Part shown: piece by piece, positions 1-64,000 of the stretch
How positions within the stretch are numbered: the first letter of the stretch is position 1
Layout: every line of letters starts with the position of its first letter
Sequence record: NZ_LR134454.1
Origin: a plasmid
DNA length: 64,000 nt
Direction: 5' to 3' (one strand)
Notes under the pieces: generated by a model
What the model saw: only the letters and a program-made list of their open reading frames with translations
Database searches by the model: none
Told to the model about the DNA's origin: nothing
Position numbers and translations under genes: made by a program

Positions 1-3000
1 CTCACCGTCGCCACGACCGTCGGGCGGCTCGAACCCGGCGCCGACGTGGTGTCGATCGGCCGCCCCATCGGCGGCTCCCGCGCGTACGTCCTCGACGCGG
101 GGCTGCGCCGCGTGCCGCCGGGCGTCGTCGGCGAGCTGTACGTCGGCGGGCCGGGCGTCGCGCGCGGCTACGGCGGCCGTCCGGGCCTGACGGCGTCGCG
201 GTTCGTCGCCGACCCGCTCGGCGCCGACGGCGACCGCGTCTACCGCACCGGCGACCTCGTGCGCTGGCTGCCCGGCGGCGAGCTCGAGTACGTCGGCCGC
301 GCCGACGACCAGGTGAAACTGCGCGGCTTCCGGATCGAGCCGGGCGAGGTCGAGGCCGCGCTCGCCGCATGCCCCGGCGTCAGCGCCGCCGCGGTCGTCG
401 TGCAGGGCGACGGTGCCGCCCGCCGCCTCGTCGGCTACGTCACCGGCACGGCGACCGAGCCGGACGCCCGGGCCTTCGCGGCGCGGAGCCTGCCCGCGCA
501 CATGGTGCCCGCCCGCGTGGTGGTGCTCGACGCGCTGCCGCTGACCGCGAACGGCAAGGTCGACCGCGCGGCGCTGCCCGCGCCCGACGCCGGCGACGAG
601 GCCCGTTACCGCGCCCCCGGCACCTCCGCCGAGGAGCTCCTCGCCGGGGTCGTCGCCGAGGTGCTCGGCGTGGAGCGGGTCGGCGTCGACGACTCCTTCT
701 TCGAACTGGGCGGCGACTCGATCACGGCGATCCAGCTGGTGGGCCGCGCCCGCGCCGCGGGCCTGACGCTGACCGCCCACGACGTCTTCGCGCACCGCAC
801 CGTCGCGGGGCTCGCCGCCGTGGCCGGCGTGGCCGATCCCGCGGACGCCGTGCCCGACGACGGCGTCGGTGAGATCCCGCCGACGCCGGTCCTCACCTGG
901 TTCGCCGCGCGCGGCGGTACGCCGGACGGCTTCCACCAGTCGGTGCTGGTCCGCACCCCGTCGTCGGTCGACATCGCGACGGTGCACGCGCTGACCCAGG
1001 CCGTCCTCGACCGGCACGACGCCCTGCGCGCGGAGATCGGCGAGGCGCCCGGCGGGGGCCTCTCGCTCACCGCGCGGCCCGTCGGCGCGGTCGCCGCCGC
1101 CGACGTGGTGGACCGCGTCGACGCCACCGGTCTCTCCTTCGACGAGGTCGGCGCGATGATCGCCGCCCAGCACCGCCGGGTGACGGCCCTGTTGCGCCCG
1201 GGCGCACCGTCGCTCCTACGGGTCGTGTGGTTCGACCTGGGCCCCGAGCGGGAGGGCGCGCTGCTGGTCGCGGCGCACCACTTCGTCGTCGACGGCGTCT
1301 CCTGGCGCATCCTGCTCACCGACCTCGCAACCGGCTGGCACGCCGCCTCGACGGGCCGGCCCGTGGTGACGGCCCCGGTGGGCAGCTCCTTCCGCCGCTG
1401 GGCGACGGTGCTCGCCGACCGCGCCGGGCAGGTGGGCCCGGACGAGCTCGCGTACTGGCGGTCCGTGCTCGACGGTGCGCCGTCCCTGGTCGACGGTGCG
1501 CTGGACCCGACCCGCGACACCCACGGTTCCGCCGGCCATGCCGAACTGACCCTGTCCGCCGACGTCGCCGCGCCGTTGCTCGGCGCGGTGCCCGAGGCGT
1601 TCCACGCGGGCGTGCAGGACGTGCTCCTCGCGGCCTTCGCGACCGCGGTGACCGCTTGGGCGGGCGAGCGCGGACGCGACGCCGAATCGGCGCTCGTCGA
1701 GGTGGAGACGCACGGCCGCGACGAGACCCTGGCCCCCGGCCTGGATCTCACGCGCACCGTCGGCTGGTTCACCAACGTCCACCCGCTGCGGCTGCGGCCG
1801 GGCGCGGGTGCCGACGCCGCCGCGGCGGTCAAGAACATCAAGGAGCAGCTGCGGACCGTCCCGGACGGCGGTATCGGCTACGGCCTCGCGCGGTTCGGCG
1901 GCGCCGCGGCGGCGCAGGAGTTCGCGGGACTGCCGCAGCCGGAGATCGGCTTCAACTACCTGGGCCGCACGACCGGCGCGAGCGACCGCGACTGGGCGCC
2001 CGACCGCCGCTTCCCCGACCTCTCCCCGGCGCCCGACGGGCTCGCGCTGCTGCACGCCGTGGAGGTGAACGCGGTCGCCCGCGACGGCGCCGACGGGCCG
2101 GAGCTCGTCGCGTCGTGGACGTGGGCGCCCGCGCTCGTCGACGAGGACGCGGTGCGCCGCCTCGGCGCGCTGTGGTTCGACGCCCTGCGCGGCGTCGTGG
2201 CCGCGGCCGACGACGCCGGCGGGCACACGCCCTCCGACTTCCCGCTGGTCGCCCTCACCGCGGCGCAGGTCGAGCGGCTCGACGAGCGCTACCCGGGCCT
2301 GCAGGACGTGCTGCCGCTGACCGCGCTGCAGCAGGGCTTCCGGTATCACGCGGAGCTCGGCGACGCCGACGACGAACGGCCCGACCCGTACGTGGTGCAG
2401 ACGGTGATCGACTTCGCGGGCGCCCTCGACGAGGGCCGCTTCGCGGCGTCGGTCGCGGCGCTCCTGGCCCGCCGCGAGGCGCTGCGCGCCCGGTTCGTCG
2501 CCGACGGCCTCGACGCGCCCGTCCAGGTCATCGCCGCCCCCGGGCCCGCGCCCTACCGGTACGAGGATGTGCGCGCGGACGACGACCCGGAGGGCCGGTT
2601 CGCCGAACTCGCCGCGGCCGAGCGGCGCCGCGGCTTCCGCCTCGACCGCGACCTCGGCATGCGGTTCCTTCTGGTCCGGGTGGGGGAGCGGGACTTCCGG
2701 CTGGTGGTGACCAACCACCACATCCTGTGGGACGGCTGGTCGGCTCCGGTGATCTTCCGCGACCTGCTGGCCGGCTACGCGGGCCTCGACCCCGACGCCG
2801 CCGGCGTCCCGCGGGCGACGCTGCGCGACTACTTCACCTGGCTGCGGGGCCGCGACGGCGACGCCGCGCGCACCGCGTGGGCCGCCGAGCTCGACGGCCT
2901 CGACGAGCCGACGCTCGTCGCCCGCGACCTCCCGCGCGCGCACCCGAGCGGCGCCGCGCGCGGGCCCGGAGCCGACGGCGGACCGTCGGGCCCGGAGCAG

Positions 3001-6000
3001 GACGAGGTCCGCGCGACCATCCCCGCCAACCTGACCGCGGCCGTCACGCGCCTCGCGGGCCGCCTCGGCGCCACGCCGGGGGCGGTGCTGCAGGCCACCT
3101 GGGCGATCGCGCTCGGCGGCGCGACGGGCCGCGGCGACGTGGTCTTCGGCTCCGTGCAGTCGGGCCGCCCCGCGCAGCTCGACGGCGTCGAGGACCTGGT
3201 CGGCCTCCTCATCACCACCTCCCCGGTGCGGGTGGACCTGGACCCGCGGCGCACCGTCCGCGAGGTCGCGCTCGGCGTGCAGGAGCAGTACGTGCGCCTG
3301 CTCGACCACCAGCACCTCGGGCTGACGGGCATCGCCCGCGCGGCCGGGCGGGACGAGCTCTTCGACTCGCTGTTCGTGGTGGAGAACTACCCGTCGACCG
3401 CGGGCGCGACGATCCCCGGCACCGATGTCGAGGTCGTCGACGTGCGCGGCGACGACGCCACCCACTACCCGCTGTCCGTCGCCGTGGTCCCGGGCGAGAC
3501 CCTGCACGTCCGCGCGGGCTTCCGCACCGACGCGGTGGACCGCGCGGCCGTCGAGGACCTCCTCGACCGGTGGCGCCGGATCCTGACCGCCGCGGTCGCG
3601 CGCCCCGACGCCCGGCTCGCCGACATCGACGGCGCAGGGGAGACCGAGCGGCTGCTGGTGCGGCGCTGGGGCGGCGCGATCGGCGGCGTGCCCGCCCGCA
3701 CCCTGCCCGAGCTGTTCGCGCGCCGCGCCGCGGCCCGGCCGAAGTCCCGGGCCGTCGCGGGCGAGGGCACGCCCCTCACCTACGCCGAGCTCGACGCGCT
3801 CTCGAACCGGTGGGCGCGCCGCTTCCTCGCCGAGGGCGTCGGCCCGGGCGACGTGGTCGCCGTGACCGCGCCCCGCTCGATCGGCTTCGTCGCCGTCGTG
3901 CTCGGCGTCGCGAAGGCCGGCGGCGCGTTCCTGCCCATCGACGCCGCGACGCCGCGGGAGCGGATCGAGGCCATGTTCGCCGACGCGCACCCCGTCCTCG
4001 AGGTCGACGGTGCGCTGCTCGACGCGGGGCCCGGCGGGGACGCGGGCGAGGAGCCCGTCACCGACGCCGACCGGCGTGCTCCCCTGACCCCGCAGGACGC
4101 GGCCTACGTCATCTTCACCTCGGGCTCGACGGGCACGCCCAAGGGCGTCACCGTCACCCACGCCGGCCTCGCCGACCTGGTGCGGACCTTCGACGAGCTG
4201 GATCTCGGGCCGGGGACCCGGATGCTGCACAACGCGTCCGTCGGCTTCGACGCCGCGGTCTGGGAGCTGCTGTGCGCGCTCGGCACGGGCGGCACGCTGG
4301 TCGTCTCGGCGACGGTGCGCGCGGGCCGCGAGCTCGCCGCCTTCGTCGAGAAGTACCGGGTCACCAACGCGGTGCTCACGCCCTCCGTGCTGGCGTCGGT
4401 GCCGGAGAGGCGGATGCGGGGCCTGACGTCGCTGGTGGTCGCCGCCGAGGCGGTGCCGCGTGCGCTCGTCGACCGCTGGGGCCCCGGCCGCCGGCTGGTC
4501 AACGCCTACGGCCCCACGGAGGCCACGATCGCGGTCTCGTTCGCGCGGATCCGCCCCGGCGAGTCCGGCCCGGTGCCCATCGGCCGCCCCGTCCGCGGCA
4601 TGGCGGTCCGGGTGCTCGACGGCGCCCTCCGCCGCGTCGCGCCCGGCGTCGTGGGCGAGTTGTACGTCGCGGGCGCCGCGGTGGCCCGCGGCTACGTCGG
4701 CCGGCCGGGCCTCACGGCGTCCCGGTTCGTCGCCGACCCGTACGGTGGCGCCGGGACCCGCATGTACCGCACGGGTGACCTGGTCCGGTGGCTGCCCGAC
4801 GGGACGCTGGAGTACGTGGGGCGCGCCGACGACCAGGTGAAGATCCGCGGCGTCCGCGTCGAGCTCGGCGAGGTGGAGGCGGCGCTGGCCGCCTGCCCGG
4901 GCGTGAGCGCCGCGGTCGCCGCGGTGCGCGACGGCGCCACCGGTGCGCGGCTCGTCGGGTACGTCGTCGCGCCCGGCCTCGCGCCCGACGAGGTGACGGC
5001 CGCCGTCGCCCGCCGGCTGCCCGCCGCGATGGTCCCGTTCGTCGTGGTGCTCGACGCGCTGCCGCTGACCCCGAGCGGCAAGCTCGACCGGGCTGCGCTG
5101 CCGGAGCCGGTGTTCGCCGCCGCGGCCGGGTACCGGGCCCCCGAGACCGAGGAGGAGCGGGCCATGGTCGCGCTGTTCGAGTCGGTCCTCGAGGCCGAGG
5201 GCGTGGGCCTGGACGACTCCTTCTTCGAGCTGGGCGGCGACTCGTTGTCGCTGATGCGGCTCGTGGACCGCGTGGACGTCGACTTCGGGGTCCGCGTCCC
5301 GATCGTGGGGCTGTTCGAGAGCGCCACCCCGGCGTCGGTGCTCGCGTCGCTGTCGGCGGCGGGAGGGGCGCGCGCCGGCGTCGAGGTCCCCGTCGACGAC
5401 GTGCGGTTCGCGCCGGCCACGCCCGACGTGGTGCCGAGCGGGCACGAGGTCCTCGTCACCGGCGCCACCGGCCTGCTGGGCGGGCACCTGATCCGGGCCG
5501 TGCTCGAGGCGGACCCCGCGGCGCGCGTGCGGGCCCTGGTCCGCGCCCGCGACGAGGCGTCGGGGCTGGAGCGGATCCGCGCGACGATGCGGGGCTACGG
5601 CTCCTGGTCGGACGGCTACGAGGACCGCATCACCGCGCTCCCCGGCGACCTCGCCGAGCCGGGCCTGGGCGTGGACGCGGCCGTGTGGGATCGCGTCATC
5701 GAGCAGGTCGACGCGATCATCCACTGCGGCGCGCGGGTCAACCACGTCGAGCCCTACCCGCGGCTGCGGGCCGCCAACGTCGACTCCACGCGGTTCCTGC
5801 TGGAGCTGGCCTCGCGGCGGCCGGGGACGGTCTTCCAGTTCGTCTCCACCATCTCCGCCGCGGGCGCCTTCGAGGAGATCCCCGACGCCGGGTACACGCA
5901 CTCGAAGTGGGTGGCCGAGCGGGTCGTGGAGCTCGCGGCGGCGAGCGGCGTCCCGTCGACGATCCTGCGTCCCGGCCTCCTGACGGGCGCCCTGGACTCG

Positions 6001-6528
6001 GGCGCGACGAACACGGACGACGCCTTCTGGAACCTGGTGCGGTCGATCGCGACGGTCGGCGCGGCACCGTCGGAGCTGCTGGACCAGACGATCGAGATGA
6101 CCCCCGTCGACCGCGCCGCGGAGGCGATGGTCGAGGTCCTCCGCACGGGCGACGAGCCGCTGCGGACGCTCGAGGTGGGCAGCGGCTCGCGGGTGAGCTG
6201 GCGGGAGATCGTCGGGGCGCTGCGCCGCGGCGGCTATCCCGTCGAGGCGGTGCCGGGGCACGTCTTCCTGGAGCGGCAGACCGCCGCGTTCCGCGACCGG
6301 CCGGAGGTGGCGGGGGCGCTCGCGCGCGCCATTCTGCTCATCCGTGCAGGTCTGGAGCGTGAGACCGTCGGCGAGGGTGGCGGCTGGACCCCGACGAGCG
6401 CCGCCGACGGGCGGATCGGGCTCGACGGTGACCGGGGTCCCGTCGGGGACGCCGGGCTCGACGTCTACGTCGACTACTTGGTGCGCATCGGCTTCCTCCC
6501 GCGCGTGGGGAAAGGGGCCGAGGTGTGA
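1..6528 (+). CDS. Non-ribosomal peptide synthetase, 3' portion (gene starts upstream of the window). Domain order seen: A (C-terminal half) - PCP - E | C - A - PCP - R (terminal thioester reductase).
   Basis: Frame 1 is open from nt 1. Motifs read from the translation: A8/A10 ([26 protein letters not shown]), PCP ([14 protein letters not shown]), epimerase-type [14 protein letters not shown]-domain HHILWDGWS, second A domain ([59 protein letters not shown]), PCP ([14 protein letters not shown]), Rossmann [14 protein letters not shown] of a terminal reductase. TGA at 6526-6528. Confidence 0.9.
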
Positions 6529-6621
6529 TGTGAGATGTTGCACGTCACCCTCGGTTCTGTGACCTTGCCCGATGTGTGACACTGGTTCAAAGGTTCGTAT
6601 GCGACTTTGGAGATGACACCT

Positions 6622-8466
6622 ATGACGTCAGCCACGATTCCCGGCCTCGAGGGGGATTCGGTCCCCACGAAGCACGCCCAGCTCGTCGAGTGGGTGCGCG
6701 AGGTCGCCGAGCTCACGCAGCCCGACCGCGTGGTGTGGGCCGACGGTTCGGACGCCGAATGGGATCGCCTGACCGCCGAGATGGTCGCCGCGGGCACGTT
6801 CACCAAGCTGAACGACGCGAAGAAGCCCAACTCCTTCCTCGCACTGTCGGACCCGGCGGACGTGGCGCGCGTGGAGTCGCGCACCTACATCTGTTCGGAG
6901 ACCAAGGAGGGCGCGGGCCCGACGAACAACTGGGTCCGTCCCGCCGAGATGCGCGCGACGATGACCGACCTCTACCGCGGCTCGATGCAGGGCCGCACCA
7001 TGTACGTGGTGCCCTTCTGCATGGGCCCGCTGGGCGCCGACGACCCGAAGCTGGGCGTCGAGCTGACCGACAGCCCCTACGTGGTGGTCTCGATGAAGAT
7101 CATGACCCGCATGGGCACCGCGGTGCTGGAGAAGCTGGGCGACGAGGGCTTCTTCGTCAAGGCCATCCACTCCGTGGGCAAGCCGCTCGCGCCGGGCGAG
7201 GCCGACGTGGCGTGGCCCTGCAGCGAGACCAAGTACATCACCCACTTCCCCGAGACCCGCGAGATCTGGTCGTACGGCTCGGGGTACGGCGGCAACGCGC
7301 TGCTGGGCAAGAAGTGCTACGCGCTGCGCATCGCCTCGGCCATGGCGCACGACGAGGGCTGGCTCGCCGAGCACATGCTGATCCTCAAGCTGATCTCGCC
7401 GGAGGACAAGGTCTACTACATCGCCGCGGCGTTCCCGTCGGCCTGCGGTAAGACCAACCTCGCGATGATCCAGCCGACCCTGCCGGGCTGGCGCGCCGAG
7501 ACCGTCGGCGACGACATCGCCTGGATGCGCTTCGGCAAGGACGGCCGCCTGTACGCGGTGAACCCGGAGTTCGGCTTCTTCGGCGTCGCCCCGGGCACGT
7601 CGATGGACTCGAACCCGAACGCGATGAAGACCATCGACGCCGGAAACACCATCTTCACCAACGTCGCCAAGACCGACGACGGCGACGTCTGGTGGGAGGG
7701 CATGTCGGCCGCGCCGCAGCACCTGACCGACTGGCGCGGCGACGACTGGGAGAGCTCCTCCGCCGAGAACGAGGACGGCGTCGTCACCGTCGCCGCGCAC
7801 CCGAACTCGCGGTACACCACCCCGATGTCGCAGTGCCCGTCGATCGCCCCCGAGTGGGACGACCCGCAGGGCGTGCCGATCTCGGCCATCCTGTTCGGCG
7901 GCCGCCGCAAGACGACGGTGCCGCTGGTCACGCAGGCGCGCGACTGGAAGCACGGCGTCTTCATGGGCGCGACCGTCGGCTCGGAGCAGACCGCCGCCGC
8001 CGAGGGCAAGGTGGGCACCGTCCGCCGCGACCCGATGGCGATGCTGCCCTTCCTGGGCTACAACGTGGGCGACTACTTCGACCACTGGCTCACCATCGGC
8101 AAGCAGGCCGACGAGTCGAAGCTGCCGGCCGTGTTCTACGTGAACTGGTTCCGCCGCGGCGAGGACAAGCGCTTCCTGTGGCCCGGATTCGGCGAGAACA
8201 GCCGCGTGCTGAAGTGGATCGTCGACCGCATCGAGGGCAACGCCGCCGGCAAGGAGACGCCGATCGGCATCGTCGCCACCCCGGAGGAGCTGGACCTCAC
8301 CGGCCTGGACACCCCGGTCGCCGACGTCGCCGAGGCGCTGGCCGTGAACGTCGACGAGTGGAAGGGCGAGCTGCCGTCGATCGACGAGTGGTTCGAGTTC
8401 GTCGGCGACAAGCTGCCCACCGGCCTCAAGGACGAGCTGGACGCGCTCAAGCAGCGCCTGGGCTGA
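6622..8466 (+). CDS. pckG: Phosphoenolpyruvate carboxykinase (GTP)
   Basis: Full-length match to GTP-dependent PEPCK (MTSATIPGL... start as in mycobacterial PckA; track ORF begins at an upstream TTG at 6607). GGAGA RBS at 6609-6613. Confidence 0.93.
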
Positions 8467-8477
8467 TCCCCTGACAC

Positions 8478-8515
8478 GCACTGCGCCCCCGCCGAGACCG
8501 GCGGGGGCGCAGTGC
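8478..8515. terminator. Bidirectional intrinsic-terminator-like hairpin between convergent pckG and fadD
   Basis: Perfect 16-bp inverted repeat GCACTGCGCCCCCGCC / GGCGGGGGCGCAGTGC with a 6-nt loop, lying between two 3' ends. Confidence 0.55.
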
Positions 8516-8545
8516 TGTCCGGGCTACCGCAGACGGCGCTCCGCG

Positions 8546-10078
8546 TCAGGAGCGCGACCAGTCCCGCTGCCGCAGGTCGCGCTTGAGGATCTTCCCCGCG
8601 CCGGAGACGGGCAGTGCCTCGACGAAGGCGACGGACCGCGGCAGTTTGTAGTTCGCGATGTGCACGCGCGCGAAGTCCCGGAGCTCGTCGCCGGTGACGG
8701 ACGCGCCGGGGGCTAGCACGACGACGGCGTGCACCCGCTCGCCCCACTCCTCGTCGGGCACGCCGATCACGGCGACCTGCGCGACCGCGGGGTGCTTGGC
8801 GAGCGCGTTCTCGACCTCCACCGAGTAGACGTTCTCGCCGCCGGTGATCACCATGTCCTTGATGCGGTCGGCCACGAAGACGTATCCGTCCTCGTTCATG
8901 TAGCCAGCGTCGCCGGTGTGCATCCACCCGCCGCGCAGCGCCTCGGCGGTCTCGGTCTCCTTGTTCCAGTAGCCCGCCATGAGGTGGTCGCCGCGGGCGA
9001 CGATCTCGCCCACCTCGCCACGCGGCAGTTCGACGTCGTCGGGGCCCACGATCCGCACCTCGGAGTGTGCTGCCGGGCGGCCGCAGCTGCGCCGTAGAGC
9101 GGGGTCGTCGTGGTCCTCGGCGGTGAGGAGGGTGGCGACGGGGGCCAGTTCCGTCATTCCGTAGGCCTGCGTGAGCCGCGCCTCCGGAAGCAGCGCGTGT
9201 GTCCGCTCGAGCACGGCCTCGGAGATCGGCGAGGCGCCGTACATGATCCGGGTCAGGCTCGACAGATCCGCGGACCGTCCCTCGGGGGAGTCGATGAGCA
9301 TCTGGATCATCGTGGGCACGAGCAGGGCGTCCGTCACGCGGTGTTCCTCGATCGCGGCGGCCACCCCCGCCGGTGTGAACGACGGGACCATGACGTGCGT
9401 GGCCCTCGTGAGGCACGCGATGGTCCACGCCGCGAGGTCGGCGAGGTGGAACATGGGCGCCGCGTGCAGGAGGACACCGCCGCGGTTGAGCATGCCGGTG
9501 GTGACCAGCGAGCCCATCGCCGACGTGAGGCACGCGCGGTGGGAGAGCATCACGCCCTTCGGGGTGCCGGTGGTGCCGCCGGTGTAGAAGATCCCGTACA
9601 GGTCGTCGCCGTGACGCCGGGCGTCCTCGATCGGTGCGGTGGAGGCGATCAGTGCCTCGTAGCCGAGCATCCCGGCGGGGACCGCGCCCTCGCCCGCGTG
9701 GATCACCGACGTCACGTTCGGTGCGAGGGCACGCAGCTCCGGGACGAGGGGGGCGAACGCGTCGTCGACCACCAGGAGGTCCGTCCCGCAGTCGGCGAGG
9801 GAGTAGGCGATCTCGGCGGCGCTCCAGCGCACGTTGACCGGATTGACCACGCATCCCGCCCAGGGCGTCGCGAGCAGGACCTCGTGGTAACGGTCGCTGT
9901 TGAGCGACAGGATGCCGATCCGGTCACCGTCCTGTGCGCCCAGGCCGCGGAACGCGCCCGCGAGCCGCGCGACCCGGTCGGCCGTCTCGGCGGCCGTGCG
10001 GCGGCGGTCGCGGTACACCGTCACCACGTGCTGGGGCACGGCCTGTGCGGTCTGGGACAGCGATTGTGTGATCTGCAC
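8546..10078 (-). CDS. Acyl-CoA synthetase / fatty-acid--CoA ligase (AMP-binding)
   Basis: AMP-binding motifs YTGGTTGTPKGVMLSH and GWMHTGDAGYMNEDGYVFVADRIKD. GTG start at 10078. Divergent from the ltp operon. Confidence 0.85.
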   Translation of the reverse strand: MQITQSLSQTAQAVPQHVVTVYRDRRRTAAETADRVARLAGAFRGLGAQDGDRIGILSLNSDRYHEVLLATPWAGCVVNPVNVRWSAAEIAYSLADCGTDLLVVDDAFAPLVPELRALAPNVTSVIHAGEGAVPAGMLGYEALIASTAPIEDARRHGDDLYGIFYTGGTTGTPKGVMLSHRACLTSAMGSLVTTGMLNRGGVLLHAAPMFHLADLAAWTIACLTRATHVMVPSFTPAGVAAAIEEHRVTDALLVPTMIQMLIDSPEGRSADLSSLTRIMYGASPISEAVLERTHALLPEARLTQAYGMTELAPVATLLTAEDHDDPALRRSCGRPAAHSEVRIVGPDDVELPRGEVGEIVARGDHLMAGYWNKETETAEALRGGWMHTGDAGYMNEDGYVFVADRIKDMVITGGENVYSVEVENALAKHPAVAQVAVIGVPDEEWGERVHAVVVLAPGASVTGDELRDFARVHIANYKLPRSVAFVEALPVSGAGKILKRDLRQRDWSRS

Positions 10079-10197
10079 GGCAATCCTCCGAGGAGTGAAC
10101 GGCTACCAGTGTGATGCTGGCTACAACGAGATCGACTATTGCATGTCAGGATGGATCCGTGCAATAAATGTGAATATCCAATCGTACGGAGGTAGAA

Positions 10198-11379
10198 ATG
10201 AGTCGCACATTCGTCGCCGGCGTCGGGATGGTGCCGTTCGCCACCCCGCGCACGGCCGAGCCCTACGACGTGATGGCTCCGGCCGCGATCCGGGCCGCCC
10301 TCACTGATGCGGGCGTCGAGCTCGCGGACGTACAACAGGCCTACGCCGGGTACGTCTACGGCGATTCGACGAGCGGCCAGCGCGCGCTGTACCGGGTCGG
10401 AACGACGGGGATCCCCGTCGTCAACGTGAACAACAACTGCTCGACCGGCTCGTCCGCGCTCTTCCTCGCGCGCCAGGCCGTCGCGTCCGGCGCCGCGGAC
10501 TGCGTGCTCGCCTTCGGTTTCGAGCAGATGGAGCGCGGCGCGCTCGCCATCAAGTGGCCCGACCGGCCGAGCCCGTTCGTCGACTTCATGGCGATCGCGG
10601 AGGAGCGGAACGGTGCCAGTGAAGCGCCGTTCGCCGCTCAGCTCTTCGGCGGCGCGGGCGCCGAGTACGCCGAGCGCTACGGCGTCGCACCGGAGACCTT
10701 CGCCAAAGTGGCGGTCAAGGCCCGCACCCACGCCGCGAACAACCCGTTCGCGGTGTTCCGGGACCCGGTCACCGTCGAGCAGGTGCTGGCCTCTCCCCAG
10801 ATCTTCGGCCCGCTCACGCGCCTGCAGTGCTGCCCGCCCACCTGCGGGGCCGCCGCCGCGATCATCGTCAGCGAGGAGTTCGCCCGCGCCCGCGGCCTGC
10901 GCACGACGGTCGCGATCGCCGCGCAGGCGATGACCACCGACGGTGCCGCGACGTTCGACGGATCGCTGATGAACCTCGTCGGTGCGGACATGAGCCGTCG
11001 GGCCGCGGACCAGGTGTACGAGGCCGCGGGCGTCGACCCGGGCGACGTGCGGGTCGTGGAGTTGCACGACTGCTTCACGGCGAACGAAATCCTCTCGTAC
11101 GAGTCCCTGCGGCTCACTCCGGACGGGACCGCGGAGAAGTTCATCGAGGACGGCGACAACACCTACGGCGGCGCGGTGGTCACCAATCCATCGGGCGGTC
11201 TGCTGTCCAAGGGGCATCCCCTCGGCGCGACGGGCCTGGCCCAGTGCGCGGAACTGTCCTGGCAGCTGCGCGGTGAGGCCGGGGCCCGCCAGGTCGACGG
11301 CGCCACCCTCGCCCTGCAGCACAACATCGGGCTCGGCGGTGCGGCCGTCGTGACCCTCTACGAGCGGGGAGACCGATGA
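10198..11379 (+). CDS. SCP-x-type thiolase / lipid-transfer protein (Ltp-like)
   Basis: N-terminus MSRTFVAGVGMVPFATPRTAEPYDVMA... with the NNCSTGSSALFLARQAV catalytic-Cys region typical of Ltp2/Ltp3-like thiolases. ATGA overlap with the next gene. Confidence 0.8.
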   Translation: MSRTFVAGVGMVPFATPRTAEPYDVMAPAAIRAALTDAGVELADVQQAYAGYVYGDSTSGQRALYRVGTTGIPVVNVNNNCSTGSSALFLARQAVASGAADCVLAFGFEQMERGALAIKWPDRPSPFVDFMAIAEERNGASEAPFAAQLFGGAGAEYAERYGVAPETFAKVAVKARTHAANNPFAVFRDPVTVEQVLASPQIFGPLTRLQCCPPTCGAAAAIIVSEEFARARGLRTTVAIAAQAMTTDGAATFDGSLMNLVGADMSRRAADQVYEAAGVDPGDVRVVELHDCFTANEILSYESLRLTPDGTAEKFIEDGDNTYGGAVVTNPSGGLLSKGHPLGATGLAQCAELSWQLRGEAGARQVDGATLALQHNIGLGGAAVVTLYERGDR

Positions 11380-11837
11380 GCATCGACCGCGACGCCGCGC
11401 TGGCGCTCGCCCTGCCCGAGTTCCCCGTCGACGTCGAGCGCGGCCGGTTGCGGTTCTTCGCGCAGGCGATCGGCGAGACCGATCCCGTGTTCACCGATCT
11501 CGGCGCCGCCCGCGCCGCGGGCCACCGCGACCTGCCCGCCCCGCCGACCTTCGTCTTCAGCCTCGCGCTGGAGGCGCCGGACCCCTTCGGCTACCTCGGC
11601 GACCTCGGAATCGACCTGCGGCACATCTTGCACGGCGAGCAGCGCTTCGACCACCATGCCGTCGTGTACGCCGGTGACCGGATCACCGTGCGGGAAAGCA
11701 TCGTCGACGTCTACGCCAAGAGCGGCGGCGCCCTCGATTTCCTGGTCAAGCGGTCCGAGTTCCTCCGCGACGGCGAGCCGGTCGCCACGGCCACCTCGAC
11801 GATCGTCGTCCGTCGCCCGCAGGAGGCCGCCGCATGA
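11376..11837 (+). CDS. Hotdog-fold (MaoC-like) protein, probable hydratase subunit
   Basis: 153 aa translationally coupled to the thiolase and to the following MaoC dehydratase; hotdog-like sequence (HGEQRFDHH). Confidence 0.65.
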   Translation: MSIDRDAALALALPEFPVDVERGRLRFFAQAIGETDPVFTDLGAARAAGHRDLPAPPTFVFSLALEAPDPFGYLGDLGIDLRHILHGEQRFDHHAVVYAGDRITVRESIVDVYAKSGGALDFLVKRSEFLRDGEPVATATSTIVVRRPQEAAA

Positions 11838-12232
11838 GCGCATCCATCGACGTGGGCACCCAACTGCCCCCGCTCGCCGTCGGTGAGATCACGCGCACCA
11901 CCCTCGCACTGTTCGCGGGCGCGAGCGGCGACCACAACCCCATGCACATCGACCTGGACGTCGCCCGGTCCGCCGGACTCGACGACGTCTTCGCCCACGG
12001 CATGCTCGGCATGGCGCACCTGGGCCGAATGGTGACGGATTGGGCCGGCGTGCAGCGCATCCGCAGCTTCGCGGTGCGGTTCGTCGCCATCACGCCCGTG
12101 CATGCGGAGCCGGTCTGCCGGGGCACGGTCGTCGCGGTCGACGATGCCGCCGGCACCGCCATCCTGGACCTCACGGTCACCCTCGCCGACGGCACCACGA
12201 CCCTCACGGGCACCGCCGTCGTCGATCTCTGA
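11834..12232 (+). CDS. MaoC-like (R)-specific enoyl-CoA hydratase
   Basis: FAGASGDHNPMHID hydratase motif; ATGA coupling to the upstream gene. Confidence 0.8.
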   Translation: MSASIDVGTQLPPLAVGEITRTTLALFAGASGDHNPMHIDLDVARSAGLDDVFAHGMLGMAHLGRMVTDWAGVQRIRSFAVRFVAITPVHAEPVCRGTVVAVDDAAGTAILDLTVTLADGTTTLTGTAVVDL

Positions 12233-12256
12233 CCCCCACCCCGAAGGAGCACAACC

Positions 12257-13087
12257 ATGTCCGCACTGAACGGCAAGATCGCCGTCGTCACCGGCTCCGG
12301 CCGCGGTATCGGCCGCGAGATCGCCCTCAAGCTCGCCGCCGACGGCGCCGCGATCGTGGTCAACGACCTCGACGAGGAGCCCGCCGCGCAGACCGTCGCC
12401 GACATCGAGGCGGCGGGCGGCCGTGCCGTCGCCTGCCCCGGCAGCGTCACCGAGGAGGGCTTCGCCGAGCGCTTCGTCGGCACGGCCGTCGATGAGCTCG
12501 GCGGGCTCGACATCATCGTCAACAATGCCGGGTACACGTGGGACTCGGTCGTGCAGAAAATGACCGACGAGCAGTGGGACGCGATTCTCGACGTGCACCT
12601 CAAGGCCCCGTTCCGGATCTTGCGCGCCGCCCAGCCGGTGATCTCGGGTCTCGTGAAGGCCGCCCGTGCGGAGGGCCGCGAGGTGCCGTGTCGCAAGGTG
12701 GTCAACATCTCCTCGATCGCCGGGCTCGGCGGCAACGCGGGCCAGGCCAATTACGCCGCGGCCAAGGCGGGCGTCACGGGCCTGACGAAGACGATCGCCA
12801 AGGAGTGGGGCCGGTACAACGTCACCGTCAACACCATCGCCTTCGGCCTCATCACGACCCGCCTGACCGAGGCCCCGGCCGGCGGCGACGGCAGCATCGA
12901 CGTCGCGGGACGGGAGATCAAGGTGGGCGTCAATCCACAGCTGCTCGACGCGATGGCGGCCCAGATCCCGCTGGGCCGCGCGGGCACTCCCCAGGAGGCC
13001 GCCGGCGCCGTGTACCTGTTGTGCCGGCCGGAGTCCGACTACGTCAGCGCGCAGACTCTGGTGTGCGGCGGCGGCTACATGATCTAG
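12257..13087 (+). CDS. Short-chain dehydrogenase/reductase (3-oxoacyl reductase-like)
   Basis: Rossmann KIAVVTGSGRGIGREIA, NNAG and SxnY..K catalytic pattern. GAAGGAG RBS at 12243-12249. Confidence 0.85.
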   Translation: MSALNGKIAVVTGSGRGIGREIALKLAADGAAIVVNDLDEEPAAQTVADIEAAGGRAVACPGSVTEEGFAERFVGTAVDELGGLDIIVNNAGYTWDSVVQKMTDEQWDAILDVHLKAPFRILRAAQPVISGLVKAARAEGREVPCRKVVNISSIAGLGGNAGQANYAAAKAGVTGLTKTIAKEWGRYNVTVNTIAFGLITTRLTEAPAGGDGSIDVAGREIKVGVNPQLLDAMAAQIPLGRAGTPQEAAGAVYLLCRPESDYVSAQTLVCGGGYMI

Positions 13088-13107
13088 GCGCCCTAGGCTT
13101 GGACCCC

Positions 13108-14268
13108 ATGGAGGCGACATCGGTGGTGCGCTCGCGGCCGGCCAATCGGCGCGAGCTGATCATCGAGGCCGCGGCCACGGCGTTCGCGGCTCGCGGCTAT
13201 GAGAACGTCGCGATGAGCGCCGTCGCCGAGGCCGTGGGAGTGCGCCCCTCCGCTCTGTACCGGCACTTCGCGAACAAGGAGGCGATGCTCGCGGCGGCGT
13301 TCGAGGGGTACGTCCTGGACCTGCGGGAGGCCCTCGCGGCGGGGTCGGAAGGGGACCGGTTCGGGCCGCTGATCGACCGGACGCTGGCGCATCGTGCCGC
13401 GGGCCGGCTCTGGATCCGGGAGGCCCGCTACCTCCCGGCGGACTCGGTCGCCGTGGTTCGCGAGGGACTCCTGGCGGACCTCGATGCGGTGGTCGCGGCG
13501 CCGGGCGACGGTGCCGGAGCGCGGGTGCGGTCCATCGCCGTGCTCGGCGTCCTGCTCAGTACGGCGATGCACGCCACGGAATCGGCGGTGCCACCGATGC
13601 GGGCGCTCCTCTCCGCGTTGGTGTCCCGTGCGGCGGCGGGGCCACTGGCGGCGGACGGGGCCCCCGTCGTCGCGCCGCGCGGCCTGCCCCGGATCGCCAA
13701 GCGCGAGCAGATCCTCGCTGCCGCGGTCGAGTTGTTCGCGGCCCGGACCTACGACGGAGTCGCGTTGGACGACATCGCCGCCGCGGTCGACCTCGCACCG
13801 TCGAGCATCTACAACCACTTCGCCAGCAAGGAGGAGATCCTCGCCTCGGCGCTGCACCGCGCCAACGGTTTCGTCCAGGTGGATCTGGACGAGGTGCTCG
13901 CCGCCACCGACGACCCCGGTCTCGCGCTCCACGCGATCGTGGAGCGGTACGCGGGCTTCGCGGTGCGCCACCCCGGAATGACCCAGGCCATCGTCTCCGA
14001 GATCGGCGAGCTCACCGAGCGGGAGAGCGCCGTCCTGATCGACGCTCAGCGGGCCTACGTGGGCGAATGGGTCCACCTGTACGGCAGCGTCGACCACGCC
14101 GATTCCTCGGCGCGTCGGGTCGCGGTGATGGCGGCGATCACCGCGGTCAATCAGCTCGCGTGCACGCCGGGGGCCCCGCGCGGAGCGGAAAGAGCTGCGC
14201 TGGTGACGGCGTACGGGCGCAGGATCCTCGGTGTCGACGGGGCGCGGGCCCCGCTTCCACGGGCCTGA
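13108..14268 (+). CDS. TetR-family transcriptional regulator, tandem duplicated (two TetR HTH modules in one chain)
   Basis: HTH 1: AAATAFAARGYENVAMSAVAEAVGVRPSALYRHF. HTH 2: AAAVELFAARTYDGVALDDIAAAVDLAPSSIYNHF. The track ORF begins further upstream at 12538 inside the SDR gene; ATG at 13108 is the first start after the SDR stop. Confidence 0.75.
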   Translation: MEATSVVRSRPANRRELIIEAAATAFAARGYENVAMSAVAEAVGVRPSALYRHFANKEAMLAAAFEGYVLDLREALAAGSEGDRFGPLIDRTLAHRAAGRLWIREARYLPADSVAVVREGLLADLDAVVAAPGDGAGARVRSIAVLGVLLSTAMHATESAVPPMRALLSALVSRAAAGPLAADGAPVVAPRGLPRIAKREQILAAAVELFAARTYDGVALDDIAAAVDLAPSSIYNHFASKEEILASALHRANGFVQVDLDEVLAATDDPGLALHAIVERYAGFAVRHPGMTQAIVSEIGELTERESAVLIDAQRAYVGEWVHLYGSVDHADSSARRVAVMAAITAVNQLACTPGAPRGAERAALVTAYGRRILGVDGARAPLPRA

Positions 14269-14283
14269 CGGCGCGGCGCCGGT

Positions 14284-15282
14284 TCAGAGCCGGGTGCCGC
14301 GGCCGTACCGGCCGAACTCGAGCAGGATCAGCGCGGCCGCGACCCGCACGAGCTGGTGCGGGCGCAGCATGACCGCGCGCTCCTGGTCGAAGGAGCGGTA
14401 CTTGCGCAGGTAGCGGTACAGCCGCTCGACGTGCAGCAGCGGGTCGAAGGCGTGAACGGCCCGCCGGGCCGCAGCGCGGGCCCACGGATGCCGCAGGGCC
14501 GTCGCGTCGTCGGCGAACAGGTCGGGGAAGGGTGCGAAGGCGAGGGAGACGCGCTTGTAGCCGTGGTCGCGCGCCCACGCGATGGTCTCCAGCGTGAGCC
14601 GCTCGTCCACGCCGTTGGGCGCCCGGCGCGCGCGGAGCGGCAGGTCGAGCGAGAGGTCCTCGGGTCCGGCGGGCAGGTACCGGTGCGCGGCGCAGACGGT
14701 GCCGTCGGCCGTCCTGGCGAGGGCGAAGACCCCGTCGGGCGTGGCGCCGTCGAGCATGCGTCCCAGGATCATCGAGAAGCCGCGGGTGGGATCGTGCCCC
14801 GCGAGGGTCTCCATCCGGCGGACGGCCTGCCGGTCCAGGTCGGTGACGTCGGCCTCCCTCACGATCTCGACGGTGACGCCCGCGTTGCGGGTGCGGGAGA
14901 CGGCCTGGCGGAGGTTGCGGAACCGTCGTCCGACGAGGTCGAAGGAGCAGGTGTCGACGACGACGTCGCGGCCGATGGGCACCGCCCGCAGGCCGTGCGC
15001 CTCCCACAGCGGGCGGGCGGCCTCCCCGGCCCCCAGCACCGCGATCGGGCGGCGCCCGGCGCGCCGCACGAATTCCGCGACCGCGGCAGCGCGGGCCTCG
15101 GGGGTGAGGCCGACGGGGTCGCCGCTCGCGACGACCACGCCGAGCCGGATCGCGTAGCCCAGCACTGCGTTCCCGTCGGGGGAGGCGATGTGGGCCTTCT
15201 CGGGCCGGAGGGCGAACGGTGCGAGGGGATCGCCGACCGACCGGCCGACCAGGTCCGAGACGCTTCGGTTGCCGAAGGACAT
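14284..15282 (-). CDS. DUF2156-family protein (resembles the C-terminal domain of phosphatidylglycerol lysyltransferase MprF/LysX), stand-alone
   Basis: Sequence resembles the MprF C-terminal synthase domain with no flippase domain. Start chosen at the internal ATG (MSFGN...) rather than the track's 15447. Confidence 0.5.
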   Translation of the reverse strand: MSFGNRSVSDLVGRSVGDPLAPFALRPEKAHIASPDGNAVLGYAIRLGVVVASGDPVGLTPEARAAAVAEFVRRAGRRPIAVLGAGEAARPLWEAHGLRAVPIGRDVVVDTCSFDLVGRRFRNLRQAVSRTRNAGVTVEIVREADVTDLDRQAVRRMETLAGHDPTRGFSMILGRMLDGATPDGVFALARTADGTVCAAHRYLPAGPEDLSLDLPLRARRAPNGVDERLTLETIAWARDHGYKRVSLAFAPFPDLFADDATALRHPWARAAARRAVHAFDPLLHVERLYRYLRKYRSFDQERAVMLRPHQLVRVAAALILLEFGRYGRGTRL

Positions 15283-15861
15283 GGTTCGATTATGCGCTCG
15301 CGCGCGATTCCGGTCCCGGTGGGGCGGCCGCCCCGGCGATTTCGACGGGGCCGCAGCGCCGTTCGCGCGACGAGACCGCTGAGGCGGAACGTCGAGACAG
15401 TGGGCGACGCGATGTCGCACGCCGGACGGCTCGGGACGCGATGGCAAATCGTACGGTGTACTGATTGTGTCGGAAGTGGCGGCGGCAATCGCCGTCGGCG
15501 AGGGTTCGGTGCCGTGACGGGTGCGATTGTGGGGTGTGATCGAAAAAATTACCGCCGCGAAACACTCTGCCCTTCACGGTGGGCAAGACAGTTTCCGAAG
15601 ACGCTTTCCGCGCATGTGGTCGCGTTCACATCGTGTTGGTTTTGTTACCTGTGTCCCCTGGATTCCGATTCGTTACTCGTGTTGGCTCGGAGATGGGTCG
15701 AATCGGTAGCCATAGCAACCACCTCCGAGTTCTCTTTCACATCAATGCTTCTCATCCGCGCGTCGCGAGCACATCGCCGGTGTCGCGGTGATCGGTGCTG
15801 CGCTGTGGACGCCGGGTCGGCCGCCGAGGGAATGGTCGTGCGCGAGGGAGAAGGAGAATTC

Positions 15862-16911
15862 ATGTCCAGGTATCAGGGACGGCATCGTAAGGACGTCCGG
15901 ACGGCCGTGTCGGTGACGCGGATGACGGCATCGGCGGCCGCGGCCGTCGCGGCGGGGTCGATCTGGCTCGGCGCGGGCGCCGCGCAGGCCGGCGGCGACC
16001 CGTCGCAGCCTCCCGCTCCCGTCCAGCCTGCGGGCCCGGGCAAGCCCGGTGCCCCCGCGAAGCCCGCCGGTCCGGCGAAGCCGGGCGGTCCGGCGTCGAC
16101 CGCCGGGACGGCGGGGACGGCGAAACCCGGTGCGCCGGTGGGCTCCGCAGGTGCGCCTGCGGCCGCGGGCGGGCAAGGCTCCAGCGGAGCGGGCGCGGGC
16201 GGGAACGGTACGGGCGCCGCAGCTCCCGGCGCCTCGGGCCGTACGAGTGGCGCGGGCGGCGCGGGCGGTGGCGGCGGTGCGCAGGCCGCCACGGCACAGG
16301 GCGGCGGTGCCCAGGGTGGCGCCGGGCAGCAGGGCGCAGCAGCACAGCCGGTCGGAACGGCGCAGCAGGGCGGCGGCGCCGGTGGGACCGGCGCCCGCGG
16401 TACCGGCACGGGCGCGGGTGGCGGAACCGCGGGCCGCACCGCCCCGCAGGGCACGACGCCGCAGGGCGTGGCACCTCAGGGTGCGTCCCCGCAGGCCGCA
16501 GGCCCGCAGGCGCCCTCGGCCGCGGGTGGCGGCGGCGCGACGGGTGCGGGCGCACCCGACTCCGACTCGACCGTCCAGGCAGCGGGCACGGGTGCGGCCG
16601 CGAGCGCCTCGGCGCCCGGCGCGGACCGCGACACCGCCGCCTCGCTCGCGGGGACCGGATCCACCGGCGCGCGGGCCGAGGGCACCACCGGTACCGCGGG
16701 TGGCGTGACCTCAAACGGTTCGGGCGGCTCCGCGTCCACCGGCGCGGGCGGCGCGAGCGGTTCCACCACCGGCGGGTCGGGCGCGGGCGGCGCCGCGTCG
16801 TCCACGGACGCCGGCGTCGCGGCCTCCGTCCCGGGCGCGTCCACCTCGTCGGGTTCCGACGCGGGAGGCGGCCTGCTCAGCGACGTCCTCGACGCGATCC
16901 CGCTCCTCTAG
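15862..16911 (+). CDS. Secreted low-complexity Gly/Ala/Thr/Pro-rich protein (intrinsically disordered)
   Basis: AAGGAGA RBS at 15851-15857. N-terminal hydrophobic signal-like segment MTASAAAAVAAGSIWLGAGAAQA, then about 300 aa of PGxPA / GGxG low complexity. Conserved-looking C-terminus LLSDVLDAIPLL. Confidence 0.6.
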   Translation: MSRYQGRHRKDVRTAVSVTRMTASAAAAVAAGSIWLGAGAAQAGGDPSQPPAPVQPAGPGKPGAPAKPAGPAKPGGPASTAGTAGTAKPGAPVGSAGAPAAAGGQGSSGAGAGGNGTGAAAPGASGRTSGAGGAGGGGGAQAATAQGGGAQGGAGQQGAAAQPVGTAQQGGGAGGTGARGTGTGAGGGTAGRTAPQGTTPQGVAPQGASPQAAGPQAPSAAGGGGATGAGAPDSDSTVQAAGTGAAASASAPGADRDTAASLAGTGSTGARAEGTTGTAGGVTSNGSGGSASTGAGGASGSTTGGSGAGGAASSTDAGVAASVPGASTSSGSDAGGGLLSDVLDAIPLL

Positions 16912-16962
16912 CGACGACCGTCGTGCCCCCGCGGCGGGGCACGGCGGTGGGTCGGCGGGCCG

Positions 16963-18114
16963 TCAGTCCGGCGGCGACCAGCGCTGCGCGCTGCGGAAGA
17001 CCCGGTCCATCATGGCGTTCGGGGCGGCGCGCATCGCCACGTCCCGCCCGCGGACGAAGAGCGGCGTCGGCCACTGCAACGCCGCGCCGATCAGGTACGC
17101 CTGCCGCGCGATGGACTGCGTCCGGGGCCGGCGCGCCTTGTCGTAGGCGGCGAGCTTGGTCGGGATGTCCCGCGGGTCGTGGTCCCGCGCGATCGGCCGG
17201 AGCAGCGAGACCAGCACCGCGGCGTCCTCCAGCGCCAGGTTCGCGCCCTGCCCCAGCGTGGGCGGCATGGCGTGCGCGGCGTCGCCGACCAGCGTCGCCG
17301 GGCCCCGCGAGTACGTGCGCAGCGGGTGCGCCAGCCGCTCGATGGGCTGGTAGCCGATGCGTTCCGGGGCCGTCGCGGCCAGGAGTGCGGGGATCGGGTC
17401 GTGCCACTCGCCGTACCGCTCCTCGAGCTCCCCGGGTTCGGGCAGATCGTCGTCGGCGGCGGGGCGCACCGCGAACCAGTACACGCGGCCGTCGCGCAGC
17501 GGCACGTACCCGAACCGCTCGCCCCGGCCGAAGGTCTCGCCGCTGTCGGGCAGCGCGACGGGGGTGTCGGTGATGCCCCGCCACGCCCCGTAGCCGCAGT
17601 ACGCGGCCCCGGGGTCGCCGGCGTGACTGCCCCGGACGCGGCTGCGGATCCCGTCGGCGCCGACCAGCACGTGCCAGTCCTCGAGCAGCCCGCTCGGTCC
17701 GAGGTCCAGCGTCTCGCGGCTGAGCCCCTCCACCCGGATGCCCGGCCGGACGGTGTCCGGGGCCAGGTCCCGCAACAGGGCCCGGTGCAGGTCGGTGCGG
17801 TCCACCACCCGCAGATCGGCGAGGGTGGCCGGCGAGAACTCGGTGAGCCGGGTGCCGTCCGCGCGGCGGGTGCCGTACGGGATGGACGGCGGACCGTCGG
17901 CCACGACCTCCCGCACCCGCTCCTCGAGGCCGAGCGAGCGGAGGGCCGCGAAACCGTTGGAGAGCAGCGAAAGTCCGGAGCCCCGGGGGAGGAAACGGGC
18001 GGCCTGCTCGAGGACGATCACCTCGGCACCGGCGCGCTGCAGGCCGGAGGCCACCGCCAGCCCGCCGATGCCGGCGCCGACGACGGCGACGCGCAGTGAG
18101 TTGGTCCTCCACAT
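16963..18114 (-). CDS. FAD-dependent aromatic-ring monooxygenase (salicylate/hydroxybenzoate hydroxylase-like)
   Basis: FAD-binding VAVVGAGIGGLAVASGL at the N-terminus; GD and DAAH motifs. Start taken at the ATG giving MWRTNSLRVAVVGAG. Confidence 0.8.
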   Translation of the reverse strand: MWRTNSLRVAVVGAGIGGLAVASGLQRAGAEVIVLEQAARFLPRGSGLSLLSNGFAALRSLGLEERVREVVADGPPSIPYGTRRADGTRLTEFSPATLADLRVVDRTDLHRALLRDLAPDTVRPGIRVEGLSRETLDLGPSGLLEDWHVLVGADGIRSRVRGSHAGDPGAAYCGYGAWRGITDTPVALPDSGETFGRGERFGYVPLRDGRVYWFAVRPAADDDLPEPGELEERYGEWHDPIPALLAATAPERIGYQPIERLAHPLRTYSRGPATLVGDAAHAMPPTLGQGANLALEDAAVLVSLLRPIARDHDPRDIPTKLAAYDKARRPRTQSIARQAYLIGAALQWPTPLFVRGRDVAMRAAPNAMMDRVFRSAQRWSPPD

Positions 18115-18280
18115 GCCTTCGACGCTAGTGCGGAACGGCCGCCGTGTCACCGAGGTGTGCGCCGAGTGACACGCCGTGTTGTCATAGGGCTGTCCTGCGT
18201 TTGGGATCCCACCCGACCTGTGGTTATTCTTGTGCGTCCCTCCAACGCTGAAACGAGGGCAGAGCCCTCGAGGAGTGACC

Positions 18281-18811
18281 GTGGCCGTCGCCGACGAATG
18301 GGAACTGTGGTTCCCCGACGCTTACGAGATCGGCGCGGAGACGGTGCGGTCGTTCGCCCGCGCGACCCGCAGCTGGGACGTCCCCTACGCCGTCAGCCGC
18401 CGGCTTCCGGACGACGTGGTCGTGCCGGCGACGATGCTCGGCGCACCCATGCTGCAGGCGGCGTCCGCGGTGGTCGGCCGGGCCATCCCCGGATGCAACC
18501 TCGCGGCGATCATGCACGCGGGCCAGTCCTTCACCTACTTGCGGCCGCTGCACGTGGGCGACGTCCTCAGCCTGGGGGTGCGGCTGACGTCGCACATCGT
18601 CAAGGCGGAGACCGACCTCATCGTGGTCGAGTGCATGGTCTACTCGGACGGCGAGCCGTCGCTCGACGCGGAGATCTTCCTGGTGCACAGCCAGCGCGAG
18701 ACCGGCATCGACCTCGAGGCGGCCGACCGGCTCGCCGACGAGGTGATGATGACCGGCACCGGGCCGTCGAACAGCGACGCCTACGCCGCCAACGTCGCCG
18801 GGTCCCGCTAG
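18281..18811 (+). CDS. Hotdog-fold protein (MaoC/FAS1 dehydratase-like), function unknown
   Basis: AGGAG RBS at 18271-18275 and GTG start. Hotdog-like sequence, 176 aa. Confidence 0.5.
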   Translation: MAVADEWELWFPDAYEIGAETVRSFARATRSWDVPYAVSRRLPDDVVVPATMLGAPMLQAASAVVGRAIPGCNLAAIMHAGQSFTYLRPLHVGDVLSLGVRLTSHIVKAETDLIVVECMVYSDGEPSLDAEIFLVHSQRETGIDLEAADRLADEVMMTGTGPSNSDAYAANVAGSR

Positions 18812-18812
18812 A

Positions 18813-20483
18813 TCAGACCGCGGCGCCGAGGATCCCGTCGAGCGCCCGCGCCATGTCGGCGGCCTCGATCCGCATGAGCACCGCCTCGTCGACCCCGGCC
18901 AGGTCCAGGCCCGAGTCGGCGAGCCGCAGCTCCCGCTCCTCCTCGGCCGCCTCGATGACGTTCCGCACGAACCGGCCGTTGCCCAGGCGGTCGAGCCGGT
19001 CGGCGACGCCGGCGCAGCAGGTCTCCAACACCTCCGCCGCGTCGCCGGTGAGCACCGCGTCGCGCGAGCGGGCCATCGCCGCGCCGATCTCGGCGAGCTC
19101 GCCCGGGCTGTAGCCGGGGAACCGGATGCGGCGCGCGAACCGCGAGGCCAGGCCCTCGTTGGAGCCGAGGAAGCGGTCGATCTCGGCGTCGTAGCCCGCC
19201 ACGATCACGACGAGGCGGTCGCGGTCGTTCTCCATCCGCGCGAGCAGCGTGTCGATCGCCTCCTGCCCGAACGCGTCGCCGCCGCTGAGGCCCTCCTGCA
19301 CCAGCGTGTAGGCCTCGTCGATGAACAGCACCCCGTCGAGCGCGGAGTCGATGACCGCGGAGGTCTTCTGCGCCGTGGCGCCGAGGTACTGCCCGACGAG
19401 GTCGCGGCGCGAGCACTCGACCACGGTGTCGGTCGCCAGTAGCCCCAGCCCGCGGTACATCCGCGCGACGATGCGCGCCACCGTCGTCTTCCCCGTGCCG
19501 GGCGGACCGGTGAAGGCGAGGTGCAGCGACCGGCTCCCGCTCGACAGCCCGCGGTCGGCGCGCACCCGGGCCAGCTGCATCGTCGTCCGCAGCCGGGTGA
19601 CCTGCTCCTTCACCTCGCGCAGCCCGACCTGCCGCTCCAGCTCGTCGGAGGCCGCGGCCAGTAGCTCGTCGCCGGCTTCGGCGGGTGCGTCGTCGGGGGC
19701 GGGCGCGTCCGGGGCGTCGAGCACCAGGCGGTGGCCCGGGTCGCGCAGCGCGGCCTCCGCGGGCGGGTACGACGGTGCCGCCCGCTCCAGCAGTTCGCGC
19801 GCGCGCTCCTCCTCGCCCTGCTCCCGCAGGACGAGGCCGTGGCAGTACCGGGCCGCGGCGGCGGCGCCGGGCACCGGGCCCTCGGCCGCGACGGTCAGCA
19901 GCCGGGTGGCCTCGGCGAACCGGCCGAGTTGCGCCGCGGCGGATCCCGCGATCGTGGCCGCCGCGGCGGCGAGCACCGGGTCGTCCCAGTCGGCGTGCCC
20001 GGCGAGCGCGGTCAGGGCGTCCGGCCACCGTCGGGTCCGGGCGGCGACGACCGCGCGCTGGTAGTGGGCGATCGGGCACGGCGGGGCGCCGTCGAGGGCG
20101 CGCTCGGCCTCGTCGGGCGCACCGTCGGCGAGCAGGCGCGCGGCGTAGGCGACGTGCGCGGTCGCGGCGTCGCGGAGCGGGTAGTCCACGTAGAGGCCGG
20201 TGGCGAAGGTGGAGCTCAGCGCGCCGGGCGCAAGACCCACGCGGCGGGCGGCGGCGCCGATCCCCTCGACGTGGCGGTGCAGTGCGGCGAGCACCTCGGC
20301 GGTGTTCTCGCCGGCCGCGGCGCGGCCCAGCCAGGCGTCGGCCATCCCCGGATCTGCGGTGGTGGCGGCCTCGAAGGCGCGGCGCGCGAGCGCGGGGTCG
20401 GGCGGCCCCGCCTCGAACTCGCCGATCCCGATCCCGAGCGCGGCGACGCCCGCCTGGAACGCGCGGAGCGCAGATGTAGCCAT
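18813..20483 (-). CDS. EccA-like AAA+ ATPase (CbxX/CfxQ family) with N-terminal TPR-like Ala-rich domain
   Basis: Walker A LAFTGPPGTGKTTVARIVA. CbxX-type region VLFIDEAYTLVQ...LVVIVAGYDAEIDRFLGSNEGLASRFARRIRFPGYS. About 280-aa N-terminal helical repeat domain. No ESX genes nearby. Confidence 0.75.
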   Translation of the reverse strand: MATSALRAFQAGVAALGIGIGEFEAGPPDPALARRAFEAATTADPGMADAWLGRAAAGENTAEVLAALHRHVEGIGAAARRVGLAPGALSSTFATGLYVDYPLRDAATAHVAYAARLLADGAPDEAERALDGAPPCPIAHYQRAVVAARTRRWPDALTALAGHADWDDPVLAAAAATIAGSAAAQLGRFAEATRLLTVAAEGPVPGAAAAARYCHGLVLREQGEEERARELLERAAPSYPPAEAALRDPGHRLVLDAPDAPAPDDAPAEAGDELLAAASDELERQVGLREVKEQVTRLRTTMQLARVRADRGLSSGSRSLHLAFTGPPGTGKTTVARIVARMYRGLGLLATDTVVECSRRDLVGQYLGATAQKTSAVIDSALDGVLFIDEAYTLVQEGLSGGDAFGQEAIDTLLARMENDRDRLVVIVAGYDAEIDRFLGSNEGLASRFARRIRFPGYSPGELAEIGAAMARSRDAVLTGDAAEVLETCCAGVADRLDRLGNGRFVRNVIEAAEEERELRLADSGLDLAGVDEAVLMRIEAADMARALDGILGAAV

Positions 20484-20564
20484 GTGGTCCCCCCAGACCC
20501 CGATGTTGCGATCACACTAGCGGGGTGGCGCGCGGCGCGGGCGGATTCGGGGGAGGCGGCGCGG

Positions 20565-21047
20565 TCAGCGGGCCAGTGCGGCGATCTCGCGGATCTCGGC
20601 CAGATCGGGGCCGTACTCCGGCGACGACCAGAATCGCAGTCGCCAGTGGTCGTCGCCCTCGCCGGCGTGCCGCGCGGCGGCCTCGACCTCGTAGTAGCCG
20701 CGGGCCATGGGGAACTCCAGCACCTCGCCGGGCCCGTCCGCGGTGGGGGAGAACCACTCGACGGAGCCGGAGGTGTCGACGCACAGCTGGGTGCGCAGCA
20801 CGGTGTCCCACTCGCCGTCCTCCGGCGGGACGGCGTCCCAGTGCTCGAGCTCGACGGGCATCGCCGCCTGCGCCCGGGACGGGGACGCGAAGCCGGCGGT
20901 GGCCCGGTTGGTCGCGGCGCCGTGCACCGTCACGGCGGCCAGCAGGTCGTCGGGTACCCGGTGCCCGAAGCAGCTGCCGAAGAACTTCCCGTCGCGCAGG
21001 TCGAGCACGCCGGAGAGCTGCGTGAGGATCCGAGGTTCGAGGCGCAT
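20565..21047 (-). CDS. Hypothetical protein (161 aa), immediately upstream of and co-oriented with the EccA-like ATPase
   Basis: Open frame with high GC3 and ATG start. No recognisable domain. Confidence 0.4.
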   Translation of the reverse strand: MRLEPRILTQLSGVLDLRDGKFFGSCFGHRVPDDLLAAVTVHGAATNRATAGFASPSRAQAAMPVELEHWDAVPPEDGEWDTVLRTQLCVDTSGSVEWFSPTADGPGEVLEFPMARGYYEVEAAARHAGEGDDHWRLRFWSSPEYGPDLAEIREIAALAR

Positions 21048-21153
21048 CGGTCCATCATGACGGATGCGGGCGGAGCCGCACCCGATGTGTCCGATTCGGT
21101 GTGGGGGATCGCCCCGATGCCGCAGGTGACGAGATTCTGGCATTCTCGGTGAC

Positions 21154-21933
21154 ATGTCACAGACTCCCTACGCGCCGGCGACGCTGCCCACGCCCGAGAC
21201 GGTGGCCGCGCGCGCCGTCGGCGTCACCAAGGTCTACGGCGAGGGCGACAACGTCGTGCACGCGCTCGCGGGCGTCACCGTCGACTTCCGGGCGGGGGAG
21301 TTCACCGCCATCATGGGGCCGTCGGGCTCGGGCAAGTCGACGCTCATGCACTGCCTCGCCGGGCTCGACGCCGCCTCGGGCGGCTCGGTGCAGGTGGGCG
21401 GCACGGAGCTGACCTCGCTGAACGACAAGCAGATCACCCAGCTTCGACGCGACCGGATCGGCTTCGTCTTCCAGAGCTTCAACCTGGTGCCCACGCTCAC
21501 GGCGATCGAGAACATCACGCTCCCGCTCGACATCGCGGGCCGCAAGCCCGACGAGCAGTGGCTGAACGCGGTGATCGACCGGCTGGGTCTGCGGGACCGG
21601 CTCGATCACCGGCCCACCGAGCTGTCGGGCGGCCAGCAGCAGCGCGTCGCCTGCGCCCGCGCGCTCGTCGGGCGGCCGGAGATCATCTTCGGCGACGAGC
21701 CCACCGGCAACCTGGATTCGCGCTCGGGCGCCGAGGTGCTGTCCATCCTGCGCGCCGCGGTCGACGACTTCCGGCAGACCGTCGTCATCGTGACCCACGA
21801 TCCGCGCGCCGCCTCCTACGCCGACCGCGTCGTCTTCCTCGCCGACGGCCGCATCGTCGACGAGATGCGCAGCCCCACCGCGGAACGGGTGCTGGAGAAG
21901 ATGATCCACCTCGACGAGCTCGTCGCCCGCTGA
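21154..21933 (+). CDS. ABC transporter ATP-binding protein (MacB/LolD-type)
   Basis: Walker A GPSGSGKST, signature LSGGQQQRVA, Walker B IIFGDEPT. Confidence 0.9.
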   Translation: MSQTPYAPATLPTPETVAARAVGVTKVYGEGDNVVHALAGVTVDFRAGEFTAIMGPSGSGKSTLMHCLAGLDAASGGSVQVGGTELTSLNDKQITQLRRDRIGFVFQSFNLVPTLTAIENITLPLDIAGRKPDEQWLNAVIDRLGLRDRLDHRPTELSGGQQQRVACARALVGRPEIIFGDEPTGNLDSRSGAEVLSILRAAVDDFRQTVVIVTHDPRAASYADRVVFLADGRIVDEMRSPTAERVLEKMIHLDELVAR

Positions 21934-24506
21934 TGGCGAATCCGATGCGCCGGGTGGCGCTGCGGAACCTCTTGGCGCACAAGGGGCGCCTCGTCCTGAC
22001 GGTGCTCTCGGTGCTGCTGGGCACGTCGTTCATCGCCGGCTCGATGGTCTTCACCGGCACCCTGTCGAAGGCCTTCGACGGGATCTCCGACAAGATCGCC
22101 GTCGGCGTCGACGCGCGCATCTCGCCCGAGAACGCCCAGGGCCAGGGCGGATTCGGCCCGGCCGGCCCGGGCGTGCCGCTCTCCGTCGTGGACCAGGTGA
22201 AGGCGGTGCCGGGCGTGCGCGTCGTCGTTCCGGCCGTCACCGGCACCATCGCCCTGCGCGACGGGAACGGCGACGTCGTCTCGCCCACCGGCGCCCCGCA
22301 GGTCGGCGGCGCGTACCTGCCGCCCGGCGAGAACCTCGACCCCGACGGCCTGAAGATCACCTCGGGGCGGGCGCCGTCCGCCCCGAACGAGATGGTGCTC
22401 AACGAATCCGCCTCCGAACGACTGAAGCTGCCCGTGGGCGCGAAGACCACCATCGTCGCGCCGCACTCGCCCGGCCCGACCGACGTGACGATCGTGGGGC
22501 TGTACACGATCTCCACCGACTCCGGCGGCTACCTGGGCGCGCTGTTCGCGAAGGACGAGGCGCAGAAGCTCTTCGGCGACGGCGCGACCGCCCCCTACAT
22601 CGAGGTCGGTGCCGCACAGGGCACCTCGCCAGAGCAGCTGCGCGACGCCCTCGCCGAGCGCCTGCCCGACCTGAACGTGCAGACGGGCGCGGAGGTGCGG
22701 CAGGAGTTCGAGGACACGATCAACCAGGGCCTGAGCTTCCTCAACTACTTCCTCGTCGCCTTCGGCCTCATCGGGCTCCTCGTGGGCGTCTTCATCATCT
22801 ACAACACCTTCTCGATGCTCGTGGCGCAGCGGCTCTCCGAGCTCGCGCTGCTCCGCGCCATCGGCGCCGGACGCGAGCAGGTGCGCAACTCGGTGGTGCT
22901 GGAGGCGCTCGTCGTGGGCGTGGTCGGCAGCGCGCTGGGGCTCGCCGTCGGCATCGGCCTCGCGGTGCTGCTGCGCGCCGGCGTCACCGCCGCGGGCGCG
23001 GGCTTCCCCGACGGCGGCCTCGCCGTGAGCCCGTCCGTGGTGATCACGGTGATGGTGGTCGGCACCGTCGTCACGGTGATCTCCGCCCTCATCCCCGCCG
23101 TGCGCGCCTCCCGGGTGCCGCCCGTCGCCGCGATGCGCGCCCAGGACGGTGGCTCCGCGCAGTCGCTGCTCGTCCGCGGCGCGGTCGGCGCGGCCCTGCT
23201 GCTGTGCTCGCTGGCGCTGCTCTTCGTGGCGACCACCGAGGTCGGCTCCACCGCCGCGATCGAGGTGGGCATCGCCGGCTTCGGGTTGATCCTCGCTATC
23301 GTGATCGGCGGCCCCGCGCTGGTGGCGCCGCTGCTCGGCGGCATCGGCAAGGTCATCGCCGCCCCCTTCGGGCCCGCGGGCCGGCTGGGCCGCACCAACG
23401 TGATGCGGAACCCGCAGCGCACCACCGCCACCGCCTTCGCGCTGGTGATCGGCGTGGCGCTGGTCGGCGTCATCGGCACACTCGGCGCGTCGATGCAGAA
23501 GTCGGTCGACGCGCAGGTCGATCAGGGCATCCGCTCCGACCTCATGTTGCAGGCGCCGTCGCTCGGCATGCCGCCGGCCGCCCTCACGGCGATCAAGGAC
23601 GTCCCCGGCGTCGGCACCAAGACCATCCTCTACGGGGTGCCGGTGCGGATCGGCGGCGACCGGCTCAGCGCCCTCGGGGTCGACGGTGACATCACCACCG
23701 CGTTCAACCTCACCCGGACGGCGGGCGAGCTGACGCTGAAACAGGGCGGGCTGCTCGTCGACGACCGCACGGCCCGCGAACGCGGCTGGGACGTGGGCAC
23801 CGAGGTCGAGCCGGCGTCCGCCGTCGGCGCCGCGAAGGCGAAGCTCGCGGTGACCGGGATCTACTCCGCCACCGGCGGTTCGCTGTCCGGCCCCGTGATC
23901 ACCGCCGCCGACATGAACACCCTGTATCCGCCCGCGAGCGGCGCCACCGCCCCGCTCGTCTCGCCGCAGTCGGTGTTCGTCGACGCCGCCGACGGCACGT
24001 CGGTGAGCGATCTCAAGGAGCGCCTGCGTGAGGCCGTGAAGCCGTTGCTCGTGGTCAACGTCGACGACCAGGACGACCTCAAGGATCAGGCGGGGCAGGC
24101 GATCACGGCGCTCATGGGCGTGCTGTACGGGTTGCTCGGCCTCGCGGTGGTGATCGCGATCCTCGGCATCGTCAACACGCTGGCGCTGTCGGTCGTCGAG
24201 CGCCGCCGCGAGATCGGGATGCTCCGCGCGATCGGCCTCATCCGCTCGCAGGTGCGCCGCTCGATCTACCTGGAGTCCATGCTCATCGCGGTCTTCGGCG
24301 CCGCGCTGGGGCTGGTGCTCGGGGTGCTGCTGGGCGTCTCGCTCGTGCACGCGCTGCGTGACGAGGGCCTCGGTTCCGTGGTGGTGCCGTGGTCCACGGT
24401 GATCGTCATGCTGGTCGCGTCCGCATTCGTCGGCGTCGGGGCGGCGATCCTGCCCGCCATCCGCGCCGCCCGCACGCCCCCGCTCGCCGCGATCGCGGAG
24501 GGTTGA
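21933..24506 (+). CDS. ABC transporter permease, FtsX/MacB family with two FtsX domains
   Basis: ATGA overlap with the ATPase stop. N-terminus MANPMRRVALRNLLAHKGRLVLTVLSVLLG. Two 4-TM FtsX-like blocks separated by large extracytoplasmic loops. Confidence 0.85.
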   Translation: MANPMRRVALRNLLAHKGRLVLTVLSVLLGTSFIAGSMVFTGTLSKAFDGISDKIAVGVDARISPENAQGQGGFGPAGPGVPLSVVDQVKAVPGVRVVVPAVTGTIALRDGNGDVVSPTGAPQVGGAYLPPGENLDPDGLKITSGRAPSAPNEMVLNESASERLKLPVGAKTTIVAPHSPGPTDVTIVGLYTISTDSGGYLGALFAKDEAQKLFGDGATAPYIEVGAAQGTSPEQLRDALAERLPDLNVQTGAEVRQEFEDTINQGLSFLNYFLVAFGLIGLLVGVFIIYNTFSMLVAQRLSELALLRAIGAGREQVRNSVVLEALVVGVVGSALGLAVGIGLAVLLRAGVTAAGAGFPDGGLAVSPSVVITVMVVGTVVTVISALIPAVRASRVPPVAAMRAQDGGSAQSLLVRGAVGAALLLCSLALLFVATTEVGSTAAIEVGIAGFGLILAIVIGGPALVAPLLGGIGKVIAAPFGPAGRLGRTNVMRNPQRTTATAFALVIGVALVGVIGTLGASMQKSVDAQVDQGIRSDLMLQAPSLGMPPAALTAIKDVPGVGTKTILYGVPVRIGGDRLSALGVDGDITTAFNLTRTAGELTLKQGGLLVDDRTARERGWDVGTEVEPASAVGAAKAKLAVTGIYSATGGSLSGPVITAADMNTLYPPASGATAPLVSPQSVFVDAADGTSVSDLKERLREAVKPLLVVNVDDQDDLKDQAGQAITALMGVLYGLLGLAVVIAILGIVNTLALSVVERRREIGMLRAIGLIRSQVRRSIYLESMLIAVFGAALGLVLGVLLGVSLVHALRDEGLGSVVVPWSTVIVMLVASAFVGVGAAILPAIRAARTPPLAAIAEG

Positions 24507-24594
24507 GTCCCCGCGCGTTCCGAAAGTCGAATTCTCCGGGGCGGCGCGCCGAATGCTGTCGCCGTGCGCCGCAGGACTCGACTTTCGGAAGGCG

Positions 24595-24621
24595 TGTCAC
24601 AGATCGCGCGCGGCCGGTGTC
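24595..24621 (+). promoter_or_regulatory. Candidate ECF41-type promoter: TGTCACA - 16 nt - TGTC
   Basis: TGTCACA at 24595-24601, a 16-nt spacer, TGTC at 24618-24621, about 40 nt upstream of the oxidoreductase start codon. Matches the published ECF41 target consensus TGTCACA-N16-CGTC with one change. Confidence 0.4.
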
Positions 24622-24660
24622 CCATGTGCGGAAGACTCGAATTCGCATGAGGAGGCAATC

Positions 24661-25701
24661 ATGAAGGTCGTCGTGATCGGCGCGGGCTACGCGGGCACCA
24701 TCGCCGCGAATCGGCTGGTGAAGAAGGCGGACGCGGAGGTGACCGTGGTCAACCCGCGGCCCGGGTTCGTCGAGCGGGTGCGACTGCACGAGCACATCGC
24801 GGGCAGCGGCACGGTCGTCACGCCGCTCACCGAGATGCTGGACCCGCGGATCCGCCTGGTCGTCGGCTCCGTCGACAAGATCGGCGACGGCACGCTGCTC
24901 CTCGCCGACGGCACCTCCCTCCCCTTCGACCGCGCGATCTACGCCGCGGGCGGGGCGCCGACGGCACCGTCGGGCGCCTTCGCGGTGGGCGCGCTCGAGA
25001 CGGCGGAGGAGGCGCACCGGGCGCTGTCCGCCCTGCCCGACGGGGCCGGCGTCACCGTCGTCGGCGGGGGCCTGACCGGCATCGAGACCGCGGCCGAGGT
25101 CGCCGAATCCCGCCCCGGCCTGCGGGTACGACTGCTCAGCGAGGGCGAGGTCGGGGCGTCGCTCGGGCCCGGCGCGCGGGCGCGGGTCCGGCGCGAGCTC
25201 GACCGCCTCGGCGTCGTGGTGGAGCGCGGCCGGTTCGACGGCGCCGACGGTGCCGACCTCGTGCTGTGGGCCATCGCGACCCAGGTCAGCGACCTCGCGG
25301 CGCGCAGCGGCCTCGCCGTCGACGACGCCGGGCGCGTGATCGTCGACGAGTTCCTGCGCAGCGTCTCCGACCCGCGGATCGTCGCGGTGGGCGACGGTGC
25401 CGCCGTCCCCGGCGCACGGTTGAGCTGCCAGACCGCGCTGCCCCAGGGCGCGCACGGTGCGGACAACCTGGCCCGGGAGGTCGCGGGGAAGCGGGCGAAG
25501 CCGTACTCGATGGGCTACACCGGGCAGAACGTCTCGATCGGCCGGAGGAGCGCGGTGATCCAGGCCGCCCGGCGCGACGACACCCCCACCCGCCTCCAGT
25601 TCGGCGGGCGCTCCGCGGCGCTGGTCAAGGAGCAGGTCTGCAGGGTGGCCAAGGGAGCCGCCAGGACCGCGCGCTACGCCTGGTTGCCCGCGCCGCGATG
25701 A
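24661..25701 (+). CDS. FAD/NAD(P)-dependent oxidoreductase (pyridine nucleotide-disulfide / NDH-2-like)
   Basis: GAGGAGG RBS. N-terminal dinucleotide-binding motif MKVVVIGAGYAGTIAANRL and a second Rossmann TVVGGGLTGIETAAEV. Confidence 0.8.
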   Translation: MKVVVIGAGYAGTIAANRLVKKADAEVTVVNPRPGFVERVRLHEHIAGSGTVVTPLTEMLDPRIRLVVGSVDKIGDGTLLLADGTSLPFDRAIYAAGGAPTAPSGAFAVGALETAEEAHRALSALPDGAGVTVVGGGLTGIETAAEVAESRPGLRVRLLSEGEVGASLGPGARARVRRELDRLGVVVERGRFDGADGADLVLWAIATQVSDLAARSGLAVDDAGRVIVDEFLRSVSDPRIVAVGDGAAVPGARLSCQTALPQGAHGADNLAREVAGKRAKPYSMGYTGQNVSIGRRSAVIQAARRDDTPTRLQFGGRSAALVKEQVCRVAKGAARTARYAWLPAPR

Positions 25702-26567
25702 GTGCCGAGGAGCTCTTCGCCGGGCATCGCGCGCTGCTGTTCTCCGTGGCGTACGAGATCCTGGGCAGCGTCGCGGACGCGGAGGACGTGCTGCAGGAGA
25801 GTTACCTGCGGTGGCGCGAGGTGGACCTCGACACCGTCGAGAACCCGCGGGCGTACCTGGCGCGCATCGTGACCCGGCAGGCGCTCAACGCCCTGCGGGC
25901 CGCATCGCGGCGGCGGGAGGAGTACGTGGGGCCGTGGCTGCCGGAGCCGCTGGAGGCACCGACGGGCGACGCGCCGGCCGAGCACGTGCTCACGGGCGAG
26001 GCGGTGACCACGGCGATGCTGCTGGTCCTGGAATCGCTGACGCCCACCGAGCGCGCGGTCTTCGTGCTGCGGGAGGTCTTCGATTTCGGCTACCCCGAGA
26101 TCGCCGAGGCCGTCGGCAAGAGCGAGGCGACGGTGCGCCAGACGGCGCACCGCGCCCGCGGGCACGTGCGGGCCCGGCGACCGCGGGAGGTCGTGGATCC
26201 GGCGCAGGCGCAGGGCGTCGCCGAGCGGTTCGTGCTGGCGGCGGCGACGGGGGACGTGCAGGCGCTCATGGACCTCCTGGCGCCCGACGTCGTGTACCTG
26301 GGCGACGGCGGCGGGGTGGTCTCGGCCGCGCGGCGGCCGGTGCAGGGCGCGGACCGGGTGGCCCGGTTCGTCGCTGGGCTGTTCCGGAAGAGCGCCACGA
26401 TGGGGGAGCTCGGGCTGCGGTTCGCGGTCTACAACGGCATGCCGGCGATGGTCGTGACGTTCGACGGGGTGGTCGACCAGGTCACCTGCATCGAGGTCGA
26501 CGGTGGCGCGGTGACCGGCGTGTACACGGTGCGCAATCCGGACAAGTTGCGGCGAGTCATCGGATGA
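25698..26567 (+). CDS. ECF sigma factor, group ECF41 (SigJ-like) with SnoaL-like C-terminal extension
   Basis: ATGA overlap with the oxidoreductase. Sigma-70 regions 2 and 4. ECF41 signature motifs YVGPWLPEP, DGGG and C-terminal NPDKL are all present. Confidence 0.85.
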   Translation: MSAEELFAGHRALLFSVAYEILGSVADAEDVLQESYLRWREVDLDTVENPRAYLARIVTRQALNALRAASRRREEYVGPWLPEPLEAPTGDAPAEHVLTGEAVTTAMLLVLESLTPTERAVFVLREVFDFGYPEIAEAVGKSEATVRQTAHRARGHVRARRPREVVDPAQAQGVAERFVLAAATGDVQALMDLLAPDVVYLGDGGGVVSAARRPVQGADRVARFVAGLFRKSATMGELGLRFAVYNGMPAMVVTFDGVVDQVTCIEVDGGAVTGVYTVRNPDKLRRVIG

Positions 26568-26954
26568 CTACGGTAGGTCGGTGAACAGCGGTTCCCGCCA
26601 CCGAGGTACGGAATCGTTCACTAACTTTGTCGCCTTTGCGGCATTCCGTACGCGCGAAGTCTGAGTCGAACGGCGCGCTAATGAATGTGCGACCGCAAAC
26701 CTGTGACTGACGTGCTACTCCACTAAAGGCTCTCGACCTGCATGTTTGCTGGCGATTGTGATGCCAGTCACGAAACGATAACGGTTGCATTTCGAAACGG
26801 ATTTGCTACTGCCAGGTAGTGAATCCTGTGATTAATCTTCGCGGTGATCGAGGGTGACCACCGTTCCTTATCAGCGAGTGAACTCCCTCAGTCATCCGAT
26901 CGCCGCCGACCCCCAGGCGCGTGGATCGTCACGTGAAGAACCCAGGAGAGACCT

Positions 26955-29057
26955 ATGCGTGCTGCCACCCTGCCCACGAACACCGCGCCCGTCGGAGGCA
27001 CCCCGTTCAGCTGGAGCCGGACGGGGGTGATCACCCAGGCGCTGGCCGCGACCGTCCTCGCCGGCTCGCTGACGCTCACCGCCATGCCCTCGTCGAGCTT
27101 CCAGCTGCCGTCCCCCGCGCAGGTGCTCGCCGTGCCCGCGGCGGCGGCCCCACTGCGCATGGACGTGCAGATGACGAGCATCATCGACCTGCTGCCTCCA
27201 GGGGCGATCGCGGCGATGCTGGAGGACACCAGCTCGCAGAAGCTCGCCGACGCGATGGCACTGACGAATCCGGCGAAGGTCGCCGACATCATGTCGCGCA
27301 TGGACCCGGCCAAGACCGCCAAGATCCTCGAGGCGATGCCCGCCGACAAGGTCGTCGCGATCATGAACCTGATGGACGAGAAGAAGCTGACGGCCATCGT
27401 CAACGGCCTGCCGCAGAACAAGCTCAACACCATCGTCGCGGGCCTGTCCCAGGACAAGCTCAACGCGGTGGTCAAGGCGATCCCCGAGGCCAAGCTCATC
27501 GAGGTGGTCAAGAGCCTCGACGACGCCACCCTCGGCAAGATCGTCGGCGCGCTGCCGACGGATCGCCTCGTCACCATCGTCTCCGGCCTCGATCAGCAGA
27601 AGCTCAAGGACCTCGTCGGGGGCATTCCCGCCGACGTCCTCGGCCCCGTGGTCGGAAGCCTCCCGGACGACAAGCTGGCGGCACTCGTCGGGCAGATCCC
27701 CGTCGACAAGCTGGGCGCGGTCGTCGCGACCCTCCCGCCCGCGACCATCGCCAAGCTGGTCGAGGGCCTGCCGACGTCCGTGCTGACCGAGGTGATCGGC
27801 ACCGTCGACCCCGCGAAGATCGGTCCCGCCGTCGCCGGTCTGTCGAACGACAAGCTCGCCGCCCTGGTCGGCTACATTCCGACCGACAAGCTGGCCGCCG
27901 TGGTCTCGGGCTTCGACGAGAAGAAGCTGGGCGAGATCGTCGGCCTCATCCCGGTCGAGAAGCTCGGCCCCGTGGTCGCCGGCCTGCCCGCCGACAAGCT
28001 GACCGCACTGGTCAAGCAGATCCCCGTCGAGAAGCTCATCACCGTGGTCTCGGGCCTCGACGACAAGACCCTCAGCGAGCTGGTCAACGGCATCCCGGTC
28101 GAGAAGCTCGGCCCGATCGTCGCGGGCCTGCCGACCGAGAAGCTCATCCAGCTGGTCGGATCCATCGACTCCGAGAAGCTCAAGGCGATCGTCGGCGGCC
28201 TGCCCGACGACAAGCTGCTCGACATCATGGACGGCCAGCTCATCGGCCGCGTGGTCTCGCTGGTCGTCGCGAGCCTCGGCACCCCGGGCGGCATCGCCAA
28301 GCTGCCCGACCTGCTCACCGGCGTCGTCAGCGGCGCCGTCTCGGGCGGCGCGCAGCTCGTGCCGAACCTCGTCGCGAACATCCCGCTGGTCGGCCCGGTC
28401 ATCGCCGGACCGATCCAGCTGGTCACGAACGCCGTGGTGGTGCCCGCGGTGAACCTCGGCCTGAGCCTGCTGCAGCCGGTGTTCTCGCTGATCGCCACCG
28501 TCGTCTCGCTGCCGGTCTCTCTGGCGACGTCGGTCATCGGAGGCGGCGGCCTGACGGACCTGTTCGGTGAGGTGACGAAGGGGCTCGCGGGTCTCGCCGG
28601 AACCGACGCCGCGAAGTCCCTCGACGTCGCCGCGAAGTCGCTCACCGCCGACGCGAAGCCGGAGGCGGCATCGCTGCTCGCGACCGCGGCCGCGCCCGCT
28701 GCGGAGGACGAGGCCGCCGCAGCCGGCGCCGCCGAGAAGGCGAAGGACGCCGAGACCGCCTACGTCGGCAAGCACCGCGCCGACGACAGCGAGGCGGCCG
28801 ATCCGGTGACCGTCGCGCCGACGACGGCCGAGCCGACCGACGCCGCCCCGGCGACGGAATCCGCTCCGGAGACCGTCACGGAGGCCGCTCCCGCGACCGA
28901 GGACGCCCCTGAGGACGCCCCCGAGGAGGAGGCGGCCCCCGCTGAGACGCCGGCCGCCGCGGAGACCGCCGCTCCGGCACCCGCCGAGGAGACGGCGGAC
29001 GCTGCGGACGCTGCCGCCGCCGACGAGGACGCGTCCACCACTGCCGACGCCGCCTGA
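26955..29057 (+). CDS. Secreted/membrane-anchored tandem-repeat protein: signal-like N-terminus, 28 x 12-aa repeats, Gly/Val-rich hydrophobic segment, acidic Ala/Pro/Glu/Thr tail
   Basis: GGAGAG RBS before the ATG at 26955. Hydrophobic segment ITQALAATVLAGSLTLTA. Residues 96-431 are a 12-residue unit K-L-x-x-[IVL]-V-x-x-[LI]-[PD]-x-[DE] repeated 28 times. C-terminal 150 aa are acidic low complexity. Confidence 0.7.
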   Translation: MRAATLPTNTAPVGGTPFSWSRTGVITQALAATVLAGSLTLTAMPSSSFQLPSPAQVLAVPAAAAPLRMDVQMTSIIDLLPPGAIAAMLEDTSSQKLADAMALTNPAKVADIMSRMDPAKTAKILEAMPADKVVAIMNLMDEKKLTAIVNGLPQNKLNTIVAGLSQDKLNAVVKAIPEAKLIEVVKSLDDATLGKIVGALPTDRLVTIVSGLDQQKLKDLVGGIPADVLGPVVGSLPDDKLAALVGQIPVDKLGAVVATLPPATIAKLVEGLPTSVLTEVIGTVDPAKIGPAVAGLSNDKLAALVGYIPTDKLAAVVSGFDEKKLGEIVGLIPVEKLGPVVAGLPADKLTALVKQIPVEKLITVVSGLDDKTLSELVNGIPVEKLGPIVAGLPTEKLIQLVGSIDSEKLKAIVGGLPDDKLLDIMDGQLIGRVVSLVVASLGTPGGIAKLPDLLTGVVSGAVSGGAQLVPNLVANIPLVGPVIAGPIQLVTNAVVVPAVNLGLSLLQPVFSLIATVVSLPVSLATSVIGGGGLTDLFGEVTKGLAGLAGTDAAKSLDVAAKSLTADAKPEAASLLATAAAPAAEDEAAAAGAAEKAKDAETAYVGKHRADDSEAADPVTVAPTTAEPTDAAPATESAPETVTEAAPATEDAPEDAPEEEAAPAETPAAAETAAPAPAEETADAADAAAADEDASTTADAA
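27240..28247 (+). repeat. In-frame 36-bp (12-codon) tandem repeat array, about 28 units, coding
   Basis: Units AAGCTC..(x)..GAC such as aagctcgccgacgcgatggcactgacgaatccggcg / aaggtcgccgacatcatgtcgcgcatggacccggcc. Each unit begins with a K-L codon pair and ends with an acidic residue. Confidence 0.8.
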
Positions 29058-29066
29058 CACCCCACT

Positions 29067-29104
29067 CTCCGGCCCCCTCCGCGCACCCGCGGCGGGGGCC
29101 GGAG
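29067..29104. terminator. Hairpin between convergent genes (repeat protein / methyltransferase)
   Basis: CTCCGGCCCCC ... GGGGGCCGGAG is an 11-bp inverted repeat enclosing a nested CCGCG..CGCGG stem. Confidence 0.4.
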
Positions 29105-29128
29105 CCGTGTGCGACACCGTCGGGCCGG

Positions 29129-29895
29129 TCAGCGCTTGCGGAAGACCAGGACCAGGTTCGACACGAGCAGCTCCCGCAGGCCCGGGACGCGGACCATCCA
29201 CCACGCCCACGACGGGTGGTAGCGCGGGAACGCCGCGACGAGCTCCGCGCCGTCGACGGTGGCGGCCCAGCCCAGCCCGTCCGCCGCGCCCACCTTGAAC
29301 AGCGACGTGCCGTAGAGGTTCTTCGGCGGGTGCCCGTGTTTACGCGTGTACATCCGGGCGGCGCGCTCGCCGCCGAGGTAGTGGGTCAGTCCCATCTCGT
29401 GCCCGCCGAACGGGCCGTACCAGAGGGTGTAGCTCAGGATCACCATGCCGCCCGGGCGGGTGACGCGCAGCATCTCCTCGCCCATGGCCCGCCAGTCGCG
29501 CACGTGCTCGGCGACGTTGGACGAGAGGCAGACGTCGACGGCACCGTCGGCGATGGGGAGCGCCAGGCCCGAGCCCCGCAGGCCCCGCGACGACGTGATG
29601 CCGGCGGCGTGCGCCTCCGACGCGTCGGGCTCGACGGGCACGTAGACGGCGCCGTGCTCGGCGAAGGCGTCCTCGAAGTAGCCGGGCCCGCCGCCGACGT
29701 CGAGGACGAGGGCGCCGTCGAGGTCCCCGAACAGGTCGCCGGTCAGCTCGACGGTGTCGCGGGCCAGCGAGCCGTAGAAGCGCGCGGGCTCGGACTGCTC
29801 GAACCGGAAGTCGGACAGCAGCCCGACCGAGCGGCGCAGGGTGGCGCGCCGCCGCAGCCGTGCCGTCGCGTTCTTCCAGGTAGAGGGGTACACGT
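29129..29895 (-). CDS. Class I SAM-dependent methyltransferase
   Basis: SAM-binding LVLDVGGGPGYF. Start set at the GTG at 29895, because the track's ATG at 29953 would overlap the divergent GT4 start at 29919. The start is uncertain. Confidence 0.65.
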
Positions 29896-29918
29896 GACCG
29901 GACGGTACCCTAGAACGC

Positions 29919-31061
29919 GTGCGTGAAGTCCTCCTGCTGTGTTGGCGTGACACCCGCCACCCTCAGGGCGGCGGCAGCGAGCTGTACCTCGAGCGCGTCG
30001 GCGAGGAGCTGGCCGCCCGCGGGGTGCGCGTCACGCTGCGGACCGCGATGTACCCCGGCGCGGCCCGGTCCGAGACCGTGCGCGGCGTGCACCTCTCCCG
30101 CGGTGGCGGCCGCTTCACCGTCTACCCCCTGGCGCTGATCGCCATCCTCCTCGCACGGTTCGGGCGCGGTCCGCTGCGCGGGATCCGCCCCGACGCGGTG
30201 ATCGACACCCAGAACGGCATCCCGTTCTTCGCGCGGCTCGTCGCGGGCGTGCCCGTGACGGTGCTCGTGCACCACTGCCATCGCGAGCAGTGGCCCGTCG
30301 CGGGACGCCTCGTGGCGCGGATCGGCTGGTTCATCGAGTCGCGGCTCTCGCCGTGGCTGCACCGGCGCTCCCAGTACCTCACCGTCTCGCTGCCCTCGGC
30401 GGAGGAGCTGGCGCTGCTCGGCGTCGGCGCGGAGCGGGTGGCCGTGGTGCGCAACGGGATCGATGCGGTGGCCCCGGGCGTCGCGGACGTGCGGTCCGCG
30501 TCGCCGCGCATCGTCGTGCTCTCGCGGCTCGTGCCGCACAAGCAGATCGAGGACGCCCTCGACGTGCTCGCCCGCCTGGGCCGTCGCGTCCCCGACCTGC
30601 ACCTCGACGTCATCGGCAGCGGCTGGTGGGACTCCGAGCTGTACGCGCACGCCGCGAAGCTCGGCGTCCTCGACCGCGTGACCTTCCACGGCCACGTCAC
30701 CGAGCAGCGCAAGCACCGGCTGCTCTCCCGCGCGTGGGTGCACGTCATGCCGTCGCGCAAGGAGGGCTGGGGCATCACGGTGATCGAGGCGGCCCAGCAC
30801 GCGGTGCCGACCGTCGGGTACGTCTCGTCGCGCGGGCTCACCGACTCCGTGGTCGACGGTGCCACCGGGCTGCTGGTCCGCGACCTCGCAGGCCTCACCG
30901 AATCGGTGTACACGCTGCTGAGTGACGCTCTGCTGCGGGAGGAGCTCGGCGCGAAGGCGCAGGAGCGGGCGGGGGAGTTCTCCTGGCCCGCCACCGCCGA
31001 CGGCGTCTCCCGCGTCCTGGCCGCGTCCGTCGCCGGGGAGCGCGTCGGCGGGCTCGTCTGA
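29919..31061 (+). CDS. Glycosyltransferase family 4 (GT-B, GT1-like)
   Basis: GT4 C-terminal domain with the E-x7-E-type region PSRKEGWGITVIEAAQHAVPTVGY. 380 aa. Confidence 0.8.
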   Translation: MREVLLLCWRDTRHPQGGGSELYLERVGEELAARGVRVTLRTAMYPGAARSETVRGVHLSRGGGRFTVYPLALIAILLARFGRGPLRGIRPDAVIDTQNGIPFFARLVAGVPVTVLVHHCHREQWPVAGRLVARIGWFIESRLSPWLHRRSQYLTVSLPSAEELALLGVGAERVAVVRNGIDAVAPGVADVRSASPRIVVLSRLVPHKQIEDALDVLARLGRRVPDLHLDVIGSGWWDSELYAHAAKLGVLDRVTFHGHVTEQRKHRLLSRAWVHVMPSRKEGWGITVIEAAQHAVPTVGYVSSRGLTDSVVDGATGLLVRDLAGLTESVYTLLSDALLREELGAKAQERAGEFSWPATADGVSRVLAASVAGERVGGLV

Positions 31062-31306
31062 CCGCTGGGGCCGGCCGGGCTGCTCGGTCTTCGGCGACGC
31101 CGAGCCCGGCGGGACGGCGTGCGGTGGATTCTTGCCGCTGGGCGGGCACTATCCACCGCACGTCGTCGACCGCGGCGGGCGTGCCCCGGCATCGAGCCTC
31201 GCCGCGAGCTTCGGTGGGAATCTGCGGCGGAGCTTCGGCGTGTCGTCGACGAATCGCACCGAAGCTCGACGGCGCCCCGACCGGTATCCGTTACCGTGAA
31301 TACGTG

Positions 31307-31498
31307 ATGAGGCAACGTGAGGTGCCGCGGATAGCGTGGATGATGATGCTGTTCAGCGGACTGCTGGGGGCTGCGACGATGCTCCTCGTGGACTGGGCGC
31401 TGTGGCCGAGCTTTCGGACCGTCCTTGCCGTCTGCATGATCGCGGGCTACGTGATCGTCGCGGCGGTGGGTGCGGTGGGCCTCGTGAGGTCCCGGTGA
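31307..31498 (+). CDS. Small membrane protein (63 aa)
   Basis: Two predicted TM helices. ATGA-type overlap with the next gene. The start is uncertain. Confidence 0.35.
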   Translation: MRQREVPRIAWMMMLFSGLLGAATMLLVDWALWPSFRTVLAVCMIAGYVIVAAVGAVGLVRSR

Positions 31499-32133
31499 TG
31501 AGCCGCTCCCCTGTGGTGCGGACGGTGCCGGTCGCGGTGCTCAAGGCGTTCGCCGGGGTGCTGTTTCTGCTGTGGCTCGCGCTGTTCGCGGCGTTCGTTC
31601 TGCTCGATTGGCCGTTCGACGGCCCGCCGAGTCAGCGGATCGCGCACGGCTTGTTGCTCGCAATCGGCCTGACCCTGGCGACGGTGGCGGGCCAGCTGTG
31701 GCGGACCGCGATCGGGATGGAGCCCGTGACGAGTGTCGGCGACGCCCGCTACATGCTGGGCGGCATCGCGCTCCTCATCCCGGCGATGGCGCTTCTGTGG
31801 ATGGACTACGGCGCGTGGGCGTCGTGGCGCATCGCAGCAGTCGTCGTGCTCTTTGCGGCGATGTTCGTGCTGGTCGTCCTCAACTTCCGCGACCGGCGGC
31901 GGCACAAGGGCGAGATCGCGGCGCCGGTCGCGGCGATGACGGTGCGAACCGCCCGCGGCGACCGGGAGGTGCGCATCGCGCAGCCGGAGGGCTTGCCCGA
32001 CCGGTGGATCACGCACTGGTCGATCGACGGCGCCCCACAGGGCACGATCCACCGCGTCTCGTACGGACCCGACCCGATGCGTTCGCTCACAGCTGCACTC
32101 GCCGACGCGGAGGCCGCGGTCGCCGTAATCTGA
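31498..32133 (+). CDS. Membrane protein (211 aa, about 4 TM helices), unknown function
   Basis: Hydrophobic N-terminal two-thirds. Translationally coupled to the upstream small membrane gene. Confidence 0.5.
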   Translation: MSRSPVVRTVPVAVLKAFAGVLFLLWLALFAAFVLLDWPFDGPPSQRIAHGLLLAIGLTLATVAGQLWRTAIGMEPVTSVGDARYMLGGIALLIPAMALLWMDYGAWASWRIAAVVVLFAAMFVLVVLNFRDRRRHKGEIAAPVAAMTVRTARGDREVRIAQPEGLPDRWITHWSIDGAPQGTIHRVSYGPDPMRSLTAALADAEAAVAVI

Positions 32134-32137
32134 AACG

Positions 32138-33813
32138 GTGGCTGAAACTTCAGGGCGGCGCCCTGCGATTCTGACCGTCGACGACGATCCGAGCGTGTCC
32201 CGCGCGGTGGCGCGGGATCTGCGGCGCAAGTACGGCGACGAGTACCGCATCGTCCGCGCGGAGAGCGGCGAACAGGCGCTGGAGGCGCTCAAGGAGCTCA
32301 AGCTCCGCGGCGACCTGGTGGCCGCGATCCTCGCCGATTACCGCATGCCGCAGATGACGGGCCTCGAATTCCTCGAGGCCGCGATGGACGTCTACCCGGG
32401 CGCCCGGCGGCTGCTGCTCACCGCGTACGCGGACACGGGCGCCGCGATCGAGGCGATCAACGTGGTCGACCTCGACCACTACCTCCTCAAGCCCTGGGAC
32501 CCGCCGGAGGAGAAGCTCTACCCCGTCATCGACGCGCAGCTGGAGGCCTGGCTCTGCAGCGACCACCGGCCCGTGCCGGAGACGAAGGTCGTCGGGCACC
32601 GCTGGTCGGCCCGCTCGTCGGAGGTTCGGGAGTTCCTGGCCCGCAACCAGATCCCGTACCGCTGGTACACCGCCGAGTCGCCCGAGGGGCAGCGCCTCCT
32701 CGCCGCCGCGGGCAGCGACGGCCAGCAGCTCCCGCTCGTCGCCGCGGCCGACGGGACCGCGCTGTGCGCACCGTCGGACAGCGAACTGGCGGCCCACGTG
32801 GGCCTGAACACCACCCCGTCGGAGGAGTTCTACGACCTGGTCGTCGTCGGCGCGGGCCCGGCCGGGCTCGGCGCCGCCGTGTACGGCGCGTCCGAGGGGC
32901 TGCGGACGGTGCTCGTCGAGCGGTCCGCGACCGGCGGGCAGGCGGGGCAGAGCTCGCGCATCGAGAACTACCTGGGCTTCCCCGACGGGGTCTCGGGCAC
33001 CCAGCTCACCGACCGGGCGCGGCGGCAGGCGACCAAGTTCGGCGCCGAGATGATCACCGCCGCCGACGTCGTCGAGCTCGAGGTGACGGGCTCCGGCCGG
33101 CGGGTGCGGTTCTCCGACGGCACCGTCGTGGGGGCGCACACCGTCATCCTCGCGACGGGCGTCGCGTACCGGCAGCTGGACGCGCCGGGCATGGCGCGGC
33201 TCACGGGCGCCGGGATCTTCTACGGCTCGGCGATGACCGAGGCGCCGGCCTGCGCCGGCCAGGACGTCTACATCGTCGGCGGCGCCAACTCCGCGGGCCA
33301 GGCCGCGGCGTACCTGTCGAAGGGCGCGCGCTCGGTGACCCTGCTGGTGCGGGGGCCGTCGCTCGAGGCGTCGATGTCGTATTACCTCATCCAGCAGCTG
33401 AACGCGATCGAGAACGTGCACGTGCGGCCGCACACCCAGGTGGTCGAGGCGCACGGCGACGACCACCTCACACAGCTCACCCTGCGGGACACCGAGTCGG
33501 GCGCGACGGAGCAGGTCCCGGCGGACTTCCTGTTCGTCTTCATCGGCGCCGAACCGCGCACGGACTGGCTCGACGGCGTCGTCGCGCGGGACGGGCGGGG
33601 CTTCCTGCTGACGGGCCCGGATCTCGCGCTCGACGGTGCCGCGCCCCGGGGATGGGAATTGGACCGGCCGCCGTTCCACCTGGAGTCGAGCGTCCCCGGC
33701 ATCTTCGTCGCCGGCGACGTCCGGTCCGAATCGGCGAAGCGCGTCGCCTCCGCGGTGGGCGAGGGCGCGATGGCCGTCATGTTCGTCCACCGCTATCTGG
33801 AAGGAGTCGACTC

Positions 33814-33817
<4 letters not shown>
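32138..33817 (+). CDS. Response-regulator receiver domain fused to a thioredoxin-reductase-like FAD/NAD(P) oxidoreductase
   Basis: REC domain (ILTVDDDPSVSRAV...LADYRMPQMTGLEFL...LLLTAYAD) followed by a TrxB-like domain (DLVVVGAGPAGLGAAVYGA, GGQAGQSSRIENYLGFP). The canonical CAxC redox motif reads CAGQ, i.e. a single Cys. Confidence 0.85.
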
Positions 33818-35294
<1,477 letters not shown>

Positions 35295-35298
<4 letters not shown>

Positions 35299-35645
35299 GC
35301 GAACCGACCGACCCGATCGATCCGACGGTGCCGCCCAGCGGCGCCGGGTGCGTGGAGTGCGACGCCGCCGGCGGCTGGTGGGTGCACCTGCGCCGCTGCG
35401 CGAAGTGCGGCCACATCGGCTGCTGCGACTCCTCGCCGTCGCAGCACGCGAGCGCCCACGCCCGCGCGAGCGGCCATCCCATCGTGCAGAGCTTCGAGCC
35501 CGGCGAGGCCTGGTTCTGGGACTACGTCTCCGAGGACTACTACGACGGTCCGCTGCTCGCCGACCCGCAGAACCGGCCCGTCGACCAGGCCGTGCCCGGC
35601 CCCGCGGGACGCGTGCCCGCCGACTGGCGGAACCACGTGCACTGA
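35295..35645 (+). CDS. UBP-type zinc-finger (zf-UBP) domain protein
   Basis: ATGA overlap with the kinase. Cys/His pattern CVECD...[34 protein letters not shown] typical of zf-UBP. Confidence 0.7.
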
Positions 35646-35713
35646 GCCCGAGTCCTCGTCGGCCCGATCAATGCGAGGATGGCAATAGTCGTATCCGGAC
35701 CAGGAGGAGAACC

Positions 35714-36799
35714 GTGCCGCAGACCGTCAGAGGAATCGTCGCCCGCGCGAAGGGCGAGCCCGTCGAAGTGGTCCCGATCGTGATCCCCGATCCCGGCCCC
35801 GGTGAGGTGGTGGTCGCGGTGCAGGCGTGCGGCGTCTGCCACACCGACCTGCACTACCGCGAGGGCGGCATCAACGACGAGTTCCCCTTCCTGCTCGGCC
35901 ACGAGGCCGCCGGCGTGGTCGAAACCGTCGGTGAGGGAGTCGATCACGTCGTGCCCGGCGACTTCGTCGTGCTCAACTGGCGCGCCGTGTGCGGCCAGTG
36001 CCGCGCCTGCAAGCGCGGCAAGCCGCAGTACTGCTTCGACACCTTCAACGCCACGCAGAAGATGACCCTCGAGGACGGCACCGAGCTCTCGCCCGCTCTC
36101 GGCATCGGCGCCTTCGCGGAGAAGACCCTGGTCCACCAGGGGCAGTGCACCAAGGTCGATCCCGAGGCCGACCCCGCCGTCGTGGGCCTCCTCGGCTGCG
36201 GCGTCATGGCCGGCCTCGGCGCCGCCGTGAACACCGGCGGCGTCTCGCGCGGTGACACGGTGGCCGTGATCGGTTGCGGCGGTGTGGGAGACGCGGCCAT
36301 CGCGGGCGCCCGCCTCGTCGGCGCGCGCACCATCATCGCCGTCGACCGCGACCCGAAGAAGCTGGAGTGGGCGCGCGAGCTCGGCGCCACGCACACCGTC
36401 AACGCGGCGGAAAGCGATGCGGTGGATGCGATCCAGGAGCTCACCGACGGTTTCGGCGCCGACGTCGTGATCGACGCCGTCGGCCGCCCCGAGACGTGGA
36501 AGCAGGCCTTCTACGCCCGCGACCTGGCAGGCACCGTCGTGCTGGTGGGCGTGCCGACCCCCGACCTGACCCTCGACATGCCGCTCATCGACTTCTTCTC
36601 GCGCGGTGGGGCTCTCAAGTCGTCGTGGTACGGCGACTGCCTGCCCGAGCGGGACTTCCCGCAGCTCGTCGACCTGTACCGCCAGGGCCGCCTGCCGCTG
36701 GAGAAGTTCGTCACCGAGCGGATCGGCCTCGACGAGGTGGAGCAGGCCTTCGCGACCATGCACCGCGGCGAGGTGCTGCGCTCGGTGGTGGTCCTGTGA
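35714..36799 (+). CDS. mscR: S-(hydroxymethyl)mycothiol / S-nitrosomycothiol dehydrogenase (class III Zn-ADH)
   Basis: AGGAGGA RBS and GTG start. Near-complete collinear similarity to mycobacterial MscR, including [17 protein letters not shown] and [13 protein letters not shown]. Confidence 0.88.
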
Positions 36800-37422
36800 C
36801 GCTGCGCGTCGAACGCGTCATCACGTCGGGCACCTTCAGCCTCGACGGCGGCACCTGGGACGTCGACAACAACGTCTGGCTGGTCGGCGACGACAGCGAG
36901 GTGGTGGTGATCGACGCCGCCCACTCCGCCGACCCGATCGTCGACGCCGTCGGCGGGCGGACCGTGCGCGGAATCGTCTGCACCCATGGGCACAACGATC
37001 ACGTGACCGTCGCGCCGGAGCTGTCCGAGCGGCTCGACGCGCCGATCCTGCTGCACCCCGGCGACGACGTCCTGTGGGACATGACCCATCCGGGCGTCGG
37101 GCACGAGGATCTCGCCGCCGACAGCCGGATCGCCGTCGGCGGCACCGAGATCCGCGTGATCCACGCGCCCGGCCACTCGCCGGGGTCGGTGTGCCTGTAC
37201 CTGCCCGAGGCCGGGCAGCTGTTCAGCGGCGACACCCTGTTCGCCGGCGGGCCCGGTGCGACCGGCCGCTCGTACAGCGACTTCTCCGTGATCATCGAGT
37301 CCATCCGGGACCGGCTGTTCGCGCTGCCGCCGGAGACGGTCGTGAACACCGGGCACGGCGACGGCACCACGCTGGGCGCGGAATCCCCGCACCTGGAGGA
37401 ATGGATCCGTCGGGGCCACTGA
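36796..37422 (+). CDS. MBL-fold metallo-hydrolase (glyoxalase II-like; partner of mscR)
   Basis: GTGA overlap with mscR. HxHxDH motif THGHNDHV. Same pairing as Rv2259-Rv2260 in M. tuberculosis. Confidence 0.8.
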
Positions 37423-37461
37423 TCCCCGCCCGAATCGGAACCCGGGTTGTATCTTCTTTGC

Positions 37462-38151
37462 ATGACCAGGGTGCAGATGGGGCCGCGGGCGAGCAGGTGG
37501 TGGATCGCCTACCTGCTCGTCTTCGGCGCCGCGCTCCTCGGGGCCGTGATGGACCGGCGCTGGGGCAGCGCCGCACTCGTCGCGGCGATCCTCGTGGCCG
37601 GCCTCGTCACGACGGCCGGGTCGTTGCTGCTCCAGCTCGCGGTGCACGTGGTGGCCTGCGCGTTCGCCGCGCTCTCCGCCGAGATCGCCTTCGCCGGCGG
37701 TGACCTGTTCTGGGGCGCCTTCGGCGTGCTGGCCGCCCTCGTGCTGGGCGCGCTCGTCCCGCTCGCGCTCCGCGAGGGCTCGGGTGGCCGGATCCGCACC
37801 GAGGAGCTCGTCGGCCGCACCGTGCCGGAGGCCGAGCGGCTGCTCGGCTACCCGCGCGACCGCCAGCCCGGCGGTCTCGGCGCCCCGGTCCTCGTCGCCG
37901 TCCCCTACGGTCCGCTGCCCGACGGTGCCGACCGTCGCGCCCGTCTCGTGGTGACCGCGGTGGCCGTCGACCCGGCCGGCCCGTGGATCGCCTTCGGGGT
38001 CACCCCCGCCGCCTATGCGCCCGCCTTCGACCGGCGCCGACGACGGGCGCTGCAGGCAGAGCTGCACGCCCGCGTCGGCGGCTTCCCCGCCGACCTCCGG
38101 CAGGACCGCACCGTCGCGCCGGTGCCGGCGGCGGCCGCTACGCCGAGATGA
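37462..38151 (+). CDS. Membrane protein, unknown function
   Basis: Three or four predicted TM helices in the N-terminal half, then a soluble region. Confidence 0.45.
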   Translation: MTRVQMGPRASRWWIAYLLVFGAALLGAVMDRRWGSAALVAAILVAGLVTTAGSLLLQLAVHVVACAFAALSAEIAFAGGDLFWGAFGVLAALVLGALVPLALREGSGGRIRTEELVGRTVPEAERLLGYPRDRQPGGLGAPVLVAVPYGPLPDGADRRARLVVTAVAVDPAGPWIAFGVTPAAYAPAFDRRRRRALQAELHARVGGFPADLRQDRTVAPVPAAAATPR

Positions 38152-39577
38152 GGGCGGGGGAGCGGTCGGCGACCTCGATGATGCGGTCGCGGAGCAGCCG
38201 GAAGACGGTGTCCACCGAGCGGGTCGCCTGCGTGGTGTCGGGGTGCATCGCGTTGAAGTCCAGGCCCGACTCGTCGCGGTTGATCCACGTGAACACCTCG
38301 CGCGAGGGCGTGGCGTTCGCGAACACCGAGAAGTCGTGCTGCCGAGCCAGTTCCGCGCCCGGCACCCGCGTCACGTCGATGTAGGAGAGCATCGGCGCGG
38401 TGAAACCGTGCTCCACGGGGAACTCCGGATCGTCGGCCAGCAGGTCGATGACCGGGAACACCGGCGTGCGGTCGAGCTGCTTCGCCGTCGCGACCGCCTC
38501 GTGCGCGTTGCGGGCGACCTCGTCGAAGCTCCCGGAGGCCGAGAACTGGACGGGCACCAGCGTCACGTACCAACCGACCGCCATCGCGTCGCCGGTGGCG
38601 GACCGGTCGGCGCGGGGGATGAGCATGGTGAACAGCTCGTCGCCGGTGAGGTTGTGGTGGACCTGCCCGAGCACCGCGAGGAGCGCGCTGTTCATGTTCG
38701 CGCCGGCCCGCTTGGCCGCCGCGCCGAACCGGGCGGTGCGGTCGGCGTCGATGAACGAGGCGTGCACCGCGATGCGGCCCGGGGCGGCCTCGCCGTCGGC
38801 CAGGCCGAGGGGCAGGGGGTAGCGCGGCATGCCGCCCGACCGGCGCAGCGTCTCGCGCCACTGCACGACGTCCGGGTGGGTCGGCGTCAGCGTGGCGGCC
38901 AGCGTGCGCTGCTCCCGGGTGAACTCGCGGTGCGGGCGGACCGGCACCGGCGTGTACGGGGCGCCGCTGCGGGCCGCGGTGTACCGGGACACGAGCTCGA
39001 AGAAGCTCACGGCCTGAGACACGCCGTCGGTGTACAGGTGGTCCGAGCAGACCACCACCTGGAAGTGCGGCTCGACGGCCCCGGGGCGCGCGTTCTCGAC
39101 GCCGGTCACGGCGAAGGCGAACGCCGCCCAGTCGTGCAGTTCCGGCACGTTCGCCATCAGGTAGCCCTTGACGGTGTCACCGGGGTGCGTTTCCGAGGTG
39201 GCCTCGACGGCGAGATCGATCTGTTCCGGAGAAAGGGTGCGGCCGCGCGGATCCGGGGCCGCCGATACCGGGAAAGCGGTATGGAAAACGCCGTGCGCGC
39301 GGACGAATTCGGTGAAGACCGATTCGACGATTGTTCGATCGAAAACATCGTGGATCGTGAATGTGGTGAAAACGAGCCGGCGGGTGCAGGCCTCGCCGTC
39401 GATGCCGCTGCGCAGGTGGTCGGCCTGCACGTAGGACGTGCAGACGTCCTGGTCAGGGGCGGTGCGCATCGCCTCCTTGGTGGTCGCGTCCGGAGCCCAG
39501 ACGGCCCACTCTCCCGCCGGGCACTGCCACTGCTCTGAGAAACCCGAGATCATGTAGAACATGATGACGAACTCCAT
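38138..39577 (-). CDS. Condensation-domain-like acyltransferase (PapA / polyketide-associated protein family)
   Basis: About 480 aa. H-x3-D-G catalytic motif DHLYTDGVS (HHxxxDG-type). Resembles mycobacterial PapA-family acyltransferases. Confidence 0.65.
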   Translation of the reverse strand: MEFVIMFYMISGFSEQWQCPAGEWAVWAPDATTKEAMRTAPDQDVCTSYVQADHLRSGIDGEACTRRLVFTTFTIHDVFDRTIVESVFTEFVRAHGVFHTAFPVSAAPDPRGRTLSPEQIDLAVEATSETHPGDTVKGYLMANVPELHDWAAFAFAVTGVENARPGAVEPHFQVVVCSDHLYTDGVSQAVSFFELVSRYTAARSGAPYTPVPVRPHREFTREQRTLAATLTPTHPDVVQWRETLRRSGGMPRYPLPLGLADGEAAPGRIAVHASFIDADRTARFGAAAKRAGANMNSALLAVLGQVHHNLTGDELFTMLIPRADRSATGDAMAVGWYVTLVPVQFSASGSFDEVARNAHEAVATAKQLDRTPVFPVIDLLADDPEFPVEHGFTAPMLSYIDVTRVPGAELARQHDFSVFANATPSREVFTWINRDESGLDFNAMHPDTTQATRSVDTVFRLLRDRIIEVADRSPALISA

Positions 39578-39753
39578 AGCGCAGCAAAAGACGCGCGAAC
39601 AGTGAGAAACCCGACAATTCCCGGGGGTTCACATTTTGTCGTGCATGACGCATCATGCGCAGTGCTAATTACGGCATGAGGTAATACAGGTTGACGGGAC
39701 GTTCGACCTGCAAAATGAACAGTGGGTTTCCCGCACGTCGTACGGGAACGGGA

Positions 39754-41466
39754 TCACGCCGACGGGGCCGGGGCGGCGGCACCGTCGGGCCTTGCGGACC
39801 CGCGCGCCCCGCCGGTCGCGGCCACGGCCCCGCCGCCCAGCAGCAGTGCCGCCCACAGCAGATGCGCGGCCCATGCGCCGCCCCGCTCCGCGGACGATGC
39901 CGAGTCGGTCGCGACCTCGCCCGGCACCCGGTAGAGCCGCAGTTCAGGAGTGTCGACGGCGAGCTCCAGGCCGGGGAGCGGCACCGTCGGGAAGACGGTC
40001 GCGCCGTCGACGGAGACGGCCTCCACGAGCACCCACCCGACGCCCAGCTCCGCCAGCCGACCGGCCAGGGCGTCGCCGCCGGCGGCCAGCGCGTCCTCCG
40101 CGTCGGACGCCGCGCCCGGCACGCGGTCGACGGAGCGCCCGCCGACGCGGAGTTCACCCGTCTGCAGGACGGGCGCCCGCAGCATCCGCGGCGCGGGGTC
40201 GAGGACCGGCGCGTCCGGGCCGTACGCGTACGTCCGGAACATGCCCGGCGGCAGCACCGCGACCGATCCGCGGTCCGCGGGCACGGCCTCGGCGACGGTG
40301 CGCCACGCCGCCGGGTAGGTCACCGGCGAGAGCGCGCCGCCCACGCCCCACGCGAGGCCCGGCAGCACCGCGATCGGCAGCGCCACCGCCATCACGGAGC
40401 CCCCGGCCCGCGCGGCCGCTGGCAGCGCGGCCACCAGCGCCGCGGCGCACGCCGCGTACAGCGGCAAGGCCAGCGCCACCCACTTCTGCCCGTCGCGCAG
40501 CAGCCCGCTGCCCGGGATCGCCTGCACCACGGCCTCGAGCAGCGCCGTCCCGGGGCCCGTCGCCGCCACTGCGGGCAGCACCACGGCGCACAGCGCCAGC
40601 AGCGCGAACCGGCCCAGCGGCGGGGCGAGCAGCCGCGCGCGGAGCACCAGCACCCCGCCCGCCAGCAGCGCGAGGGCGAGCGCGGTCCAGAGCCAGGGGG
40701 CACCGTCGGGCACGGCCTGCCGGTTCCAGATGCCCCCGAGCCCGAGGAGCGAGCCGAGCGTGCCGAGCCCCGGCTCGGCGCGGACCGCGAAGGCGGCGAC
40801 GCTCGCCGGATCGGCGCGCACGCCGCTGCCCGAGACCAGCGACGGGTACAGCCACGGCGCGGCCGCGCACACGAACAGTCCGAGCAGCCAGGCCCACCGG
40901 CGGGGCGCCGCGACCAGGCCCGCGATCAGCGCGAAGACGGCGCCCGTCGGCGTCAGCCCGCCCGCGGCCAGGCACGCCGCGAAGCCGCCGAGCTGCCGCC
41001 GGCCCTCCGACCGCAGCCCGACGACGACGGCCCAGCCGATCGCGGCGTACCCGGCAAGCAGGCTCCAGTGCCCCTGCAGCAGCCGCTCGGCGACGAACGG
41101 GTTCCACAGGCCCACCGTCGCGGCGGCCAGGCCCGCGCCGAGGCCCGCGTCGCGGCCCACGGCGGCGAGGATCGCCAGCGCGCAGCGACCGAATCCCCAC
41201 CCCGCCGCCACCAGCGCGACGAACAGCAGGGCCGTGACCAGGAGGCCACCGTCGACCACCTGCGAACCGACGGCCAGCAGCCAATCCTGCGGCGTGGCGC
41301 GGGCGGCGTTGTCGCCGAGGCCGAGCGCGGTGTCGGTGAGGTACGAGCGGGGCGTCGAGACGGCGTCGCGGAGCAACAGATAGCGGCCGCCGACGGCCAG
41401 CGGGCCCAGGATCACGGCGGCGAGCACGGCGGACCAGGCGGCGAGGGCCAGGTCGCGCGATCTCAT
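39754..41466 (-). CDS. Polytopic integral membrane protein (possible GT-C-type glycosyltransferase; unassigned)
   Basis: 570 aa, more than 12 predicted TM helices, Ala/Leu/Gly-rich, with a soluble C-terminal region. No motif I can name with confidence. Confidence 0.55.
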   Translation of the reverse strand: MRSRDLALAAWSAVLAAVILGPLAVGGRYLLLRDAVSTPRSYLTDTALGLGDNAARATPQDWLLAVGSQVVDGGLLVTALLFVALVAAGWGFGRCALAILAAVGRDAGLGAGLAAATVGLWNPFVAERLLQGHWSLLAGYAAIGWAVVVGLRSEGRRQLGGFAACLAAGGLTPTGAVFALIAGLVAAPRRWAWLLGLFVCAAAPWLYPSLVSGSGVRADPASVAAFAVRAEPGLGTLGSLLGLGGIWNRQAVPDGAPWLWTALALALLAGGVLVLRARLLAPPLGRFALLALCAVVLPAVAATGPGTALLEAVVQAIPGSGLLRDGQKWVALALPLYAACAAALVAALPAAARAGGSVMAVALPIAVLPGLAWGVGGALSPVTYPAAWRTVAEAVPADRGSVAVLPPGMFRTYAYGPDAPVLDPAPRMLRAPVLQTGELRVGGRSVDRVPGAASDAEDALAAGGDALAGRLAELGVGWVLVEAVSVDGATVFPTVPLPGLELAVDTPELRLYRVPGEVATDSASSAERGGAWAAHLLWAALLLGGGAVAATGGARGSARPDGAAAPAPSA

Positions 41467-41495
41467 CGACCCGAGCCTACTGACACAATGGCCGG

Positions 41496-42695
41496 GTGCG
41501 AGGTTTGGCGTGGGTCACGATCGGCTCGATGGCGGCGAACCTGTGCTCCTACCTGGTGCACCTGCCCGCGAGCCGCTGGCTCGGGCCCGCCGGGTACGGC
41601 GAGTTCGCCGCCCTCCTGCAGCTGTCGTTGATCCTCGCGGTGCCCGCGCTCGCGCTGCAGACCGTCGTCGCGCGGCAGGTCGTCCGCGGCGCCGGGGCCG
41701 CGCAGATGCGGGCGCTGGGCTACCGGATCGCCCTCGGCGCGGGTGTGCTGGCGCTGGTCGCGGTGCCGCTGGCCGCTGCGGGCCTGCACACCCGGGCGAT
41801 CACGGCCGCCGCCGCGCTGGCCGCCGCGCCCGCGCTCGTGCTGCTCGCCGTCGAGCAGGGGCTGCTGCAGGGCGAGCGGCGCTTCGGGCGGCTCGCGGCG
41901 CTCCTCGCACTGGCGGGGGTCGGCAAGCTCGCCTTCACCGTGCCGGGGCTGCTGCTGGGCCCCGGGCCGGCGCTCCTCGGCACGACGGTGGGCGCCCTGG
42001 TCGCGGCCGTCGTCGGCCGGGCGCTGGCCGGGGCCCCGTCGGGACACGCGGCCGGGCCGGACGCGGGGGTGCGCGCGGTGCTCGGCGCCAGCTCCGTGCA
42101 GCTGGTGCTCGTCGTCTTCGCCTCGCTCGACCTGCTGCTCTCCCGGCCCGTGCTCGGAGCGGCCGCGGCCGGCACCTACGCCCTCGGCGCGGTGGCCGCG
42201 AAGGTCGCGTTCTGGCTGCCGCAGGCCGTCGGCGTCGTCTTCTACCCGCAGCTCGCCACCCCCGGCCGTGCCCGCGGCGCCCTGCGCACCGTCGTCGGGC
42301 TGCTGACCGCGCTCGGCCTGGCCTGCATCGCCGGCGCGGCGGTGTGCGCCCCGCTCGCGACGCTGCTGGCCGGCGAGGACTACCGGCCCGTCCAGGGACT
42401 GCTGTGGCTGTTCGCCGCGCAGGGCGCGCTGCTCGCCCTGCTGCAGGGGCTGCTGCTCTACGCCATCGCCATCGAACGGACCCGGATGGCGCTGTTCGCC
42501 TGGGTGGTGGTCGCGGCCGAGGCGGCGATCCTGCTCACCCTGCCGCACACCCCCGCCGAAATGATCACCGCCGCGGCGCTGTGTGCGCTCGCGGCGGTGA
42601 TGGTGATCGGTGCGGTCGTGACCGTCAGCGCTCGTCGCGCTTCCGGAAGTCGATCGCCTCGGTCTGCGACTCGTCCGGCCGCGGCTGAGCGCTGA
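41496..42695 (+). CDS. MOP-superfamily flippase-like membrane protein (polysaccharide biosynthesis / Wzx-MurJ-like)
   Basis: 399 aa with about 12 TM helices. N-terminal pattern typical of oligosaccharide flippases. Divergent from, and 29 bp away from, the previous gene. Confidence 0.55.
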   Translation: MRGLAWVTIGSMAANLCSYLVHLPASRWLGPAGYGEFAALLQLSLILAVPALALQTVVARQVVRGAGAAQMRALGYRIALGAGVLALVAVPLAAAGLHTRAITAAAALAAAPALVLLAVEQGLLQGERRFGRLAALLALAGVGKLAFTVPGLLLGPGPALLGTTVGALVAAVVGRALAGAPSGHAAGPDAGVRAVLGASSVQLVLVVFASLDLLLSRPVLGAAAAGTYALGAVAAKVAFWLPQAVGVVFYPQLATPGRARGALRTVVGLLTALGLACIAGAAVCAPLATLLAGEDYRPVQGLLWLFAAQGALLALLQGLLLYAIAIERTRMALFAWVVVAAEAAILLTLPHTPAEMITAAALCALAAVMVIGAVVTVSARRASGSRSPRSATRPAAAER

Positions 42696-43974
42696 ACGCT
42701 TCCGTCGCCGGATCGCCGCCCACGTCCGGGGTGGTGATCGGCTCGTCGTCGAGCGGGGCCGTGGGCGCGGCATCGCCGGAACCGGCGTTCGCCCGTCCGC
42801 GGCCGCCCGTGCCGGGCCCGCCCGCGGTGGCGGGGTTGCGGCCCAGGAACAGCGCGAAGACGCCGAGACCCAGCGCGATCAGGCCGAGGACGCCGCCCGC
42901 GACCGGCGCCACGTACTTGGCGACGGCGATCTTGTTCTGCGCCGACTTCGCGACCTCCGCCTGCGAGCGGACCGTCGCATCGACCCAGCGCTGCTTGGCG
43001 TCGAAGACGTCGAGCTTGAAGTCGCGGACCGGCTTCGGCGTGTTCGGGGCGACCTGGCCCGGAAGGCGGAACTGCTGCGTGTAGTGCAGCGACTGGTCGA
43101 CGATGACGCCCGAGGTCGGGTCGACCCACAGGTCCACGTCGGTCTTCGCCCAGCGGTTCAGCGTGATGTCGTCCTTGGGGTCGACGCCGCCGATGCCCCA
43201 CCAGCCCGCGGGCATGGTGAGCACGGTGCCGAGCGTCGGGTCGTTGCTGTCGCGGATGGTGGAGAGGTCCACCCAGTTCTGCTGGCCCTGGAAGTGCAGC
43301 GTCTTGGTGCCGCTGACCTCCTTCTCCTCGACGAACTTCAGGCCCACGTTGCTGCGCGTGACGAGGTCGAAGAACTCGTACTTCCCGTCCTGCGTGGTGC
43401 CGGCGGGGAAGCGGTACTGCAGGCCCTTGCGGTCGGCGATCTTCACCGCGGGGGTGCTCTCGCCGGGCTGGTAGGTGGCCTCGGAGGTCTTGCCGGTCGG
43501 CTTACCGGTCTCGCGGTCCAGGGAGACGCGGTCGAGCCACGCCTGCACCAGGCCGTCGTCGCAGGGACGCTTGTCCTGCACGGCGCCGGTCAGCTCCGGG
43601 TGCCGCGGCTCGCCCTTGGTCTTGATCGACGGGACCACCATCGAGCTGCCGGACTGCACCGTCATCGTCGACTTGTCCGACGGGGTGGTGACCAGCGTGC
43701 GGGTCTGCGTGGTCACCGAGACCTCGTTGACCACGGCCTTGCCCTTGTCGATCGAGCACATGTCCAGCGACTTCGCGGGGAACTCCGCGTCGGCCTGGGA
43801 ATCCGCGACCTTCTCGGACTTCGCCACCGTCGTGGTGTCGATGTCCAGCGGGATCGTCGTCAGCTTGCCCGCGACGTACGCCGGTCCGGCGATCGCGGCG
43901 GTGATCAGCAGCGCGCCCAAGAAGATCAGGATCGGACCGATAACGCGCGCCAGCCGGCTACGGCCTACCGCCAT
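42625..43974 (-). CDS. DUF3068-family protein (Corynebacteriales cell-envelope protein with N- and C-terminal TM anchors)
   Basis: N-terminal TM VIGPILIFLGALLITAAIAG, a large beta-rich soluble domain, C-terminal TM VAPVAGGVLGLIALGLGVFALFLG, then a Gly/Pro/acidic tail. Confidence 0.55.
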   Translation of the reverse strand: MAVGRSRLARVIGPILIFLGALLITAAIAGPAYVAGKLTTIPLDIDTTTVAKSEKVADSQADAEFPAKSLDMCSIDKGKAVVNEVSVTTQTRTLVTTPSDKSTMTVQSGSSMVVPSIKTKGEPRHPELTGAVQDKRPCDDGLVQAWLDRVSLDRETGKPTGKTSEATYQPGESTPAVKIADRKGLQYRFPAGTTQDGKYEFFDLVTRSNVGLKFVEEKEVSGTKTLHFQGQQNWVDLSTIRDSNDPTLGTVLTMPAGWWGIGGVDPKDDITLNRWAKTDVDLWVDPTSGVIVDQSLHYTQQFRLPGQVAPNTPKPVRDFKLDVFDAKQRWVDATVRSQAEVAKSAQNKIAVAKYVAPVAGGVLGLIALGLGVFALFLGRNPATAGGPGTGGRGRANAGSGDAAPTAPLDDEPITTPDVGGDPATEAFSAQPRPDESQTEAIDFRKRDER

Positions 43975-44138
43975 CGAAGTGTCTCCTCACATCTCTGTGG
44001 GGCGCGTGCGCGGTTCGCACACGCCGTCGGGGCACGCGGTCGCGCTCCCTTCCAAGTACCCGAGCCTACAGGTGGTGTCGGGGTGGCACGGGCCACGCGC
44101 GCGGGCGAAGACCGATTCGCGGGTAGATTCGGTGGACG

Positions 44139-45365
44139 ATGAGCGCCGCCGGTACCAGCGATTTCGCAGCTGCAAAGCCCGCGGGTGCGGCCGGATTCGT
44201 GCCCGCACTCGAGGGCATGCGCGCGTGCGCGGCCATCGCCGTGATGCTGACCCACACCGCCTTCCAGACCGGTCAGGTGGGCTATTCGGTGGTGGGACGG
44301 GTCTGGGGCCGCTTCGACATGGCGGTCGCCCTGTTCTTCGGATTGTCGGGTTTCCTGCTGTGGCGCGCGCACGCCCGCGCCGCGTGGACCTCGTCCGACG
44401 GTCCGTCGACGGGGCGGTACTACCGGTCCCGGATCGTGCGGATCATGCCCGCGTACCTCGTGGTCGCCCTCGTCGCGCTGGCCCTGCTGCCGCGGTCGAC
44501 GGCCCCGTCGGGCTCCACCTGGCTCGCCAACCTCTCGCTGACCCAGGTCTTCGTGCCGTACTCGCTCACCGACGGTCTCACCCAGATGTGGTCGCTGTCG
44601 GTGGAGATGCTCTTCTACCTGCTGCTGCCGCTGGCCGCGCTGGCGTTGGTGCGGCTGCGCGGGGACGCGGCGCGGTGGCGGGTGCCGCTGCTGCTCGCCG
44701 CGGCGGCGGTGTCGCTGAGCTGGGCGTGGGTCGGCGCGGCGCTGCCCCTGCCGCCGGGGGTGAACCACCACAATTGGCTGCCCTCGTATGTCCCCTGGTT
44801 CGTCGCGGGCATCGTCCTCGCCGAGATCGTGAGCGCGCCGGTCTCCCGGTTCGGTCCGGTGCGGCGGCTGGCGCGGCGTCGCGTGTGTTGGCCGGCGGCG
44901 CTCGTGGTGTTCGCCGTGATCTGCACGCCGCTGGGCGGCCCCGTGACCCTCGACAGTCCCGAGTCCTGGCAGTTCGCCGTGCGCATGGGCCTCGGCGGGG
45001 TGCTCGGCTTCCTGCTGCTGGCGCCGCTCGTGTTGGCGCCCGCGGGGGAGTCGGCGCGGTGGTTGGGGTCCGGCTTCATGCTGGCGCTGGGGCGCTGGTC
45101 GTACGGCATCTTCATCTGGCACCTGGTGGTGCTCACCGCGATCTTCCCGCTGTTCGCGATCGTGCCGTTCAACGGCGCCTTCGGGAAGGTGACCCTGTTG
45201 ACGCTGGTCTTCTCCGTGGCCGTCGCGGCGCTGAGTTACGCCTGGGTGGAGGAGCCGGCCCGCCGCCGGCTCGCGCGTCGCGAGGCCCGACGGCCCGCCG
45301 CCGCGCCTCCCCGCGAGGCGCCGAACAGCCAACCGGGATTGGTGTTTTCTGTCACAAGACACTGA
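44139..45365 (+). CDS. Acyltransferase family 3 (OafA/YrhL-like) membrane O-acyltransferase
   Basis: N-terminal motif PALEGMRACAAIAVMLTHTAF (the LDGLRG..A....H signature). 10 TM helices. 408 aa. Confidence 0.8.
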   Translation: MSAAGTSDFAAAKPAGAAGFVPALEGMRACAAIAVMLTHTAFQTGQVGYSVVGRVWGRFDMAVALFFGLSGFLLWRAHARAAWTSSDGPSTGRYYRSRIVRIMPAYLVVALVALALLPRSTAPSGSTWLANLSLTQVFVPYSLTDGLTQMWSLSVEMLFYLLLPLAALALVRLRGDAARWRVPLLLAAAAVSLSWAWVGAALPLPPGVNHHNWLPSYVPWFVAGIVLAEIVSAPVSRFGPVRRLARRRVCWPAALVVFAVICTPLGGPVTLDSPESWQFAVRMGLGGVLGFLLLAPLVLAPAGESARWLGSGFMLALGRWSYGIFIWHLVVLTAIFPLFAIVPFNGAFGKVTLLTLVFSVAVAALSYAWVEEPARRRLARREARRPAAAPPREAPNSQPGLVFSVTRH

Positions 45366-45419
45366 TGATTTGCCTGCCTGATCGCTACCTTCGTGAACGT
45401 CGAATGAGGGGGCAATCGG

Positions 45420-46097
45420 ATGGTGCAAACGGTGGAGGCGGTCGAGCAGCGGATCGCCGATGTGGTGTTCGACCAGGTCGAGGCCGGTCGACGCGGCTGG
45501 TCGGATGTGGAGCTCGTGTACATGGCATCCGTCACGGGTGGAGTCGGGTCGCTCGTGCTACGAGTCGACGGTGGAGCTGATCACGGGCACACCGTCGCCG
45601 AAGTCGCGCCACTGTTCGAACAGCTCAGGACCGCGATGGCGTCTCCCGGGAGACCCGTCTGGTTCTCAGCGAGGATGCTCATGGACGAGGACGGCGAGTA
45701 CGCGTTCACCTTCGCCGCTCCGCCAGTGTGGTCGAGGCCTTCGTCGGTGACCGCGGCCGCTGTCATTCTGTTGGTCTTGTCCGGTCTCGTCCTGCTCGGC
45801 TTCCTCGCGTCGAACTCGAACCCGAATCGACCTCCGGCCACCTCGTCGGCCGAAGTGGCCGCGGCGCTCACGGTCGCGGCGATCGTGTGGAGCGCGGTGA
45901 TCCTCGGTGTCGTCGCCGGAATCCGCTTGCTGCGCGGTCGCGGCGGCCGGGTGGTGGCGACCGTCGCGGCGTGCATCTTCGGCCTCACCTGCGTGGGGTT
46001 GGTCGCAACGATCGCCGTTCCTCTCCTGCTGTGGCGGAACGACGAATCCCGCGGCTGGTTCGACCGGGCCCCGCGCTATCTCCCACCATCCCGGTAA
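45420..46097 (+). CDS. Hypothetical protein with soluble N-domain and C-terminal TM helices
   Basis: ORF with coding-like composition. No recognisable domain. Confidence 0.4.
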   Translation: MVQTVEAVEQRIADVVFDQVEAGRRGWSDVELVYMASVTGGVGSLVLRVDGGADHGHTVAEVAPLFEQLRTAMASPGRPVWFSARMLMDEDGEYAFTFAAPPVWSRPSSVTAAAVILLVLSGLVLLGFLASNSNPNRPPATSSAEVAAALTVAAIVWSAVILGVVAGIRLLRGRGGRVVATVAACIFGLTCVGLVATIAVPLLLWRNDESRGWFDRAPRYLPPSR

Positions 46098-46170
46098 CCG
46101 CCGCTCGAGCAGGCGCGGGGGCGTCGTCGGGGCGGATCACAGCAGCAGGATCCGGTGCCGGGCTGATCCG

Positions 46171-46254
46171 GTGGGTATGCGCCCCACGCATCGCCCGATC
46201 GGCAAAACACGGCTCTGAACTGGGATTTCAGGGGGTATGCGTGGCGCGCATAGC
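46171..46254. repeat. Two copies of the dispersed palindrome GGGTATGCG-N5-CGCAT(A) about 58 bp apart
   Basis: GGTGGGTATGCGCCCCACGCATCGCC at about 46171-46196 and GGGGGTATGCGTGGCGCGCATAGC at about 46231-46254. Both lie between the convergent 3' ends of the hypothetical gene and aftD. Confidence 0.6.
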
Positions 46255-46286
46255 TATTCAGTGCGACCACACTCCTCCTTCGCGGC

Positions 46287-49200
46287 TCAGTCCGTGGCCT
46301 CGCCGGTCCCATCGTCACCATCGGCCGTCGGCGCGCCACCGCCGCGGCGGTGCAGGAGCCGCACGGGCGGCACCGTCGACCAGGCCATCAGCAACACGCC
46401 GACCAGCGCCAGGCCCTGCGGCCACGGGCCGTGGCCCACGTAGCCGGCCTCGGCGTGCCACGGGCCCGTCGCCAGCAGCAGCATCCCGGCCAGCACGAAG
46501 CCGGACGAGCCGAACACGCGCAACGCCGCCCGACGGTCCGCCGACACGTGCAGTCCGGAGACCACCCAGGTCGCGAGTCCGGAGGCCGCCCACAGCGCGA
46601 GCCCCGGCCACCCGCTGAGCACGAACGCGACCGCGCCGATCCCGAGGCCCGCTGCGATACCCGGCTGCCAGGCCCGCACCGGTCCTCCGGAACCCCGCGG
46701 CCGCGATCCCGGGACCAGTGCCAGCGCGGCGAGGATCGCCAGCAGCGCGAGGCCGCCGAACAGCCCGATCCGGTAGGGCGCGTTGAGGGCGTACCGCAGG
46801 GTGACGGCGCCGTCGGTGCCCTGCGGCACCACCCAGCCCTGCTGCCACCCGTTGACGGTCACGGCCTTCAGCGGCGCGCCGTCCGGGCCCGTCGCCGCCC
46901 AGCCGGAGTTGCGGCTCTCGGGCACCACGAGCACCTGGTCGGCGTCGGCGCGGCTCACCGTCACGACGCGGCGATCCGGGGTCCAGCTCTGCACCTTCAC
47001 GCTCTCGTCCCGCGGCGACGCCTCGGCGGCCGCGGGCGTGTCCAGCGCCAGCGAGTCCACGCTGAACGCGAGCCCCGGCGTCGCGACCACCTGCGCCTTC
47101 CCGGCCGGCAGCGGCACCGGCGCGGGATCGCACGCCACCGCGCGGACGGGCGCGCCGTCGCGCATCTCCCGCGCTCCCGCCTCGATCCGGAAGCGCAGCA
47201 CGCGGTCGCCGATCCGCACCGTCGGACCGGTCTCACACGGCACCACGACCGGACGGTCCGCGGGCGCGGGCTCCGAGCCGGGGACGGGCGCACCGTCGGG
47301 GCCGACGGCCCGCACTTCTGCCAGCCCGGGCGCCATCTTCTCCGGGAAGCCGAAGTCGTTGATGTTGATCCGCTCGTCCCAGTCGAGCAGCGAGATCGAG
47401 ATCGAGTCGGTCACGGCCGGGTCGACCTTCACGGTGACGGAATCGCCCGCGGGCAGCTCGCGCACCTGCCTGCCGGTCCCCAGGTCGACGCCGATCCGCG
47501 TGGGCCGCGCGGGCGCCTCGCCGCGCGGCAGCCGCAGCGTCAGGCCGCCCACGACCTGCGGCGACGGCAGCCGCAGCCGCAGCACCGGCTTCGGCGACGT
47601 CGGCTCCGTGACCGACTGCGGCGCCGACCAGACCGTGTTGGGGTCCCCGTCGACGGCCGCGGCCGAGCTCGCCCGGCCGTCGCCCACCGCCGACTCCGCG
47701 AACGCCGACGGCGCGCCCGGCGCCCCGAGCAGCGCCGACAGCGCCTGCCCCGGGCGCGCGCGGACCGTCAGCGACGGTGTCACCGCAGGGGCACCGGGCC
47801 CGTCGACGGTCCGCCGCAGCGGCCCGGGCTCCTCCGGCCCGATCGCGATGTCGGCGCACTGCACCGGCCCGGGCGCGCCGTTCTCGCCGGGCGTGACGAC
47901 GCAGCCGGACCGGCCCATCGTGTCCTGCCCGAACACCCAGCGCTGCGCGGGACCGGACGCGGGCAGCGCCACGTCGTGCCGCGCCGGAATCGTCGCGCCG
48001 GACCGCGTGTCCGCGAGCTCGGCCTCCGTGATCGCGAACTGGTTGCCCCACGTGCGGTCGGCGGTCTCGGCGGCGGTGATCCGCACCCACCGCGTCGGCT
48101 CCGACGGCGCGACCAGCGTGATCGGCGTCCCCGCCGTGACGGGATCGGAGTACACCGTGCCCGCCTCCGTCGTGATGAGGAGGCGCGTCACCGCGGGACC
48201 CAGCGCCCGCCCGACGGTCACCGTCACCGACAGGTCCGCGCGGGGCTCGGGCAGCGTGAACTGCATCCACTGGTTGATGGCGTGGTCGAGGCCGGAGGAC
48301 ACCCACGCGGTGTTCTTGTCGCCGTCCACCGCGGCGGCCGTGCCCGCGCCGGGGAGCACGGTGCCGAGCTGCGTGGCGTCGGCGGCGGAGCTGGAGGCGG
48401 ACACCGTCGCGCCCTGCCACGTCCCGTCGACCAGCCCCGCCGCCGGGTAGTCGGGCAGCCGGTTCAGCGTTCGACGGGGATCGGAGGCTGTGCGGATCGC
48501 GGAGCTGTGGTCGTCGACGCGGCCGTAGTCGGTCTCGCGGCGCTTGGGGGTATCGGTGACGGTCAGCGGGCCGTCGGGCAGCCCCGCGTCCTTCGCGTCG
48601 GAGGCGAGCAGCGCCGCGCCCAGCTCACGCCGGCCCGACGCGGCGGCGTCGGCCTGCAGCCCCAGCAGCGCCTCCGGCCCGCCCGCGACGCGCGGCATCG
48701 ACGCCAGGTCGGCGACGTACGGCCCGGTGGGGGCGGCACCGTCGACCCGGTAGATCGTGATGGCGGGGAGCGGCGGCCGCAGCCCCGAGTCGACGACCAC
48801 CTTCTCGACGGTCGGCGGGGCGATGTCCGCGCCGAACCGGGCGACCTCGCTGATCCCGGGCGAGCCGATGATCGCGGCGCGGGCCAGCGCAGGCCGCGCC
48901 GAGCGCGACGTTCCGGGATCGAGATCAGCGCGCAGCACGAGGTAGGAGATGCCCTGGCGGCGCAGCGTCGCGGCCAGGCCCGCCGACGGGGTACCGGCGC
49001 TGAACAGCCGCTGCACCGAGTCGAGGGCGCGGATCGCGCCGGGCGGGTTGAGCGGGATCGCGTCGCGCACCGCCCACGGCGTCTCGGCCAGGGGCTGGAT
49101 CGGCTCGTCGCGCGTGAGGCCCCACAGCTGCGCACCGAACGGCGCGCCGGGCACGACGAGCGCGCGCTCGGCCCGGGCCTGGCCGGGGGCGGTCCCGGCG

Positions 49201-50576
49201 GCGTGCGCCGACAGCCAGTCCGCGGCCTGCGACCAGTAGTCGGGGATCTTGTCGTACGGCCCGCGGGGCGCGAGCTTGCCCGTCCACGCCATGCCGCCCG
49301 CGAGCGCGAGCACCACGACCACGGCCAGGGCACCCGCCGCGAGCCGGTCCTGCTCGGGGTGCGCCAGGGCCCGCCGGACCTTCGCGAGGCCGACGGTGCC
49401 GGGCAGCGGCGCCCGGGCCAGCAGGTGTGCCATGCCCAGGACCAGCGGCAACCGCAGGAAGGGCTCGAGCTTGTAGACGTTGCGCAGGGGCGCGCCGACG
49501 CTGTCGAGGAAGACCCGCACCGGCTCGGCGAACGGCGAACCGAGGCCGCTGGCGTAGCCCGCGCCGATCCCCGCCAGGCCGACGAGCAGCACCGTCGCCC
49601 AGACCCCGCGCTTGGGCATGCGGCGCATGGTGAGCCCGGCGATGCCGGCGCACGCGACCAGGCCGGTGACGACGACGGCGGCGGGGGAGGTGGTGAGCAT
49701 GGCGCCGGCGCCGCGCTCGTCGGAGATGAACGGGCTCCACGACGTGGTGCCGCGCAGCACCTCCGGCACCGACGCCCACTGCGTGGTCGCGCGGGAGGAC
49801 TCGATGAACTCGAGGAACGGCGGGCTGACGCGGCCCATGATGAGCAGCGGCACGATCCACCACGTGGTCGCCAGCGCGACGCACACCGCCCACCAGGCGC
49901 TGAACGTCCAGAAGCGGCGGGTCCCGGCGCCGAAGCGCACGTGCAGCAGCCACCACAGCGCGGCGACCGCGCACGCGAAGCCCGTGGCCACGGCGTTGAC
50001 CGCGCCCATGAGCGCGACCGCGACCGCCGAGCGGGCGGCCAGGTTCCGCAGCGGCACGTCCGCGCCCTGCAGGAGCTGCACCAGCGGCAGCAGCACCCAC
50101 GGCGCGAGCATCACCGGCGCGGTCTCGGAGCTGATCGCGCCCAGCGTCGTGAGCACCTGCGGGGCCAGCACGAACGCCGCGGCCGCGACGACCCGGCTGC
50201 CGCGCGAGCCGGTGCGCAGTGCCTCGGCGAGCCGGATGATCCCCCAGAAGCCGGCGAACAGGAGCAGCGCCCACCACAGGCGCTGCGTGACCCACGGCGG
50301 GACGTGCAGGAACTGGCCCAGCGCGAAGAACGCGCCGTGCGGGAAGAAGTAGCCGTAGGCCTGGTTCTGCACCTGGCCGAGCGGGGACTGGCTGGACCAG
50401 ACGTTGGCCGCGCGGGCGAGGAAGCCGATGGGGTTCGCCGTGAGATCGAGCTTGGTGTCGGCGACGACCTTCCCGGGCGCGCTGAGGAAGCTCAGCGCGA
50501 GCAGGGCGACGAACGCCCACGCGCCTGCGCGGCGGGTCAGGGGTTCGTCGGAGAAGTGGGGGCTACTTGTTGGCAC
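46287..50576 (-). CDS. aftD: Arabinofuranosyltransferase AftD (GT-C membrane domain plus large periplasmic carbohydrate-binding region)
   Basis: 1429 aa. N-terminus DTKLDLTANPIGFLARAANVWSSQSPLGQVQNQAYGYFFPHGAFF matches the conserved AftD/DUF3367 N-terminal region. Multi-TM N-terminus, long soluble middle, C-terminal TM cluster. GTG start; neighbourhood syntenic with Mtb Rv0236c. Confidence 0.85.
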   Translation of the reverse strand: MPTSSPHFSDEPLTRRAGAWAFVALLALSFLSAPGKVVADTKLDLTANPIGFLARAANVWSSQSPLGQVQNQAYGYFFPHGAFFALGQFLHVPPWVTQRLWWALLLFAGFWGIIRLAEALRTGSRGSRVVAAAAFVLAPQVLTTLGAISSETAPVMLAPWVLLPLVQLLQGADVPLRNLAARSAVAVALMGAVNAVATGFACAVAALWWLLHVRFGAGTRRFWTFSAWWAVCVALATTWWIVPLLIMGRVSPPFLEFIESSRATTQWASVPEVLRGTTSWSPFISDERGAGAMLTTSPAAVVVTGLVACAGIAGLTMRRMPKRGVWATVLLVGLAGIGAGYASGLGSPFAEPVRVFLDSVGAPLRNVYKLEPFLRLPLVLGMAHLLARAPLPGTVGLAKVRRALAHPEQDRLAAGALAVVVVLALAGGMAWTGKLAPRGPYDKIPDYWSQAADWLSAHAAGTAPGQARAERALVVPGAPFGAQLWGLTRDEPIQPLAETPWAVRDAIPLNPPGAIRALDSVQRLFSAGTPSAGLAATLRRQGISYLVLRADLDPGTSRSARPALARAAIIGSPGISEVARFGADIAPPTVEKVVVDSGLRPPLPAITIYRVDGAAPTGPYVADLASMPRVAGGPEALLGLQADAAASGRRELGAALLASDAKDAGLPDGPLTVTDTPKRRETDYGRVDDHSSAIRTASDPRRTLNRLPDYPAAGLVDGTWQGATVSASSSAADATQLGTVLPGAGTAAAVDGDKNTAWVSSGLDHAINQWMQFTLPEPRADLSVTVTVGRALGPAVTRLLITTEAGTVYSDPVTAGTPITLVAPSEPTRWVRITAAETADRTWGNQFAITEAELADTRSGATIPARHDVALPASGPAQRWVFGQDTMGRSGCVVTPGENGAPGPVQCADIAIGPEEPGPLRRTVDGPGAPAVTPSLTVRARPGQALSALLGAPGAPSAFAESAVGDGRASSAAAVDGDPNTVWSAPQSVTEPTSPKPVLRLRLPSPQVVGGLTLRLPRGEAPARPTRIGVDLGTGRQVRELPAGDSVTVKVDPAVTDSISISLLDWDERININDFGFPEKMAPGLAEVRAVGPDGAPVPGSEPAPADRPVVVPCETGPTVRIGDRVLRFRIEAGAREMRDGAPVRAVACDPAPVPLPAGKAQVVATPGLAFSVDSLALDTPAAAEASPRDESVKVQSWTPDRRVVTVSRADADQVLVVPESRNSGWAATGPDGAPLKAVTVNGWQQGWVVPQGTDGAVTLRYALNAPYRIGLFGGLALLAILAALALVPGSRPRGSGGPVRAWQPGIAAGLGIGAVAFVLSGWPGLALWAASGLATWVVSGLHVSADRRAALRVFGSSGFVLAGMLLLATGPWHAEAGYVGHGPWPQGLALVGVLLMAWSTVPPVRLLHRRGGGAPTADGDDGTGEATD

Positions 50577-50763
50577 CCGAGTCGTCGCGCTCGCCGTAGT
50601 TCGACGAGCCCTGCAGGAAGCCCTTGTCCTTCGACACGGTGTTGACGTCGGTGGTCGGCGACGTCTGCGCGACGGCCGCGCCGCTCACCAGTGCGAGGGC
50701 CACGGCGACGACGATGCCGGCGAGCGCGGCGGTGGCGCTGGCGATGATCGAGGTGCGGTCCAT
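50563..50763 (-). CDS. Small secreted/membrane-anchored protein (66 aa), positional equivalent of Rv0236A
   Basis: Signal/TM-like ASATAALAGIVVAVALALVSGAAVA. Its 3' end overlaps the aftD GTG start by 14 nt. Confidence 0.5.
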   Translation of the reverse strand: MDRTSIIASATAALAGIVVAVALALVSGAAVAQTSPTTDVNTVSKDKGFLQGSSNYGERDDSGANK

Positions 50764-50773
50764 GCGGGAAAGT

Positions 50774-51274
50774 CTACAGGTCCAGCTCGGCGCAGCCCGA
50801 CGGCACGATCATCACCGGCCGCTTGCATCCGCGCAGCACGTGCTCGGAAACGGACGAATGCCACAGCGACCGGATGCCCGAGACGCCGCGGCTCCCGGAC
50901 ACGATGACGTCCACGTCGAACGTGTCGGACGCGGCGATGAGCGCGGTCCACACGGTGGTGGACACCTCGATGAGCTCGCCGTGCGCGGTGAAGCCGGCGG
51001 CGGCCGCCAGGTCGACGCCCTGCTGGTTCGTCTTCTTGGCCTCGGCGTGCACGACGTCGCTCTCGCGGGTGAGTGCGGTCTCGGCGGCACCGGCCCCCGC
51101 GACGCCGGACATGGCGGACAGGCGGGCGGCCTGATGGATCGTGGACTCCCACGCGGTGACGACGATCGCCTCGGCGTCGCGGCCCTGCGCGAGGACCTTG
51201 CTGGCGTACTTGACGGCGCGCTGGGAGGACTCGGAGCCGTCGTACGCGATCAGAACCTTGACGGGGACACTCAT
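50774..51274 (-). CDS. Universal stress protein (UspA family)
   Basis: VKVLIAYDGSESSQRAV ... VDVIVSGSRGVSGIRSLWHSSVSEHVLRGCKRPVMIV. GAGGTGA RBS before the ATG at 51274. Confidence 0.8.
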   Translation of the reverse strand: MSVPVKVLIAYDGSESSQRAVKYASKVLAQGRDAEAIVVTAWESTIHQAARLSAMSGVAGAGAAETALTRESDVVHAEAKKTNQQGVDLAAAAGFTAHGELIEVSTTVWTALIAASDTFDVDVIVSGSRGVSGIRSLWHSSVSEHVLRGCKRPVMIVPSGCAELDL

Positions 51275-51417
51275 GCGGATCACCTCGATCTTCACGGTTA
51301 CCTGATGCCTCCAGGCTACGCCGAAACGCCTCGGTTGCAAGATGCAAGTCCGGGCGAGTCCGGCGCGCCGCGAACGCGCCCCCGGGCTGGTTTTCCCGCG
51401 CCTGCCAGACTGCGCGC

Positions 51418-52341
51418 ATGCGAAGAAACCGCACCCCGCTCCGTCCCGTCGCCCTCGCCGCGGCCGTGCTCGCCGCCCTCGCCGTGACGCCCGCGACCGC
51501 GGGAGCGGCACCGTCGAACCAGGCCTGCGGGGGCTGGCGCACGACGGTCCTGCGGTCCGGCATGGGCGCCCTCGAGAACCTCGCCTTCGACGGCACCGGC
51601 ACCGTCTACCTGTCCCGGCAGAACGTGCTCACCGGGAAGGGGAGCCTGCTCGCGGGCGCCGCGCCCGGCGCGCTGCGCACCGTCGTCGACCTGCCGAACC
51701 CCGGCGGGATCGTGGTCCGCGGCGGCGCGGTGCACGTCGCGACGGCGAACAGCGCGCCGTCGGGGCTGCTGGGGAAGCCGGACGGCACGGTGACCGTCGT
51801 GGACCCGGCCACCGGCGCGACCCGCATCGTCGCGTCCGGGCTGACCATGCCCAACGGCCTCGCGCTGCTGCCCGACGGCCGCGCCGTGACCAGCACCGTC
51901 CTCGGCCCGCGGCAGGGGATCGTCGCGACCGCGCCCGGCGGCGTGCCCGTGCCCTTCGCGCTGCGCGGCGAGCCCGTCAACGGCCTCTGGTTCGACGGTG
52001 CCTCCGGCCGCCTCTGGGCCTCGACGGCCACCACCGCGACCACGCGGCTCTACGCCATCGATCCCGCGCATCCCGACCGGCCGCGCCGCTACGAGGTGCC
52101 CGGGTTCGGGCCGGGGCACTTCGCCGACGACCTCACCGTGGGGCCCGACGGTGCCGTCTACGCCGCGCTCGACCTGCCGGGGACCGTCGTGCGGCTCGAC
52201 CCGGCGACCGGCGCGCAGTGCACGATCGCGACCGGTCACCGCGGCGTGACGTCGGTGCGGTTCGGCCGCGGCCCGGGCTGGGACGGCGCCGCGCTGTACG
52301 CGACGACCCTCACCGGCAAGCTGCTTCGGCTGGCCCGGTAG
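51418..52341 (+). CDS. SMP-30/gluconolactonase/LRE-like (strictosidine-synthase-like beta-propeller) secreted protein
   Basis: Signal peptide LAAAVLAALAVTPATAGAAP, then Gly-rich beta-propeller-like repeats. Confidence 0.65.
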   Translation: MRRNRTPLRPVALAAAVLAALAVTPATAGAAPSNQACGGWRTTVLRSGMGALENLAFDGTGTVYLSRQNVLTGKGSLLAGAAPGALRTVVDLPNPGGIVVRGGAVHVATANSAPSGLLGKPDGTVTVVDPATGATRIVASGLTMPNGLALLPDGRAVTSTVLGPRQGIVATAPGGVPVPFALRGEPVNGLWFDGASGRLWASTATTATTRLYAIDPAHPDRPRRYEVPGFGPGHFADDLTVGPDGAVYAALDLPGTVVRLDPATGAQCTIATGHRGVTSVRFGRGPGWDGAALYATTLTGKLLRLAR

Positions 52342-52368
52342 CGGCGGCGATCTGACAGACTGGCCCCG

Positions 52369-53532
52369 ATGCAGAAGTTTCGGAACCTCACGATCCTGGT
52401 GATCGCCGCGGCCGGCGTCGCGGCGTGCGGCCCGTCGAACCCCGACGCCGCGCTGTCCACGACGACCGTGGCGCAGGCCCCGTCGGCGACGAGGTCCGCG
52501 GCACCGTCGTCGGGCCCGGGACGCCCGGTGACCTGCGCTTCGGACTTCCTCGCGAAGCTCTCGGTGCGGGAGAAGGCCGGGCAGTTGCTCATGGTCGGCG
52601 TGAAGGACGCGGCCGACGCCCGGCGCGCCGTGCAGCAGGGCGTGGGCGGCGTGTTCATCGGTAGCTGGACCGACAAATCCGTGTTCTCGGGCGGGACGCT
52701 GCAGGGCGTCGCGAAGGCCGGGAAGGTGCCGGCGATGGTCTCCGTCGACGAGGAGGGCGGCCGCGTCTCCCGCGTGCCCGGCGCGAACCTCGTCTCGGCG
52801 CGCGAGCTGGCGCGCACGAAGACCGTCGCGCAGGCGCGAGCCGAGGGCGCGCGCGTCGGCAAGCTGTTGAAGTCGATGGGGATCACCGTGGACTTCGCCC
52901 CCGACGCCGACGTCTCCGCCCAGTCCGACGACTCCGTGATCGGCGACCGCTCGTACTCGAACGACCCGGCCGTGGTCGTGAAGTACTCGCAGGCCTTCGC
53001 CGCGGGCCTGCGCGACGGTGGCGTGTACCCGGTGTTCAAGCACTTCCCGGGGCACGGCAGCTCGTCGGGCGACTCGCACCAGGGCGGGGTGAGCGTGCCG
53101 CCGCTGAACGCCTTGAAGGCCAAGGACCTCGTGCCCTTCCGCGCCGCGGTCGACACCGGCGACGCGGGCGTCATGGTCGGCCACCTGACGGTGCCCGGCC
53201 TCACGGAGCCGGGCCTGCCGACCAGCCTCAGCCCGGCGACGATGCGCCTCCTGCGCGACGGTGCCGGGTACGGCGCGAAGCCCTTCGACGGGCCGATCTT
53301 CACCGATGATCTCTCCGGGATGAAGGCGATCACCGACCGGTTCAGCGTGCCGCAGGCCGTCGCGAAGTCGCTGGAGGCGGGCGCCGACGTCGCGCTGTGG
53401 ATCTCCACCGATCAGCTGGGCGCGGCGCTCGACGCCGTGGAGGCCTCGGTGAAGGCGAAGCGCATCACGATGCGGCGCCTCGACGATTCCGTGCTCCGCG
53501 TGGCGCGGGTGAAGCACGCCGTACGCTGCTGA
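52369..53532 (+). CDS. lpqI: Beta-N-acetylhexosaminidase lipoprotein (GH3, NagZ-like)
   Basis: Lipobox VAAC. GH3 motifs KHFPGHGSSSGDSHQG. Position after aftD as in Mtb Rv0237. Confidence 0.85.
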   Translation: MQKFRNLTILVIAAAGVAACGPSNPDAALSTTTVAQAPSATRSAAPSSGPGRPVTCASDFLAKLSVREKAGQLLMVGVKDAADARRAVQQGVGGVFIGSWTDKSVFSGGTLQGVAKAGKVPAMVSVDEEGGRVSRVPGANLVSARELARTKTVAQARAEGARVGKLLKSMGITVDFAPDADVSAQSDDSVIGDRSYSNDPAVVVKYSQAFAAGLRDGGVYPVFKHFPGHGSSSGDSHQGGVSVPPLNALKAKDLVPFRAAVDTGDAGVMVGHLTVPGLTEPGLPTSLSPATMRLLRDGAGYGAKPFDGPIFTDDLSGMKAITDRFSVPQAVAKSLEAGADVALWISTDQLGAALDAVEASVKAKRITMRRLDDSVLRVARVKHAVRC

Positions 53533-53555
53533 TTCCGAACGGATTTCACCGGAAC

Positions 53556-53600
53556 TTACTTGCGAGTAACCTCGTGGGCTAGGATCTGACTCGAGAGTAA
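53556..53600 (+). promoter_or_regulatory. Two operator-like dyads TTACTT-GC-GAGTAA (53556-53569) and TGACTC-GA-GAGTAA (53587-53600) upstream of the TetR gene
   Basis: Inverted repeats read directly from the sequence; the second overlaps the RBS. The same dyad recurs at 57265-57278. Confidence 0.55.
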
Positions 53601-53611
53601 GGAGGACGCCG

Positions 53612-54208
53612 ATGGCCGGTGGGACGAAGCGTTTGCCGCGCGCGGTACGCGAGCAGCAGATGCTGGACGCCGCCATCAAGGTGTTCTCGCGCAACGGCTT
53701 CTACGAGACGTCGATGGACGCGGTGGCCCGTGAGGCGCAGATCAGCAAGCCGATGCTGTACCTGTACTACGGGTCCAAGGACGAACTCTTCGCCGCGTGC
53801 GTCACGCGCGAGGCGGGCAAGTTCATGCGCAGCATCGAGTTCGACGCCAGCCCCACGCTGCCGCCGTCGCAGCGCCTGCGCTCGGTGATCGCCGGCTTCC
53901 TCAAGTACGTCGACCAGAACCGCGACGCCTGGCGCGTGATGTACCGCGAGACCACCGGCCAGGCCGCCTTCGCCGCGCTCTCCGAGAACAGCCGCGAGCG
54001 GGTCGTCGAGATGACCGCGGTGCTGCTCCGCGAGGCCGCCAAGTACGCGCCGGAGGACACGGATTTCGAGCTCTACGCCGTCGCCCTCGTCGGCTCCGGC
54101 GAGGCGATCGCGGACCGTCTGGCCACCGGCAAGGTCGAGCTCGACCGCGCCGTCGAGATCATGACCTCGTTCCTCTGGGGCGGCATCCGCGGCGAACGCC
54201 CGGAGTGA
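53612..54208 (+). CDS. TetR-family transcriptional regulator (Rv0238-like)
   Basis: HTH AAIKVFSRNGFYETSMDAVAREAQISKPMLYLYY. AAGGAGGA RBS. Confidence 0.85.
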   Translation: MAGGTKRLPRAVREQQMLDAAIKVFSRNGFYETSMDAVAREAQISKPMLYLYYGSKDELFAACVTREAGKFMRSIEFDASPTLPPSQRLRSVIAGFLKYVDQNRDAWRVMYRETTGQAAFAALSENSRERVVEMTAVLLREAAKYAPEDTDFELYAVALVGSGEAIADRLATGKVELDRAVEIMTSFLWGGIRGERPE

Positions 54209-54209
54209 G

Positions 54210-54773
54210 TCAGTCGGACAGTTCTTGCCACCACCGGCCGGAGAGGTGCGTGACCCTGGTCCGAGCCGCGTCGGTCGGGGTCGCGCCGTCGGGGTGGTAG
54301 GCCAGGCGCGTGGTACTGATCGACGGGCCGGCGATGTGGAACCGCACGACACTGTCGGTCTTGTACGCCGAGTAGACCTGCTGAGTTCCGATCTTCCGTG
54401 ATTCGTAGTCGACGACGTCCGCCCGCGGGTCGGCGAGCATCTGCTCGGCGACGGCCCGCAACCGGGGTTCGTCGTAGTTCCACCGGGCCTCGGGCACCGC
54501 GTTCGTCACGCCCAGCCCGATCGCGATCGCCCCGATCAGCGGAATGATCAGCAACCGCCACGCGAACCGGCGGATCGTGCGCGCCCAGGCCACCAGGTAC
54601 ACCAGCCAGCCCAGGAACAGAACCACACCGCCGAGGAGCGACAGCACGCCCAGGCCGGGGTCGCCGGGGAAGGTGCCTGCCCAGAGGAGCGCCGCGGCGT
54701 CGAGGACGAGAAAGACCGCCAGTCCGTACCCGAAGTGGGTCCAATTGCGCTGCGCCTCACGATCTGCCGTCAT
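54210..54773 (-). CDS. Membrane protein, unknown function (187 aa)
   Basis: Three predicted TM helices at the N-terminus. Convergent with the TetR gene. Confidence 0.45.
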   Translation of the reverse strand: MTADREAQRNWTHFGYGLAVFLVLDAAALLWAGTFPGDPGLGVLSLLGGVVLFLGWLVYLVAWARTIRRFAWRLLIIPLIGAIAIGLGVTNAVPEARWNYDEPRLRAVAEQMLADPRADVVDYESRKIGTQQVYSAYKTDSVVRFHIAGPSISTTRLAYHPDGATPTDAARTRVTHLSGRWWQELSD

Positions 54774-54837
54774 GCATCGACACTACGAGATGCTGCATGG
54801 CCCGAGCGCGGGAATGTCGACGCCGCTGCGTCCAGTG

Positions 54838-54864
54838 ACGGGTATGCGTTCCGCGCATCGCTCT
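54838..54864. repeat. Copy of the dispersed palindrome GGGTATGCG-N5-CGCAT
   Basis: GACGGGTATGCGTTCCGCGCATCGCTC, in the intergenic region downstream of htdX. Confidence 0.55.
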
Positions 54865-54963
54865 TCTGAACGACTACTGCACCCCCGCGGCCCGCGCGCC
54901 CGCACCCGGAGACGACGGTGCCCGCCGCGGCCGAAGCCGGGCGGGCACCGTCGGAGAACAGGG

Positions 54964-55854
54964 CTACAACGGCGTGACGGTGGCCGTCACGTGCGGGAAG
55001 CCCTTCTTGAGGTCCTTCGCGACGATCTCGGTACCGCCGGTCGCCTCGTCGCGCGAGACGTACAGGCCGATCTTCGCCGGCAGGATCACCGGGCGGCCGA
55101 AGCGCACGTGGTGCACGACCGCGTCGGGGATGTGGCCCTCGACGACGCGCAGCATCGCCGCGGCCGTCCACGCGCCGTGCGCGATCGAGGACGGGAAGCC
55201 GAACGCCTTGCCGCCGATCGGCGACATGTGGATCGGGTTCCGGTCGCCGCTGACGCCGGCGTAGCGGCGGATCAGGCCGCCGTCGGCCGAGAGCAGCGCG
55301 TCGGGGGCGCCGGGGCGGCCCTCCTTCGGCGCGGGCCCCGACGGCTCGCCGGACAGGGACGTCCGCTGCTGGATCAGCATCGTCGACACCTCGGAGGCCA
55401 CCGACGCGCCGGACGCGTCCGTGAACTCGGTGGTGAAGTCGATGAGCATGCCCTTGCGGTGCTCGCGGAGGTTGCCCACCGAGGTGCGCAGCGTGAGCTT
55501 CTCGCCCGGCTCGACCCGGCGGCGCCGCGTGATCGTGTTCTCCACGTGCACCGACCCCACCGCCGCGGCGGGGAAGTCGTCGGCGAGGAACAGGTCCATG
55601 ATCAGCGGGAAGGAGAGCACGTAGAGGTACATCACGGGTACCTCGCCGGTGTTCTTGAGCCCGACGACCTCGCAGTACTCGCCGACCCGCACGGGATCCA
55701 CGTCGACGGCGAGCTCGACGGTCCGGTCCGGCAGCGGGGTCTCCGGCTTGAGCGGGCCCTGCTTGCCGATCACGGGCAGGATGCCGCGCAGCCCGCGCGT
55801 GAGCACGGACAGGCTCGACGGCGGCGCCTGCAGGACGGTGGTCTTGGCGGCCAT
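54964..55854 (-). CDS. htdX: (3R)-hydroxyacyl-thioester dehydratase, double-hotdog (HtdX-like)
   Basis: MaoC motif YAGVSGDRNPIHMSPIGGKAFGF. ATG at 55854, two nt from the fabG4 stop codon. The track fuses this gene into a longer out-of-frame ORF. Confidence 0.75.
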   Translation of the reverse strand: MAAKTTVLQAPPSSLSVLTRGLRGILPVIGKQGPLKPETPLPDRTVELAVDVDPVRVGEYCEVVGLKNTGEVPVMYLYVLSFPLIMDLFLADDFPAAAVGSVHVENTITRRRRVEPGEKLTLRTSVGNLREHRKGMLIDFTTEFTDASGASVASEVSTMLIQQRTSLSGEPSGPAPKEGRPGAPDALLSADGGLIRRYAGVSGDRNPIHMSPIGGKAFGFPSSIAHGAWTAAAMLRVVEGHIPDAVVHHVRFGRPVILPAKIGLYVSRDEATGGTEIVAKDLKKGFPHVTATVTPL

Positions 55855-55856
55855 GA

Positions 55857-57215
55857 TCAGGCCCCCAGCAGGCTCTGACCGCAGACGCGCACGACGTTGC
55901 CGGTCACCGCGGCCGAGGACGGCGCGGCGAAGTAGGAGATGGTCTCCGCGACGTCGACGGTCTGGCCGCCCTGCTGCAGCGAGTTCATGAGGCGGCCGGC
56001 CTGGCGGGTGGCCAGCGGGATCGCGGCGGTCATGGCGGTCTCGATGAAGCCGGGCGCCACGGCGTTGATGGTGATGTTCTTCTTCGCCAGGACCGGGGTG
56101 TAGGCGTCGACGATGCCGATGACGCCGGCCTTGGTCGCGCCGTAGTTGGTCTGGCCGCGGTTGCCCGCGATGCCGGCGATCGACGAGACGTCGACGACGG
56201 CGCCGCCCTCGTTCAGGGCGTCCTCGGCGAGCAGGGCGTCGACCAGCTGCTTCGGCGCCTTGAGGTTGACGGCCATGACCGAGTTCCAGCGACCCTCGTC
56301 CATGTTGGCGAGCAGCTTGTCGCGGGTGATACCGGCGTTGTTGACGATGATGTCGAGGCCGCTGTGGCGCGACTTCACCAGTTCGGCGATCTTCTTGCCC
56401 GCGTCCTCTGCGGTCACGTCGAGGGGCAGCGCGGTGCCGCCGACCTTGTTCGCGACGGCGGACAGGGCCTCGCCGGCGGCGGGGATGTCGGCGGCGATGA
56501 CATGGGCGCCGTCGCGCGAGAGGACCTCGGCGATGGTGGCGCCGATGCCGCGGGCGGCGCCGGTGACCAGCGCGACCTTGCCGGCGAGCGGCTTGTCCCA
56601 ATCGGCGGGCGCGGCGGCGTCCTTGTCGGTGATGCGGATGACCTGCGCGTCGACGTAGGCCGACTTGCCCGACAGGAGGAAGCGCAGCGTCGAGGCCAGG
56701 CCCGAGGCGCCGGTGGCGGCGTCCGGGTGCACGTAGACGAGCTGCGCGGTGGCGCCGTCGCGGAGCTCCTTGGCGACGGAGCGGGTGAAGCCCTCGAGGG
56801 CGCGCTGGACGATGTGCTCGTCGAGGTCCTCGATCAGCTCGGGCGTGGTGCCGAGCACCACGACGCGGGCGCTGTTGCCCAGCGTGCGCATCTGCGGGCC
56901 GAAGAACTCGTAGAGGCCGACGAGCTCGTCGATCGACGTGATGCCGGTGGCGTCGAAGACCGCGCCGCCCAGCTTCTCGGCGCCGCGGGCGCCGCCGTTG
57001 TTGACGACGAGGTCGTAGTCCGCGAGCAGCTCGCGCACGGGCTCGACGAGGCGGCCCTTGCCGCCGAGGAGGACGGGGCCGGCGAGCGCGGGCTTGCCGG
57101 CCTGGTAGCGGCGCAGGACCGGCGGCTGCGGCAGGCCGAGTCGGCTGGCCAGGAAGGAGCCGGGGCCCGACTTCACGAAGGCCGCGTAGAAGTCCGTGCT
57201 GGGTGCATCAGGCAT
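55857..57215 (-). CDS. fabG4: 3-oxoacyl-[ACP] reductase FabG4 (two-domain, high-molecular-weight FabG)
   Basis: 453 aa from the ATG at 57215 ([23 protein letters not shown]...), collinear with mycobacterial FabG4 including [19 protein letters not shown] and NNAGITRD. The track ORF extends 5' without a stop but has no support upstream. Confidence 0.85.
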
Positions 57216-57264
57216 GTGAGGTACCTCATCCGTGTGGGGTTCCGATAGGCTATCGACAAGCAAC

Positions 57265-57278
57265 TTACTCCAGAGTAA
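57265..57278. promoter_or_regulatory. Operator-like dyad TTACTC-CA-GAGTAA in the fabG4 / fadA2 divergent promoter region
   Basis: Perfect 6-bp inverted repeat with a 2-bp spacer. Shares the extended context AACTTACT...GAGTAA with the sites upstream of the TetR gene. Confidence 0.55.
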
Positions 57279-57320
57279 GAATACTCGGTAGTAGCAACCC
57301 TCGATCACTGGGAGAAACCC

Positions 57321-58604
57321 GTGGCAAACATCGAAACCCGTCCGGTCGCCATCCTCGGCGGCAACCGGATCCCCTTCGCGCGTTCGGACCGTGCGTACGC
57401 GAAGGCCAGCAACCAGGACATGTTCACCGCCGCCCTCAATGGTCTCGTGAGCCGCTTCAACCTGCAGGGCGAGCAGCTGGGCGCCGTGGTCGGTGGCGCC
57501 GTGCTCAAGCACAGCCGCGACTTCAACCTGATCCGCGAGTCGGTGCTCGGCAGCCCGCTCAGCCCCTACACCCCTGCTTTCGACGTGCAGCAGGCCTGCG
57601 CCACCGGCCTGCAGGCGATCAACGCCGCGGCCCAGGGCATCCAGCTCGGCCGCTACGAGGCGGCCATCGGCGGCGGCGTCGACACCACCTCCGACGCGCC
57701 GATCGGCGTCTCCGAGGGCATGCGCAAGGTGATGCTCGAGCTCAACCGCGCGTCGAGCACCGTCGACCGCCTCAAGCTGGTCGGCAAGCTCCCGGCCAAC
57801 CTGGGCATCGACATCCCGCGCAACGGCGAGCCCCGCACCGGCATGTCGATGGGCGAGCACGCCGCCATCACCGCCAAGGAGATGGGCGTCTCCCGCGCCG
57901 AGCAGGACGAGCTGGCCTACCTCAGTCACACCAACATGGCGGCGGCCTACGACCGCGGCTTCTTCGAGGACCTGATCACCCCGTACCTGGGCCTGACCCG
58001 CGACGACAACCTGCGCCCGGGCAGCTCCGTCGAGAAGCTCGCCACGCTCAAGCCCGTCTTCGGCGTCTCGCTGGGCGACGCGACGATGACGGCCGGCAAC
58101 TCGACGCCGCTTACCGACGGCGCGTCGACGGTGCTGCTGTCCTCCGACGAGTGGGCGGCCGAGCGCGGCCTGCCCGTGCTCGCGTACCTCAAGGACGTGG
58201 AGTACTCGGCCGTGGACTACGTCGGCGGCAAGGACGGCCTGCTCATGGCGCCGACGTACGCCGTGCCGAAGCTGCTGGCCCGCAACGGCCTCACGCTGCA
58301 GGACTTCGACTTCTACGAGATCCACGAGGCCTTCGCCTCCGTCGTGCTCGCGACGCTGCAGGCCTGGGAGTCGCCCGAGTACTGCAAGGACCGCCTGGGC
58401 CTGGACAAGCCGCTCGGCTCGATCGACCGCAGCAAGCTCAACGTCAACGGCTCGTCGCTGGCGGCGGGCCACCCGTTCGCCGCGACCGGCGGCCGCATCG
58501 TGGCCTCCGCCGCGAAGCAGATCAAGGAGAACGGCGGCGGTCGCGCGCTGATCTCGATCTGCGCCGCCGGTGGTCAGGGCATCACCGCCATCATCGAGGG
58601 CTGA
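57321..58604 (+). CDS. fadA2: Acetyl-CoA C-acyltransferase (thiolase)
   Basis: GTG start. Thiolase active-site regions [10 protein letters not shown] and the C-terminal [16 protein letters not shown]. Confidence 0.85.
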
Positions 58605-58665
58605 TGCCCCGGGGCGCGCGCCCCGAGGACTGATGCTGCCGGCCCCGGCCGCCTAAGCTGGTGTC

Positions 58666-59088
58666 ATGACCGCGACGGACGATCTGATCGAGAGGATCCT
58701 GCGCGACTACGACACCATCACGGTGGTCGGGGCCAGCGTCGATCCGGCGAAGGCGGCCCACGACGTGCCCGCCTACATGCAGCACCGCGGATGGCGCATC
58801 ATCCCGGTGAACCCGCACGCCGACGAGATACTCGGCGAGCCGGTGTACCGCACCCTGGCCGACGTCCCGGAACAAGTCGGCCTGGTCGACGTCTTCCGGC
58901 CCGCCGAGTTCACGCCCGACATCGCCCGGCAGGCCGTCGCCGCCGGGGCGACGGCGCTGTGGCTGCAGCTGGGCATCCGCTCGGCCGAGGCGCGCGAGAT
59001 CGCCGAGTCCGCCGGGCTGCTCTACGTCGAGGACCGCTGCCTCATCATCGAACAGCGCCGCACGCAGATCTCCAGGAGGAGCGCATGA
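58666..59088 (+). CDS. CoA-binding domain protein (YccU-like)
   Basis: TITVVGASVDPAKAAHDV...IIPVNP Rossmann-like CoA-binding motif. 140 aa. Confidence 0.75.
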   Translation: MTATDDLIERILRDYDTITVVGASVDPAKAAHDVPAYMQHRGWRIIPVNPHADEILGEPVYRTLADVPEQVGLVDVFRPAEFTPDIARQAVAAGATALWLQLGIRSAEAREIAESAGLLYVEDRCLIIEQRRTQISRRSA

Positions 59089-59585
59089 CCTTCGGCATCG
59101 TCGTCGTCGCCGTGGTCGCGGTCGTGGCCGTCCTCATGCTGATCGGCGTCGTGTGGTTCCTCCGCGACTCCAACAAGCGGATCAAGGACTTCGCCAACTC
59201 CGGCGATCTGATCCCCGGCCGTCCCGGCCGCGCGCCCGCCGAGTGGGCGAACGCCACCTCCACCGAGGCGCTCCTGCACCAGCGCACCCGCTACGCCATC
59301 GCCGACGTGCACCGCGGCGCCTTCGCCCCAGCCGTCCCGCCGCCCGCGGATTCCGCGATCAACGGCTCGGAGTCCGACCTCGCCGCCCTCGACGACGCCG
59401 TCTTCGCCCTCGACGACCGCATCATCGCCGCCGCGCAGCTCTCGGGCGAGGAGCGCACGAAAGCCCTGGGCGAGCTGGAACCCAAGGTCGCGGCTCTGGA
59501 AGGCCTCACCGGGAAGCTCTGGGATGCCCCGTCGGCCCAGCGCCGCCCCCTCATCGACGGCGTGACCGCTACGCTCCTCCGCTGA
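59085..59585 (+). CDS. Membrane-anchored protein of unknown function (166 aa)
   Basis: AGGAGGA RBS. ATGA overlap with the upstream gene. Single N-terminal TM helix IVVVAVVAVVAVLMLIGVVWF. Confidence 0.5.
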   Translation: MTFGIVVVAVVAVVAVLMLIGVVWFLRDSNKRIKDFANSGDLIPGRPGRAPAEWANATSTEALLHQRTRYAIADVHRGAFAPAVPPPADSAINGSESDLAALDDAVFALDDRIIAAAQLSGEERTKALGELEPKVAALEGLTGKLWDAPSAQRRPLIDGVTATLLR

Positions 59586-59632
59586 GCTCGTCGCCCGCGC
59601 GGGGCGGGGTGTTGCTCGGAGCAGTTATGCGT

Positions 59633-59707
59633 CCCACGCATACCCCCGAACCCCGCAGCTAGACGCTGTCTTCTTCGGGCCGGGCCATGCGTCTGGCGCA
59701 TACCCTC
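59633..59707. repeat. Two further copies of the dispersed palindrome, about 53 bp apart
   Basis: AGTTATGCGTCCCACGCATACCCCC (about 59633-59657) and GGCCATGCGTCTGGCGCATACCCTC (about 59683-59707), between convergent 3' ends. Confidence 0.6.
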
Positions 59708-59761
59708 GTCCTCCAGCCTGACGGTCCGCCGCCCGCCACGGCGATCTGGCCCGCCCCCATA

Positions 59762-60784
59762 TCAGCGCCCGATGACCTCCGCCGCCCGCGGGCGACTCAC
59801 GGCCGCGCGGAACCGCTCCACCCCGACGTGCAGCCCCCACGACAGCACGATGGTGATCGCGGTGGTCACCACGACGATGGGCCACGTGGAACCGGTGAAC
59901 AGCGACCAGCCGAACAGGTCCAACACCACGAACTCCATGACAATCACGTGGAGGAGGAAGAACTCGTAGCTGATGGAGCCGAGCCACACCATCGGCCTCG
60001 AACCCAGCACGCGCGACGGCCCGGTCGCGAACGCGGCCACCAGCAGCCCGCCGATCAGCGCCTCCAGCAGGAACTTCGTCACCCCCTGCGCCGGGGTCGG
60101 CAGCCGGAGGTCGATCGGCCCGGCGACCGGGGTCAGCAGCACGCCGTAGGCGACCGCCGCGGCGAGCAGCAGAGGCCACCGCGGCAGCCGCACCCGGTCG
60201 ACCAGCAGCGCCACCGCCATGCCCGCGGCGAACGCGGCGGCGAACCCGGGCGGCCACGACCGCGCCGTCTTCCCGAAGACCTCCGTCGCGGTCACCAGCA
60301 CCAGCCAGCCCACGGACAGGGCGACCATCGCCGCCGGCACCGTCCACGCCCGGCGGGCGCGCAGCAGCCACAGCCCCAGGAGTGGAAGTGCCAGGTAGAA
60401 GGCGACTTCCACGCACATGCTCCACATCTGCGTCAGGCCCGTGTGCACGTGACCGACGCCGTAGATCTGCGTGAAACTCAGGTGCCGGAGGTAGTCGCCC
60501 CACCCGTGCCCGTGCGGCGAACCGTCGGGACGCCAGAGGTAGATGACGTACACGACGGTGACCACCGCCCAGTACGCGGGCAGGATCCGCCACGCCCGCG
60601 AGACGGCGTACCGCCGCACGTCCGGAGGCGTGCCCCCGGCCCGTGCGCGGATCCACGGCCGCACCAGCAGGAACCCCGACAGCGCGAAGAACACGGGCAC
60701 CGCGGTCTCGAGCCGCGCGTAGGCGGCGCCGAGCGCATCCGGGGTGAAGTCACCGCCCCAGAACGCGGCGTGCGTGACGCACAC
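59762..60784 (-). CDS. Acyltransferase family 3 protein; no canonical start codon upstream of the conserved N-terminal motif (possible non-ATG start, pseudogene or sequence error)
   Basis: The family signature ALTGLRALAAFGVCVTHAAF is encoded in frame between the YhgE/Pip TGA (60860-60862) and the first GTG (60784). There is no ATG/GTG/TTG in those 25 codons, only ATC and CTG. Confidence 0.55.
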   Translation of the reverse strand: MCVTHAAFWGGDFTPDALGAAYARLETAVPVFFALSGFLLVRPWIRARAGGTPPDVRRYAVSRAWRILPAYWAVVTVVYVIYLWRPDGSPHGHGWGDYLRHLSFTQIYGVGHVHTGLTQMWSMCVEVAFYLALPLLGLWLLRARRAWTVPAAMVALSVGWLVLVTATEVFGKTARSWPPGFAAAFAAGMAVALLVDRVRLPRWPLLLAAAVAYGVLLTPVAGPIDLRLPTPAQGVTKFLLEALIGGLLVAAFATGPSRVLGSRPMVWLGSISYEFFLLHVIVMEFVVLDLFGWSLFTGSTWPIVVVTTAITIVLSWGLHVGVERFRAAVSRPRAAEVIGR

Positions 60785-60859
60785 CCCGAACGCGGCCAGC
60801 GCCCGCAGGCCCGTGAGGGCGGGGACGTGGCCGGAGCGCGAAGCGGGTGCGATGGTGCC

Positions 60860-62896
60860 TCAGATCTTGATCGCGGGGATGAGCCGGTCGAGGTTCCAGA
60901 GCCGGTTCCGCCGGGCGGAGAGGCACGAGACCGTCACGGACGCGACCCACAGGAACACCAGCACCGCGATCGCCTGCCAGAGGCGGTTGTCGATGCCGCC
61001 CAGGATCAGCTGCCGCAAACCGTTGACGCCGTACGTCATCGGGTCGTACTTGTGCAGGATCTGGAAGGGTCTGGCGGTGGTCTCCACCGGATACATGCCG
61101 CCGGAGCTCACCAGCTGCAGCATCAGCAGCGCCATGATGAGCACGCGGCCGACGGCGGGCCCGACGAAGGCGTTCACCGCCTGGGTGAACGCGATGAAGG
61201 ACAGCGATACCCCCATCATGAAGAACACCATCGCGACGGGATGGGCCACCTCGAGGCCCAGCCCGAAGCGCACCACGCAGTACAGGATCGCCGCCTGGAA
61301 CAGGCCGATCGCGGCCGCGGGCAGGTAGCTCGCCATGACCACGCGGATCGCCAGCACCTCGGCGGCGATGGCGCGGTTCTGCAACGGCCGGAACACCATC
61401 CACAGCACCAGCGCGCCGAAGAACAGTGCCAGCGTGAGGAAGAAGGGCGCCATGCCGGTGCCGAAGTTCGGGGCGCGGTTCTCGTGCTGCGCGTCCAGCT
61501 GGACGGGGCCGCCGATGGTCTGCGCGACCTGCGAGGTCTGCTCCTGCGACCACTTGGGCACGGCGCCCGCGCCCTCGCGCAGCTTGGTCGACAGCTCCTG
61601 GCTGCCGTCGCGCAACTGCACCGTACCGGCCGAGAGCCGGGTGGCGCCGTCGGACAGCTGCGTGATGCCGTCGTCGAGCGTGGCGTTGCCCGCGGCGAGT
61701 TGCTGCGCGCCCGACCGCAGTTCGGTGAGCTTGGCGGTGAGGTCCCCGCCGGTGGCGCCGACCTGGGCGAGCACCGTCTGCAGGGGGCTGCCGGGCGTGC
61801 GGAGCTGCTCGGTCATCGTCGCGGCGGCACCGGCCGCTGCGGTGATCTGCTGCTTGGCCGCGGGCGTCACCGACGCCTGCGCGAGCTGCGCGCGAACCGC
61901 GCGCAGGCCCTCGGCGGACTGCCGTGCCACCGGGTCGGGGCTGGCGGCGAGCTGCCTGATCGCGGCGTCGATCCCCGCCAGCGCGGTGTCCTGCGTCTTG
62001 ACGAAGACGCCGGCCTTGTCGGCGGCCTCGACGAGTGCGGCTGCGCTCTGCTGCAGCTGCGCAGTGTTCCCGCCCAGCCCGGACAGCGCCTTCGTCACGG
62101 CGAGAAGGGGATCCGTGGCCTGGGTGATCCCGTCGGAGAGCTGCTGCGAGCCCGCGCGCAGCTGGGCCGAGCCGGTCTTCGCGGTCCCGAGGCCCGAGGC
62201 GAGCTGGGCGGCACCGTCGTTCGCGGTCACGAGACCGTCGTGGAGTTTCCCGGCCCCGTCGGCGGCCTGCTCGATCCCGGACCCGGCGGTGATCATCATC
62301 GACAGCACCTGGTTCACCGCCTGCCCGGAGACCCGGGTGGAGACGGCGTTGAGGACCTGCGACATCGCGGTCTGGCCGATGGTGGAGCTGATGTAGTTGT
62401 TGGCGTCGTTGTACACCGCTTGCAGCTGCGCCTTCTCGGGCTTGCCGCTCATCGGGGAGGCGATGGCGGCGGAGAAGTTCTCCGGCAGCTCCAGCATGAA
62501 GTAGTAGGTGCCGTCCTTGACGCCCTGCTGCGCCTCGGCGGGGGAGACGATGTTCCAGTCCAGGCTCTTGTCGTCGGCGAGCGACTTCTCGACCTCGGCG
62601 CCCGCGTTGATCTTCTGGCCCTTGACCTCGGTCCCCTTGTCGGCGTTGACGAGCGCGACCGGCATCTTGTTGACGTGGCCGAACGGATCCCAGAACGCCC
62701 ACAGGTACAGGGCGCCGTAGACCAGCGGCAGCAGCATCATCACGACGATCGCGGCGCGCGTGAGCCGGCTGCGGCCGAAGCGCTTGATCTCGGATCCGAA
62801 GGCGAGGCCGGCGGCGATGGGGACCAGGCTGCCCTTCGAGGAGGCCTTCTTCGCGGGCGTCTTCGCGGGCGTGTCGTCGGAGTTCTTGTCGGACAT
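60860..62896 (-). CDS. YhgE/Pip-domain membrane protein (ABC-2-type permease with large extracellular domain)
   Basis: N-terminal TM, a long extracellular Ala/Gln-rich helical region of about 450 aa, and a C-terminal 5-TM bundle, typical of YhgE/Pip. Confidence 0.75.
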   Translation of the reverse strand: MSDKNSDDTPAKTPAKKASSKGSLVPIAAGLAFGSEIKRFGRSRLTRAAIVVMMLLPLVYGALYLWAFWDPFGHVNKMPVALVNADKGTEVKGQKINAGAEVEKSLADDKSLDWNIVSPAEAQQGVKDGTYYFMLELPENFSAAIASPMSGKPEKAQLQAVYNDANNYISSTIGQTAMSQVLNAVSTRVSGQAVNQVLSMMITAGSGIEQAADGAGKLHDGLVTANDGAAQLASGLGTAKTGSAQLRAGSQQLSDGITQATDPLLAVTKALSGLGGNTAQLQQSAAALVEAADKAGVFVKTQDTALAGIDAAIRQLAASPDPVARQSAEGLRAVRAQLAQASVTPAAKQQITAAAGAAATMTEQLRTPGSPLQTVLAQVGATGGDLTAKLTELRSGAQQLAAGNATLDDGITQLSDGATRLSAGTVQLRDGSQELSTKLREGAGAVPKWSQEQTSQVAQTIGGPVQLDAQHENRAPNFGTGMAPFFLTLALFFGALVLWMVFRPLQNRAIAAEVLAIRVVMASYLPAAAIGLFQAAILYCVVRFGLGLEVAHPVAMVFFMMGVSLSFIAFTQAVNAFVGPAVGRVLIMALLMLQLVSSGGMYPVETTARPFQILHKYDPMTYGVNGLRQLILGGIDNRLWQAIAVLVFLWVASVTVSCLSARRNRLWNLDRLIPAIKI

Positions 62897-62901
62897 CGGG
62901 A

Positions 62902-63570
62902 TCAGTCCTTCCGGGTCAGGGCGCGGCGGTCGTGCAGGGTGTGCTGCGGGGCGGTGCCGCCGAGGGGGTTGGTGACCCCGACGATCACGGTGTAGCGGGT
63001 GGAGACCGCGCCGAGCCGCTGTACGGCCTCGGCGCGTCCTGGGTTGTCGCGGACCTGCTCCAGGTCGCCGACGATGAGGATCGGCCGGTTCCCCAACAGC
63101 GCCAGCGTGATCCGCAGCAGGAACAGCTGCAGGTCGCTGAGCTCGACGATGCGGGTCTTCGGCCCGGGTCGGTCGACGTCACCGAAGACCTGGTCCATCT
63201 CGAGGCTGCCGGCGCTGAGCGGCACCATGGAGTACCAGGGCGCGAGCCAGCGCCGCTGCTCGGCGAGCACGGTCTCGACGGTGACCGAGTCGTCCAGGTC
63301 GTCGATGTCCTCGAAGGCCGCGATGGCGCACTTCTTCCGGATCGCGCCCGGGGTGGTCGCCCCGAGGGCGTTGACGGTGCCGTGGTTCGGCTTGAGCCGC
63401 CCGGCGAGGGTGAGGAGCAGCGCGTCCTGGTCGCGGCCCGCGGGCATCTGCACGGCGTGCAGGCCGGGCCCGAACTCCAGGTCGATGCCCTGGAACAGGG
63501 GGCCGTGCTCCCCGTCGACGCCGATGTTCACCGCCGCGAGCTGTACGTCGTTCGGCTGGTCGTCATCCAT
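62902..63570 (-). CDS. ABC-type nucleotide-binding-domain-like protein with degenerate Walker A/B (pseudo-ATPase partner of YhgE/Pip)
   Basis: NBD-like fold (signature-like LSDLQ, D-loop-like region), but the Walker A position reads PAGRDQDA instead of GxxGxGKS/T. Confidence 0.55.
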   Translation of the reverse strand: MDDDQPNDVQLAAVNIGVDGEHGPLFQGIDLEFGPGLHAVQMPAGRDQDALLLTLAGRLKPNHGTVNALGATTPGAIRKKCAIAAFEDIDDLDDSVTVETVLAEQRRWLAPWYSMVPLSAGSLEMDQVFGDVDRPGPKTRIVELSDLQLFLLRITLALLGNRPILIVGDLEQVRDNPGRAEAVQRLGAVSTRYTVIVGVTNPLGGTAPQHTLHDRRALTRKD

Positions 63571-63758
63571 GCGGGCTCTCCGGAGGTCGTCGGCGCAGGT
63601 CGGTAGCAATCCTACGGTGGCGGCGCGAGGGTGCGGCGCGCACCGTCGGGCGCGCGGCGGCCGCACGGTCGGGCGCACCGTCGGCCCCGGGAACGGGCGA
63701 GGGCGCCCCGACCGGTGGTCGGAGCGCCCTCGGGGTGCTCGTGGTTACGAGGCGACGA

Positions 63759-64000
63759 TCAGAACGCGGCCTCGTCGAGGTCCATCGCCTGGTTGTCGAT
63801 CGCGGCGATGATGTCCTTGGTGCCGGTGAGCAGCGGCAGCATGTTCGCGGCGAAGAACTTCGCGACGCCGACCTTGCCCTCGTAGAAGGACTTGTCGGCA
63901 CCGGTGGCGCCACCGTCGATCTTGGCCTGCGCGACGACGGCCTGGTGCAGCAGGCGCCAGCCGACCATCAGGTCACCGAAGGCCATGAGGAAGCGCACCG
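63759..64000 (-). CDS. Acyl-CoA dehydrogenase, C-terminal fragment (gene continues beyond the window; fadE5-like by position)
   Basis: The last 79 codons of an open frame on the minus strand; positional equivalent of Rv0244c after fadA2. Confidence 0.5.

Follow-up and report, generated by a model that had tools for sequence, protein, structure and literature searches.

A signal-like N-terminus, a rod of about thirty MgtE_N-type units and an acidic tail in one Tsukamurella protein: a putative exported envelope scaffold

The window (the whole 64-kb stretch of DNA that was analysed, from plasmid record NZ_LR134454.1) contains, next to a sigma factor gene, a gene whose product carries a long array of 12-residue units. 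This locus raises the question of what the array is, on which side of the cytoplasmic membrane it may lie, and whether the neighboring sigma factor governs its expression. The coding sequence is as follows (all coordinates are those of the window).

26955 to 29057, + strand: repeat gene, 700 amino acids plus stop codon, GC3 0.946, under purifying selection

The GC3 of 0.946 refers to the full coding sequence; that of codons 1–71 is 0.94, as compared with ~0.55 in all three frames upstream. AGGAGA (26944–26949), located 5 nt ahead of the ATG, is the likely ribosome-binding site. A start at Met69 was rejected: the residue is Ile or Val in several orthologs, and such a start is also ruled out by the GC3 of codons 1–71 and by the conserved AGGAGA-ATG arrangement. 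The same gene is called by NCBI in assembly GCA_900104775.1. Six Tsukamurella species share the whole architecture with identical gene order, and no indel occurs in residues 72–560 across them. The dN/dS is ~0.11–0.19 among the five closer species and 0.3–0.45 relative to T. pseudospumae, and dS among the six species is 0.3–0.56. Because of the high GC3, the absence of indels, the identical synteny and the low omega, the gene is regarded as real, with a fixed array; purifying selection acts on it. No paralog of any module of the protein was found elsewhere in the 64-kb window.

The preliminary description had counted 28 consecutive 12-residue repeats with the consensus K-L-x-x-V-V-x-x-L-P-x-D. 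This count was reproduced: residues 96–431 (27240–28247) consist of 28 units in perfect register, each exactly 12 amino acids long and without indel. When the degenerate caps are included, namely two units before the array (residues 72–95) and one or two after it, the units number 30–31. The consensus agrees with the column counts: K1 in 22, L2 in 23, I/V/L5 in 26, V6 in 22, L/I9 in 21 and D/E12 in 15 of the 28 units, with P10 in 16/28 or D10 in 8/28. The 12-residue periodicity is far above chance: the identity at lag 12 is 0.307 (z 14.7) and that at lag 24 is 0.366 (z 19.1), as compared with 0.085 ± 0.015 in 2000 shuffles, while lags 11 and 13 give identities at the background level. The array had also been called near-perfect, which is right for the period and wrong for the sequence: the mean residue identity between units is only ~30–38%, and the DNA identity between units only ~52–57%. 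Unit identities at lags 2 and 4 exceed those at odd lags. At the DNA level, TRF detected only partial arrays (period 36 with 2 copies and period 72 with 3.2 copies), together with the following repeat.

27815 to 28146, + strand: higher-order DNA repeat, TRF period 144 bp (four units), 2.3 copies, 76% matches

Judging from its sequence, this 144-bp repeat marks growth of the array through duplication of four-unit blocks. Such a history, and the length and regularity of the array, would suit a contingency repeat that expands and contracts between strains by slippage or recombination, and variation in copy number had been raised as a possibility. However, this reading is contradicted at the species level, with an equal number of units and no indel over residues 72–560 in six related species at the dS given above. 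Moreover, each unit is conserved position by position across species, and the units resemble one another too little in DNA. The number of units is fixed, and we regard a contingency repeat as highly improbable.

The array matches Pfam PF03448 (MgtE_N) in four stretches with 122.5 bits (gathering cut-off 25.9; E 1.3e-35). The same family was matched in 40 of 49 sequences when the query, five close fragments and 43 distant relatives were scanned. The N-terminal 72 and the C-terminal 276 residues gave no Pfam match. The alpha-solenoid that had been guessed from the unit length and pattern is borne out by a high-confidence predicted model, built on a rough alignment including distant matches.

27159 to 28274, + strand: MgtE_N/FliG-ARM-like continuous superhelix, residues 69–440, 31 helices of 8–10 residues, one per unit

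In this model, the superhelix of short helices resembles the solved N domain of MgtE; no helix exceeds ~21 residues, and no long coiled coil is predicted. The array is thus predicted to be one uninterrupted superhelix of ~30 single-helix 12-residue units, equivalent to ~3.7 MgtE_N/FliG-ARM-like domains fused end to end. When the PDB was searched by sequence, either with the protein or with a profile of its orthologs, no match was significant (E 0.09–0.6); FliG and MgtE chains stood at the top of the list. Foldseek, run against the PDB and against viral models, found nothing beyond generic armadillo and ankyrin solenoids, none with a TM-score above 0.25, which is uninformative. By analogy with the three helices per turn of the solved superhelix of Gp22, the receptor-binding protein of Clostridioides difficile phage CDHS-1 (PDB 7qlr), the rod may be roughly 10 nm long. 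The repeat protein is not a member of the Gp22-type receptor-binding proteins, and tblastn against phage records detected no sequence relationship to Gp22. The statement in the preliminary description that no described family fits holds for the complete architecture and fails for the repeat, which is PF03448. The protein is an unusual arrangement of a known fold; it is neither a new fold nor a new kind of system.

The complete architecture (signal-like N-terminus, rod, 82-residue uncharged segment and acidic tail) was found only in Tsukamurella. The exhaustive search of 1.84 billion representatives gave 157 matches at E ≤ 0.001, most of them distant, and the close relatives among them were short fragments only; no relative of the uncharged segment outside Tsukamurella was present there. 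In a separate protein collection, neither the full protein nor residues 1–560 gave a match at E ≤ 0.001, and the exact sequence was absent. Likewise, tblastn of the rod against plasmid and phage records gave no match. On these sequence comparisons, the gene is, as far as searched, confined to the genus Tsukamurella.

Comparison of the six species revealed one variable part within the otherwise conserved rod.

27168 to 27347, + strand: hypervariable N-terminal cap, units 1–5, residues 72–131, occurring in two forms

One form is carried by the source genome and T. conjunctivitidis, and the other by the remaining four species. The identity of the cap is 80% within a form and 43–45% between forms, where dN is ~0.55–0.63 and omega is 0.76–1.55. 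The rest of the rod is 91–92% identical for four of the five species and 77% identical relative to T. pseudospumae. Within units 1–4, 7–11 of the 12 columns are variable; among the positions of the unit, position 12 varies most between species (72% of the columns).

Whether this rod may leave the cytoplasm depends in the first place on the N-terminal region, which is composed of two parts.

26955 to 27083, + strand: signal-peptide-like N-terminus, residues 1–43, conserved in six orthologs
27084 to 27158, + strand: Pro/Ala/Ser-rich linker, residues 44–68, with an invariant PAAAAPLR, pLDDT < 50

The n-region bears R2 and R22 and is followed by an uncharged h-region of 19 residues, VITQALAATVLAGSLTLTA (residues 25–43); no basic residue occurs among the next 24 residues (44–67). 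Among 12-residue windows, the highest Kyte-Doolittle mean (1.9) is found at residue 25, with two basic residues upstream, and all six orthologs have this feature. Residues F18–P45 are largely invariant across the orthologs, and codons 18–52 show omega values of 0.12–0.69; codons 1–17 show values of ~1, that is, the n-region evolves freely. The 19-residue Kyte-Doolittle mean of the h-region is ~1.56 (calculated by hand), and no N-terminal 19-residue window reached 1.6 in the hydropathy scan. Because this mean falls just under the usual membrane-helix cut-off of 1.6, the h-region resembles a signal peptide more than a stable anchor. The possible cleavage site, L-T-A|M-P, is weak, its −3 residue being Leu and its −1 residue being replaced by Thr in three species. 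Signal peptides and topology were judged by hand-made rules throughout; one of them, a crude one, assigned a classical signal peptide to 31 of the 136 full-length distant relatives, and six of these 31 combine it with an array, a C-terminal membrane helix and a basic tail. Most cytoplasmic relatives are without such an N-terminal segment. SLH domains are present in some relatives, and relative P0007 has a C-terminus that looks OmpA-like by eye. Taken together, these sequence features make export of the repeat protein plausible. A Tat signal was rejected (no twin-arginine motif), as was a lipoprotein (no Cys anywhere in the protein). A sortase substrate was also rejected: there is no LPXTG-type end, and the nearest string, KLPDLLTG (449–456), is wrongly spaced and lies ahead of 80 uncharged residues and the acidic tail of 166 residues.

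The region behind the rod contains the second set of features relevant to topology. As had been described, a Gly/Val-rich hydrophobic segment and an acidic Ala/Pro/Glu/Thr tail are both present by composition: residues 432–534 contain 21 V, 17 L and 14 G among 103 residues, and residues 535–700 contain 38 D/E as compared with 8 K/R, with 60 Ala.

28311 to 28556, + strand: uncharged Gly/Pro/Val/Leu-rich segment, residues 453–534, 82 amino acids, omega 0.15–0.43
28557 to 29054, + strand: acidic Ala/Thr/Pro/Glu-rich tail, residues 535–700, varying greatly in length and sequence between species

The uncharged segment, modelled with pLDDT < 50, includes a GxxxGxxxG run (456–464) and a core of transmembrane grade, PVFSLIATVVSLPVSLATSVIGG (residues 508–530; 28476–28544). 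This Pro/Gly-rich hydrophobic segment may form 0, 1 or 2 membrane spans. The flanks of the core are nearly neutral (0 on the N side and −1 on the C side), and therefore the positive-inside rule does not fix its orientation. The tail is very likely disordered. It shares 26–46% identity with the orthologs, with many indels, and contains a conserved YVGKHR motif (residues 603–608; 28761–28778).

From these features, an envelope-anchored and exported rod-shaped scaffold with a variable distal tip and its own promoter is the reading that we adopt, with about even confidence. In this reading, the N-terminal 43 residues would be a Sec-type signal that places the rod outside the cytoplasmic membrane, and the uncharged segment (453–534, with the core 508–530) would fix the C-terminal end of the rod in a membrane. 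Within the cell envelope, the rod would then keep a rigid spacing and offer a scaffold to which proteins bind, with the acidic tail as a disordered extension. Its free N-terminal tip, units 1–5, would be an exposed and fast-diversifying contact end; the tip is read as exposed because these units exist in two forms that differ with an omega of ~0.8–1.5.

The same features could be arranged the other way round. The N-terminus would then be no export signal, the rod would stay in the cytoplasm, residues 508–530 would form a single span, and the acidic Thr/Pro-rich tail would lie outside, possibly O-glycosylated. In the two best-characterised proteins of this fold, MgtE and FliG, it works in the cytoplasm, which counts against an exported rod. 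About 105 of the 136 distant relatives lack a signal peptide by the crude rule, the h-region is only moderately hydrophobic, with no 19-residue window at 1.6, and the flank charges of 508–530 very slightly favour an N-side-in orientation. In addition, species-variable acidic Ala/Pro/Thr-rich tails are common in surface-exposed segments of mycolate actinobacteria. Nevertheless, a cytoplasmic rod leaves unexplained both the conserved 19-residue uncharged segment behind the N-terminal Arg and the two-form hypervariable cap with its omega of ~1, and a C-terminal anchor that moves a 166-residue tail with a net charge of about −30 across the membrane would be unusual. We consider this arrangement possible, on the unlikely side.

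Comparison with characterised systems bears on both arrangements. In MgtE (PF03448; PDB 8gpv, 2oux, 2yvx), a single domain of ~10 helices on the cytoplasmic side precedes a CBS pair and a channel of five helices; the repeat protein has instead a rod of ~30 helices between a signal-like N-terminus and the uncharged C-terminal segment with its acidic tail. Pfam matched neither a CBS nor an MgtE channel domain in it, and the protein does not qualify for TIGR00400 (the MgtE Mg2+ channel), to which it scores 27.6 bits relative to a cut-off of 232.75, in the N-domain part only. The Pfam scores for FliG are likewise below the respective cut-offs (FliG_M, 21.5 and 25; FliG_N, 15.6 and 25; FliG_C, 14.2 and 23.3). 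The ARM motifs of FliG (PDB 8umd, 3hjl, 4fq0) belong to the flagellar rotor, whereas no flagellar genes are present in the locus of the repeat protein. Tsukamurella is non-motile.

The characterised precedent for exported MgtE_N domains is MotE/FlbB/FlgY (COG3334), in which these domains act in the periplasm: an N-terminal signal peptide or membrane helix is joined to an MgtE_N-type domain in an extracytoplasmic structural scaffold (PMC13023049). These proteins, of 170–260 amino acids, consist of a long coiled-coil helix that leads into one small ARM-like head of four members (PMC13023049); they are encoded in flagellar gene clusters (fliJ/fliK and others) and assemble around the MS-ring. The repeat protein, in contrast, has 700 amino acids and ~30 units, no coiled coil, no flagellar context and a different C-terminal module. 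Uncharacterised signal-peptide-bearing MgtE_N arrays of other bacteria (e.g. P0005, P0010, P0049, P0125 and P0133) have the 12-residue unit in common with it at 20–28% identity. Several of them have a clear signal peptide, and some combine this with an array, a C-terminal membrane helix and a basic tail; however, the N-terminal region of the repeat protein, its uncharged Gly/Pro/Val segment and its acidic tail are absent from all of them. None of these arrays has been named.

Membership in the MgtE_N family also suggests, by analogy with the Mg2+-sensing cytoplasmic region of MgtE, a divalent-cation module, in which the regularly spaced acidic residues at unit positions 10–12 would bind Mg2+ or Ca2+, so that the protein would serve as a buffer or sensor of cations, either in the envelope or in the cytoplasm; this would be compatible with either topology. 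The acidic columns (D/E at position 12 in 15 of the 28 units and D at position 10 in eight) and the pI values of 4.8 for the rod and 4.05 for the tail are in line with it. However, the CBS pair and the channel domain of MgtE are absent (Pfam matched MgtE_N only), and the Mg2+ sites of MgtE are mostly found where domains meet, outside the repeat. The variability of position 12 between species fits a conserved ligand site poorly, and the fold serves purely for protein-protein contact in FliG and FlgY/FlbB. A cation module is therefore improbable in our view.

A more specific form of the exported scaffold, to which we give little credence, is an envelope-spanning ruler or tether specific to a mycolate actinobacterium, consisting of a membrane anchor, a rigid rod of fixed length and a diversifying tip. 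The uncharged segment would sit in the cytoplasmic membrane, the 30-unit rod, unaltered in six species, would cross a periplasm-like space, and the N-terminal tip would make contact with the mycomembrane, the cell wall or a partner outside the cell, for instance a phage. The conservation of the number of units would then reflect selection on physical length, as in the Gram-negative length-determining proteins that span the periplasm.

The two locations of the rod differ in what they would imply. Helices of the MgtE_N/FliG type are known as small cytoplasmic domains and, lately, as the periplasmic heads of flagellar E-ring proteins. In the repeat protein, ~30 such units make up a single rod in a non-flagellated mycolate actinobacterium, combined with an N-terminus that resembles a signal, an unusual uncharged segment that resembles an anchor, and an acidic tail that evolves rapidly. 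If the rod is extracytoplasmic, it would be a candidate structural element of the Tsukamurella envelope and a tractable case in which selection acts on the number of repeats and thereby on length; the variable tip with its two forms could then matter for interactions of this opportunistic pathogen with phages or hosts. With a cytoplasmic rod, the protein would simply be an unusually long member of a known domain family.

The remaining part of the question concerns expression. That the gene adjoins an ECF41 operon was confirmed, the upstream gene being a SigJ/ECF41-type sigma factor (TIGR02957, 359.8 bits; cut-off 323).

24595 to 24621, + strand: ECF41-type promoter, TGTCACA-N16-TGTC, upstream of the oxidoreductase-sigJ operon, conserved in six species
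24661 to 25701: oxidoreductase gene, first gene of the oxidoreductase-sigJ operon
25698 to 26567: sigJ, second gene of the oxidoreductase-sigJ operon
26568 to 26954, + strand: leader between sigJ and the repeat gene, 387 bp, GC 0.51–0.60

The leader, already described as the gene's own and of lower GC, indeed differs from its surroundings (GC of ~0.72 nearby) and carries blocks conserved in the six Tsukamurella species: GTCACG (26767–26772), TTGCAT (26785–26790), an inverted repeat CTAC-N6-GTAG (26806–26819) and a palindrome GATTAATC (26830–26838) with TAATCT. From its sequence, TAATCT is a candidate −10 element, and TAnnCT is found there in all six species. A scan of the leader for the sigma-70 consensus found no promoter, Rfam gave nothing near the gathering score (best 20.6 bits as compared with 40; E 0.059), and the predicted consensus structure of the leader was not backed by covariation (term −0.13).

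If the repeat gene belonged to the ECF41 (SigJ) regulon, transcripts of the oxidoreductase-sigJ operon would have to extend into it, or the leader would have to hold a divergent promoter of the ECF41 type. In favour of this, sigJ and the repeat gene are neighbours in the same orientation in all six species, and the leader has a conserved GTCAC core at 26767. A search for terminator-like sites between the two genes gave none, so that read-through from the operon is possible. However, when matches with at most two mismatches to the consensus TGTCACA-N16(±1)-CGTC (PMC3426412) were counted, the sole match in positions 24400–27000 was that at 24595. At this threshold, the motif is absent from the leader of the repeat gene and is not conserved in the leaders of the other five species. 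Furthermore, control by ECF41 sigma factors is reported to be limited to their own COE/ECF operon (PMC3426412), and the 387-bp leader, with the conserved blocks in it, suggests that the repeat gene has a separate promoter. The supposed dependence on the adjacent sigma factor thus found no sequence support, and we hold regulon membership to be doubtful, with a low probability. In the exported-scaffold reading, transcription would start from the gene's own conserved leader and not from the ECF41 promoter, because the leader carries conserved blocks and the ECF41 motif was detected only ahead of the oxidoreductase gene. The leader of T. ocularis contains one isolated ECF41 match with two mismatches (L002 5918), which is missing in the other species. 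The neighbours at the locus include an ABC transporter, the oxidoreductase, sigJ, a methyltransferase and a GT4 glycosyltransferase.

The repeat gene carries, in residues 96–431, 28 units of 12 residues without a single indel. The column preferences of these units (K1, L2, I/V/L5, V6, L/I9, P/D10 and D/E12) agree with the consensus in the preliminary description, and the period is clear: residue identity was 0.307 at lag 12 (z = 14.7) and 0.366 at lag 24 (z = 19.1), against 0.085 ± 0.015 in shuffled sequences, and lags 11 and 13 were at background. The array had been called near-perfect, which holds for the period but not for the sequence: the units share on average 30–38% of their residues, even lags exceed odd lags, and at the DNA level only partial arrays were found, among them a 144-bp (four-unit) repeat at 27815–28146. 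Degenerate units extend the array, two ahead of it (residues 72–95) and one or two after it. The Gly/Val-rich hydrophobic segment and the acidic tail described beside the array are both confirmed. The features concerned are as follows.

Features of the locus (window coordinates)
24595–24621, upstream of the oxidoreductase–sigJ operon: near-consensus ECF41 promoter TGTCACA-N16-TGTC, in the same place in all six species
24661–25701 and 25698–26567: oxidoreductase and sigJ, an operon, with a 4-nt overlap between the two genes
26955–29057, plus strand: repeat gene, an ORF of 700 aa
27168–27347, plus strand: cap, units 1–5 (residues 72–131), in two forms; at about 6214–6393 in L002–L006, the loci of the five other species

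An AGGAGA box lies 5 nt ahead of the ATG. GC3 is 0.946 over the whole gene and 0.94 in codons 1–71, whereas all three frames of the DNA ahead of the gene are at about 0.55, so the translation start can be placed at 26955 or very near it. An identical gene has been annotated by NCBI (assembly GCA_900104775.1, contig FNSA01000003.1), although the exact protein is missing from the clustered protein collection.

A known family covers the repeat: Pfam MgtE_N (PF03448) matched four stretches of the protein with 122.5 bits (cut-off 25.9; E = 1.3e-35), while FliG_M, FliG_N and FliG_C gave matches below threshold only. The earlier statement that no described family applies is thus wrong for the repeat and right only for the architecture as a whole. 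The N-terminal region, the uncharged segment (residues 453–534) and the tail had no match outside Tsukamurella among 1.84 billion representative proteins and in Pfam. The protein is not an MgtE channel: its TIGR00400 score of 27.6 is below the cut-off of 232.75, and the CBS and channel domains are absent. The suggested alpha-solenoid is borne out by an AlphaFold2 model, in which residues 69–440 form 31 helices of 8–10 residues, one per unit (pLDDT about 88–96); pLDDT is below 50 at residues 1–66 and 463–530. On this model, the repeat protein is predicted to be a single continuous rod, about 3.7 MgtE_N domains in length. Among species, unit positions 2 and 6 are invariant, 5 and 9 seldom vary, and 4, 7, 8, 11 and 12 vary most, which is how a packed solenoid varies.

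Orthologs were found in five further Tsukamurella species (T. ocularis, T. sputi, T. sp. M9C, T. conjunctivitidis and T. pseudospumae), and the gene order is the same in all six: ABC permease, oxidoreductase, sigJ, repeat gene, methyltransferase (opposite strand) and GT4 glycosyltransferase. An exhaustive HMMER scan of the 1.84 billion representatives gave 157 matches at E ≤ 0.001; the close relatives are short fragments only, and the non-fragments are 16–33% identical, within the repeat only. MgtE_N was matched by 40 of the 49 scanned sequences (the query, fragments and distant relatives). Among the 1.84 billion representatives the family occurs only as fragments of 65–217 aa, and is thus effectively invisible to routine searches there. 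The plasmid and phage collections searched contained no match to the rod.

Copy number had been expected to vary, but the unit count is unchanged, with no indel over residues 72–560 in the six species compared. Over units 6–30, identity is 91–92% for four species and 77% for T. pseudospumae; dN/dS in these units is 0.11–0.19 among the closer species and 0.3–0.45 against T. pseudospumae, and that of the hydrophobic segment is 0.15–0.43. The absence of indels, the low dN/dS and the position-specific conservation together indicate that the array is old and that every unit is individually constrained.

Two parts of the protein, the cap and the tail, evolve fast. This genome shares one cap form with T. 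conjunctivitidis, and the remaining four species have the other; between the forms, identity is 43–45% and dN/dS about 0.8–1.5. The cap groups the species differently from residues 1–71 and from the neighbouring genes, and the gene is therefore a mosaic; this suggests that recombination or diversifying selection shaped the N-terminal tip. The tail (residues 535–700), with 26–46% identity to the orthologs and many indels, has been remodelled in every species: that of T. pseudospumae (about 7800–8262 of its locus, L006) contains a tandem repeat of its own with roughly ten copies, about seven of TDPKTEDAAK and three of AAAAKAKDAD. The motif YVGKHR(A/V)(D/E) (window 28761–28778), kept in five of the six species, might serve in processing or recognition.

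The rod may be part of an exported envelope scaffold, anchored C-terminally and with a free, hypervariable N-terminal tip, an arrangement that fits an exposed structure. In residues 1–43, the basic R2 and R22 precede an uncharged stretch of 19 residues, and the next 24 residues (44–67) are also without charge. The hand-computed 19-residue Kyte–Doolittle mean of that stretch, about 1.56, is slightly below the usual membrane-helix cut-off, a value typical for cleavable signals. The signal-like segment is conserved, while codons 1–17 drift. A crude rule assigned a classical signal peptide to 31 of 136 full-length distant relatives; in six, the array, a membrane helix at the C-terminal end and a basic tail accompany it. 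Some distant relatives carry cell-wall-binding domains. The MgtE_N domains of MotE, FlbB and FlgY act in the periplasm (PMC13023049). These points favour export. Nevertheless, this fold is cytoplasmic in its best-known proteins, the putative cleavage site is a weak one, the charges beside the 508–530 core leave the orientation unfixed, and the Pro/Gly-rich uncharged segment of 82 residues is compatible with zero, one or two spans. We consider a rod in the cytoplasm with the tail outside rather unlikely; export and scaffolding together give the best explanation, at about even chances. Among the remaining rival readings, cation binding by the rod would be possible in either topology.

The lower-GC leader of 387 bp and the neighbouring ECF41/SigJ-type sigma factor were as first described. 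The oxidoreductase–sigJ operon has the common >COE>>ECF> layout, and ECF41 sigmas are reported to control only the COE/ECF operon (PMC3426412). The ECF41 promoter motif was not found in the leader of the repeat gene in this window at ≤2 mismatches, which argues against membership of the repeat gene in this regulon; the lone two-mismatch match in the T. ocularis leader is absent from the other species. Several conserved blocks occur in the leader, among them a CTAC-N6-GTAG inverted repeat, the palindrome GATTAATC, replaced in T. pseudospumae by GGCTAGCC, likewise a palindrome (blocks at 26806–26838), and a TAnnCT hexamer. The first two could be regulator binding sites, and the hexamer could be a −10 box. 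The Rfam scan of the leader gave nothing at or near any gathering score, and no covariation support for RNA structure was found. Transcription from its own promoter is the simplest reading for the repeat gene; read-through from the oxidoreductase–sigJ operon is possible, as no terminator was seen after sigJ.

Although its repeat is of the MgtE_N family, the protein does not belong with the MgtE channel, FliG, the E-ring family (MotE/FlbB/FlgY), sortase substrates or the Gp22 class, each of which has defining features that were looked for here and not found. In likely mode of action, the two closest likenesses are the E-ring proteins, in which MgtE_N domains serve as scaffolds outside the cytoplasm, and the phage receptor-binding protein Gp22 with its structural arm; this long arm reportedly consists of 29 short helices, with loops of 1–3 residues, that form a right-handed superhelix of three helices per turn. 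What is new here is the architecture: the array length, the fixed unit number, the genus-specific terminal modules and the two-form cap.

Directly downstream lies a divergent pair, a methyltransferase (29129–29893, minus strand) and a GT4 glycosyltransferase (29919–31061, plus strand), which is 93–97% identical across species, far more conserved than the repeat gene. The pair presumably recalls Rv0224c/Rv0225 of M. tuberculosis in sizes and arrangement. An EccA-type type VII secretion AAA ATPase (18816–20483, minus strand; TIGR03922, 488.9 bits, cut-off 466.65) lies 6.5 kb upstream; no further ESX core genes were seen within the 22-kb locus read. Further downstream, at about 32138–35300 (15184–18691 of L001, the locus of this window), a protein in which a response-regulator domain and a pyridine-nucleotide-disulfide oxidoreductase are fused is followed by a cNMP-binding and HATPase_c protein and a zf-UBP protein, a trio that makes up an unusual signalling set.

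Follow-up and report, generated by a model that had tools for sequence, protein, structure and literature searches.

The stretch of DNA analysed here, referred to as the window, comprises 64,000 nt with a G+C content of about 72% and is 100% identical to Tsukamurella tyrosinosolvens GCA_900104775.1, its first base corresponding to approximately position 345,882 of the record. It contains three copies, A, B and C, of an intergenic element. Element A (46172–46275, plus strand) is located between two convergent genes, a 225-aa gene (45420–46097, plus strand) and the gene for AftD (46287–50576, minus strand), and 11 nt separate the end of its tail from the stop codon of AftD, which lies on the other strand. 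The 225-aa gene codes for a membrane protein with a weak match to DUF6989 only. Element C (59603–59706, minus strand) also lies between convergent genes, a 166-aa gene (59085–59585, plus strand) and an Acyl_transf_3 gene (59762–60784, minus strand); here the distance between the end of the tail and the stop codon of the former, on the plus strand, is 17 nt. Element B (54767–54882, plus strand) is found between two co-directional minus-strand genes, MaoC (stop at 54964) and a 187-aa gene (start at 54773), where it is flanked by the terminator-like hairpin of the MaoC operon (54918–54955) and the start of the 187-aa gene.

Repeats of other kinds were also noted in the window. At least 12 copies of a 36-nt (12-residue) repeat are present at 27424–28232, inside an open reading frame (26937–29057). 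Positions 88–748 and 4612–5272, 4524 bp apart within the large open reading frame 1–6528, are 74–80% identical, and we take them for repeated non-ribosomal peptide synthetase modules. An 84-nt inverted repeat (12698–12781 and 56115–56198, 79% complementary) has its arms in two coding regions; as one of its arms falls within a KR/adh_short gene (55857–57215), it probably reflects similarity between paralogous genes. The ‘tRNA-???’ with a four-base anticodon that ARAGORN placed at 3079–3173, within the large open reading frame, is almost certainly a false positive.

The original prediction, made on the window alone, described five copies of a palindrome, TATGCG-N5-CGCATA. This was confirmed, as were the intergenic position of every copy and the five spacers that had been listed (cccca, tggcg, ttccg, tccca and tctgg). 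Two exact sites occur in the window (46236 and 59626), for 0.00 expected from 100 dinucleotide-preserving shuffles; allowing up to two mismatches gives exactly five (46176, 46236, 54843, 59626 and 59686), against a shuffle mean of 0.8, and none of the shuffles reached five. Some particulars required correction. The fourth copy starts at 59626 and not at about 59636, and the spacing within both doublets is exactly 60 bp from start to start, with 43 bp separating the 17-mers, instead of 53–58 bp. Convergent gene ends flank the doublets A and C, and co-directional genes the single copy B. The two members of each doublet have the same orientation, the asymmetric form of the palindrome (GGGTATGCG-N5-CGCAT-N-GC) being on the plus strand at 46176 and 46236 and on the minus strand at 59626 and 59686. 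Short G+C-rich hairpins are common at 72% G+C, and the palindromes could in principle be chance matches or terminators that evolved separately. This possibility, to which we assign practically no weight, is refuted by the counts given above and by a homology that spans 104 nt with E-values down to 1e-22. The palindromes belong to one dispersed repeat family whose shared sequence extends well past them, in agreement with the earlier view that they are not independent terminators.

The 17-mer is nevertheless not the unit of repetition, as had been assumed. The two doublets of the window align well beyond the palindromes, sharing the motif TCTGA(A/C)CTG between them, and the single copy B aligns with the second hairpin of a doublet; approximately 20 nt on the 3′ side of the second hairpin (CT..TC.G..CGAC.AC) are also common to the window copies. 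The basic module is an oriented composite of about 104 nt, normally one half of an inverted repeat of about 255 bp, and consists of hairpin 1, a 41-nt spacer with the CTGACCTGC motif, hairpin 2 and a tail of about 20 nt ending in ...CGAC(T/A)AC. A covariance model, R1, was constructed from 27 copies alignable over 104 columns, and it recovered exactly three elements from the 64 kb. Element A scored 95.2 bits (E = 1e-22; opposite strand 29.7 bits). It has its hairpin 1, GGGTATGCG-cccca-CGCATcgcc, at 46173–46195, the spacer motif TCTGAACTG (family consensus TCTGACCTGC) in conserved alignment columns at 46214–46222, and hairpin 2, GGGTATGCG-tggcg-CGCATagct, at 46233–46255, all on the plus strand. 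Its hairpin 1 is built of an invariant 5-bp core, a 2×2 internal loop and two outer pairs. Element C scored 87.6 bits (26.3 bits on the other strand); read on the minus strand, its hairpin 1 (59683–59705) is GGGTATGCG-ccaga-CGCATggcc and its hairpin 2 (59623–59645) is GGGTATGCG-tggga-CGCATaact. The score of element B was 33.6 bits (E = 5e-7): hairpin 1 has collapsed through an internal deletion, and hairpin 2 (GGGTATGCG-ttccg-CGCATcgct, 54840–54862, plus strand) and the tail are intact. Five other T. tyrosinosolvens-type sequences were compared, and three of them have GGGTG as the loop of this hairpin; two-hairpin orthologues of B are present in T. ocularis (L007, 7676–7779) and in Tsukamurella sp. 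M9C (L017, 7495–7598). The composite is oriented, since opposite strands score low with R1: 16–30 bits in the window and, over the copies, about 25–33 bits versus 55–98 bits on the proper strand. Indels between copies rule out a coding function.

Strand polarity of this strength, together with the many G-U pairs that form only on the strand defined as plus for the element and the location in convergent intergenic regions, typical sites of small RNA genes, raises the question of whether the composite might encode a small RNA or serve as antisense RNA to the 3′ end of a neighbouring gene. We regard this as improbable. Nothing resembling a promoter was detected, and conservation does not extend into the 5′ flank; a consensus scan for sigma-70, SigF-type (GGGTAT) and ECF-type (GAAC) promoters returned none, and the spacings checked by hand did not match. 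Rfam offered no family, the window giving no hit at the gathering score and positions 46100–46330 only chance-level matches at E ≤10. Covariation of the hairpin pairs did not exceed that of shuffles (74 of 500 reached the observed score), and RNAalifold predicted nothing past the two short hairpins. The stems are fixed in sequence and the loops free, the reverse of most RNA motifs. Nor does a terminator hairpin follow the tail: a third G+C-rich hairpin, convincing to the eye, was considered there and rejected, as the folding of the 3′ flanks is on a par with that of shuffles (mean z = −0.15) and does not surpass that of the 5′ flanks.

All true members of the family come from Tsukamurella. A scan for strict doublets in one genome per species returned 14 blocks; the true members are from T. 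ocularis, T. conjunctivitidis, T. pseudospumae, T. spumae and Tsukamurella sp. M9C and sp. PLM1, with at most six strict doublets per representative genome. Seven further strict-doublet matches, outside Tsukamurella, are unrelated tandem repeats. Many of the matches within the genus are orthologues of the window loci: L012, L013 and L015 correspond to A, and L007 and L017 to B and C. Orthologues of C are also present in L002–L006. T. ocularis, sp. M9C, T. conjunctivitidis and T. pseudospumae are the species in which loci A, B and C were met again, the flanking DNA being 84–93% identical. At least 120 stretches were retrieved from metagenomes, and 80 of these were scored with R1. Among the matches listed, seven exceeded 50 bits; they lie on five contigs, all of which map to known Tsukamurella loci (A, C/D, E, F or G1/G2), and the listed stretches from other organisms had low scores. 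As the high-scoring metagenome matches all fall at known loci, the family appears to be small, roughly 6–12 composites per genome at about ten loci according to the scans of representatives, metagenomes and fetched loci. In the source genome, a stretch of about 60 kb contains at least six composites; past the window these include E, just beyond the window end (L001, 18561–18663), and G1 and G2, 41 kb further on (L035, 8821–8924 and 10423–10531). The phage and plasmid collections contained no match to the element, the single viral match being an unrelated repeat. A full-text literature search on the motif and on Tsukamurella or actinobacterial repeats found no description of the family.

The loci compared differ in other respects as well. 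In the metagenome-derived strain L002, window positions 54205–54911, with the 187-aa gene and element B, are replaced by a 4.4-kb island that codes for an N6_Mtase/Eco57I-type methylase, a GmrSD_N protein and an AAA_21 ATPase and looks like a defence island; strain L004 is devoid of positions 51664–54623. A second, unrelated long palindromic repeat, CGTTTCC..CTTCTTCAT...GCAACGGGATGAAGAGG.GGAAACGGG, occupies two distant intergenic sites of the T. tyrosinosolvens genome (L033, 4640–4700, and L035, 10345–10405) and none in the window. Long intergenic palindromes of a third type are represented in this genome by a hairpin beside element E, past the window end (L001, approximately 18700–18760), whose perfect stem, CTTCCGAAGCGTTCTGCGAC...GTCGCAGAACGCTTCGGAAG, measures about 20 bp. 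Finally, an A+T-rich block of about 150 nt, outside the window and downstream of an Asp/Glu racemase gene (L033, 3800–3950; FNSA01000003.1, approximately 116 kb), is nearly invariant in T. tyrosinosolvens, sp. NPDC003166 and sp. M9C, while its flanks diverge; it has no match in Rfam and may be an unannotated non-coding RNA.

In the other species, the composites are mostly arranged as head-to-head pairs, usually between convergent genes, with 50–315 bp between the first hairpins. The complete unit consists of two such modules and forms an inverted repeat of about 255 bp or longer with arms of about 105 bp; the tails make up its outer ends and lie directly next to the stop codons of the two convergent genes. 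The full unit folds as a hairpin of about 110 bp (−172 kcal/mol, z = −10.4). The window strain has half-units only, because the partners A′ and D were lost. A 263-bp deletion has taken away element D, the partner of C; strains L003 and L005 retain D, L004 has part of it, with a run of N there, and it is also found in M9C and T. ocularis. An insertion within the species was considered for this 263-bp difference and rejected, since the two last-named genomes carry D. The partner of A, A′, has been replaced by the species-specific 225-aa membrane-protein gene; the A loci aligned from M9C, T. conjunctivitidis and T. pseudospumae lack this gene and have A′ in its place. The C/D unit of M9C and the unit at the racemase locus of the same strain are about 82% identical over approximately 255 bp, including the 50-bp centre, and their homology stops at GTGTTG...CAACAC. 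Since two unrelated loci share the whole unit, centre included, this comparison demonstrates that the inverted repeat was copied as a block.

In T. paurometabola, T. serpentis and Tsukamurella sp. 8F, the syntenic regions (72 kb in total) contain largely the same genes in the same order and have no element and not a single ATGCG-N5-CGCAT site. At three of these outgroup junctions (AftD in T. paurometabola and T. serpentis, C/D in T. paurometabola) the called convergent genes overlap, and by our reading the remaining junctions have neither an element nor room for one. The elements are therefore insertions in one subclade, and this distribution, together with the homology between paralogous loci, places the entry and copying of the unit in the ancestor of the T. 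tyrosinosolvens/ocularis/spumae/pseudospumae group. The racemase locus provides a further example of presence and absence, since M9C has a unit there and T. tyrosinosolvens and sp. NPDC003166 have none. The borders of the roughly 390-bp insert are ragged, and no clean direct repeat or target-site duplication was seen between the filled and empty loci; the flanking duplications that could have hinted at mobility were thus not found. The sole polymorphism within the species is the 263-bp deletion, not an insertion. Gene tables and Pfam scans of the fetched loci contain no transposase, no REP-associated tyrosine transposase (RAYT) of the kind that the original prediction proposed to look for and no other mobilizing gene, nor do these loci include an autonomous element with matching ends. 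With unclean junctions and no transposase in the fetched loci, past mobility is suggested by the distribution of the unit and by the homology between paralogous loci.

One hairpin differs between strains by a rearrangement. In element E, the loop of strain L004 (18909–18923) is the exact reverse complement of that in the other strains, as in L003 (18907–18921), CCCGA versus TCGGG, and in L004 the 3′ arm has been altered so that it pairs perfectly with the 5′ arm. What looked like an inversion breakpoint in L004 is thus a loop flipped in place. Such a flip is the signature of template switching at a quasi-palindrome and shows the hairpin acting as a palindrome in living cells. Behaviour of this sort would also be in keeping with a REP/REPIN-type origin, in which an HUH (Y1) transposase, be it a RAYT or the TnpA of IS200/IS605, would act on the hairpins as single-stranded DNA and the composite is a miniature of left end plus right end (PATE). 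Two imperfect hairpins run in the same direction on one strand, as at the ends of IS200/IS605, a conserved mismatch gives each of them polarity, the location is extragenic, and inverted doublets form long hairpins, as REPINs do. However, no Y1 transposase domain was present in the gene tables and Pfam scans covering about 250 kb of Tsukamurella loci, the copies number tens at most and not hundreds, and no tetranucleotide is conserved 5′ of the stem; we consider this origin rather unlikely.

The various parts of the composite have diverged to very different degrees. The core, defined as 20 columns (ATGCG and CGCAT in both hairpins), is 99% identical in orthologous as well as in paralogous pairs. 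The corresponding values are 70 and 62% for the outer stems, 65 and 43% for the loops, 59 and 46% for the spacer and 61 and 43% for the tail. If the core drifted like the rest, the probability of all 20 positions surviving in any one pair would be about 0.6^20 = 4e-5. No compensatory change was detected in the core among 54 hairpins, and a G.G mismatch two positions outside it is retained in about two-thirds of them. Fixed half-sites, a free centre and the lack of covariation point to sequence-specific recognition by a protein and not to base pairing alone. The shared protein-binding site offered by the original prediction is in line with this, as invariant half-sites with free spacers would fit one common recognition site.

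A protein-binding palindrome could also be an operator. According to this explanation, the palindromes serve a dimeric transcription factor with a small regulon and two operators 60 bp apart at each site, the surrounding similarity being secondary. Invariant 5-bp half-sites around a free 5-bp centre, without compensatory changes, are what a classic dimer operator looks like, and the low copy number, the conservation of positions across species and the grouping of six composites of the source genome within about 60 kb speak in its favour. The gene context does not. By our reading of the gene tables, the tail points toward a gene 3′ end at 14 of 17 independent composite positions, which are hence not promoters, and the flanking genes have no function in common: they code for AftD, two Acyl_transf_3 proteins, MaoC dehydratase and HutH as well as arginase-family, aldehyde dehydrogenase, phytoene synthase, hydrolase, ECF sigma factor and other proteins (Pfam). 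Moreover, whole 255-bp units, with their non-palindromic parts, are common to unrelated loci, and sister species lack the sites in syntenic regions where the genes themselves have been retained. A nearby candidate regulator, the PadR protein encoded between composites G1 and G2 in T. ocularis and T. tyrosinosolvens, was excluded as the binder; it is conserved in species without the element, among them T. paurometabola, and in many other actinobacteria, and has a different inverted repeat of its own upstream. Operators are accordingly rather unlikely, if slightly less so than the transposase substrates discussed above.

The family resembles several classes of known repeats without coinciding with any of them. 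MIRUs, to which the palindromes had been likened, are intergenic repeats of mycobacteria made of head-to-tail tandem units. The Tsukamurella repeats are likewise intergenic and found in Mycobacteriales; they differ in that the two doublets of the window, both tested with TRF (0 rows), contain no tandem array. REP, BIME and REPIN sequences, the other likeness proposed, are extragenic imperfect palindromes, with doublets that form longer hairpins, which persist vertically and for which roles in termination, mRNA stability and protein binding have been proposed. The extragenic imperfect palindromes, the doublets folding into longer structures and the long vertical persistence are shared by the element, as are roles of the kinds proposed. 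In contrast, its copies are tens at most (three composites in 64 kb, about ten loci per genome) and not hundreds, the two hairpins of a composite are direct and not inverted, no RAYT was seen, and there is no GT(A/G)G-type head: the 5′ flank of hairpin 1 is not conserved, and GTAT lies inside the stem.

A closer parallel is provided by the ERIC (IRU) sequences of Enterobacteria, long imperfect intergenic palindromes of modest copy number in some species, which occupy the same loci in related genomes, include half-copies and copies with internal indels and are conserved to a degree that suggested a function in transcripts; we know of no transposase for them. The Tsukamurella element has these traits in common with ERIC: intergenic palindromes of modest number, stable positions, half-copies, copies with indels, a highly conserved sequence and no known transposase. 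Its sequence is unrelated, however, each of its arms has two short invariant palindromes 60 bp apart, and it is confined to one subclade of a single actinobacterial genus. Bacterial MITEs such as the Correia elements of Neisseria are non-coding and shorter than 600 bp, have terminal inverted repeats, differ in presence or absence between genomes and form long hairpins in RNA. These properties recur here, as the unit is short (about 255 bp) and non-coding with inverted arms of about 105 bp at its ends, can fold into a long RNA hairpin and is lacking in the three outgroups and in some racemase loci. The inverted repeats are nonetheless very long for a MITE, no target-site duplication was found at the racemase loci, and the most conserved parts are the internal palindromes and not the termini. 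To our knowledge, there is no parent insertion sequence with the ends of this element.

In Mycobacterium, a lineage of Mycobacteriales that is poor in U-tract terminators, the TRIT palindromes are restricted to the genus and found in tight association with gene termini, with 147 copies in M. tuberculosis, mostly over the stop codon at about −8 (PMC3152330). Being palindromic, TRITs are bidirectional, and the conservation of their sequence led the authors to propose a binding factor (PMC3152330). The Tsukamurella element is comparable in its restriction to a genus, its palindromes, its position at gene termini and its conserved sequence, a likeness of description; it differs in having about ten loci, in lying after the stop codon and in being a composite of two hairpins. 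A CRISPR mini-array was also considered and dismissed, because the two hairpins of an element have unlike loops and the different loci share a conserved ‘spacer’.

Sequence comparison shows the element to be a non-coding composite that has a defined orientation and is restricted to one lineage; it was inserted at gene ends and copied in the form of an inverted repeat, and its 15-bp palindromes are under strong constraint. The explanation that we favour, with reasonable though far from full confidence, is that it represents a small Tsukamurella-specific family of formerly mobile palindromic repeats of the MITE/ERIC kind, with palindromes that are predicted to be recognized by a protein and a predicted role as a barrier or 3′-end structure. 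The four 15-bp palindromes of a unit (ATGCG-N5-CGCAT, with a free loop) would be the recognition sites of a sequence-specific protein, either the enzyme that once mobilized the element or a host factor, and purifying selection would maintain them. Convergent transcription into the unit might bring out the local hairpins or, in a full unit, the hairpin of about 110 bp, which would act in RNA or DNA as a bidirectional barrier or protect 3′ ends. Such a structure between converging genes is probably the function of the element. In this genus U-tract terminators are missing at the element sites; positions 45900–46500 have 0 terminator-like sites, the hairpins being followed by C/G-rich sequence with no U-tract, and this lack of a U-tract or consensus terminator weighs against the barrier role. 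The low copy number and the stable positions would equally suit a regulatory element of the host. A more specific version is offered here only tentatively: the four ATGCG-N5-CGCAT palindromes of a full unit, phased at 60 bp, may be docking sites for a dedicated, sequence-specific protein, which could be a domesticated transposase or a termination or insulator factor, and the barrier between convergent genes would then depend on that protein in both directions. If true, this would be a concrete case of the factor-assisted termination that has been proposed, and never shown, for the conserved palindromic terminators of Mycobacteriales.

The repeats described here form, judging by the full-text literature search, a new family of Tsukamurella, of a kind that is familiar in bacteria. 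They account for several long unannotated intergenic regions and for local differences between strains. With a ten-position core that is 99% identical, surroundings that are free to vary and about ten conserved sites per genome, the family makes a clean and tractable case of a repeat that has been co-opted or is actively maintained. High-G+C actinobacteria are largely without U-tract terminators, and a factor reading these palindromes would bear on how such bacteria separate convergent transcription units.

Follow-up and report, generated by a model that had tools for sequence, protein, structure and literature searches.

Predicted FdmR operators at the tetR and fabG4-htdX/fadA2 loci of Tsukamurella and lineage differences in the site upstream of the regulator gene

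The window, i.e. the whole 64-kb stretch of Tsukamurella DNA analysed here, carries on its + strand a nagZ/lpqI-like gene of glycoside hydrolase family 3 (52369..53532; Pfam Glyco_hydro_3, E 9.8e-72). The start codon of a gene for a TetR-family regulator of 198 aa (53612..54208, + strand; Pfam TetR_N and TetR_C_46) lies 79 bp past the nagZ stop codon. On the − strand follow an htdX-like gene for a MaoC-type (3R)-hydroxyacyl dehydratase (54964..55854; Pfam MaoC_dehydratas, E 4e-18), whose in-frame translation begins MAAKTTVLQ, and a fabG4-like gene for a two-domain 3-oxoacyl reductase (55857..57215; NCBIfam NF006110, score 673.8 bits, cut-off 410). As the htdX start codon is located 2 nt past the fabG4 stop codon, both genes probably form an operon. 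Divergently oriented is a fadA2-like acetyl-CoA acyltransferase (thiolase) gene (57321..58604, + strand; NCBIfam NF006740, score 761 bits, cut-off 539), and downstream of it the window encodes a CoA-binding protein and an ABC-2 transporter. Neither fadE5 nor any further operator site was found in the 64 kb.

The initial annotation had placed three dyads at this locus, and direct reading of the window confirmed their positions. The cores of site 1 (53556-53569, TTACTTGCGAGTAA) and site 2 (53587-53600, TGACTCGAGAGTAA) are both located upstream of the TetR gene within 60 bp of its start codon, and the core of the main site (57265-57278, TTACTCCAGAGTAA) is found in the 105 bp that separate the divergent genes fabG4 and fadA2. 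The complete element is a palindrome of 20 bp, AACTTACTC-N2-GAGTAAGTT, so that the predicted operators, none of them assigned to a strand, extend over 53553..53572 (site 1, AACTTACTTGCGAGTAACCT), 53584..53603 (site 2, ATCTGACTCGAGAGTAAGGA) and 57262..57281 (main operator, AACTTACTCCAGAGTAAGAA). The annotation had further assumed that all three share TTACTY-N2-GAGTAA and an extended context. This is true for site 1 and the main site but not for site 2, a one-mismatch variant (TGACTC-GA-GAGTAA) flanked by ATCTGACT rather than AACTTACT. Site 2 also overlaps the predicted start region and ribosome-binding site of the TetR gene, the AAGGAGG in its match being the ribosome-binding site.

The occurrence of the three dyads is far beyond chance. 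With up to one mismatch allowed, the pattern TTACTYNNGAGTAA matched only at these dyads when the whole 64 kb was searched, and it had 0 matches in 100 dinucleotide-preserving shuffles. Scoring with a 20-bp weight matrix derived from orthologous sites gave 36.5 bits for the main operator, 21.6 for site 2 and 21.3 for site 1; the next best position in the window scored −1.3 and the best of 20 shuffles 8.2. A fourth operator, considered because of a core match at 57282-57293 (TACTCGGTAGTA), was rejected since its matrix score of −1.3 is at noise level and the segment is not conserved in Tsukamurella sp. 8F. In Mycobacterium, this segment corresponds in the alignment to GGGTAYTAT, the −10 region of the fadA2 promoter.

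A putative fadA2 promoter element on the + strand (57253..57282; TCGACA, 18-nt spacer, AAGAAT) is the sole sigma-70-type match in 57150-57400, where 0.0 would be expected. The main operator occupies its spacer and overlaps the −10 hexamer, and TCGACA and AGAATAC of this region are kept in Tsukamurella, Williamsia and Gordonia. Upstream of the TetR gene, a strict sigma-70 scan gave no match. The candidate −10 hexamer TAGGAT of the TetR promoter (53580..53585, + strand) is proposed from an aligned TANNNT alone, which appears at this position in 5/5 Tsukamurella-type sequences (TAGGAT, TACCAT, TAGACT, TAGAGT and TAGACT).

The regulator belongs to the TetR family, as it combines an N-terminal helix-turn-helix (PF00440, residues 18-63, E 2.3e-16) with a C-terminal domain (PF21943, TetR_C_46, residues 85-190, E 9.4e-27), both above the gathering score, and has a palindromic operator near or overlapping the promoter. 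It matches PDB 3F1B with an E value of 3e-69. Full-length identity to the Mycobacterium orthologues amounts to 54-57%. A protein search for Rv0238 returned no M. tuberculosis entry among the best 120, and the loci of M. shimoidei, M. botniense and other Mycobacteriaceae were examined in its place. In 18 aligned proteins, nearly all of residues 1-63, the DNA-binding domain, are invariant or near-invariant and the C-terminal domain is moderately conserved. The Mycobacterium orthologues reside in a block of nagZ, tetR, htdX-fabG4, fadA2 and fadE5, of which nagZ, tetR, htdX-fabG4 and fadA2 are present in the window. Identity and gene neighbourhood thus bear out the earlier label of an Rv0238-like TetR and point to the adjacent regulator as the orthologue, in Tsukamurella, of FdmR (Rv0238) from mycobacteria.

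Across Mycobacteriales, nagZ, tetR, htdX-fabG4 and divergent fadA2 keep the same order; among 80 related loci, nagZ precedes the TetR gene in nearly every one. The block had been described as a conserved mycobacterial one, which is correct with respect to its conservation; yet the window is from Tsukamurella and the block is Mycobacteriales-wide. Comparison of the orthologous intergenic regions, suggested at the outset, revealed a conserved dyad with a perfect TTACT-N4-AGTAA core in 54/54 fabG4/fadA2 gaps. The operator columns are invariant, whereas the flanking intergenic DNA is about 40% identical; within the operator the half-site letters are conserved, the 2-4 nt centre is free and compensatory changes are lacking. 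The nearly invariant DNA-binding domain across genera fits this invariant operator. In 1.08 Mb from the 80 related loci, weight-matrix positions of at least 9 bits were confined to the DNA preceding the TetR gene and to the fabG4/fadA2 gap. As the matrix was trained on those same sites, more weight is carried by an independent pattern count, in which 122 of the 123 matches to CTTACY-N4-AGTAA fell within these two regions. In Jongsikchunia, the regulator gene has moved to the position directly following htdX and lacks its own operator, an arrangement that fits a functional connection of the regulator with the operon. Mycobacterium loci contain two tandem weaker sites upstream of fadE5. When metagenomes were scanned for the exact operator, chance matches in AT-rich genomes predominated, so that only 22 contigs of more than 58% G+C were interpreted; among the matches listed, perfect operators in such high-GC contigs adjoin acyl-CoA dehydrogenase genes.

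FdmR is said to have been characterised in M. marinum by Dong and colleagues in 2021. According to PMC12403877, which cites Dong 2021, FdmR is Rv0238, a long-chain acyl-CoA-responsive repressor of fatty-acid degradation genes that is released from DNA by long-chain acyl-CoA in mycobacteria and represses in vivo in M. marinum. In M. tuberculosis, the Minch 2015 supplements report an Rv0238 ChIP-seq peak with its centre at 292100, between the start sites of Rv0242c and Rv0243 and 14 and 34 bp, respectively, from their transcription starts. Upon Rv0238 overexpression both genes were down (log2 −1.15 and −1.07), and the ChIP motif is given as AtCTTACTccggAGTAAGaT (Minch 2015 supplements); a non-palindromic Rv0238 motif appears in the published material as AACTTACtcCAGAGTAAGAtaGgtGTGC. 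The agreement of these ChIP targets with the cited role of FdmR at fadE5 also supports the identity of FdmR and Rv0238. The main operator AACTTACTCCAGAGTAAGAA matches the Rv0238 ChIP motif AACTTACtcCAGAGTAAGA. In M. shimoidei, the operator is 65 nt away from either start codon, and in M. tuberculosis the ChIP centre is presumably about 71 nt away from those of both Rv0242c and Rv0243, which supports the view that the peak represents the operator. Comparative footprinting together with the ChIP and overexpression data on the M. tuberculosis orthologue thus upholds the proposed TetR control of fabG4/htdX/fadA2. The accompanying statement that this regulon had not been drawn before has to be withdrawn, as it is already contained in the supplements of Minch 2015 and Turkarslan 2015 and the regulator has been named FdmR. 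Regulator, motif and control of fabG4-htdX and fadA2 are published for mycobacteria, and the locus described here is the known switch in a related genus.

The sites upstream of the regulator gene behave differently between lineages. Among the Tsukamurella-type sequences, site 1 is aligned and conserved in 4/5 and decayed in T. serpentis (0.3 bits). Site 2 is conserved only in T. serpentis, the closest species (19.5 bits); T. soli, T. sp. 8F and L001 lack it. Despite this turnover, every Tsukamurella-type genome examined has at least one site of at least 12.9 bits in the nagZ-tetR gap of about 80 bp, and this persistence in intergenic DNA that has otherwise diverged speaks for selection. Outside Mycobacterium, nearly all nagZ-tetR loci contain a site about 38 bp before the TetR start, many of 30-38 bits, and it is homologous in Nocardia, Rhodococcus, Gordonia and Williamsia. 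In contrast, the self-site is degenerate in 8/8 Mycobacteriaceae loci examined: the right half-site appears to have decayed, and the left half is the surviving, putative −10 hexamer of the promoter. Rv0238 itself is not a target among the published ChIP rows examined. The predicted autoregulation of the TetR gene draws good support from the conserved site outside Mycobacterium; given the degenerate one in the eight Mycobacteriaceae loci, it would not be universal in the family.

Taken together, the dyads are very probably operators for a dimer of the adjacent FdmR orthologue. The present analysis itself shows that the sites exist, that they do not occur at random, that they are conserved and that the regulators are orthologous. 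A TetR dimer on 57262-57281, halfway along the 105-bp control region of the divergent genes, would sit over the predicted fadA2 promoter and, by analogy with M. tuberculosis, might also cover the first bases of the fabG4-htdX transcript. One bound repressor would thereby shut off both transcription units. The weaker sites 53553-53572 and 53584-53603 lie on either side of the predicted −10 hexamer of the TetR promoter and may mediate negative autoregulation; the promoter positions and the autoregulation are what we infer for Tsukamurella, as is the ligand. Long-chain acyl-CoA would release the repressor as in mycobacteria, such that the acyl-chain enzymes would be made when fatty acids are available. 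For in vivo binding, repression and the acyl-CoA response, this scheme draws on the literature on the orthologue.

Alternatively, only the fabG4/fadA2 site might work, the dyads upstream of the TetR gene being decaying or neutral remnants or acting on nagZ read-through without meaningful autoregulation. Their scores are much lower than that of the main operator (about 21 versus 36.5 bits), which favours this explanation and counts against our scheme, and the decay of site 1 in T. serpentis, the absence of site 2 from three relatives and the degenerate self-site of all eight Mycobacteriaceae loci fit in. It is nevertheless unlikely given that every Tsukamurella-type genome examined retains a site of no less than 12.9 bits and that the site at about 38 bp persists, often at 30-38 bits, in nearly all non-mycobacterial nagZ-tetR loci.

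It is very improbable that a different regulator, for example a FasR-like or MadR-like TetR paralogue, binds the dyads and that the adjacency is coincidental. TetR paralogues are numerous in Mycobacteriales, and the best named NCBIfam model for the regulator is indeed FasR, yet with 87.7 bits it remains far under the cut-off of 330. Moreover, tagged Rv0238 yields the motif from the few peaks of its own ChIP-seq in the published supplements, in the different genera the motif is found together with this regulator gene, and the DNA-binding domain is as invariant as the operator. Hardly credible are small RNA hairpins in the 5′ UTR or chance palindromes in AT-rich intergenic DNA. On the + strand, 57255-57300 folds somewhat better than shuffled sequences (z = −2.55), but this fold needs 57282-57293, a segment that T. 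sp. 8F has not kept, and the region upstream of the TetR gene reaches only z = −1.04. Conserved half-sites with a free centre and no compensatory changes are the pattern of a protein-binding site, and the RNA hairpin was rejected on these folding z-scores and on conservation. For chance palindromes, the expected number is zero.

Binding of the FdmR orthologue thus remains the preferred explanation, and it leads to a more tentative one. Negative autoregulation of fdmR is possibly ancestral and selected in Mycobacteriales, maintained by turnover of sites in Tsukamurella or by a fixed site at about 38 bp in Nocardia, Rhodococcus, Gordonia and Williamsia, and lost or much weakened specifically in Mycobacteriaceae. 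The conservation of the self-site outside Mycobacterium, its turnover in Tsukamurella and its degenerate state in the eight Mycobacteriaceae loci were not found in the literature examined, which excluded the primary FdmR paper, and represent a modest addition.

The Tsukamurella regulator resembles FdmR in its probable orthology, with the identity and nearly invariant DNA-binding domain described above, in its gene neighbourhood and in the 20-bp palindrome, likewise located between fabG4 and fadA2. Unlike the mycobacterial FdmR locus, it resides in Tsukamurella and no fadE5 follows fadA2 in the window; unlike Mycobacteriaceae, in which only a degenerate remnant is left, it has two operator-like sites before the regulator gene. 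The next closest solved TetR protein is FasR (Rv3208; PDB 6O6N, 6O6O and 6O6P; E about 1e-15), also a lipid-sensing regulator of Mycobacteriales. FasR is a long-chain acyl-CoA-sensing activator of fas-acpS, its target genes differ from those of FdmR, and it is a paralogue rather than an orthologue. KstR and KstR2, which repress the catabolism of cholesterol and lipids and whose regulon is conserved in Mycobacterium, Rhodococcus and Nocardia, share the same logic of a TetR dimer, a short palindrome over promoters of catabolic genes and release by a CoA thioester. They are distant (E about 1e-6) and differ in motif, ligands and regulon. FadR (YsiA) of Bacillus subtilis, a repressor of beta-oxidation genes released by long-chain acyl-CoA, belongs to the same family (PDB 3WHB, E 1e-8; NCBIfam FadR model, 47.5 bits) and has the same physiological role and ligand class as FdmR. 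In contrast to FdmR, it stems from another phylum, only its N-terminal domain aligns and its operator is unrelated.

In summary, the regulator-operator pair would control the acyl-chain enzymes FabG4, HtdX and FadA2, to which FadE5, FadE23/24 and EtfBA are added in mycobacteria. Through this switch, pathogenic mycobacteria direct fatty acids from the host either to degradation or to the synthesis of lipids. The letter-for-letter identity of the operator in Tsukamurella, Nocardia, Rhodococcus, Gordonia and Williamsia suggests that the switch predates the genus Mycobacterium, and with the operator as a simple motif the regulon can be annotated in any genome of the Mycobacteriales. This is of value for annotation and leaves existing knowledge unchanged, the only new angle being the lineage difference in self-control of the regulator. 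If that difference is real, mycobacteria would express their repressor of fatty-acid catabolism without feedback, and such rewiring could bear on the importance of the gene for fitness and for isoniazid and stationary-phase phenotypes in M. tuberculosis.

The TetR-family regulator encoded in the window (198 aa; 53612-54208, + strand) comprises TetR_N and TetR_C_46 domains, and its gene is preceded by a nagZ/lpqI-like gene for a family 3 glycoside hydrolase. On the - strand, fabG4 (55857-57215; NF006110, 674 bits) is followed after 2 nt by a gene for an htdX-like MaoC-type dehydratase (54964-55854), while the divergent thiolase gene fadA2 (57321-58604; NF006740, 761 bits) is separated from fabG4 by a gap of 105 bp. 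The closest named proteins are those of T. serpentis (89%) and T. soli (83%), and a 4.9-Mb contig of assembly GCA_900104775.1 has the same gene order and an identical regulator protein. The host organism is a Tsukamurella, and thus the supposedly mycobacterial gene block is a Mycobacteriales block. No fadE5 was found in the 64 kb of the window. In Mycobacterium loci this gene lies downstream of fadA2, immediately so in three of four loci compared, and in M. tuberculosis the sRNA F6/SfdS is also located downstream of fadA2 according to a preprint. Directly after fadA2, the window encodes a CoA_binding_2 domain protein (58666-59088). In a metagenome strain with an identical regulator protein, the regulator gene and htdX are separated by an island (L086:5598-10075) encoding an Eco57I-type N6-methyltransferase, a GmrSD_N protein and an AAA_21 ATPase. 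The counterpart in the window (54209-54963) contains only an unannotated 187-aa ORF (54210-54773, - strand), and the interval resembles a small hot spot where defence genes insert.

Direct reading of the window revealed all three dyads of the initial annotation at their positions. Sites 1 (TTACTTGCGAGTAA, 53556-53569) and 2 (TGACTCGAGAGTAA, 53587-53600) lie upstream of the TetR gene and score 21.3 and 21.6 bits, respectively, with a 20-bp weight matrix made from orthologous sites; the main dyad (TTACTCCAGAGTAA, 57265-57278) in the fabG4/fadA2 gap reaches 36.5 bits. The fourth-ranked window position scores -1.3 bits and the top shuffle 8.2 bits, and the scan of the 64 kb yielded no further operator site outside the three dyads. 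The originally proposed pattern, with at most one mismatch allowed, matches the three dyads only, and chance is excluded as their origin because 100 dinucleotide-preserving shuffles gave no match. The extended context AACTTACT, thought to be common to all dyads, holds for site 1 and the main dyad but not for site 2, which is flanked by ATCTGACT and reads TGACTC where TTACTY had been expected. The right arm of site 2 overlaps an AAGGAGG ribosome-binding site. At a distance of 16 bp from the main operator, a further segment (TACTCGGTAGTA, 57282-57293) matches the TACT-N4-AGTA core exactly; it was rejected as an operator because its score does not rise above noise and Tsukamurella sp. 8F does not conserve it.

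The orthologous intergenic regions, whose comparison had been suggested as a check, preserve the main dyad. Among 80 related loci from reference genomes (1.08 Mb, four genes placed in each), a perfect TTACT-N4-AGTAA was present in 54/54 fabG4/fadA2 intergenic regions, and 74 of 79 loci carry, upstream of the TetR gene, a site containing no more than two mismatches. Positions of at least 9 bits are confined to these two regions, a result that is partly circular since the matrix was trained on the same sites; an independent pattern count placed 122 of 123 CTTACY-N4-AGTAA matches inside them. The consensus of the unique intergenic sites is AACTTACTC-N2-GAGTAAG(T/A)(T/A), with invariant outer letters and a free centre. 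In a gap alignment of seven genomes, the operator columns are invariant compared with a mean column identity of 40%. Such a pattern is the classical phylogenetic footprint expected of a protein-binding site. Within the regulator, nearly all of residues 1-63, the DNA-binding domain, are invariant or near-invariant among 18 orthologues from Tsukamurella, Nocardia, Rhodococcus, Gordonia, Williamsia and Mycobacterium. A nagZ-tetR pair with an upstream operator also occurs on a 4.3-kb contig labelled Acidobacteriaceae bacterium (CAJCHX010000753.1); its regulator is 82% identical to the Tsukamurella protein, and the contig is probably a mis-binned actinobacterial one.

The window protein is a TetR family member and falls into the orthologous group of FdmR, which is Rv0238 of M. 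tuberculosis (PMC12403877), by similarity, synteny, motif and operator position. Among solved structures, that of an uncharacterised orthologue (PDB 3F1B, E 3e-69) is nearest, with the acyl-CoA sensor FasR next (E about 1e-15). FdmR is described as repressing genes for the degradation and modification of fatty acids and as responding to long-chain acyl-CoA (PMC12403877, citing Dong et al. 2021). In the supplementary data of Minch et al. 2015 (Nat Commun 6:5829, PMC4301838), an Rv0238 ChIP-seq peak is centred at 292100, 14 bp from the primary start site of Rv0242c (fabG4; 292114) and 34 bp from that of Rv0243 (fadA2; 292134), and both genes are flagged as repressed upon Rv0238 overexpression (log2 -1.15 and -1.07, respectively). 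The fabG4-htdX/fadA2 regulon is therefore real for the M. tuberculosis orthologue. It had, however, been drawn before, in these supplements and in the same Rv0238 rows of Turkarslan et al. 2015.

Around the fabG4/fadA2 gap of the window, a single sigma-70-type match was detected, TCGACA-18 nt-AAGAAT (57253-57282), and it is directed towards fadA2. The main operator fills the spacer of this promoter-like element and overlaps its -10 hexamer. TCGACA and AGAATAC are kept in Tsukamurella, Williamsia and Gordonia; the exact Tsukamurella promoter positions are inferred. In Mycobacterium, a TAYTAT -10 hexamer follows the operator by ~7 nt, in agreement with a mapped fadA2 start located 34 bp from the centre of the ChIP peak. 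The fabG4 start is shifted from this centre by 14 bp towards fadA2, so that the fabG4 transcript runs through the operator at its very start. In M. shimoidei, the distance from the operator to either start codon is 65 nt. This resembles the ~71 nt that we take to separate the M. tuberculosis peak centre from both start codons, and the peak was thus equated with the operator. Because the operator overlaps the predicted fadA2 promoter and, by analogy with M. tuberculosis, the start of the fabG4 transcript, a single bound dimer would be able to block both transcription units.

Binding of the dyads by a different regulator is unlikely, as the motifs derived from four Rv0238 peaks (AACTTACtcCAGAGTAAGAtaGgtGTGC and the palindromic AtCTTACTccggAGTAAGaT; PMC4301838) show that Rv0238's own ChIP gives this motif. 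It is also unlikely that the palindromes act as an RNA hairpin. The region 57255-57300 does have a modest fold (z = -2.55), and the core at 57282-57293 can pair with the main operator, but this fold relies on a non-conserved segment, and the TetR-upstream region folds no better than shuffles (z = -1.04). The most serious rival to operator function concerns the TetR-upstream sites, which are weak and might do little in vivo. Self-sites turn over within Tsukamurella: sites 1 and 2 score 21.3 and 21.6 bits in the window and 0.3 and 19.5 bits in T. serpentis, whereas T. sp. 8F (25.8 bits) and T. soli (12.9 bits) have site 1 and no site 2. Since at least one self-site is left in each genome compared, selection appears to act on autoregulation.

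Outside Mycobacteriaceae, the self-site is centred ~38 bp before the start codon, typically reads AACTTACCTTGGAGTAAGAT and scores 30-38 bits. Its left half and spacer form TACCTT, a TANNNT -10 hexamer, and the spacer T needed for this hexamer occurs in 55 of 62 unique upstream sites versus 5 of 31 fabG4/fadA2 sites. The Tsukamurella arrangement differs in that a conserved TANNNT hexamer (TAGGAT, 53580-53585 in the window) comes after site 1, and site 2 coincides in part with the predicted start region. In Jongsikchunia kroppenstedtii (L066:4418-7600), the regulator gene now follows htdX in the same orientation at a distance of 78 bp, away from nagZ; there is no operator at the regulator gene, and the sole site is in the fabG4/fadA2 gap. 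In eight Mycobacteriaceae loci, the self-site is degenerate (TGCTTACSCTGGAGTCAG or worse), with 11.0 bits in one locus and at most 0.6 bits in the others. In this family (L081:7952-7971, L082:7936-7955, L084 and L075, upstream of the regulator gene), the right half is AGTCAG or worse, and left half and spacer read TACSCT at the position expected of a -10 hexamer for a start ~32 nt before the ATG. This distance follows from the mapped M. tuberculosis start (288396) and an Rv0238 start codon at 288428. Among the Rv0238 ChIP-seq rows examined from Minch et al. 2015, none names Rv0238 itself as a target. Predicted autoregulation of fdmR is well supported by conservation outside Mycobacterium.

FdmR has been reported as a key regulator of fadE5 (PMC9262360). 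Consistent with this, fadE5 is preceded in Mycobacterium loci by a tandem pair of weaker operator-like sites with a spacing of 26 bp (AAGTTACCCACCAGTAAC and ACTATACCNNNCRGTAACTT, about 10 and about 4 bits; L081:14491-14535, L082:15955-16000, L083:14418-14463, L084:16293-16338 and L074:13466-13485). Other Rv0238 peaks are located at Rv3029c/Rv3030 and Rv3138/Rv3139 (fadE24, log2 -2.04 upon Rv0238 overexpression) in the supplements of PMC4301838. In metagenome contigs, the exact operator was matched by at least 120 stretches, 22 of those listed exceeding 58% G+C. Among these listed matches, 9 of 22 are fabG4/fadA2 gaps, and the others adjoin two acyl-CoA dehydrogenases, a DUF4442 protein, a PlsC-type acyltransferase and a SnoaL-like protein, neighbours that would fit a fatty-acid catabolism regulon. 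On a 65.5% G+C metagenome contig (L175:1747-2408), the gene for a different TetR protein (TetR_C_7, AefR-like) is immediately preceded by TAACTTACTGGTCAGTAAGTTA, a perfect palindrome of 22 bp; the operator of an unrelated TetR subfamily may be very similar.

In summary, the system in the window is the known FdmR switch in another genus. The biology proposed at the outset was correct and not novel, and what novelty is left lies solely in how the self-regulatory site varies between lineages.

Follow-up and report, generated by a model that had tools for sequence, protein, structure and literature searches.

The DNA analysed here raises the question of how an acyltransferase-3 (AT3) gene is translated when its conserved N-terminus has no canonical start codon and adjoins the stop codon of the gene before it. 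The window, a stretch of 64,000 nucleotides of plasmid DNA (NZ_LR134454.1), carries on its minus strand a gene for a YhgE/Pip-family ABC-2-type membrane protein, here called yhgE (60860..62896, 678 codons, ATG at 62896 and stop TGA at 60862-60860). It is followed on the same strand by the AT3-only gene, which occupies 59762..60853 (363 codons when counted from an ATC; stop TGA at 59764-59762). Profile searches matched the yhgE product to TIGR03061 (203 bits), TIGR03062 (241 bits) and PF12698 / ABC2_membrane_3.

Past its TGA the yhgE frame continues through a six-nucleotide spacer, GGCACC (60854..60859, minus strand), to the ATC (60851..60853, minus strand), so that the codons read GGC ACC ATC GCA CCC GCT TCG CGC TCC GGC CAC and then GTC CCC GCC CTC ACG GGC CTG CGG. 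The translation past the TGA is G T I A P A S R S G H V P A L T G L R A L A A F G V C V T H A A F. The first ATG, GTG or TTG in the AT3 frame is the GTG at 60784-60782, and the only other in-frame codons capable of starting the gene are the ATC at 60853-60851 and the CTGs at 60808-60806 and 60799-60797. This GTG falls within the first transmembrane helix, 3' of the conserved, essential Arg of the R-X10-H motif (60770..60805, minus strand; Arg 60805-60803, His 60772-60770). The preliminary description of this DNA had drawn attention to an AT3 N-terminus without a canonical start next to the YhgE/Pip TGA, and all of its coordinates and sequence statements were confirmed. We propose that the rare ATC is the most likely start, which would account for the lack of a normal start codon. 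On the comparisons presented below, it is very probable that the AT3 gene is intact and functional and is translated from the AUC at 60853-60851 as a protein of 363 residues, most likely through coupling to yhgE.

The gene product is predicted to be an AT3 acyltransferase. It matched PF01757 (Acyl_transf_3) at 104.8 bits, against a cut-off of 31, over profile positions 3-324 of 326, with the match beginning at residue 14 past the TGA (profile position 3). AT3 proteins are characterized by an R/K-X10-H motif in transmembrane helix 1 (TMH1) and an RXXR motif after TMH2, and in OafA residues R14 and H25 are essential, with the R14A mutant retaining 0.07% of activity (PMC7448272). Both motifs were present, the first as R ALAAFGVCVT H, which was invariant in 14 species, and the second as S-R-A-W-R-ILPAY. 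The R-X10-H motif would be included in the protein only if translation started at the ATC or at the CTG at 60808. The preliminary description had also proposed a comparison with a paralog on the plus strand (44139..45365). This proved to be a real AT3 gene (PF01757 at 97.3 bits) with a canonical ATG start, which served for comparison only; the two products are 35% identical and their alignment begins from VPAL.G.RA.

The full-length Pfam match, the R-X10-H in TMH1, the R-A-W-R after TMH2, the length of about 360 residues and the lack of an SGNH domain all resemble the AT3-only carbohydrate O-acyltransferases (Oac, and the AT3 domain of OafA/OatA; PF01757). Unlike those proteins, which belong to O-antigen or peptidoglycan loci, the AT3 protein studied here has a YhgE/Pip ABC-2 protein as its genomic partner.

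An in-frame ATC was found 2-7 nt past the YhgE stop in all 19 of the Tsukamurella loci in which AT3 directly follows yhgE, and these loci come from at least 14 species. T. tyrosinosolvens CP019066.1 had the same junction, base for base, and a further 17 loci shared the arrangement. The spacer between the yhgE stop and the ATC was 6 nt long in 12 loci, 3 nt in one, 2 nt in three and 7 nt in three, and in the nine 6-nt-spacer loci that were analysed it was variable at five of its six positions. Across 14 species, 7 of 80 four-fold degenerate sites (9%) were invariant. The ATC was therefore conserved while its flanks varied, and no ATG, GTG or TTG occurred between the upstream stop and the residues under selection, both of which are expected of a non-canonical (AUH) initiation codon. 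No start-capable codon was found before the ATC in the open AT3 frame of T. spumae, T. pseudospumae and Tsukamurella sp. NPDC003166, which spans 63-64 codons. Tsukamurella sp. 1534 and two metagenomic relatives have, within yhgE, a GTG that is in frame with AT3 and may be the AT3 start of those organisms. On these alignments, no start-capable codon of the AT3 gene other than the ATC is conserved, and selection has acted on the ATC from the crown-group ancestor onward. Aligning orthologs to see where they start, a check put forward in the preliminary description, therefore favored the ATC. A non-canonical start at this codon, one of the four options listed there, is well supported, as the codon does not vary within the crown genus and T. 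serpentis has an ATG at exactly that position.

A competing explanation is that translation starts at the CTG at 60808 (60806..60808, minus strand; Leu16 counted from the ATC) or at the GTG at 60784 (60782..60784, minus strand), to give a protein of 348 or 340 residues, and that the stretch between the TGA and the start is untranslated and conserved for another reason. These codons are the only start-capable ones besides the ATC, and several RefSeq, GenBank and IMG models use one or the other (348 aa, 340 aa). In addition, the CTG start would retain the R-X10-H motif, and the GTG is a canonical codon that would far outdo AUC in strength. We nevertheless consider starts at either codon unlikely, because of the way in which the sequence upstream of them has evolved. 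The PALTGLRALAAFG motif 5' of the GTG had a dN of 0.049 and a dS of 0.439, indicating purifying selection (dN/dS ~0.11), and the whole AT3 gene had a dN/dS of ~0.30 across 14 species. The P-A-L-T-G codons (60809..60823, minus strand), which are 5' of all the alternative starts, showed only synonymous third-position changes in the 14 species (CCC/CCG, GCC/GCG, CTC/CTG, ACC/ACG and GGC/GGG/GGT). The indels 3' of the ATC, between it and the motif, were of -3, +3 and +12 nt, all multiples of three, and the spacer lengths 5' of it were 6, 3, 2 and 7 nt.

These are the patterns of a protein-coding sequence and not of an RNA motif. No regulatory RNA structure was found at the junction, where the single-sequence fold had a z of +0.88, and the alignment fold had a positive covariation term with only 1 of 31 pairs compensatory. 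Together, these data argue that the sequence 5' of the GTG is translated and that the boundary of the reading frame falls at the ATC. The downstream codons themselves were not conserved. T. ocularis CIP111612 has CTA and Tsukamurella sp. 1534 has CTC in place of the CTG, and T. sputi has GTC in place of the GTG. Neither is preceded by a Shine-Dalgarno (SD) sequence (-2.5 kcal/mol for the CTG at 60808 and -2.2 kcal/mol for the GTG at 60784), and a GTG start would delete the essential Arg of R-X10-H. The CTG start that the preliminary description had listed beside the ATC is consequently not supported. Orthologs that start at the GTG with a short N-terminus, which it had named as evidence that would overturn its reading, exist only as 340-aa annotations, which are gene-caller choices.

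A start in another frame, overlapping the 3' end of yhgE, is used in a set of database models ('MEPGPAHPRDQDL...' models P0013, P0015 and P0016) and was rejected as a general solution. The GTG of these models derives from the yhgE codons CTG TGG AAC and is contiguous with AT3 only at 2-nt spacers; in the window, the same yhgE-overlapping frame runs into a stop.

The shared frame of the two genes in the window had led to the suggestion that the yhgE UGA is read through, so that a YhgE-AT3 fusion protein is made; frameshifting past the UGA would give the same product. The observation itself was correct, as in the window and 12 other loci both ORFs are in one frame with two sense codons between them. 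However, six of the 19 loci have the two genes in different frames, with sp. 1534, L079 and L080 in one phase and T. spumae, T. pseudospumae and sp. NPDC003166 in the other, and the same-frame relation between AT3 and YhgE is therefore incidental. In addition, the codons of the spacer are unconstrained (GGC ACC, GCC GCC, GTC GTC, CGC ACC and others) and its lengths differ by non-multiples of three, so that the frame shared by the ORFs is not kept in relatives and the linker is not evolving as protein, contrary to what read-through would require. None of the best 120 AT3 homologs listed, which were of 287-417 aa, was of fusion length, and T. soli and T. serpentis have AT3 without an adjacent yhgE. 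Read-through was thereby refuted as a conserved mechanism, and we regard a fusion protein as highly improbable.

Even less credence, in our view, can be given to the possibilities that the gene is a pseudogene produced by an ATG-to-ATC mutation or that the ATC reflects an error of sequencing or assembly, both of which had been raised in the preliminary description. The ATC is one base from ATG, and the copy of Tsukamurella sp. PLM1 (one genome) is frame-disrupted. Against this, the identical junction occurs in an independent complete genome (CP019066.1), and the agreement of independent assemblies refuted a sequencing error. The presence of the ATC in all 19 loci likewise refuted a recent mutation, as did the intact AT3 ORFs in 14 of the 15 genome loci tested. 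These ORFs, of 357-392 codons in 14 species, have an overall dN/dS of 0.30, which is not that of a pseudogene, and only the PLM1 copy was broken. The arrangement is thus not a mutation, a sequencing error or a fused protein, because nearly the whole genus keeps it.

Relatives outside the ATC-bearing loci have a canonical start at the homologous position, ATG in T. serpentis, or at about that position, GTG or ATG in four outgroup lineages, as would be expected if the ATC functions as a start. In three outgroup loci, AT3 begins with a GTG 0 nt past the stop (L078), an ATG 10 nt past it (L075) and a GTG 19 nt past it (L012). In T. soli, the fourth outgroup lineage, the start is a GTG and two genes are inserted. 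The distance from the start to the His of the motif is 22, 26 and 32 codons in the outgroups and about 43 in T. soli, compared to 27 from the ATC. T. serpentis has lost both yhgE and the gene preceding yhgE, its AT3 gene is joined to the operon leader, and this gene begins ATG GCG CCA GCA where the window has ATC GCA CCC GCT. In a neighbor-joining tree, which carries no support values, T. serpentis was nested within the ATC clade. This distribution points to one gain of the ATC, which would have been kept through the crown clade, and to a reversion to ATG in T. serpentis coincident with the loss of the upstream gene.

The two genes differ markedly in the sequences before their starts. An SD-like GGAAGGA (62906..62912, minus strand) precedes the yhgE ATG and overlaps the last codons of the preceding gene, whose stop TGA is at 62904-62902. 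Its duplex with the anti-SD was -9.0 kcal/mol, where the background had a median of -3.3 kcal/mol. The yhgE start (ATG, GTG or TTG) and its SD are kept across species, and CGGAAGGACTGA is present in all crown-clade loci. In contrast, no conserved SD was found before the ATC in 15 loci, in which duplex energies ranged from -0.7 to -7.0 kcal/mol. In 11 of these the values were at or near background (-0.7 to -4.1 kcal/mol), and in the window and three other loci a GAGG located 4 nt from the ATC gave -7.0 kcal/mol. Termination-reinitiation operates at distances of -8 to +10 nt (PMC10666635), and yhgE and AT3 are on the same strand and 2-7 nt apart, within this range, in all 19 loci. In L079 and L080 the genes would overlap by 1 nt (TGATC) were AT3 to begin at the first ATC of TGATCATC. 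Based on this proximity and the lack of a conserved SD, we infer that AT3 translation is most likely coupled to termination at yhgE. Coupling alone would not explain the preference for ATC, because canonical codons are used after spacers just as short in two outgroups.

Under the proposed mechanism, ribosomes would terminate at the yhgE UGA and then reinitiate at the AUC 6 nt on (2-7 nt genus-wide). Initiation with fMet at AUC 60853-60851 would produce a 363-residue protein, M-APASRSGHVPALTGLR..., in which the first transmembrane helix and the R-X10-H motif are whole, and would be expected to yield the N-terminal peptide (f)M-APASR or MAPASRSGHVPALTGLR. AT3 synthesis would be tied to YhgE synthesis and would probably be far below the YhgE level. 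As measured in the study of near-cognate initiation by Hecht et al., AUC initiates with Met in E. coli at roughly 0.02-3% of AUG (bioRxiv 10.1101/063800). That AUC is so very weak a start in this species counts against the AUC model.

The arrangement resembles described cases of termination-reinitiation (Huber et al. 2019, 2023; PMC6728339, PMC10666635; review PMC12548453) in the co-direction of the genes, the distance between them and the lack of a conserved SD before the downstream gene. The TGATC of two loci also mimics the classical TGATG with its 1-nt overlap. The difference is that the classical restarts are at ATG or GTG (ATGA, TGATG), whereas at the present locus the codon would be the near-cognate AUC and coupling is deduced from the gene arrangement.

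A literature search on bacterial AUC starts or Tsukamurella found little, mostly on mitochondrial genomes and eukaryotic initiation, and nothing on the present locus. To our knowledge, well-supported and evolutionarily stable AUC starts are rare in bacteria. The AUU codons of E. coli infC and pcnB are the textbook examples of conserved non-canonical starts. Similar to these, the AUC would be a near-cognate AUH codon that is kept among orthologs and offers a functional, conserved gene its only start, and, as with the AUU starts, the weakness of the codon points to low or regulated output. Unlike them, the codon is AUC and not AUU, it has no conserved SD and is 2-7 nt after an upstream stop, and the product is a membrane acyltransferase and not a translation or RNA factor.

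Database annotations of the gene are in disagreement. The ATC-started translation was identical to P0125 (WP_074850338.1, 363 aa), and AUN38993.1/WP_102100973.1 is annotated from the ATC. The latter annotation is not independent evidence, because the same record also starts yhgE at an ATC although a conserved ATG, with an SD, lies upstream of it. Lengths in GenBank and RefSeq are inconsistent, as a single species has models of 363, 348 and 340 aa and relatives have over-extended ones of 368-389 aa. The 348-aa models begin MRALAAF..., and the 340-aa models are without the catalytically essential Arg. A comparative analysis of start codons would mend such annotations.

We also speculate, although we would place the chances at slightly below even, that initiation at the AUC strictly needs ribosomes fresh from termination at the yhgE UGA. 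Reinitiating ribosomes of Mycobacteriales would then accept an AUC without an SD, the genus-wide fixation of the codon would set a very low, fixed AT3:YhgE ratio, and AUG and an SD would be regained only upon uncoupling, as in T. serpentis. The locus is a natural system in which to ask whether post-termination reinitiating ribosomes are more permissive for near-cognate starts. The arrangement also suggests that, in the cell envelope of mycolic-acid bacteria, a YhgE/Pip ABC-2 membrane protein and an AT3 acyltransferase are linked in function and stoichiometry.

The window gene for the YhgE/Pip-family ABC-2 membrane protein (yhgE; TIGR03061, TIGR03062, PF12698, PF12051) runs on the minus strand from ATG 62896 to its TGA stop at 60862-60860. 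After this stop, the same frame continues with GGC ACC ATC GCA CCC GCT TCG CGC TCC GGC CAC GTC CCC GCC CTC ACG GGC CTG CGG GCG CTG GCC GCG TTC GGG GTG TGC GTC ACG CAC, read in phase as G T I A P A S R S G H V P A L T G L R A L A A F G V C V T H. The Pfam match to Acyl_transf_3 (PF01757) extends from residue 14 after the TGA to the C-terminus of the acyltransferase-3 (AT3) product (104.8 bits, cut-off 31). The start-capable AT3 codons, all on the minus strand, are ATC 60853-60851, CTG 60808 (Leu16), CTG 60799 and GTG 60784, the last being the earliest in-frame ATG, GTG or TTG. The preliminary description of a conserved N-terminus without a canonical start, in phase after the yhgE stop, was correct in every detail. 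The paralog that it proposed for comparison (44139-45365, plus strand) is indeed a real AT3 gene; it starts with ATG, is 35% identical and aligns from VPAL.G.RA onward.

Upstream of yhgE lies a minus-strand ORF (62902-63678) of 258 codons, or 222 aa in the complete genome CP019066.1, for which no Pfam match was found and only a sub-threshold likeness to an ABC ATPase (TIGR03873, 16.8 bits). This ORF, whose stop-codon region contains the Shine-Dalgarno (SD) sequence of yhgE, probably opens an operon of three genes with AT3 last. YhgE (gene 60863-62896, minus) carries six X-X-X-Leu-X-X-Gly heptad repeats in its central region (residues ~215-445, TIGR03057), and towards its N-terminus shows a likeness to the type VII secretion protein EsaA that stays below the cut-off (TIGR03929, 69.6 bits). 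We rejected a 1102-codon antisense ORF across both genes (59687-62995, plus strand) as the usual open frame of high-GC DNA; it is without homology support.

Transmembrane helix 1 of AT3 proteins bears the motif R/K-X10-H, and in Salmonella OafA activity falls to 0.07% in R14A and 0.33% in H25A (PMC7448272). The window motif is R(60805-60803)-ALAAFGVCVT-H(60772-60770). GTG 60784, earlier noted as lying inside the family signature, falls between the Arg and the His, so that a start there would drop the Arg. In addition, the corresponding codon is GTC in T. sputi and no SD was found before GTG 60784 (pairing -2.2 kcal/mol). Together, these observations rule out GTG as a conserved start.

Scanning a single genome for each species, we recovered the orthologous yhgE-AT3 junction in 14 further Tsukamurella genomes; T. 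pulmonis, T. serpentis, T. soli and five metagenomic contigs came from protein-based look-ups. Wherever AT3 directly follows yhgE (19 of 19 loci), an ATC in the AT3 frame stands right behind the yhgE stop. The spacer is 6 nt in 12 loci (window, CP019066.1, hominis, M9C, asaccharolytica, both ocularis, sputi, conjunctivitidis, pulmonis, MAG T2.bin.43 and PLM1), 3 nt in strandjordii, 2 nt in three (sp. 1534, L079 and L080) and 7 nt in three (spumae, pseudospumae and NPDC003166). Across 14 species, just 7 of 80 four-fold degenerate sites show no variation; a trinucleotide free of constraint would have been lost. In PLM1 (Tsukamurella sp., AP025688.1; L016:3001-4097) tblastn finds the AT3 ortholog broken into pieces in frames 2, 1 and 3, with an ORF of only 97 codons from the ATC, reflecting either a true pseudogene or assembly indel errors.

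The same comparison bears on the suggestion that read-through of the yhgE stop produces a YhgE-AT3 fusion. This reading fails because the frame relation is not conserved, the two frames differing wherever the spacer is 2 or 7 nt long (six loci); because the spacer is unconstrained, five of the six positions of the 6-nt form varying among nine analysed loci; and because none of the best 120 AT3 homologs listed is of fusion length. Members of the spumae group have an AT3 frame that stays open over 63-64 codons and lacks any start-capable codon ahead of the ATC.

The segment P-A-L-T-G-L-R-A-(L/V)-A-A-(F/L)-(G/A), wholly upstream of GTG, has a mean dN of 0.049 and dS of 0.439 in a 14-species codon alignment, and the remainder of AT3 a dN of 0.154 and dS of 0.516. 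Conservation and these values contradict the proposals that AT3 is a pseudogene created by an ATG-to-ATC mutation or that the ATC is a sequencing error. A CTG start, also suggested, did not hold up: the Leu16 codon is CTG in the window, T. ocularis CIP111612 has CTA and sp. 1534 has CTC there, codons that are not start-capable, and the five PALTG codons, also upstream of the CTG, have changed only synonymously at third positions. At least six such changes are required, and if changes fell randomly among codon positions the chance of all six being at the third would be ~(1/3)^6 = 0.0014. Minor or additional initiation at CTG or GTG may occur, but would leave the protein-level constraint upstream unexplained. 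Between the ATC and PALTG, indels of -3, +3 and +12 nt occur, all multiples of three, whereas spacer lengths before the ATC differ by non-multiples of three; frame-preserving evolution therefore starts at the ATC. These sequence comparisons strongly support AUC as the AT3 start codon, one of the two non-canonical starts suggested earlier.

Four lineages outside the crown clade (the ATC lineages plus T. serpentis) have canonical starts at a similar distance to the catalytic His. Of two metagenomic loci, L078 has GTG directly after the TAG stop of yhgE (26 codons before the His) and L075 has ATG followed by ATC, 10 nt past the stop (32 codons). Tsukamurella sp. 8F (L012) has GTG 19 nt past the stop (22 codons), and T. 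soli has GTG ~43 codons before the His, with two genes inserted between yhgE and AT3. In the crown clade the ATC lies 2-7 nt past the stop, 27 codons before the His. The T. soli insert (L074:1770-3000) comprises a 212-aa opposite-strand gene and a MarR-family regulator, and its AT3 N-terminus is longer.

In a neighbour-joining AT3 protein tree, computed without support values, the 18 ATC-bearing tips and T. serpentis formed one clade with the outgroups outside, T. serpentis nesting beside L079. Alone in the crown clade, T. serpentis (L082:300-460, BAAGVH010000003.1) has lost the placement of AT3 behind yhgE: yhgE and the preceding ABC-ATPase-like gene are deleted, and a fadE-like gene now precedes AT3. 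Its AT3 now follows the operon leader (GCGGAGAGC...ATG), the two meeting exactly at the start codon, with ATG for ATC (ATG GCG CCA GCA GAG... versus ATC GCA CCC GCT TCG... in the window). In T. spumae and sp. 1534, the first operon gene has a leader homologous to the sequence upstream of the T. serpentis AT3 (...CCGTAGGATCGGAAGACC...GATCAGCGGAGAGCACTCGG), whose ATG has a GGAG-type SD (-6.6 kcal/mol). An ATG at precisely this position, as had also been suggested for comparison, supports the ATC being codon 1, and the pattern supports the view that the ATC is tolerated solely directly behind the yhgE stop.

The nearest protein matches are T. tyrosinosolvens acyltransferases (99% identity), whose models disagree within the species (363, 348 and 340 aa). 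Translation of the window from the ATC gives P0125 (WP_074850338.1/SEB73542.1, 363 aa) and the GTG ORF gives P0123 (340 aa). The CP019066.1 junction is base-identical to the window, and its deposited AT3, AUN38993.1 (MAPASRSGHVPALTG..., 363 aa), starts at the same ATC. However, annotation from an ATC is unusable as evidence for AT3, because the CP019066.1 yhgE model (GenBank, 652 aa) also begins at one (window 62818-62816; L073:1036) despite a conserved upstream start with an SD. In all crown-clade species, a canonical ATG, GTG or TTG with a GGAAGGA SD precedes that ATC by 14-32 codons (by 26 in the window, at ATG 62896), and the outgroups sp. 8F and L075 carry ATG at its position (MLAGLAFGSE). 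Unlike that for AT3, the ATC call for yhgE looks like a homology-driven annotation artefact. In the 2-nt-spacer loci L008, L079 and L080, the AT3 models (P0013, P0015 and P0016) reach ~13-14 codons into yhgE in the other frame (MEPGPAHPRDQDL...). Their start is a GTG formed by the yhgE codons CTG TGG AAC, out of frame in all other species, and they are probably over-extended. Gene callers pick this GTG; it shares the AT3 frame in sp. 1534, L079 and L080, where it may conceivably be the start.

Over the 20 nt before the ATC, pairing with the anti-SD sequence was weak, at -0.7 to -4.1 kcal/mol in 11 of 15 loci; the other four, the window among them (GAGG, 4 nt from the ATC), gave -7.0 kcal/mol. 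The window background had a median of -3.3 kcal/mol, and the yhgE ATG reached -9.0 kcal/mol (GGAAGGA). Folding of a single sequence and of the alignment found no conserved RNA structure across the junction. The L079 and L080 junction (AAGATCTGATCATCGA) has two successive in-frame ATCs, the first sharing one base with the yhgE TGA; this 1-nt overlap (TGATCATC) is an ATC analogue of the classical TGATG. The AT3 stop-to-start distances of 2-7 nt are among those at which termination-reinitiation operates; its efficiency collapses past ~20 nt (PMC10666635). In E. coli, initiation with Met from AUC reaches ~0.02-3% of the AUG level (10.1101/063800). We infer that AT3 is coupled to yhgE and expressed at a low level: ribosomes terminating on yhgE would feed initiation at the AUC, and AT3 output would be low and tied to YhgE.

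Non-canonical AUH starts and termination-reinitiation are already known, and some public records use the AT3 ATC; our literature search found nothing on the yhgE-AT3 locus. What is new is the comparative demonstration that points to an ATC start with one origin, kept across the genus and returned to ATG on uncoupling. Besides an annotation correction, yhgE-AT3 offers a clean natural system for studies of near-cognate reinitiation.
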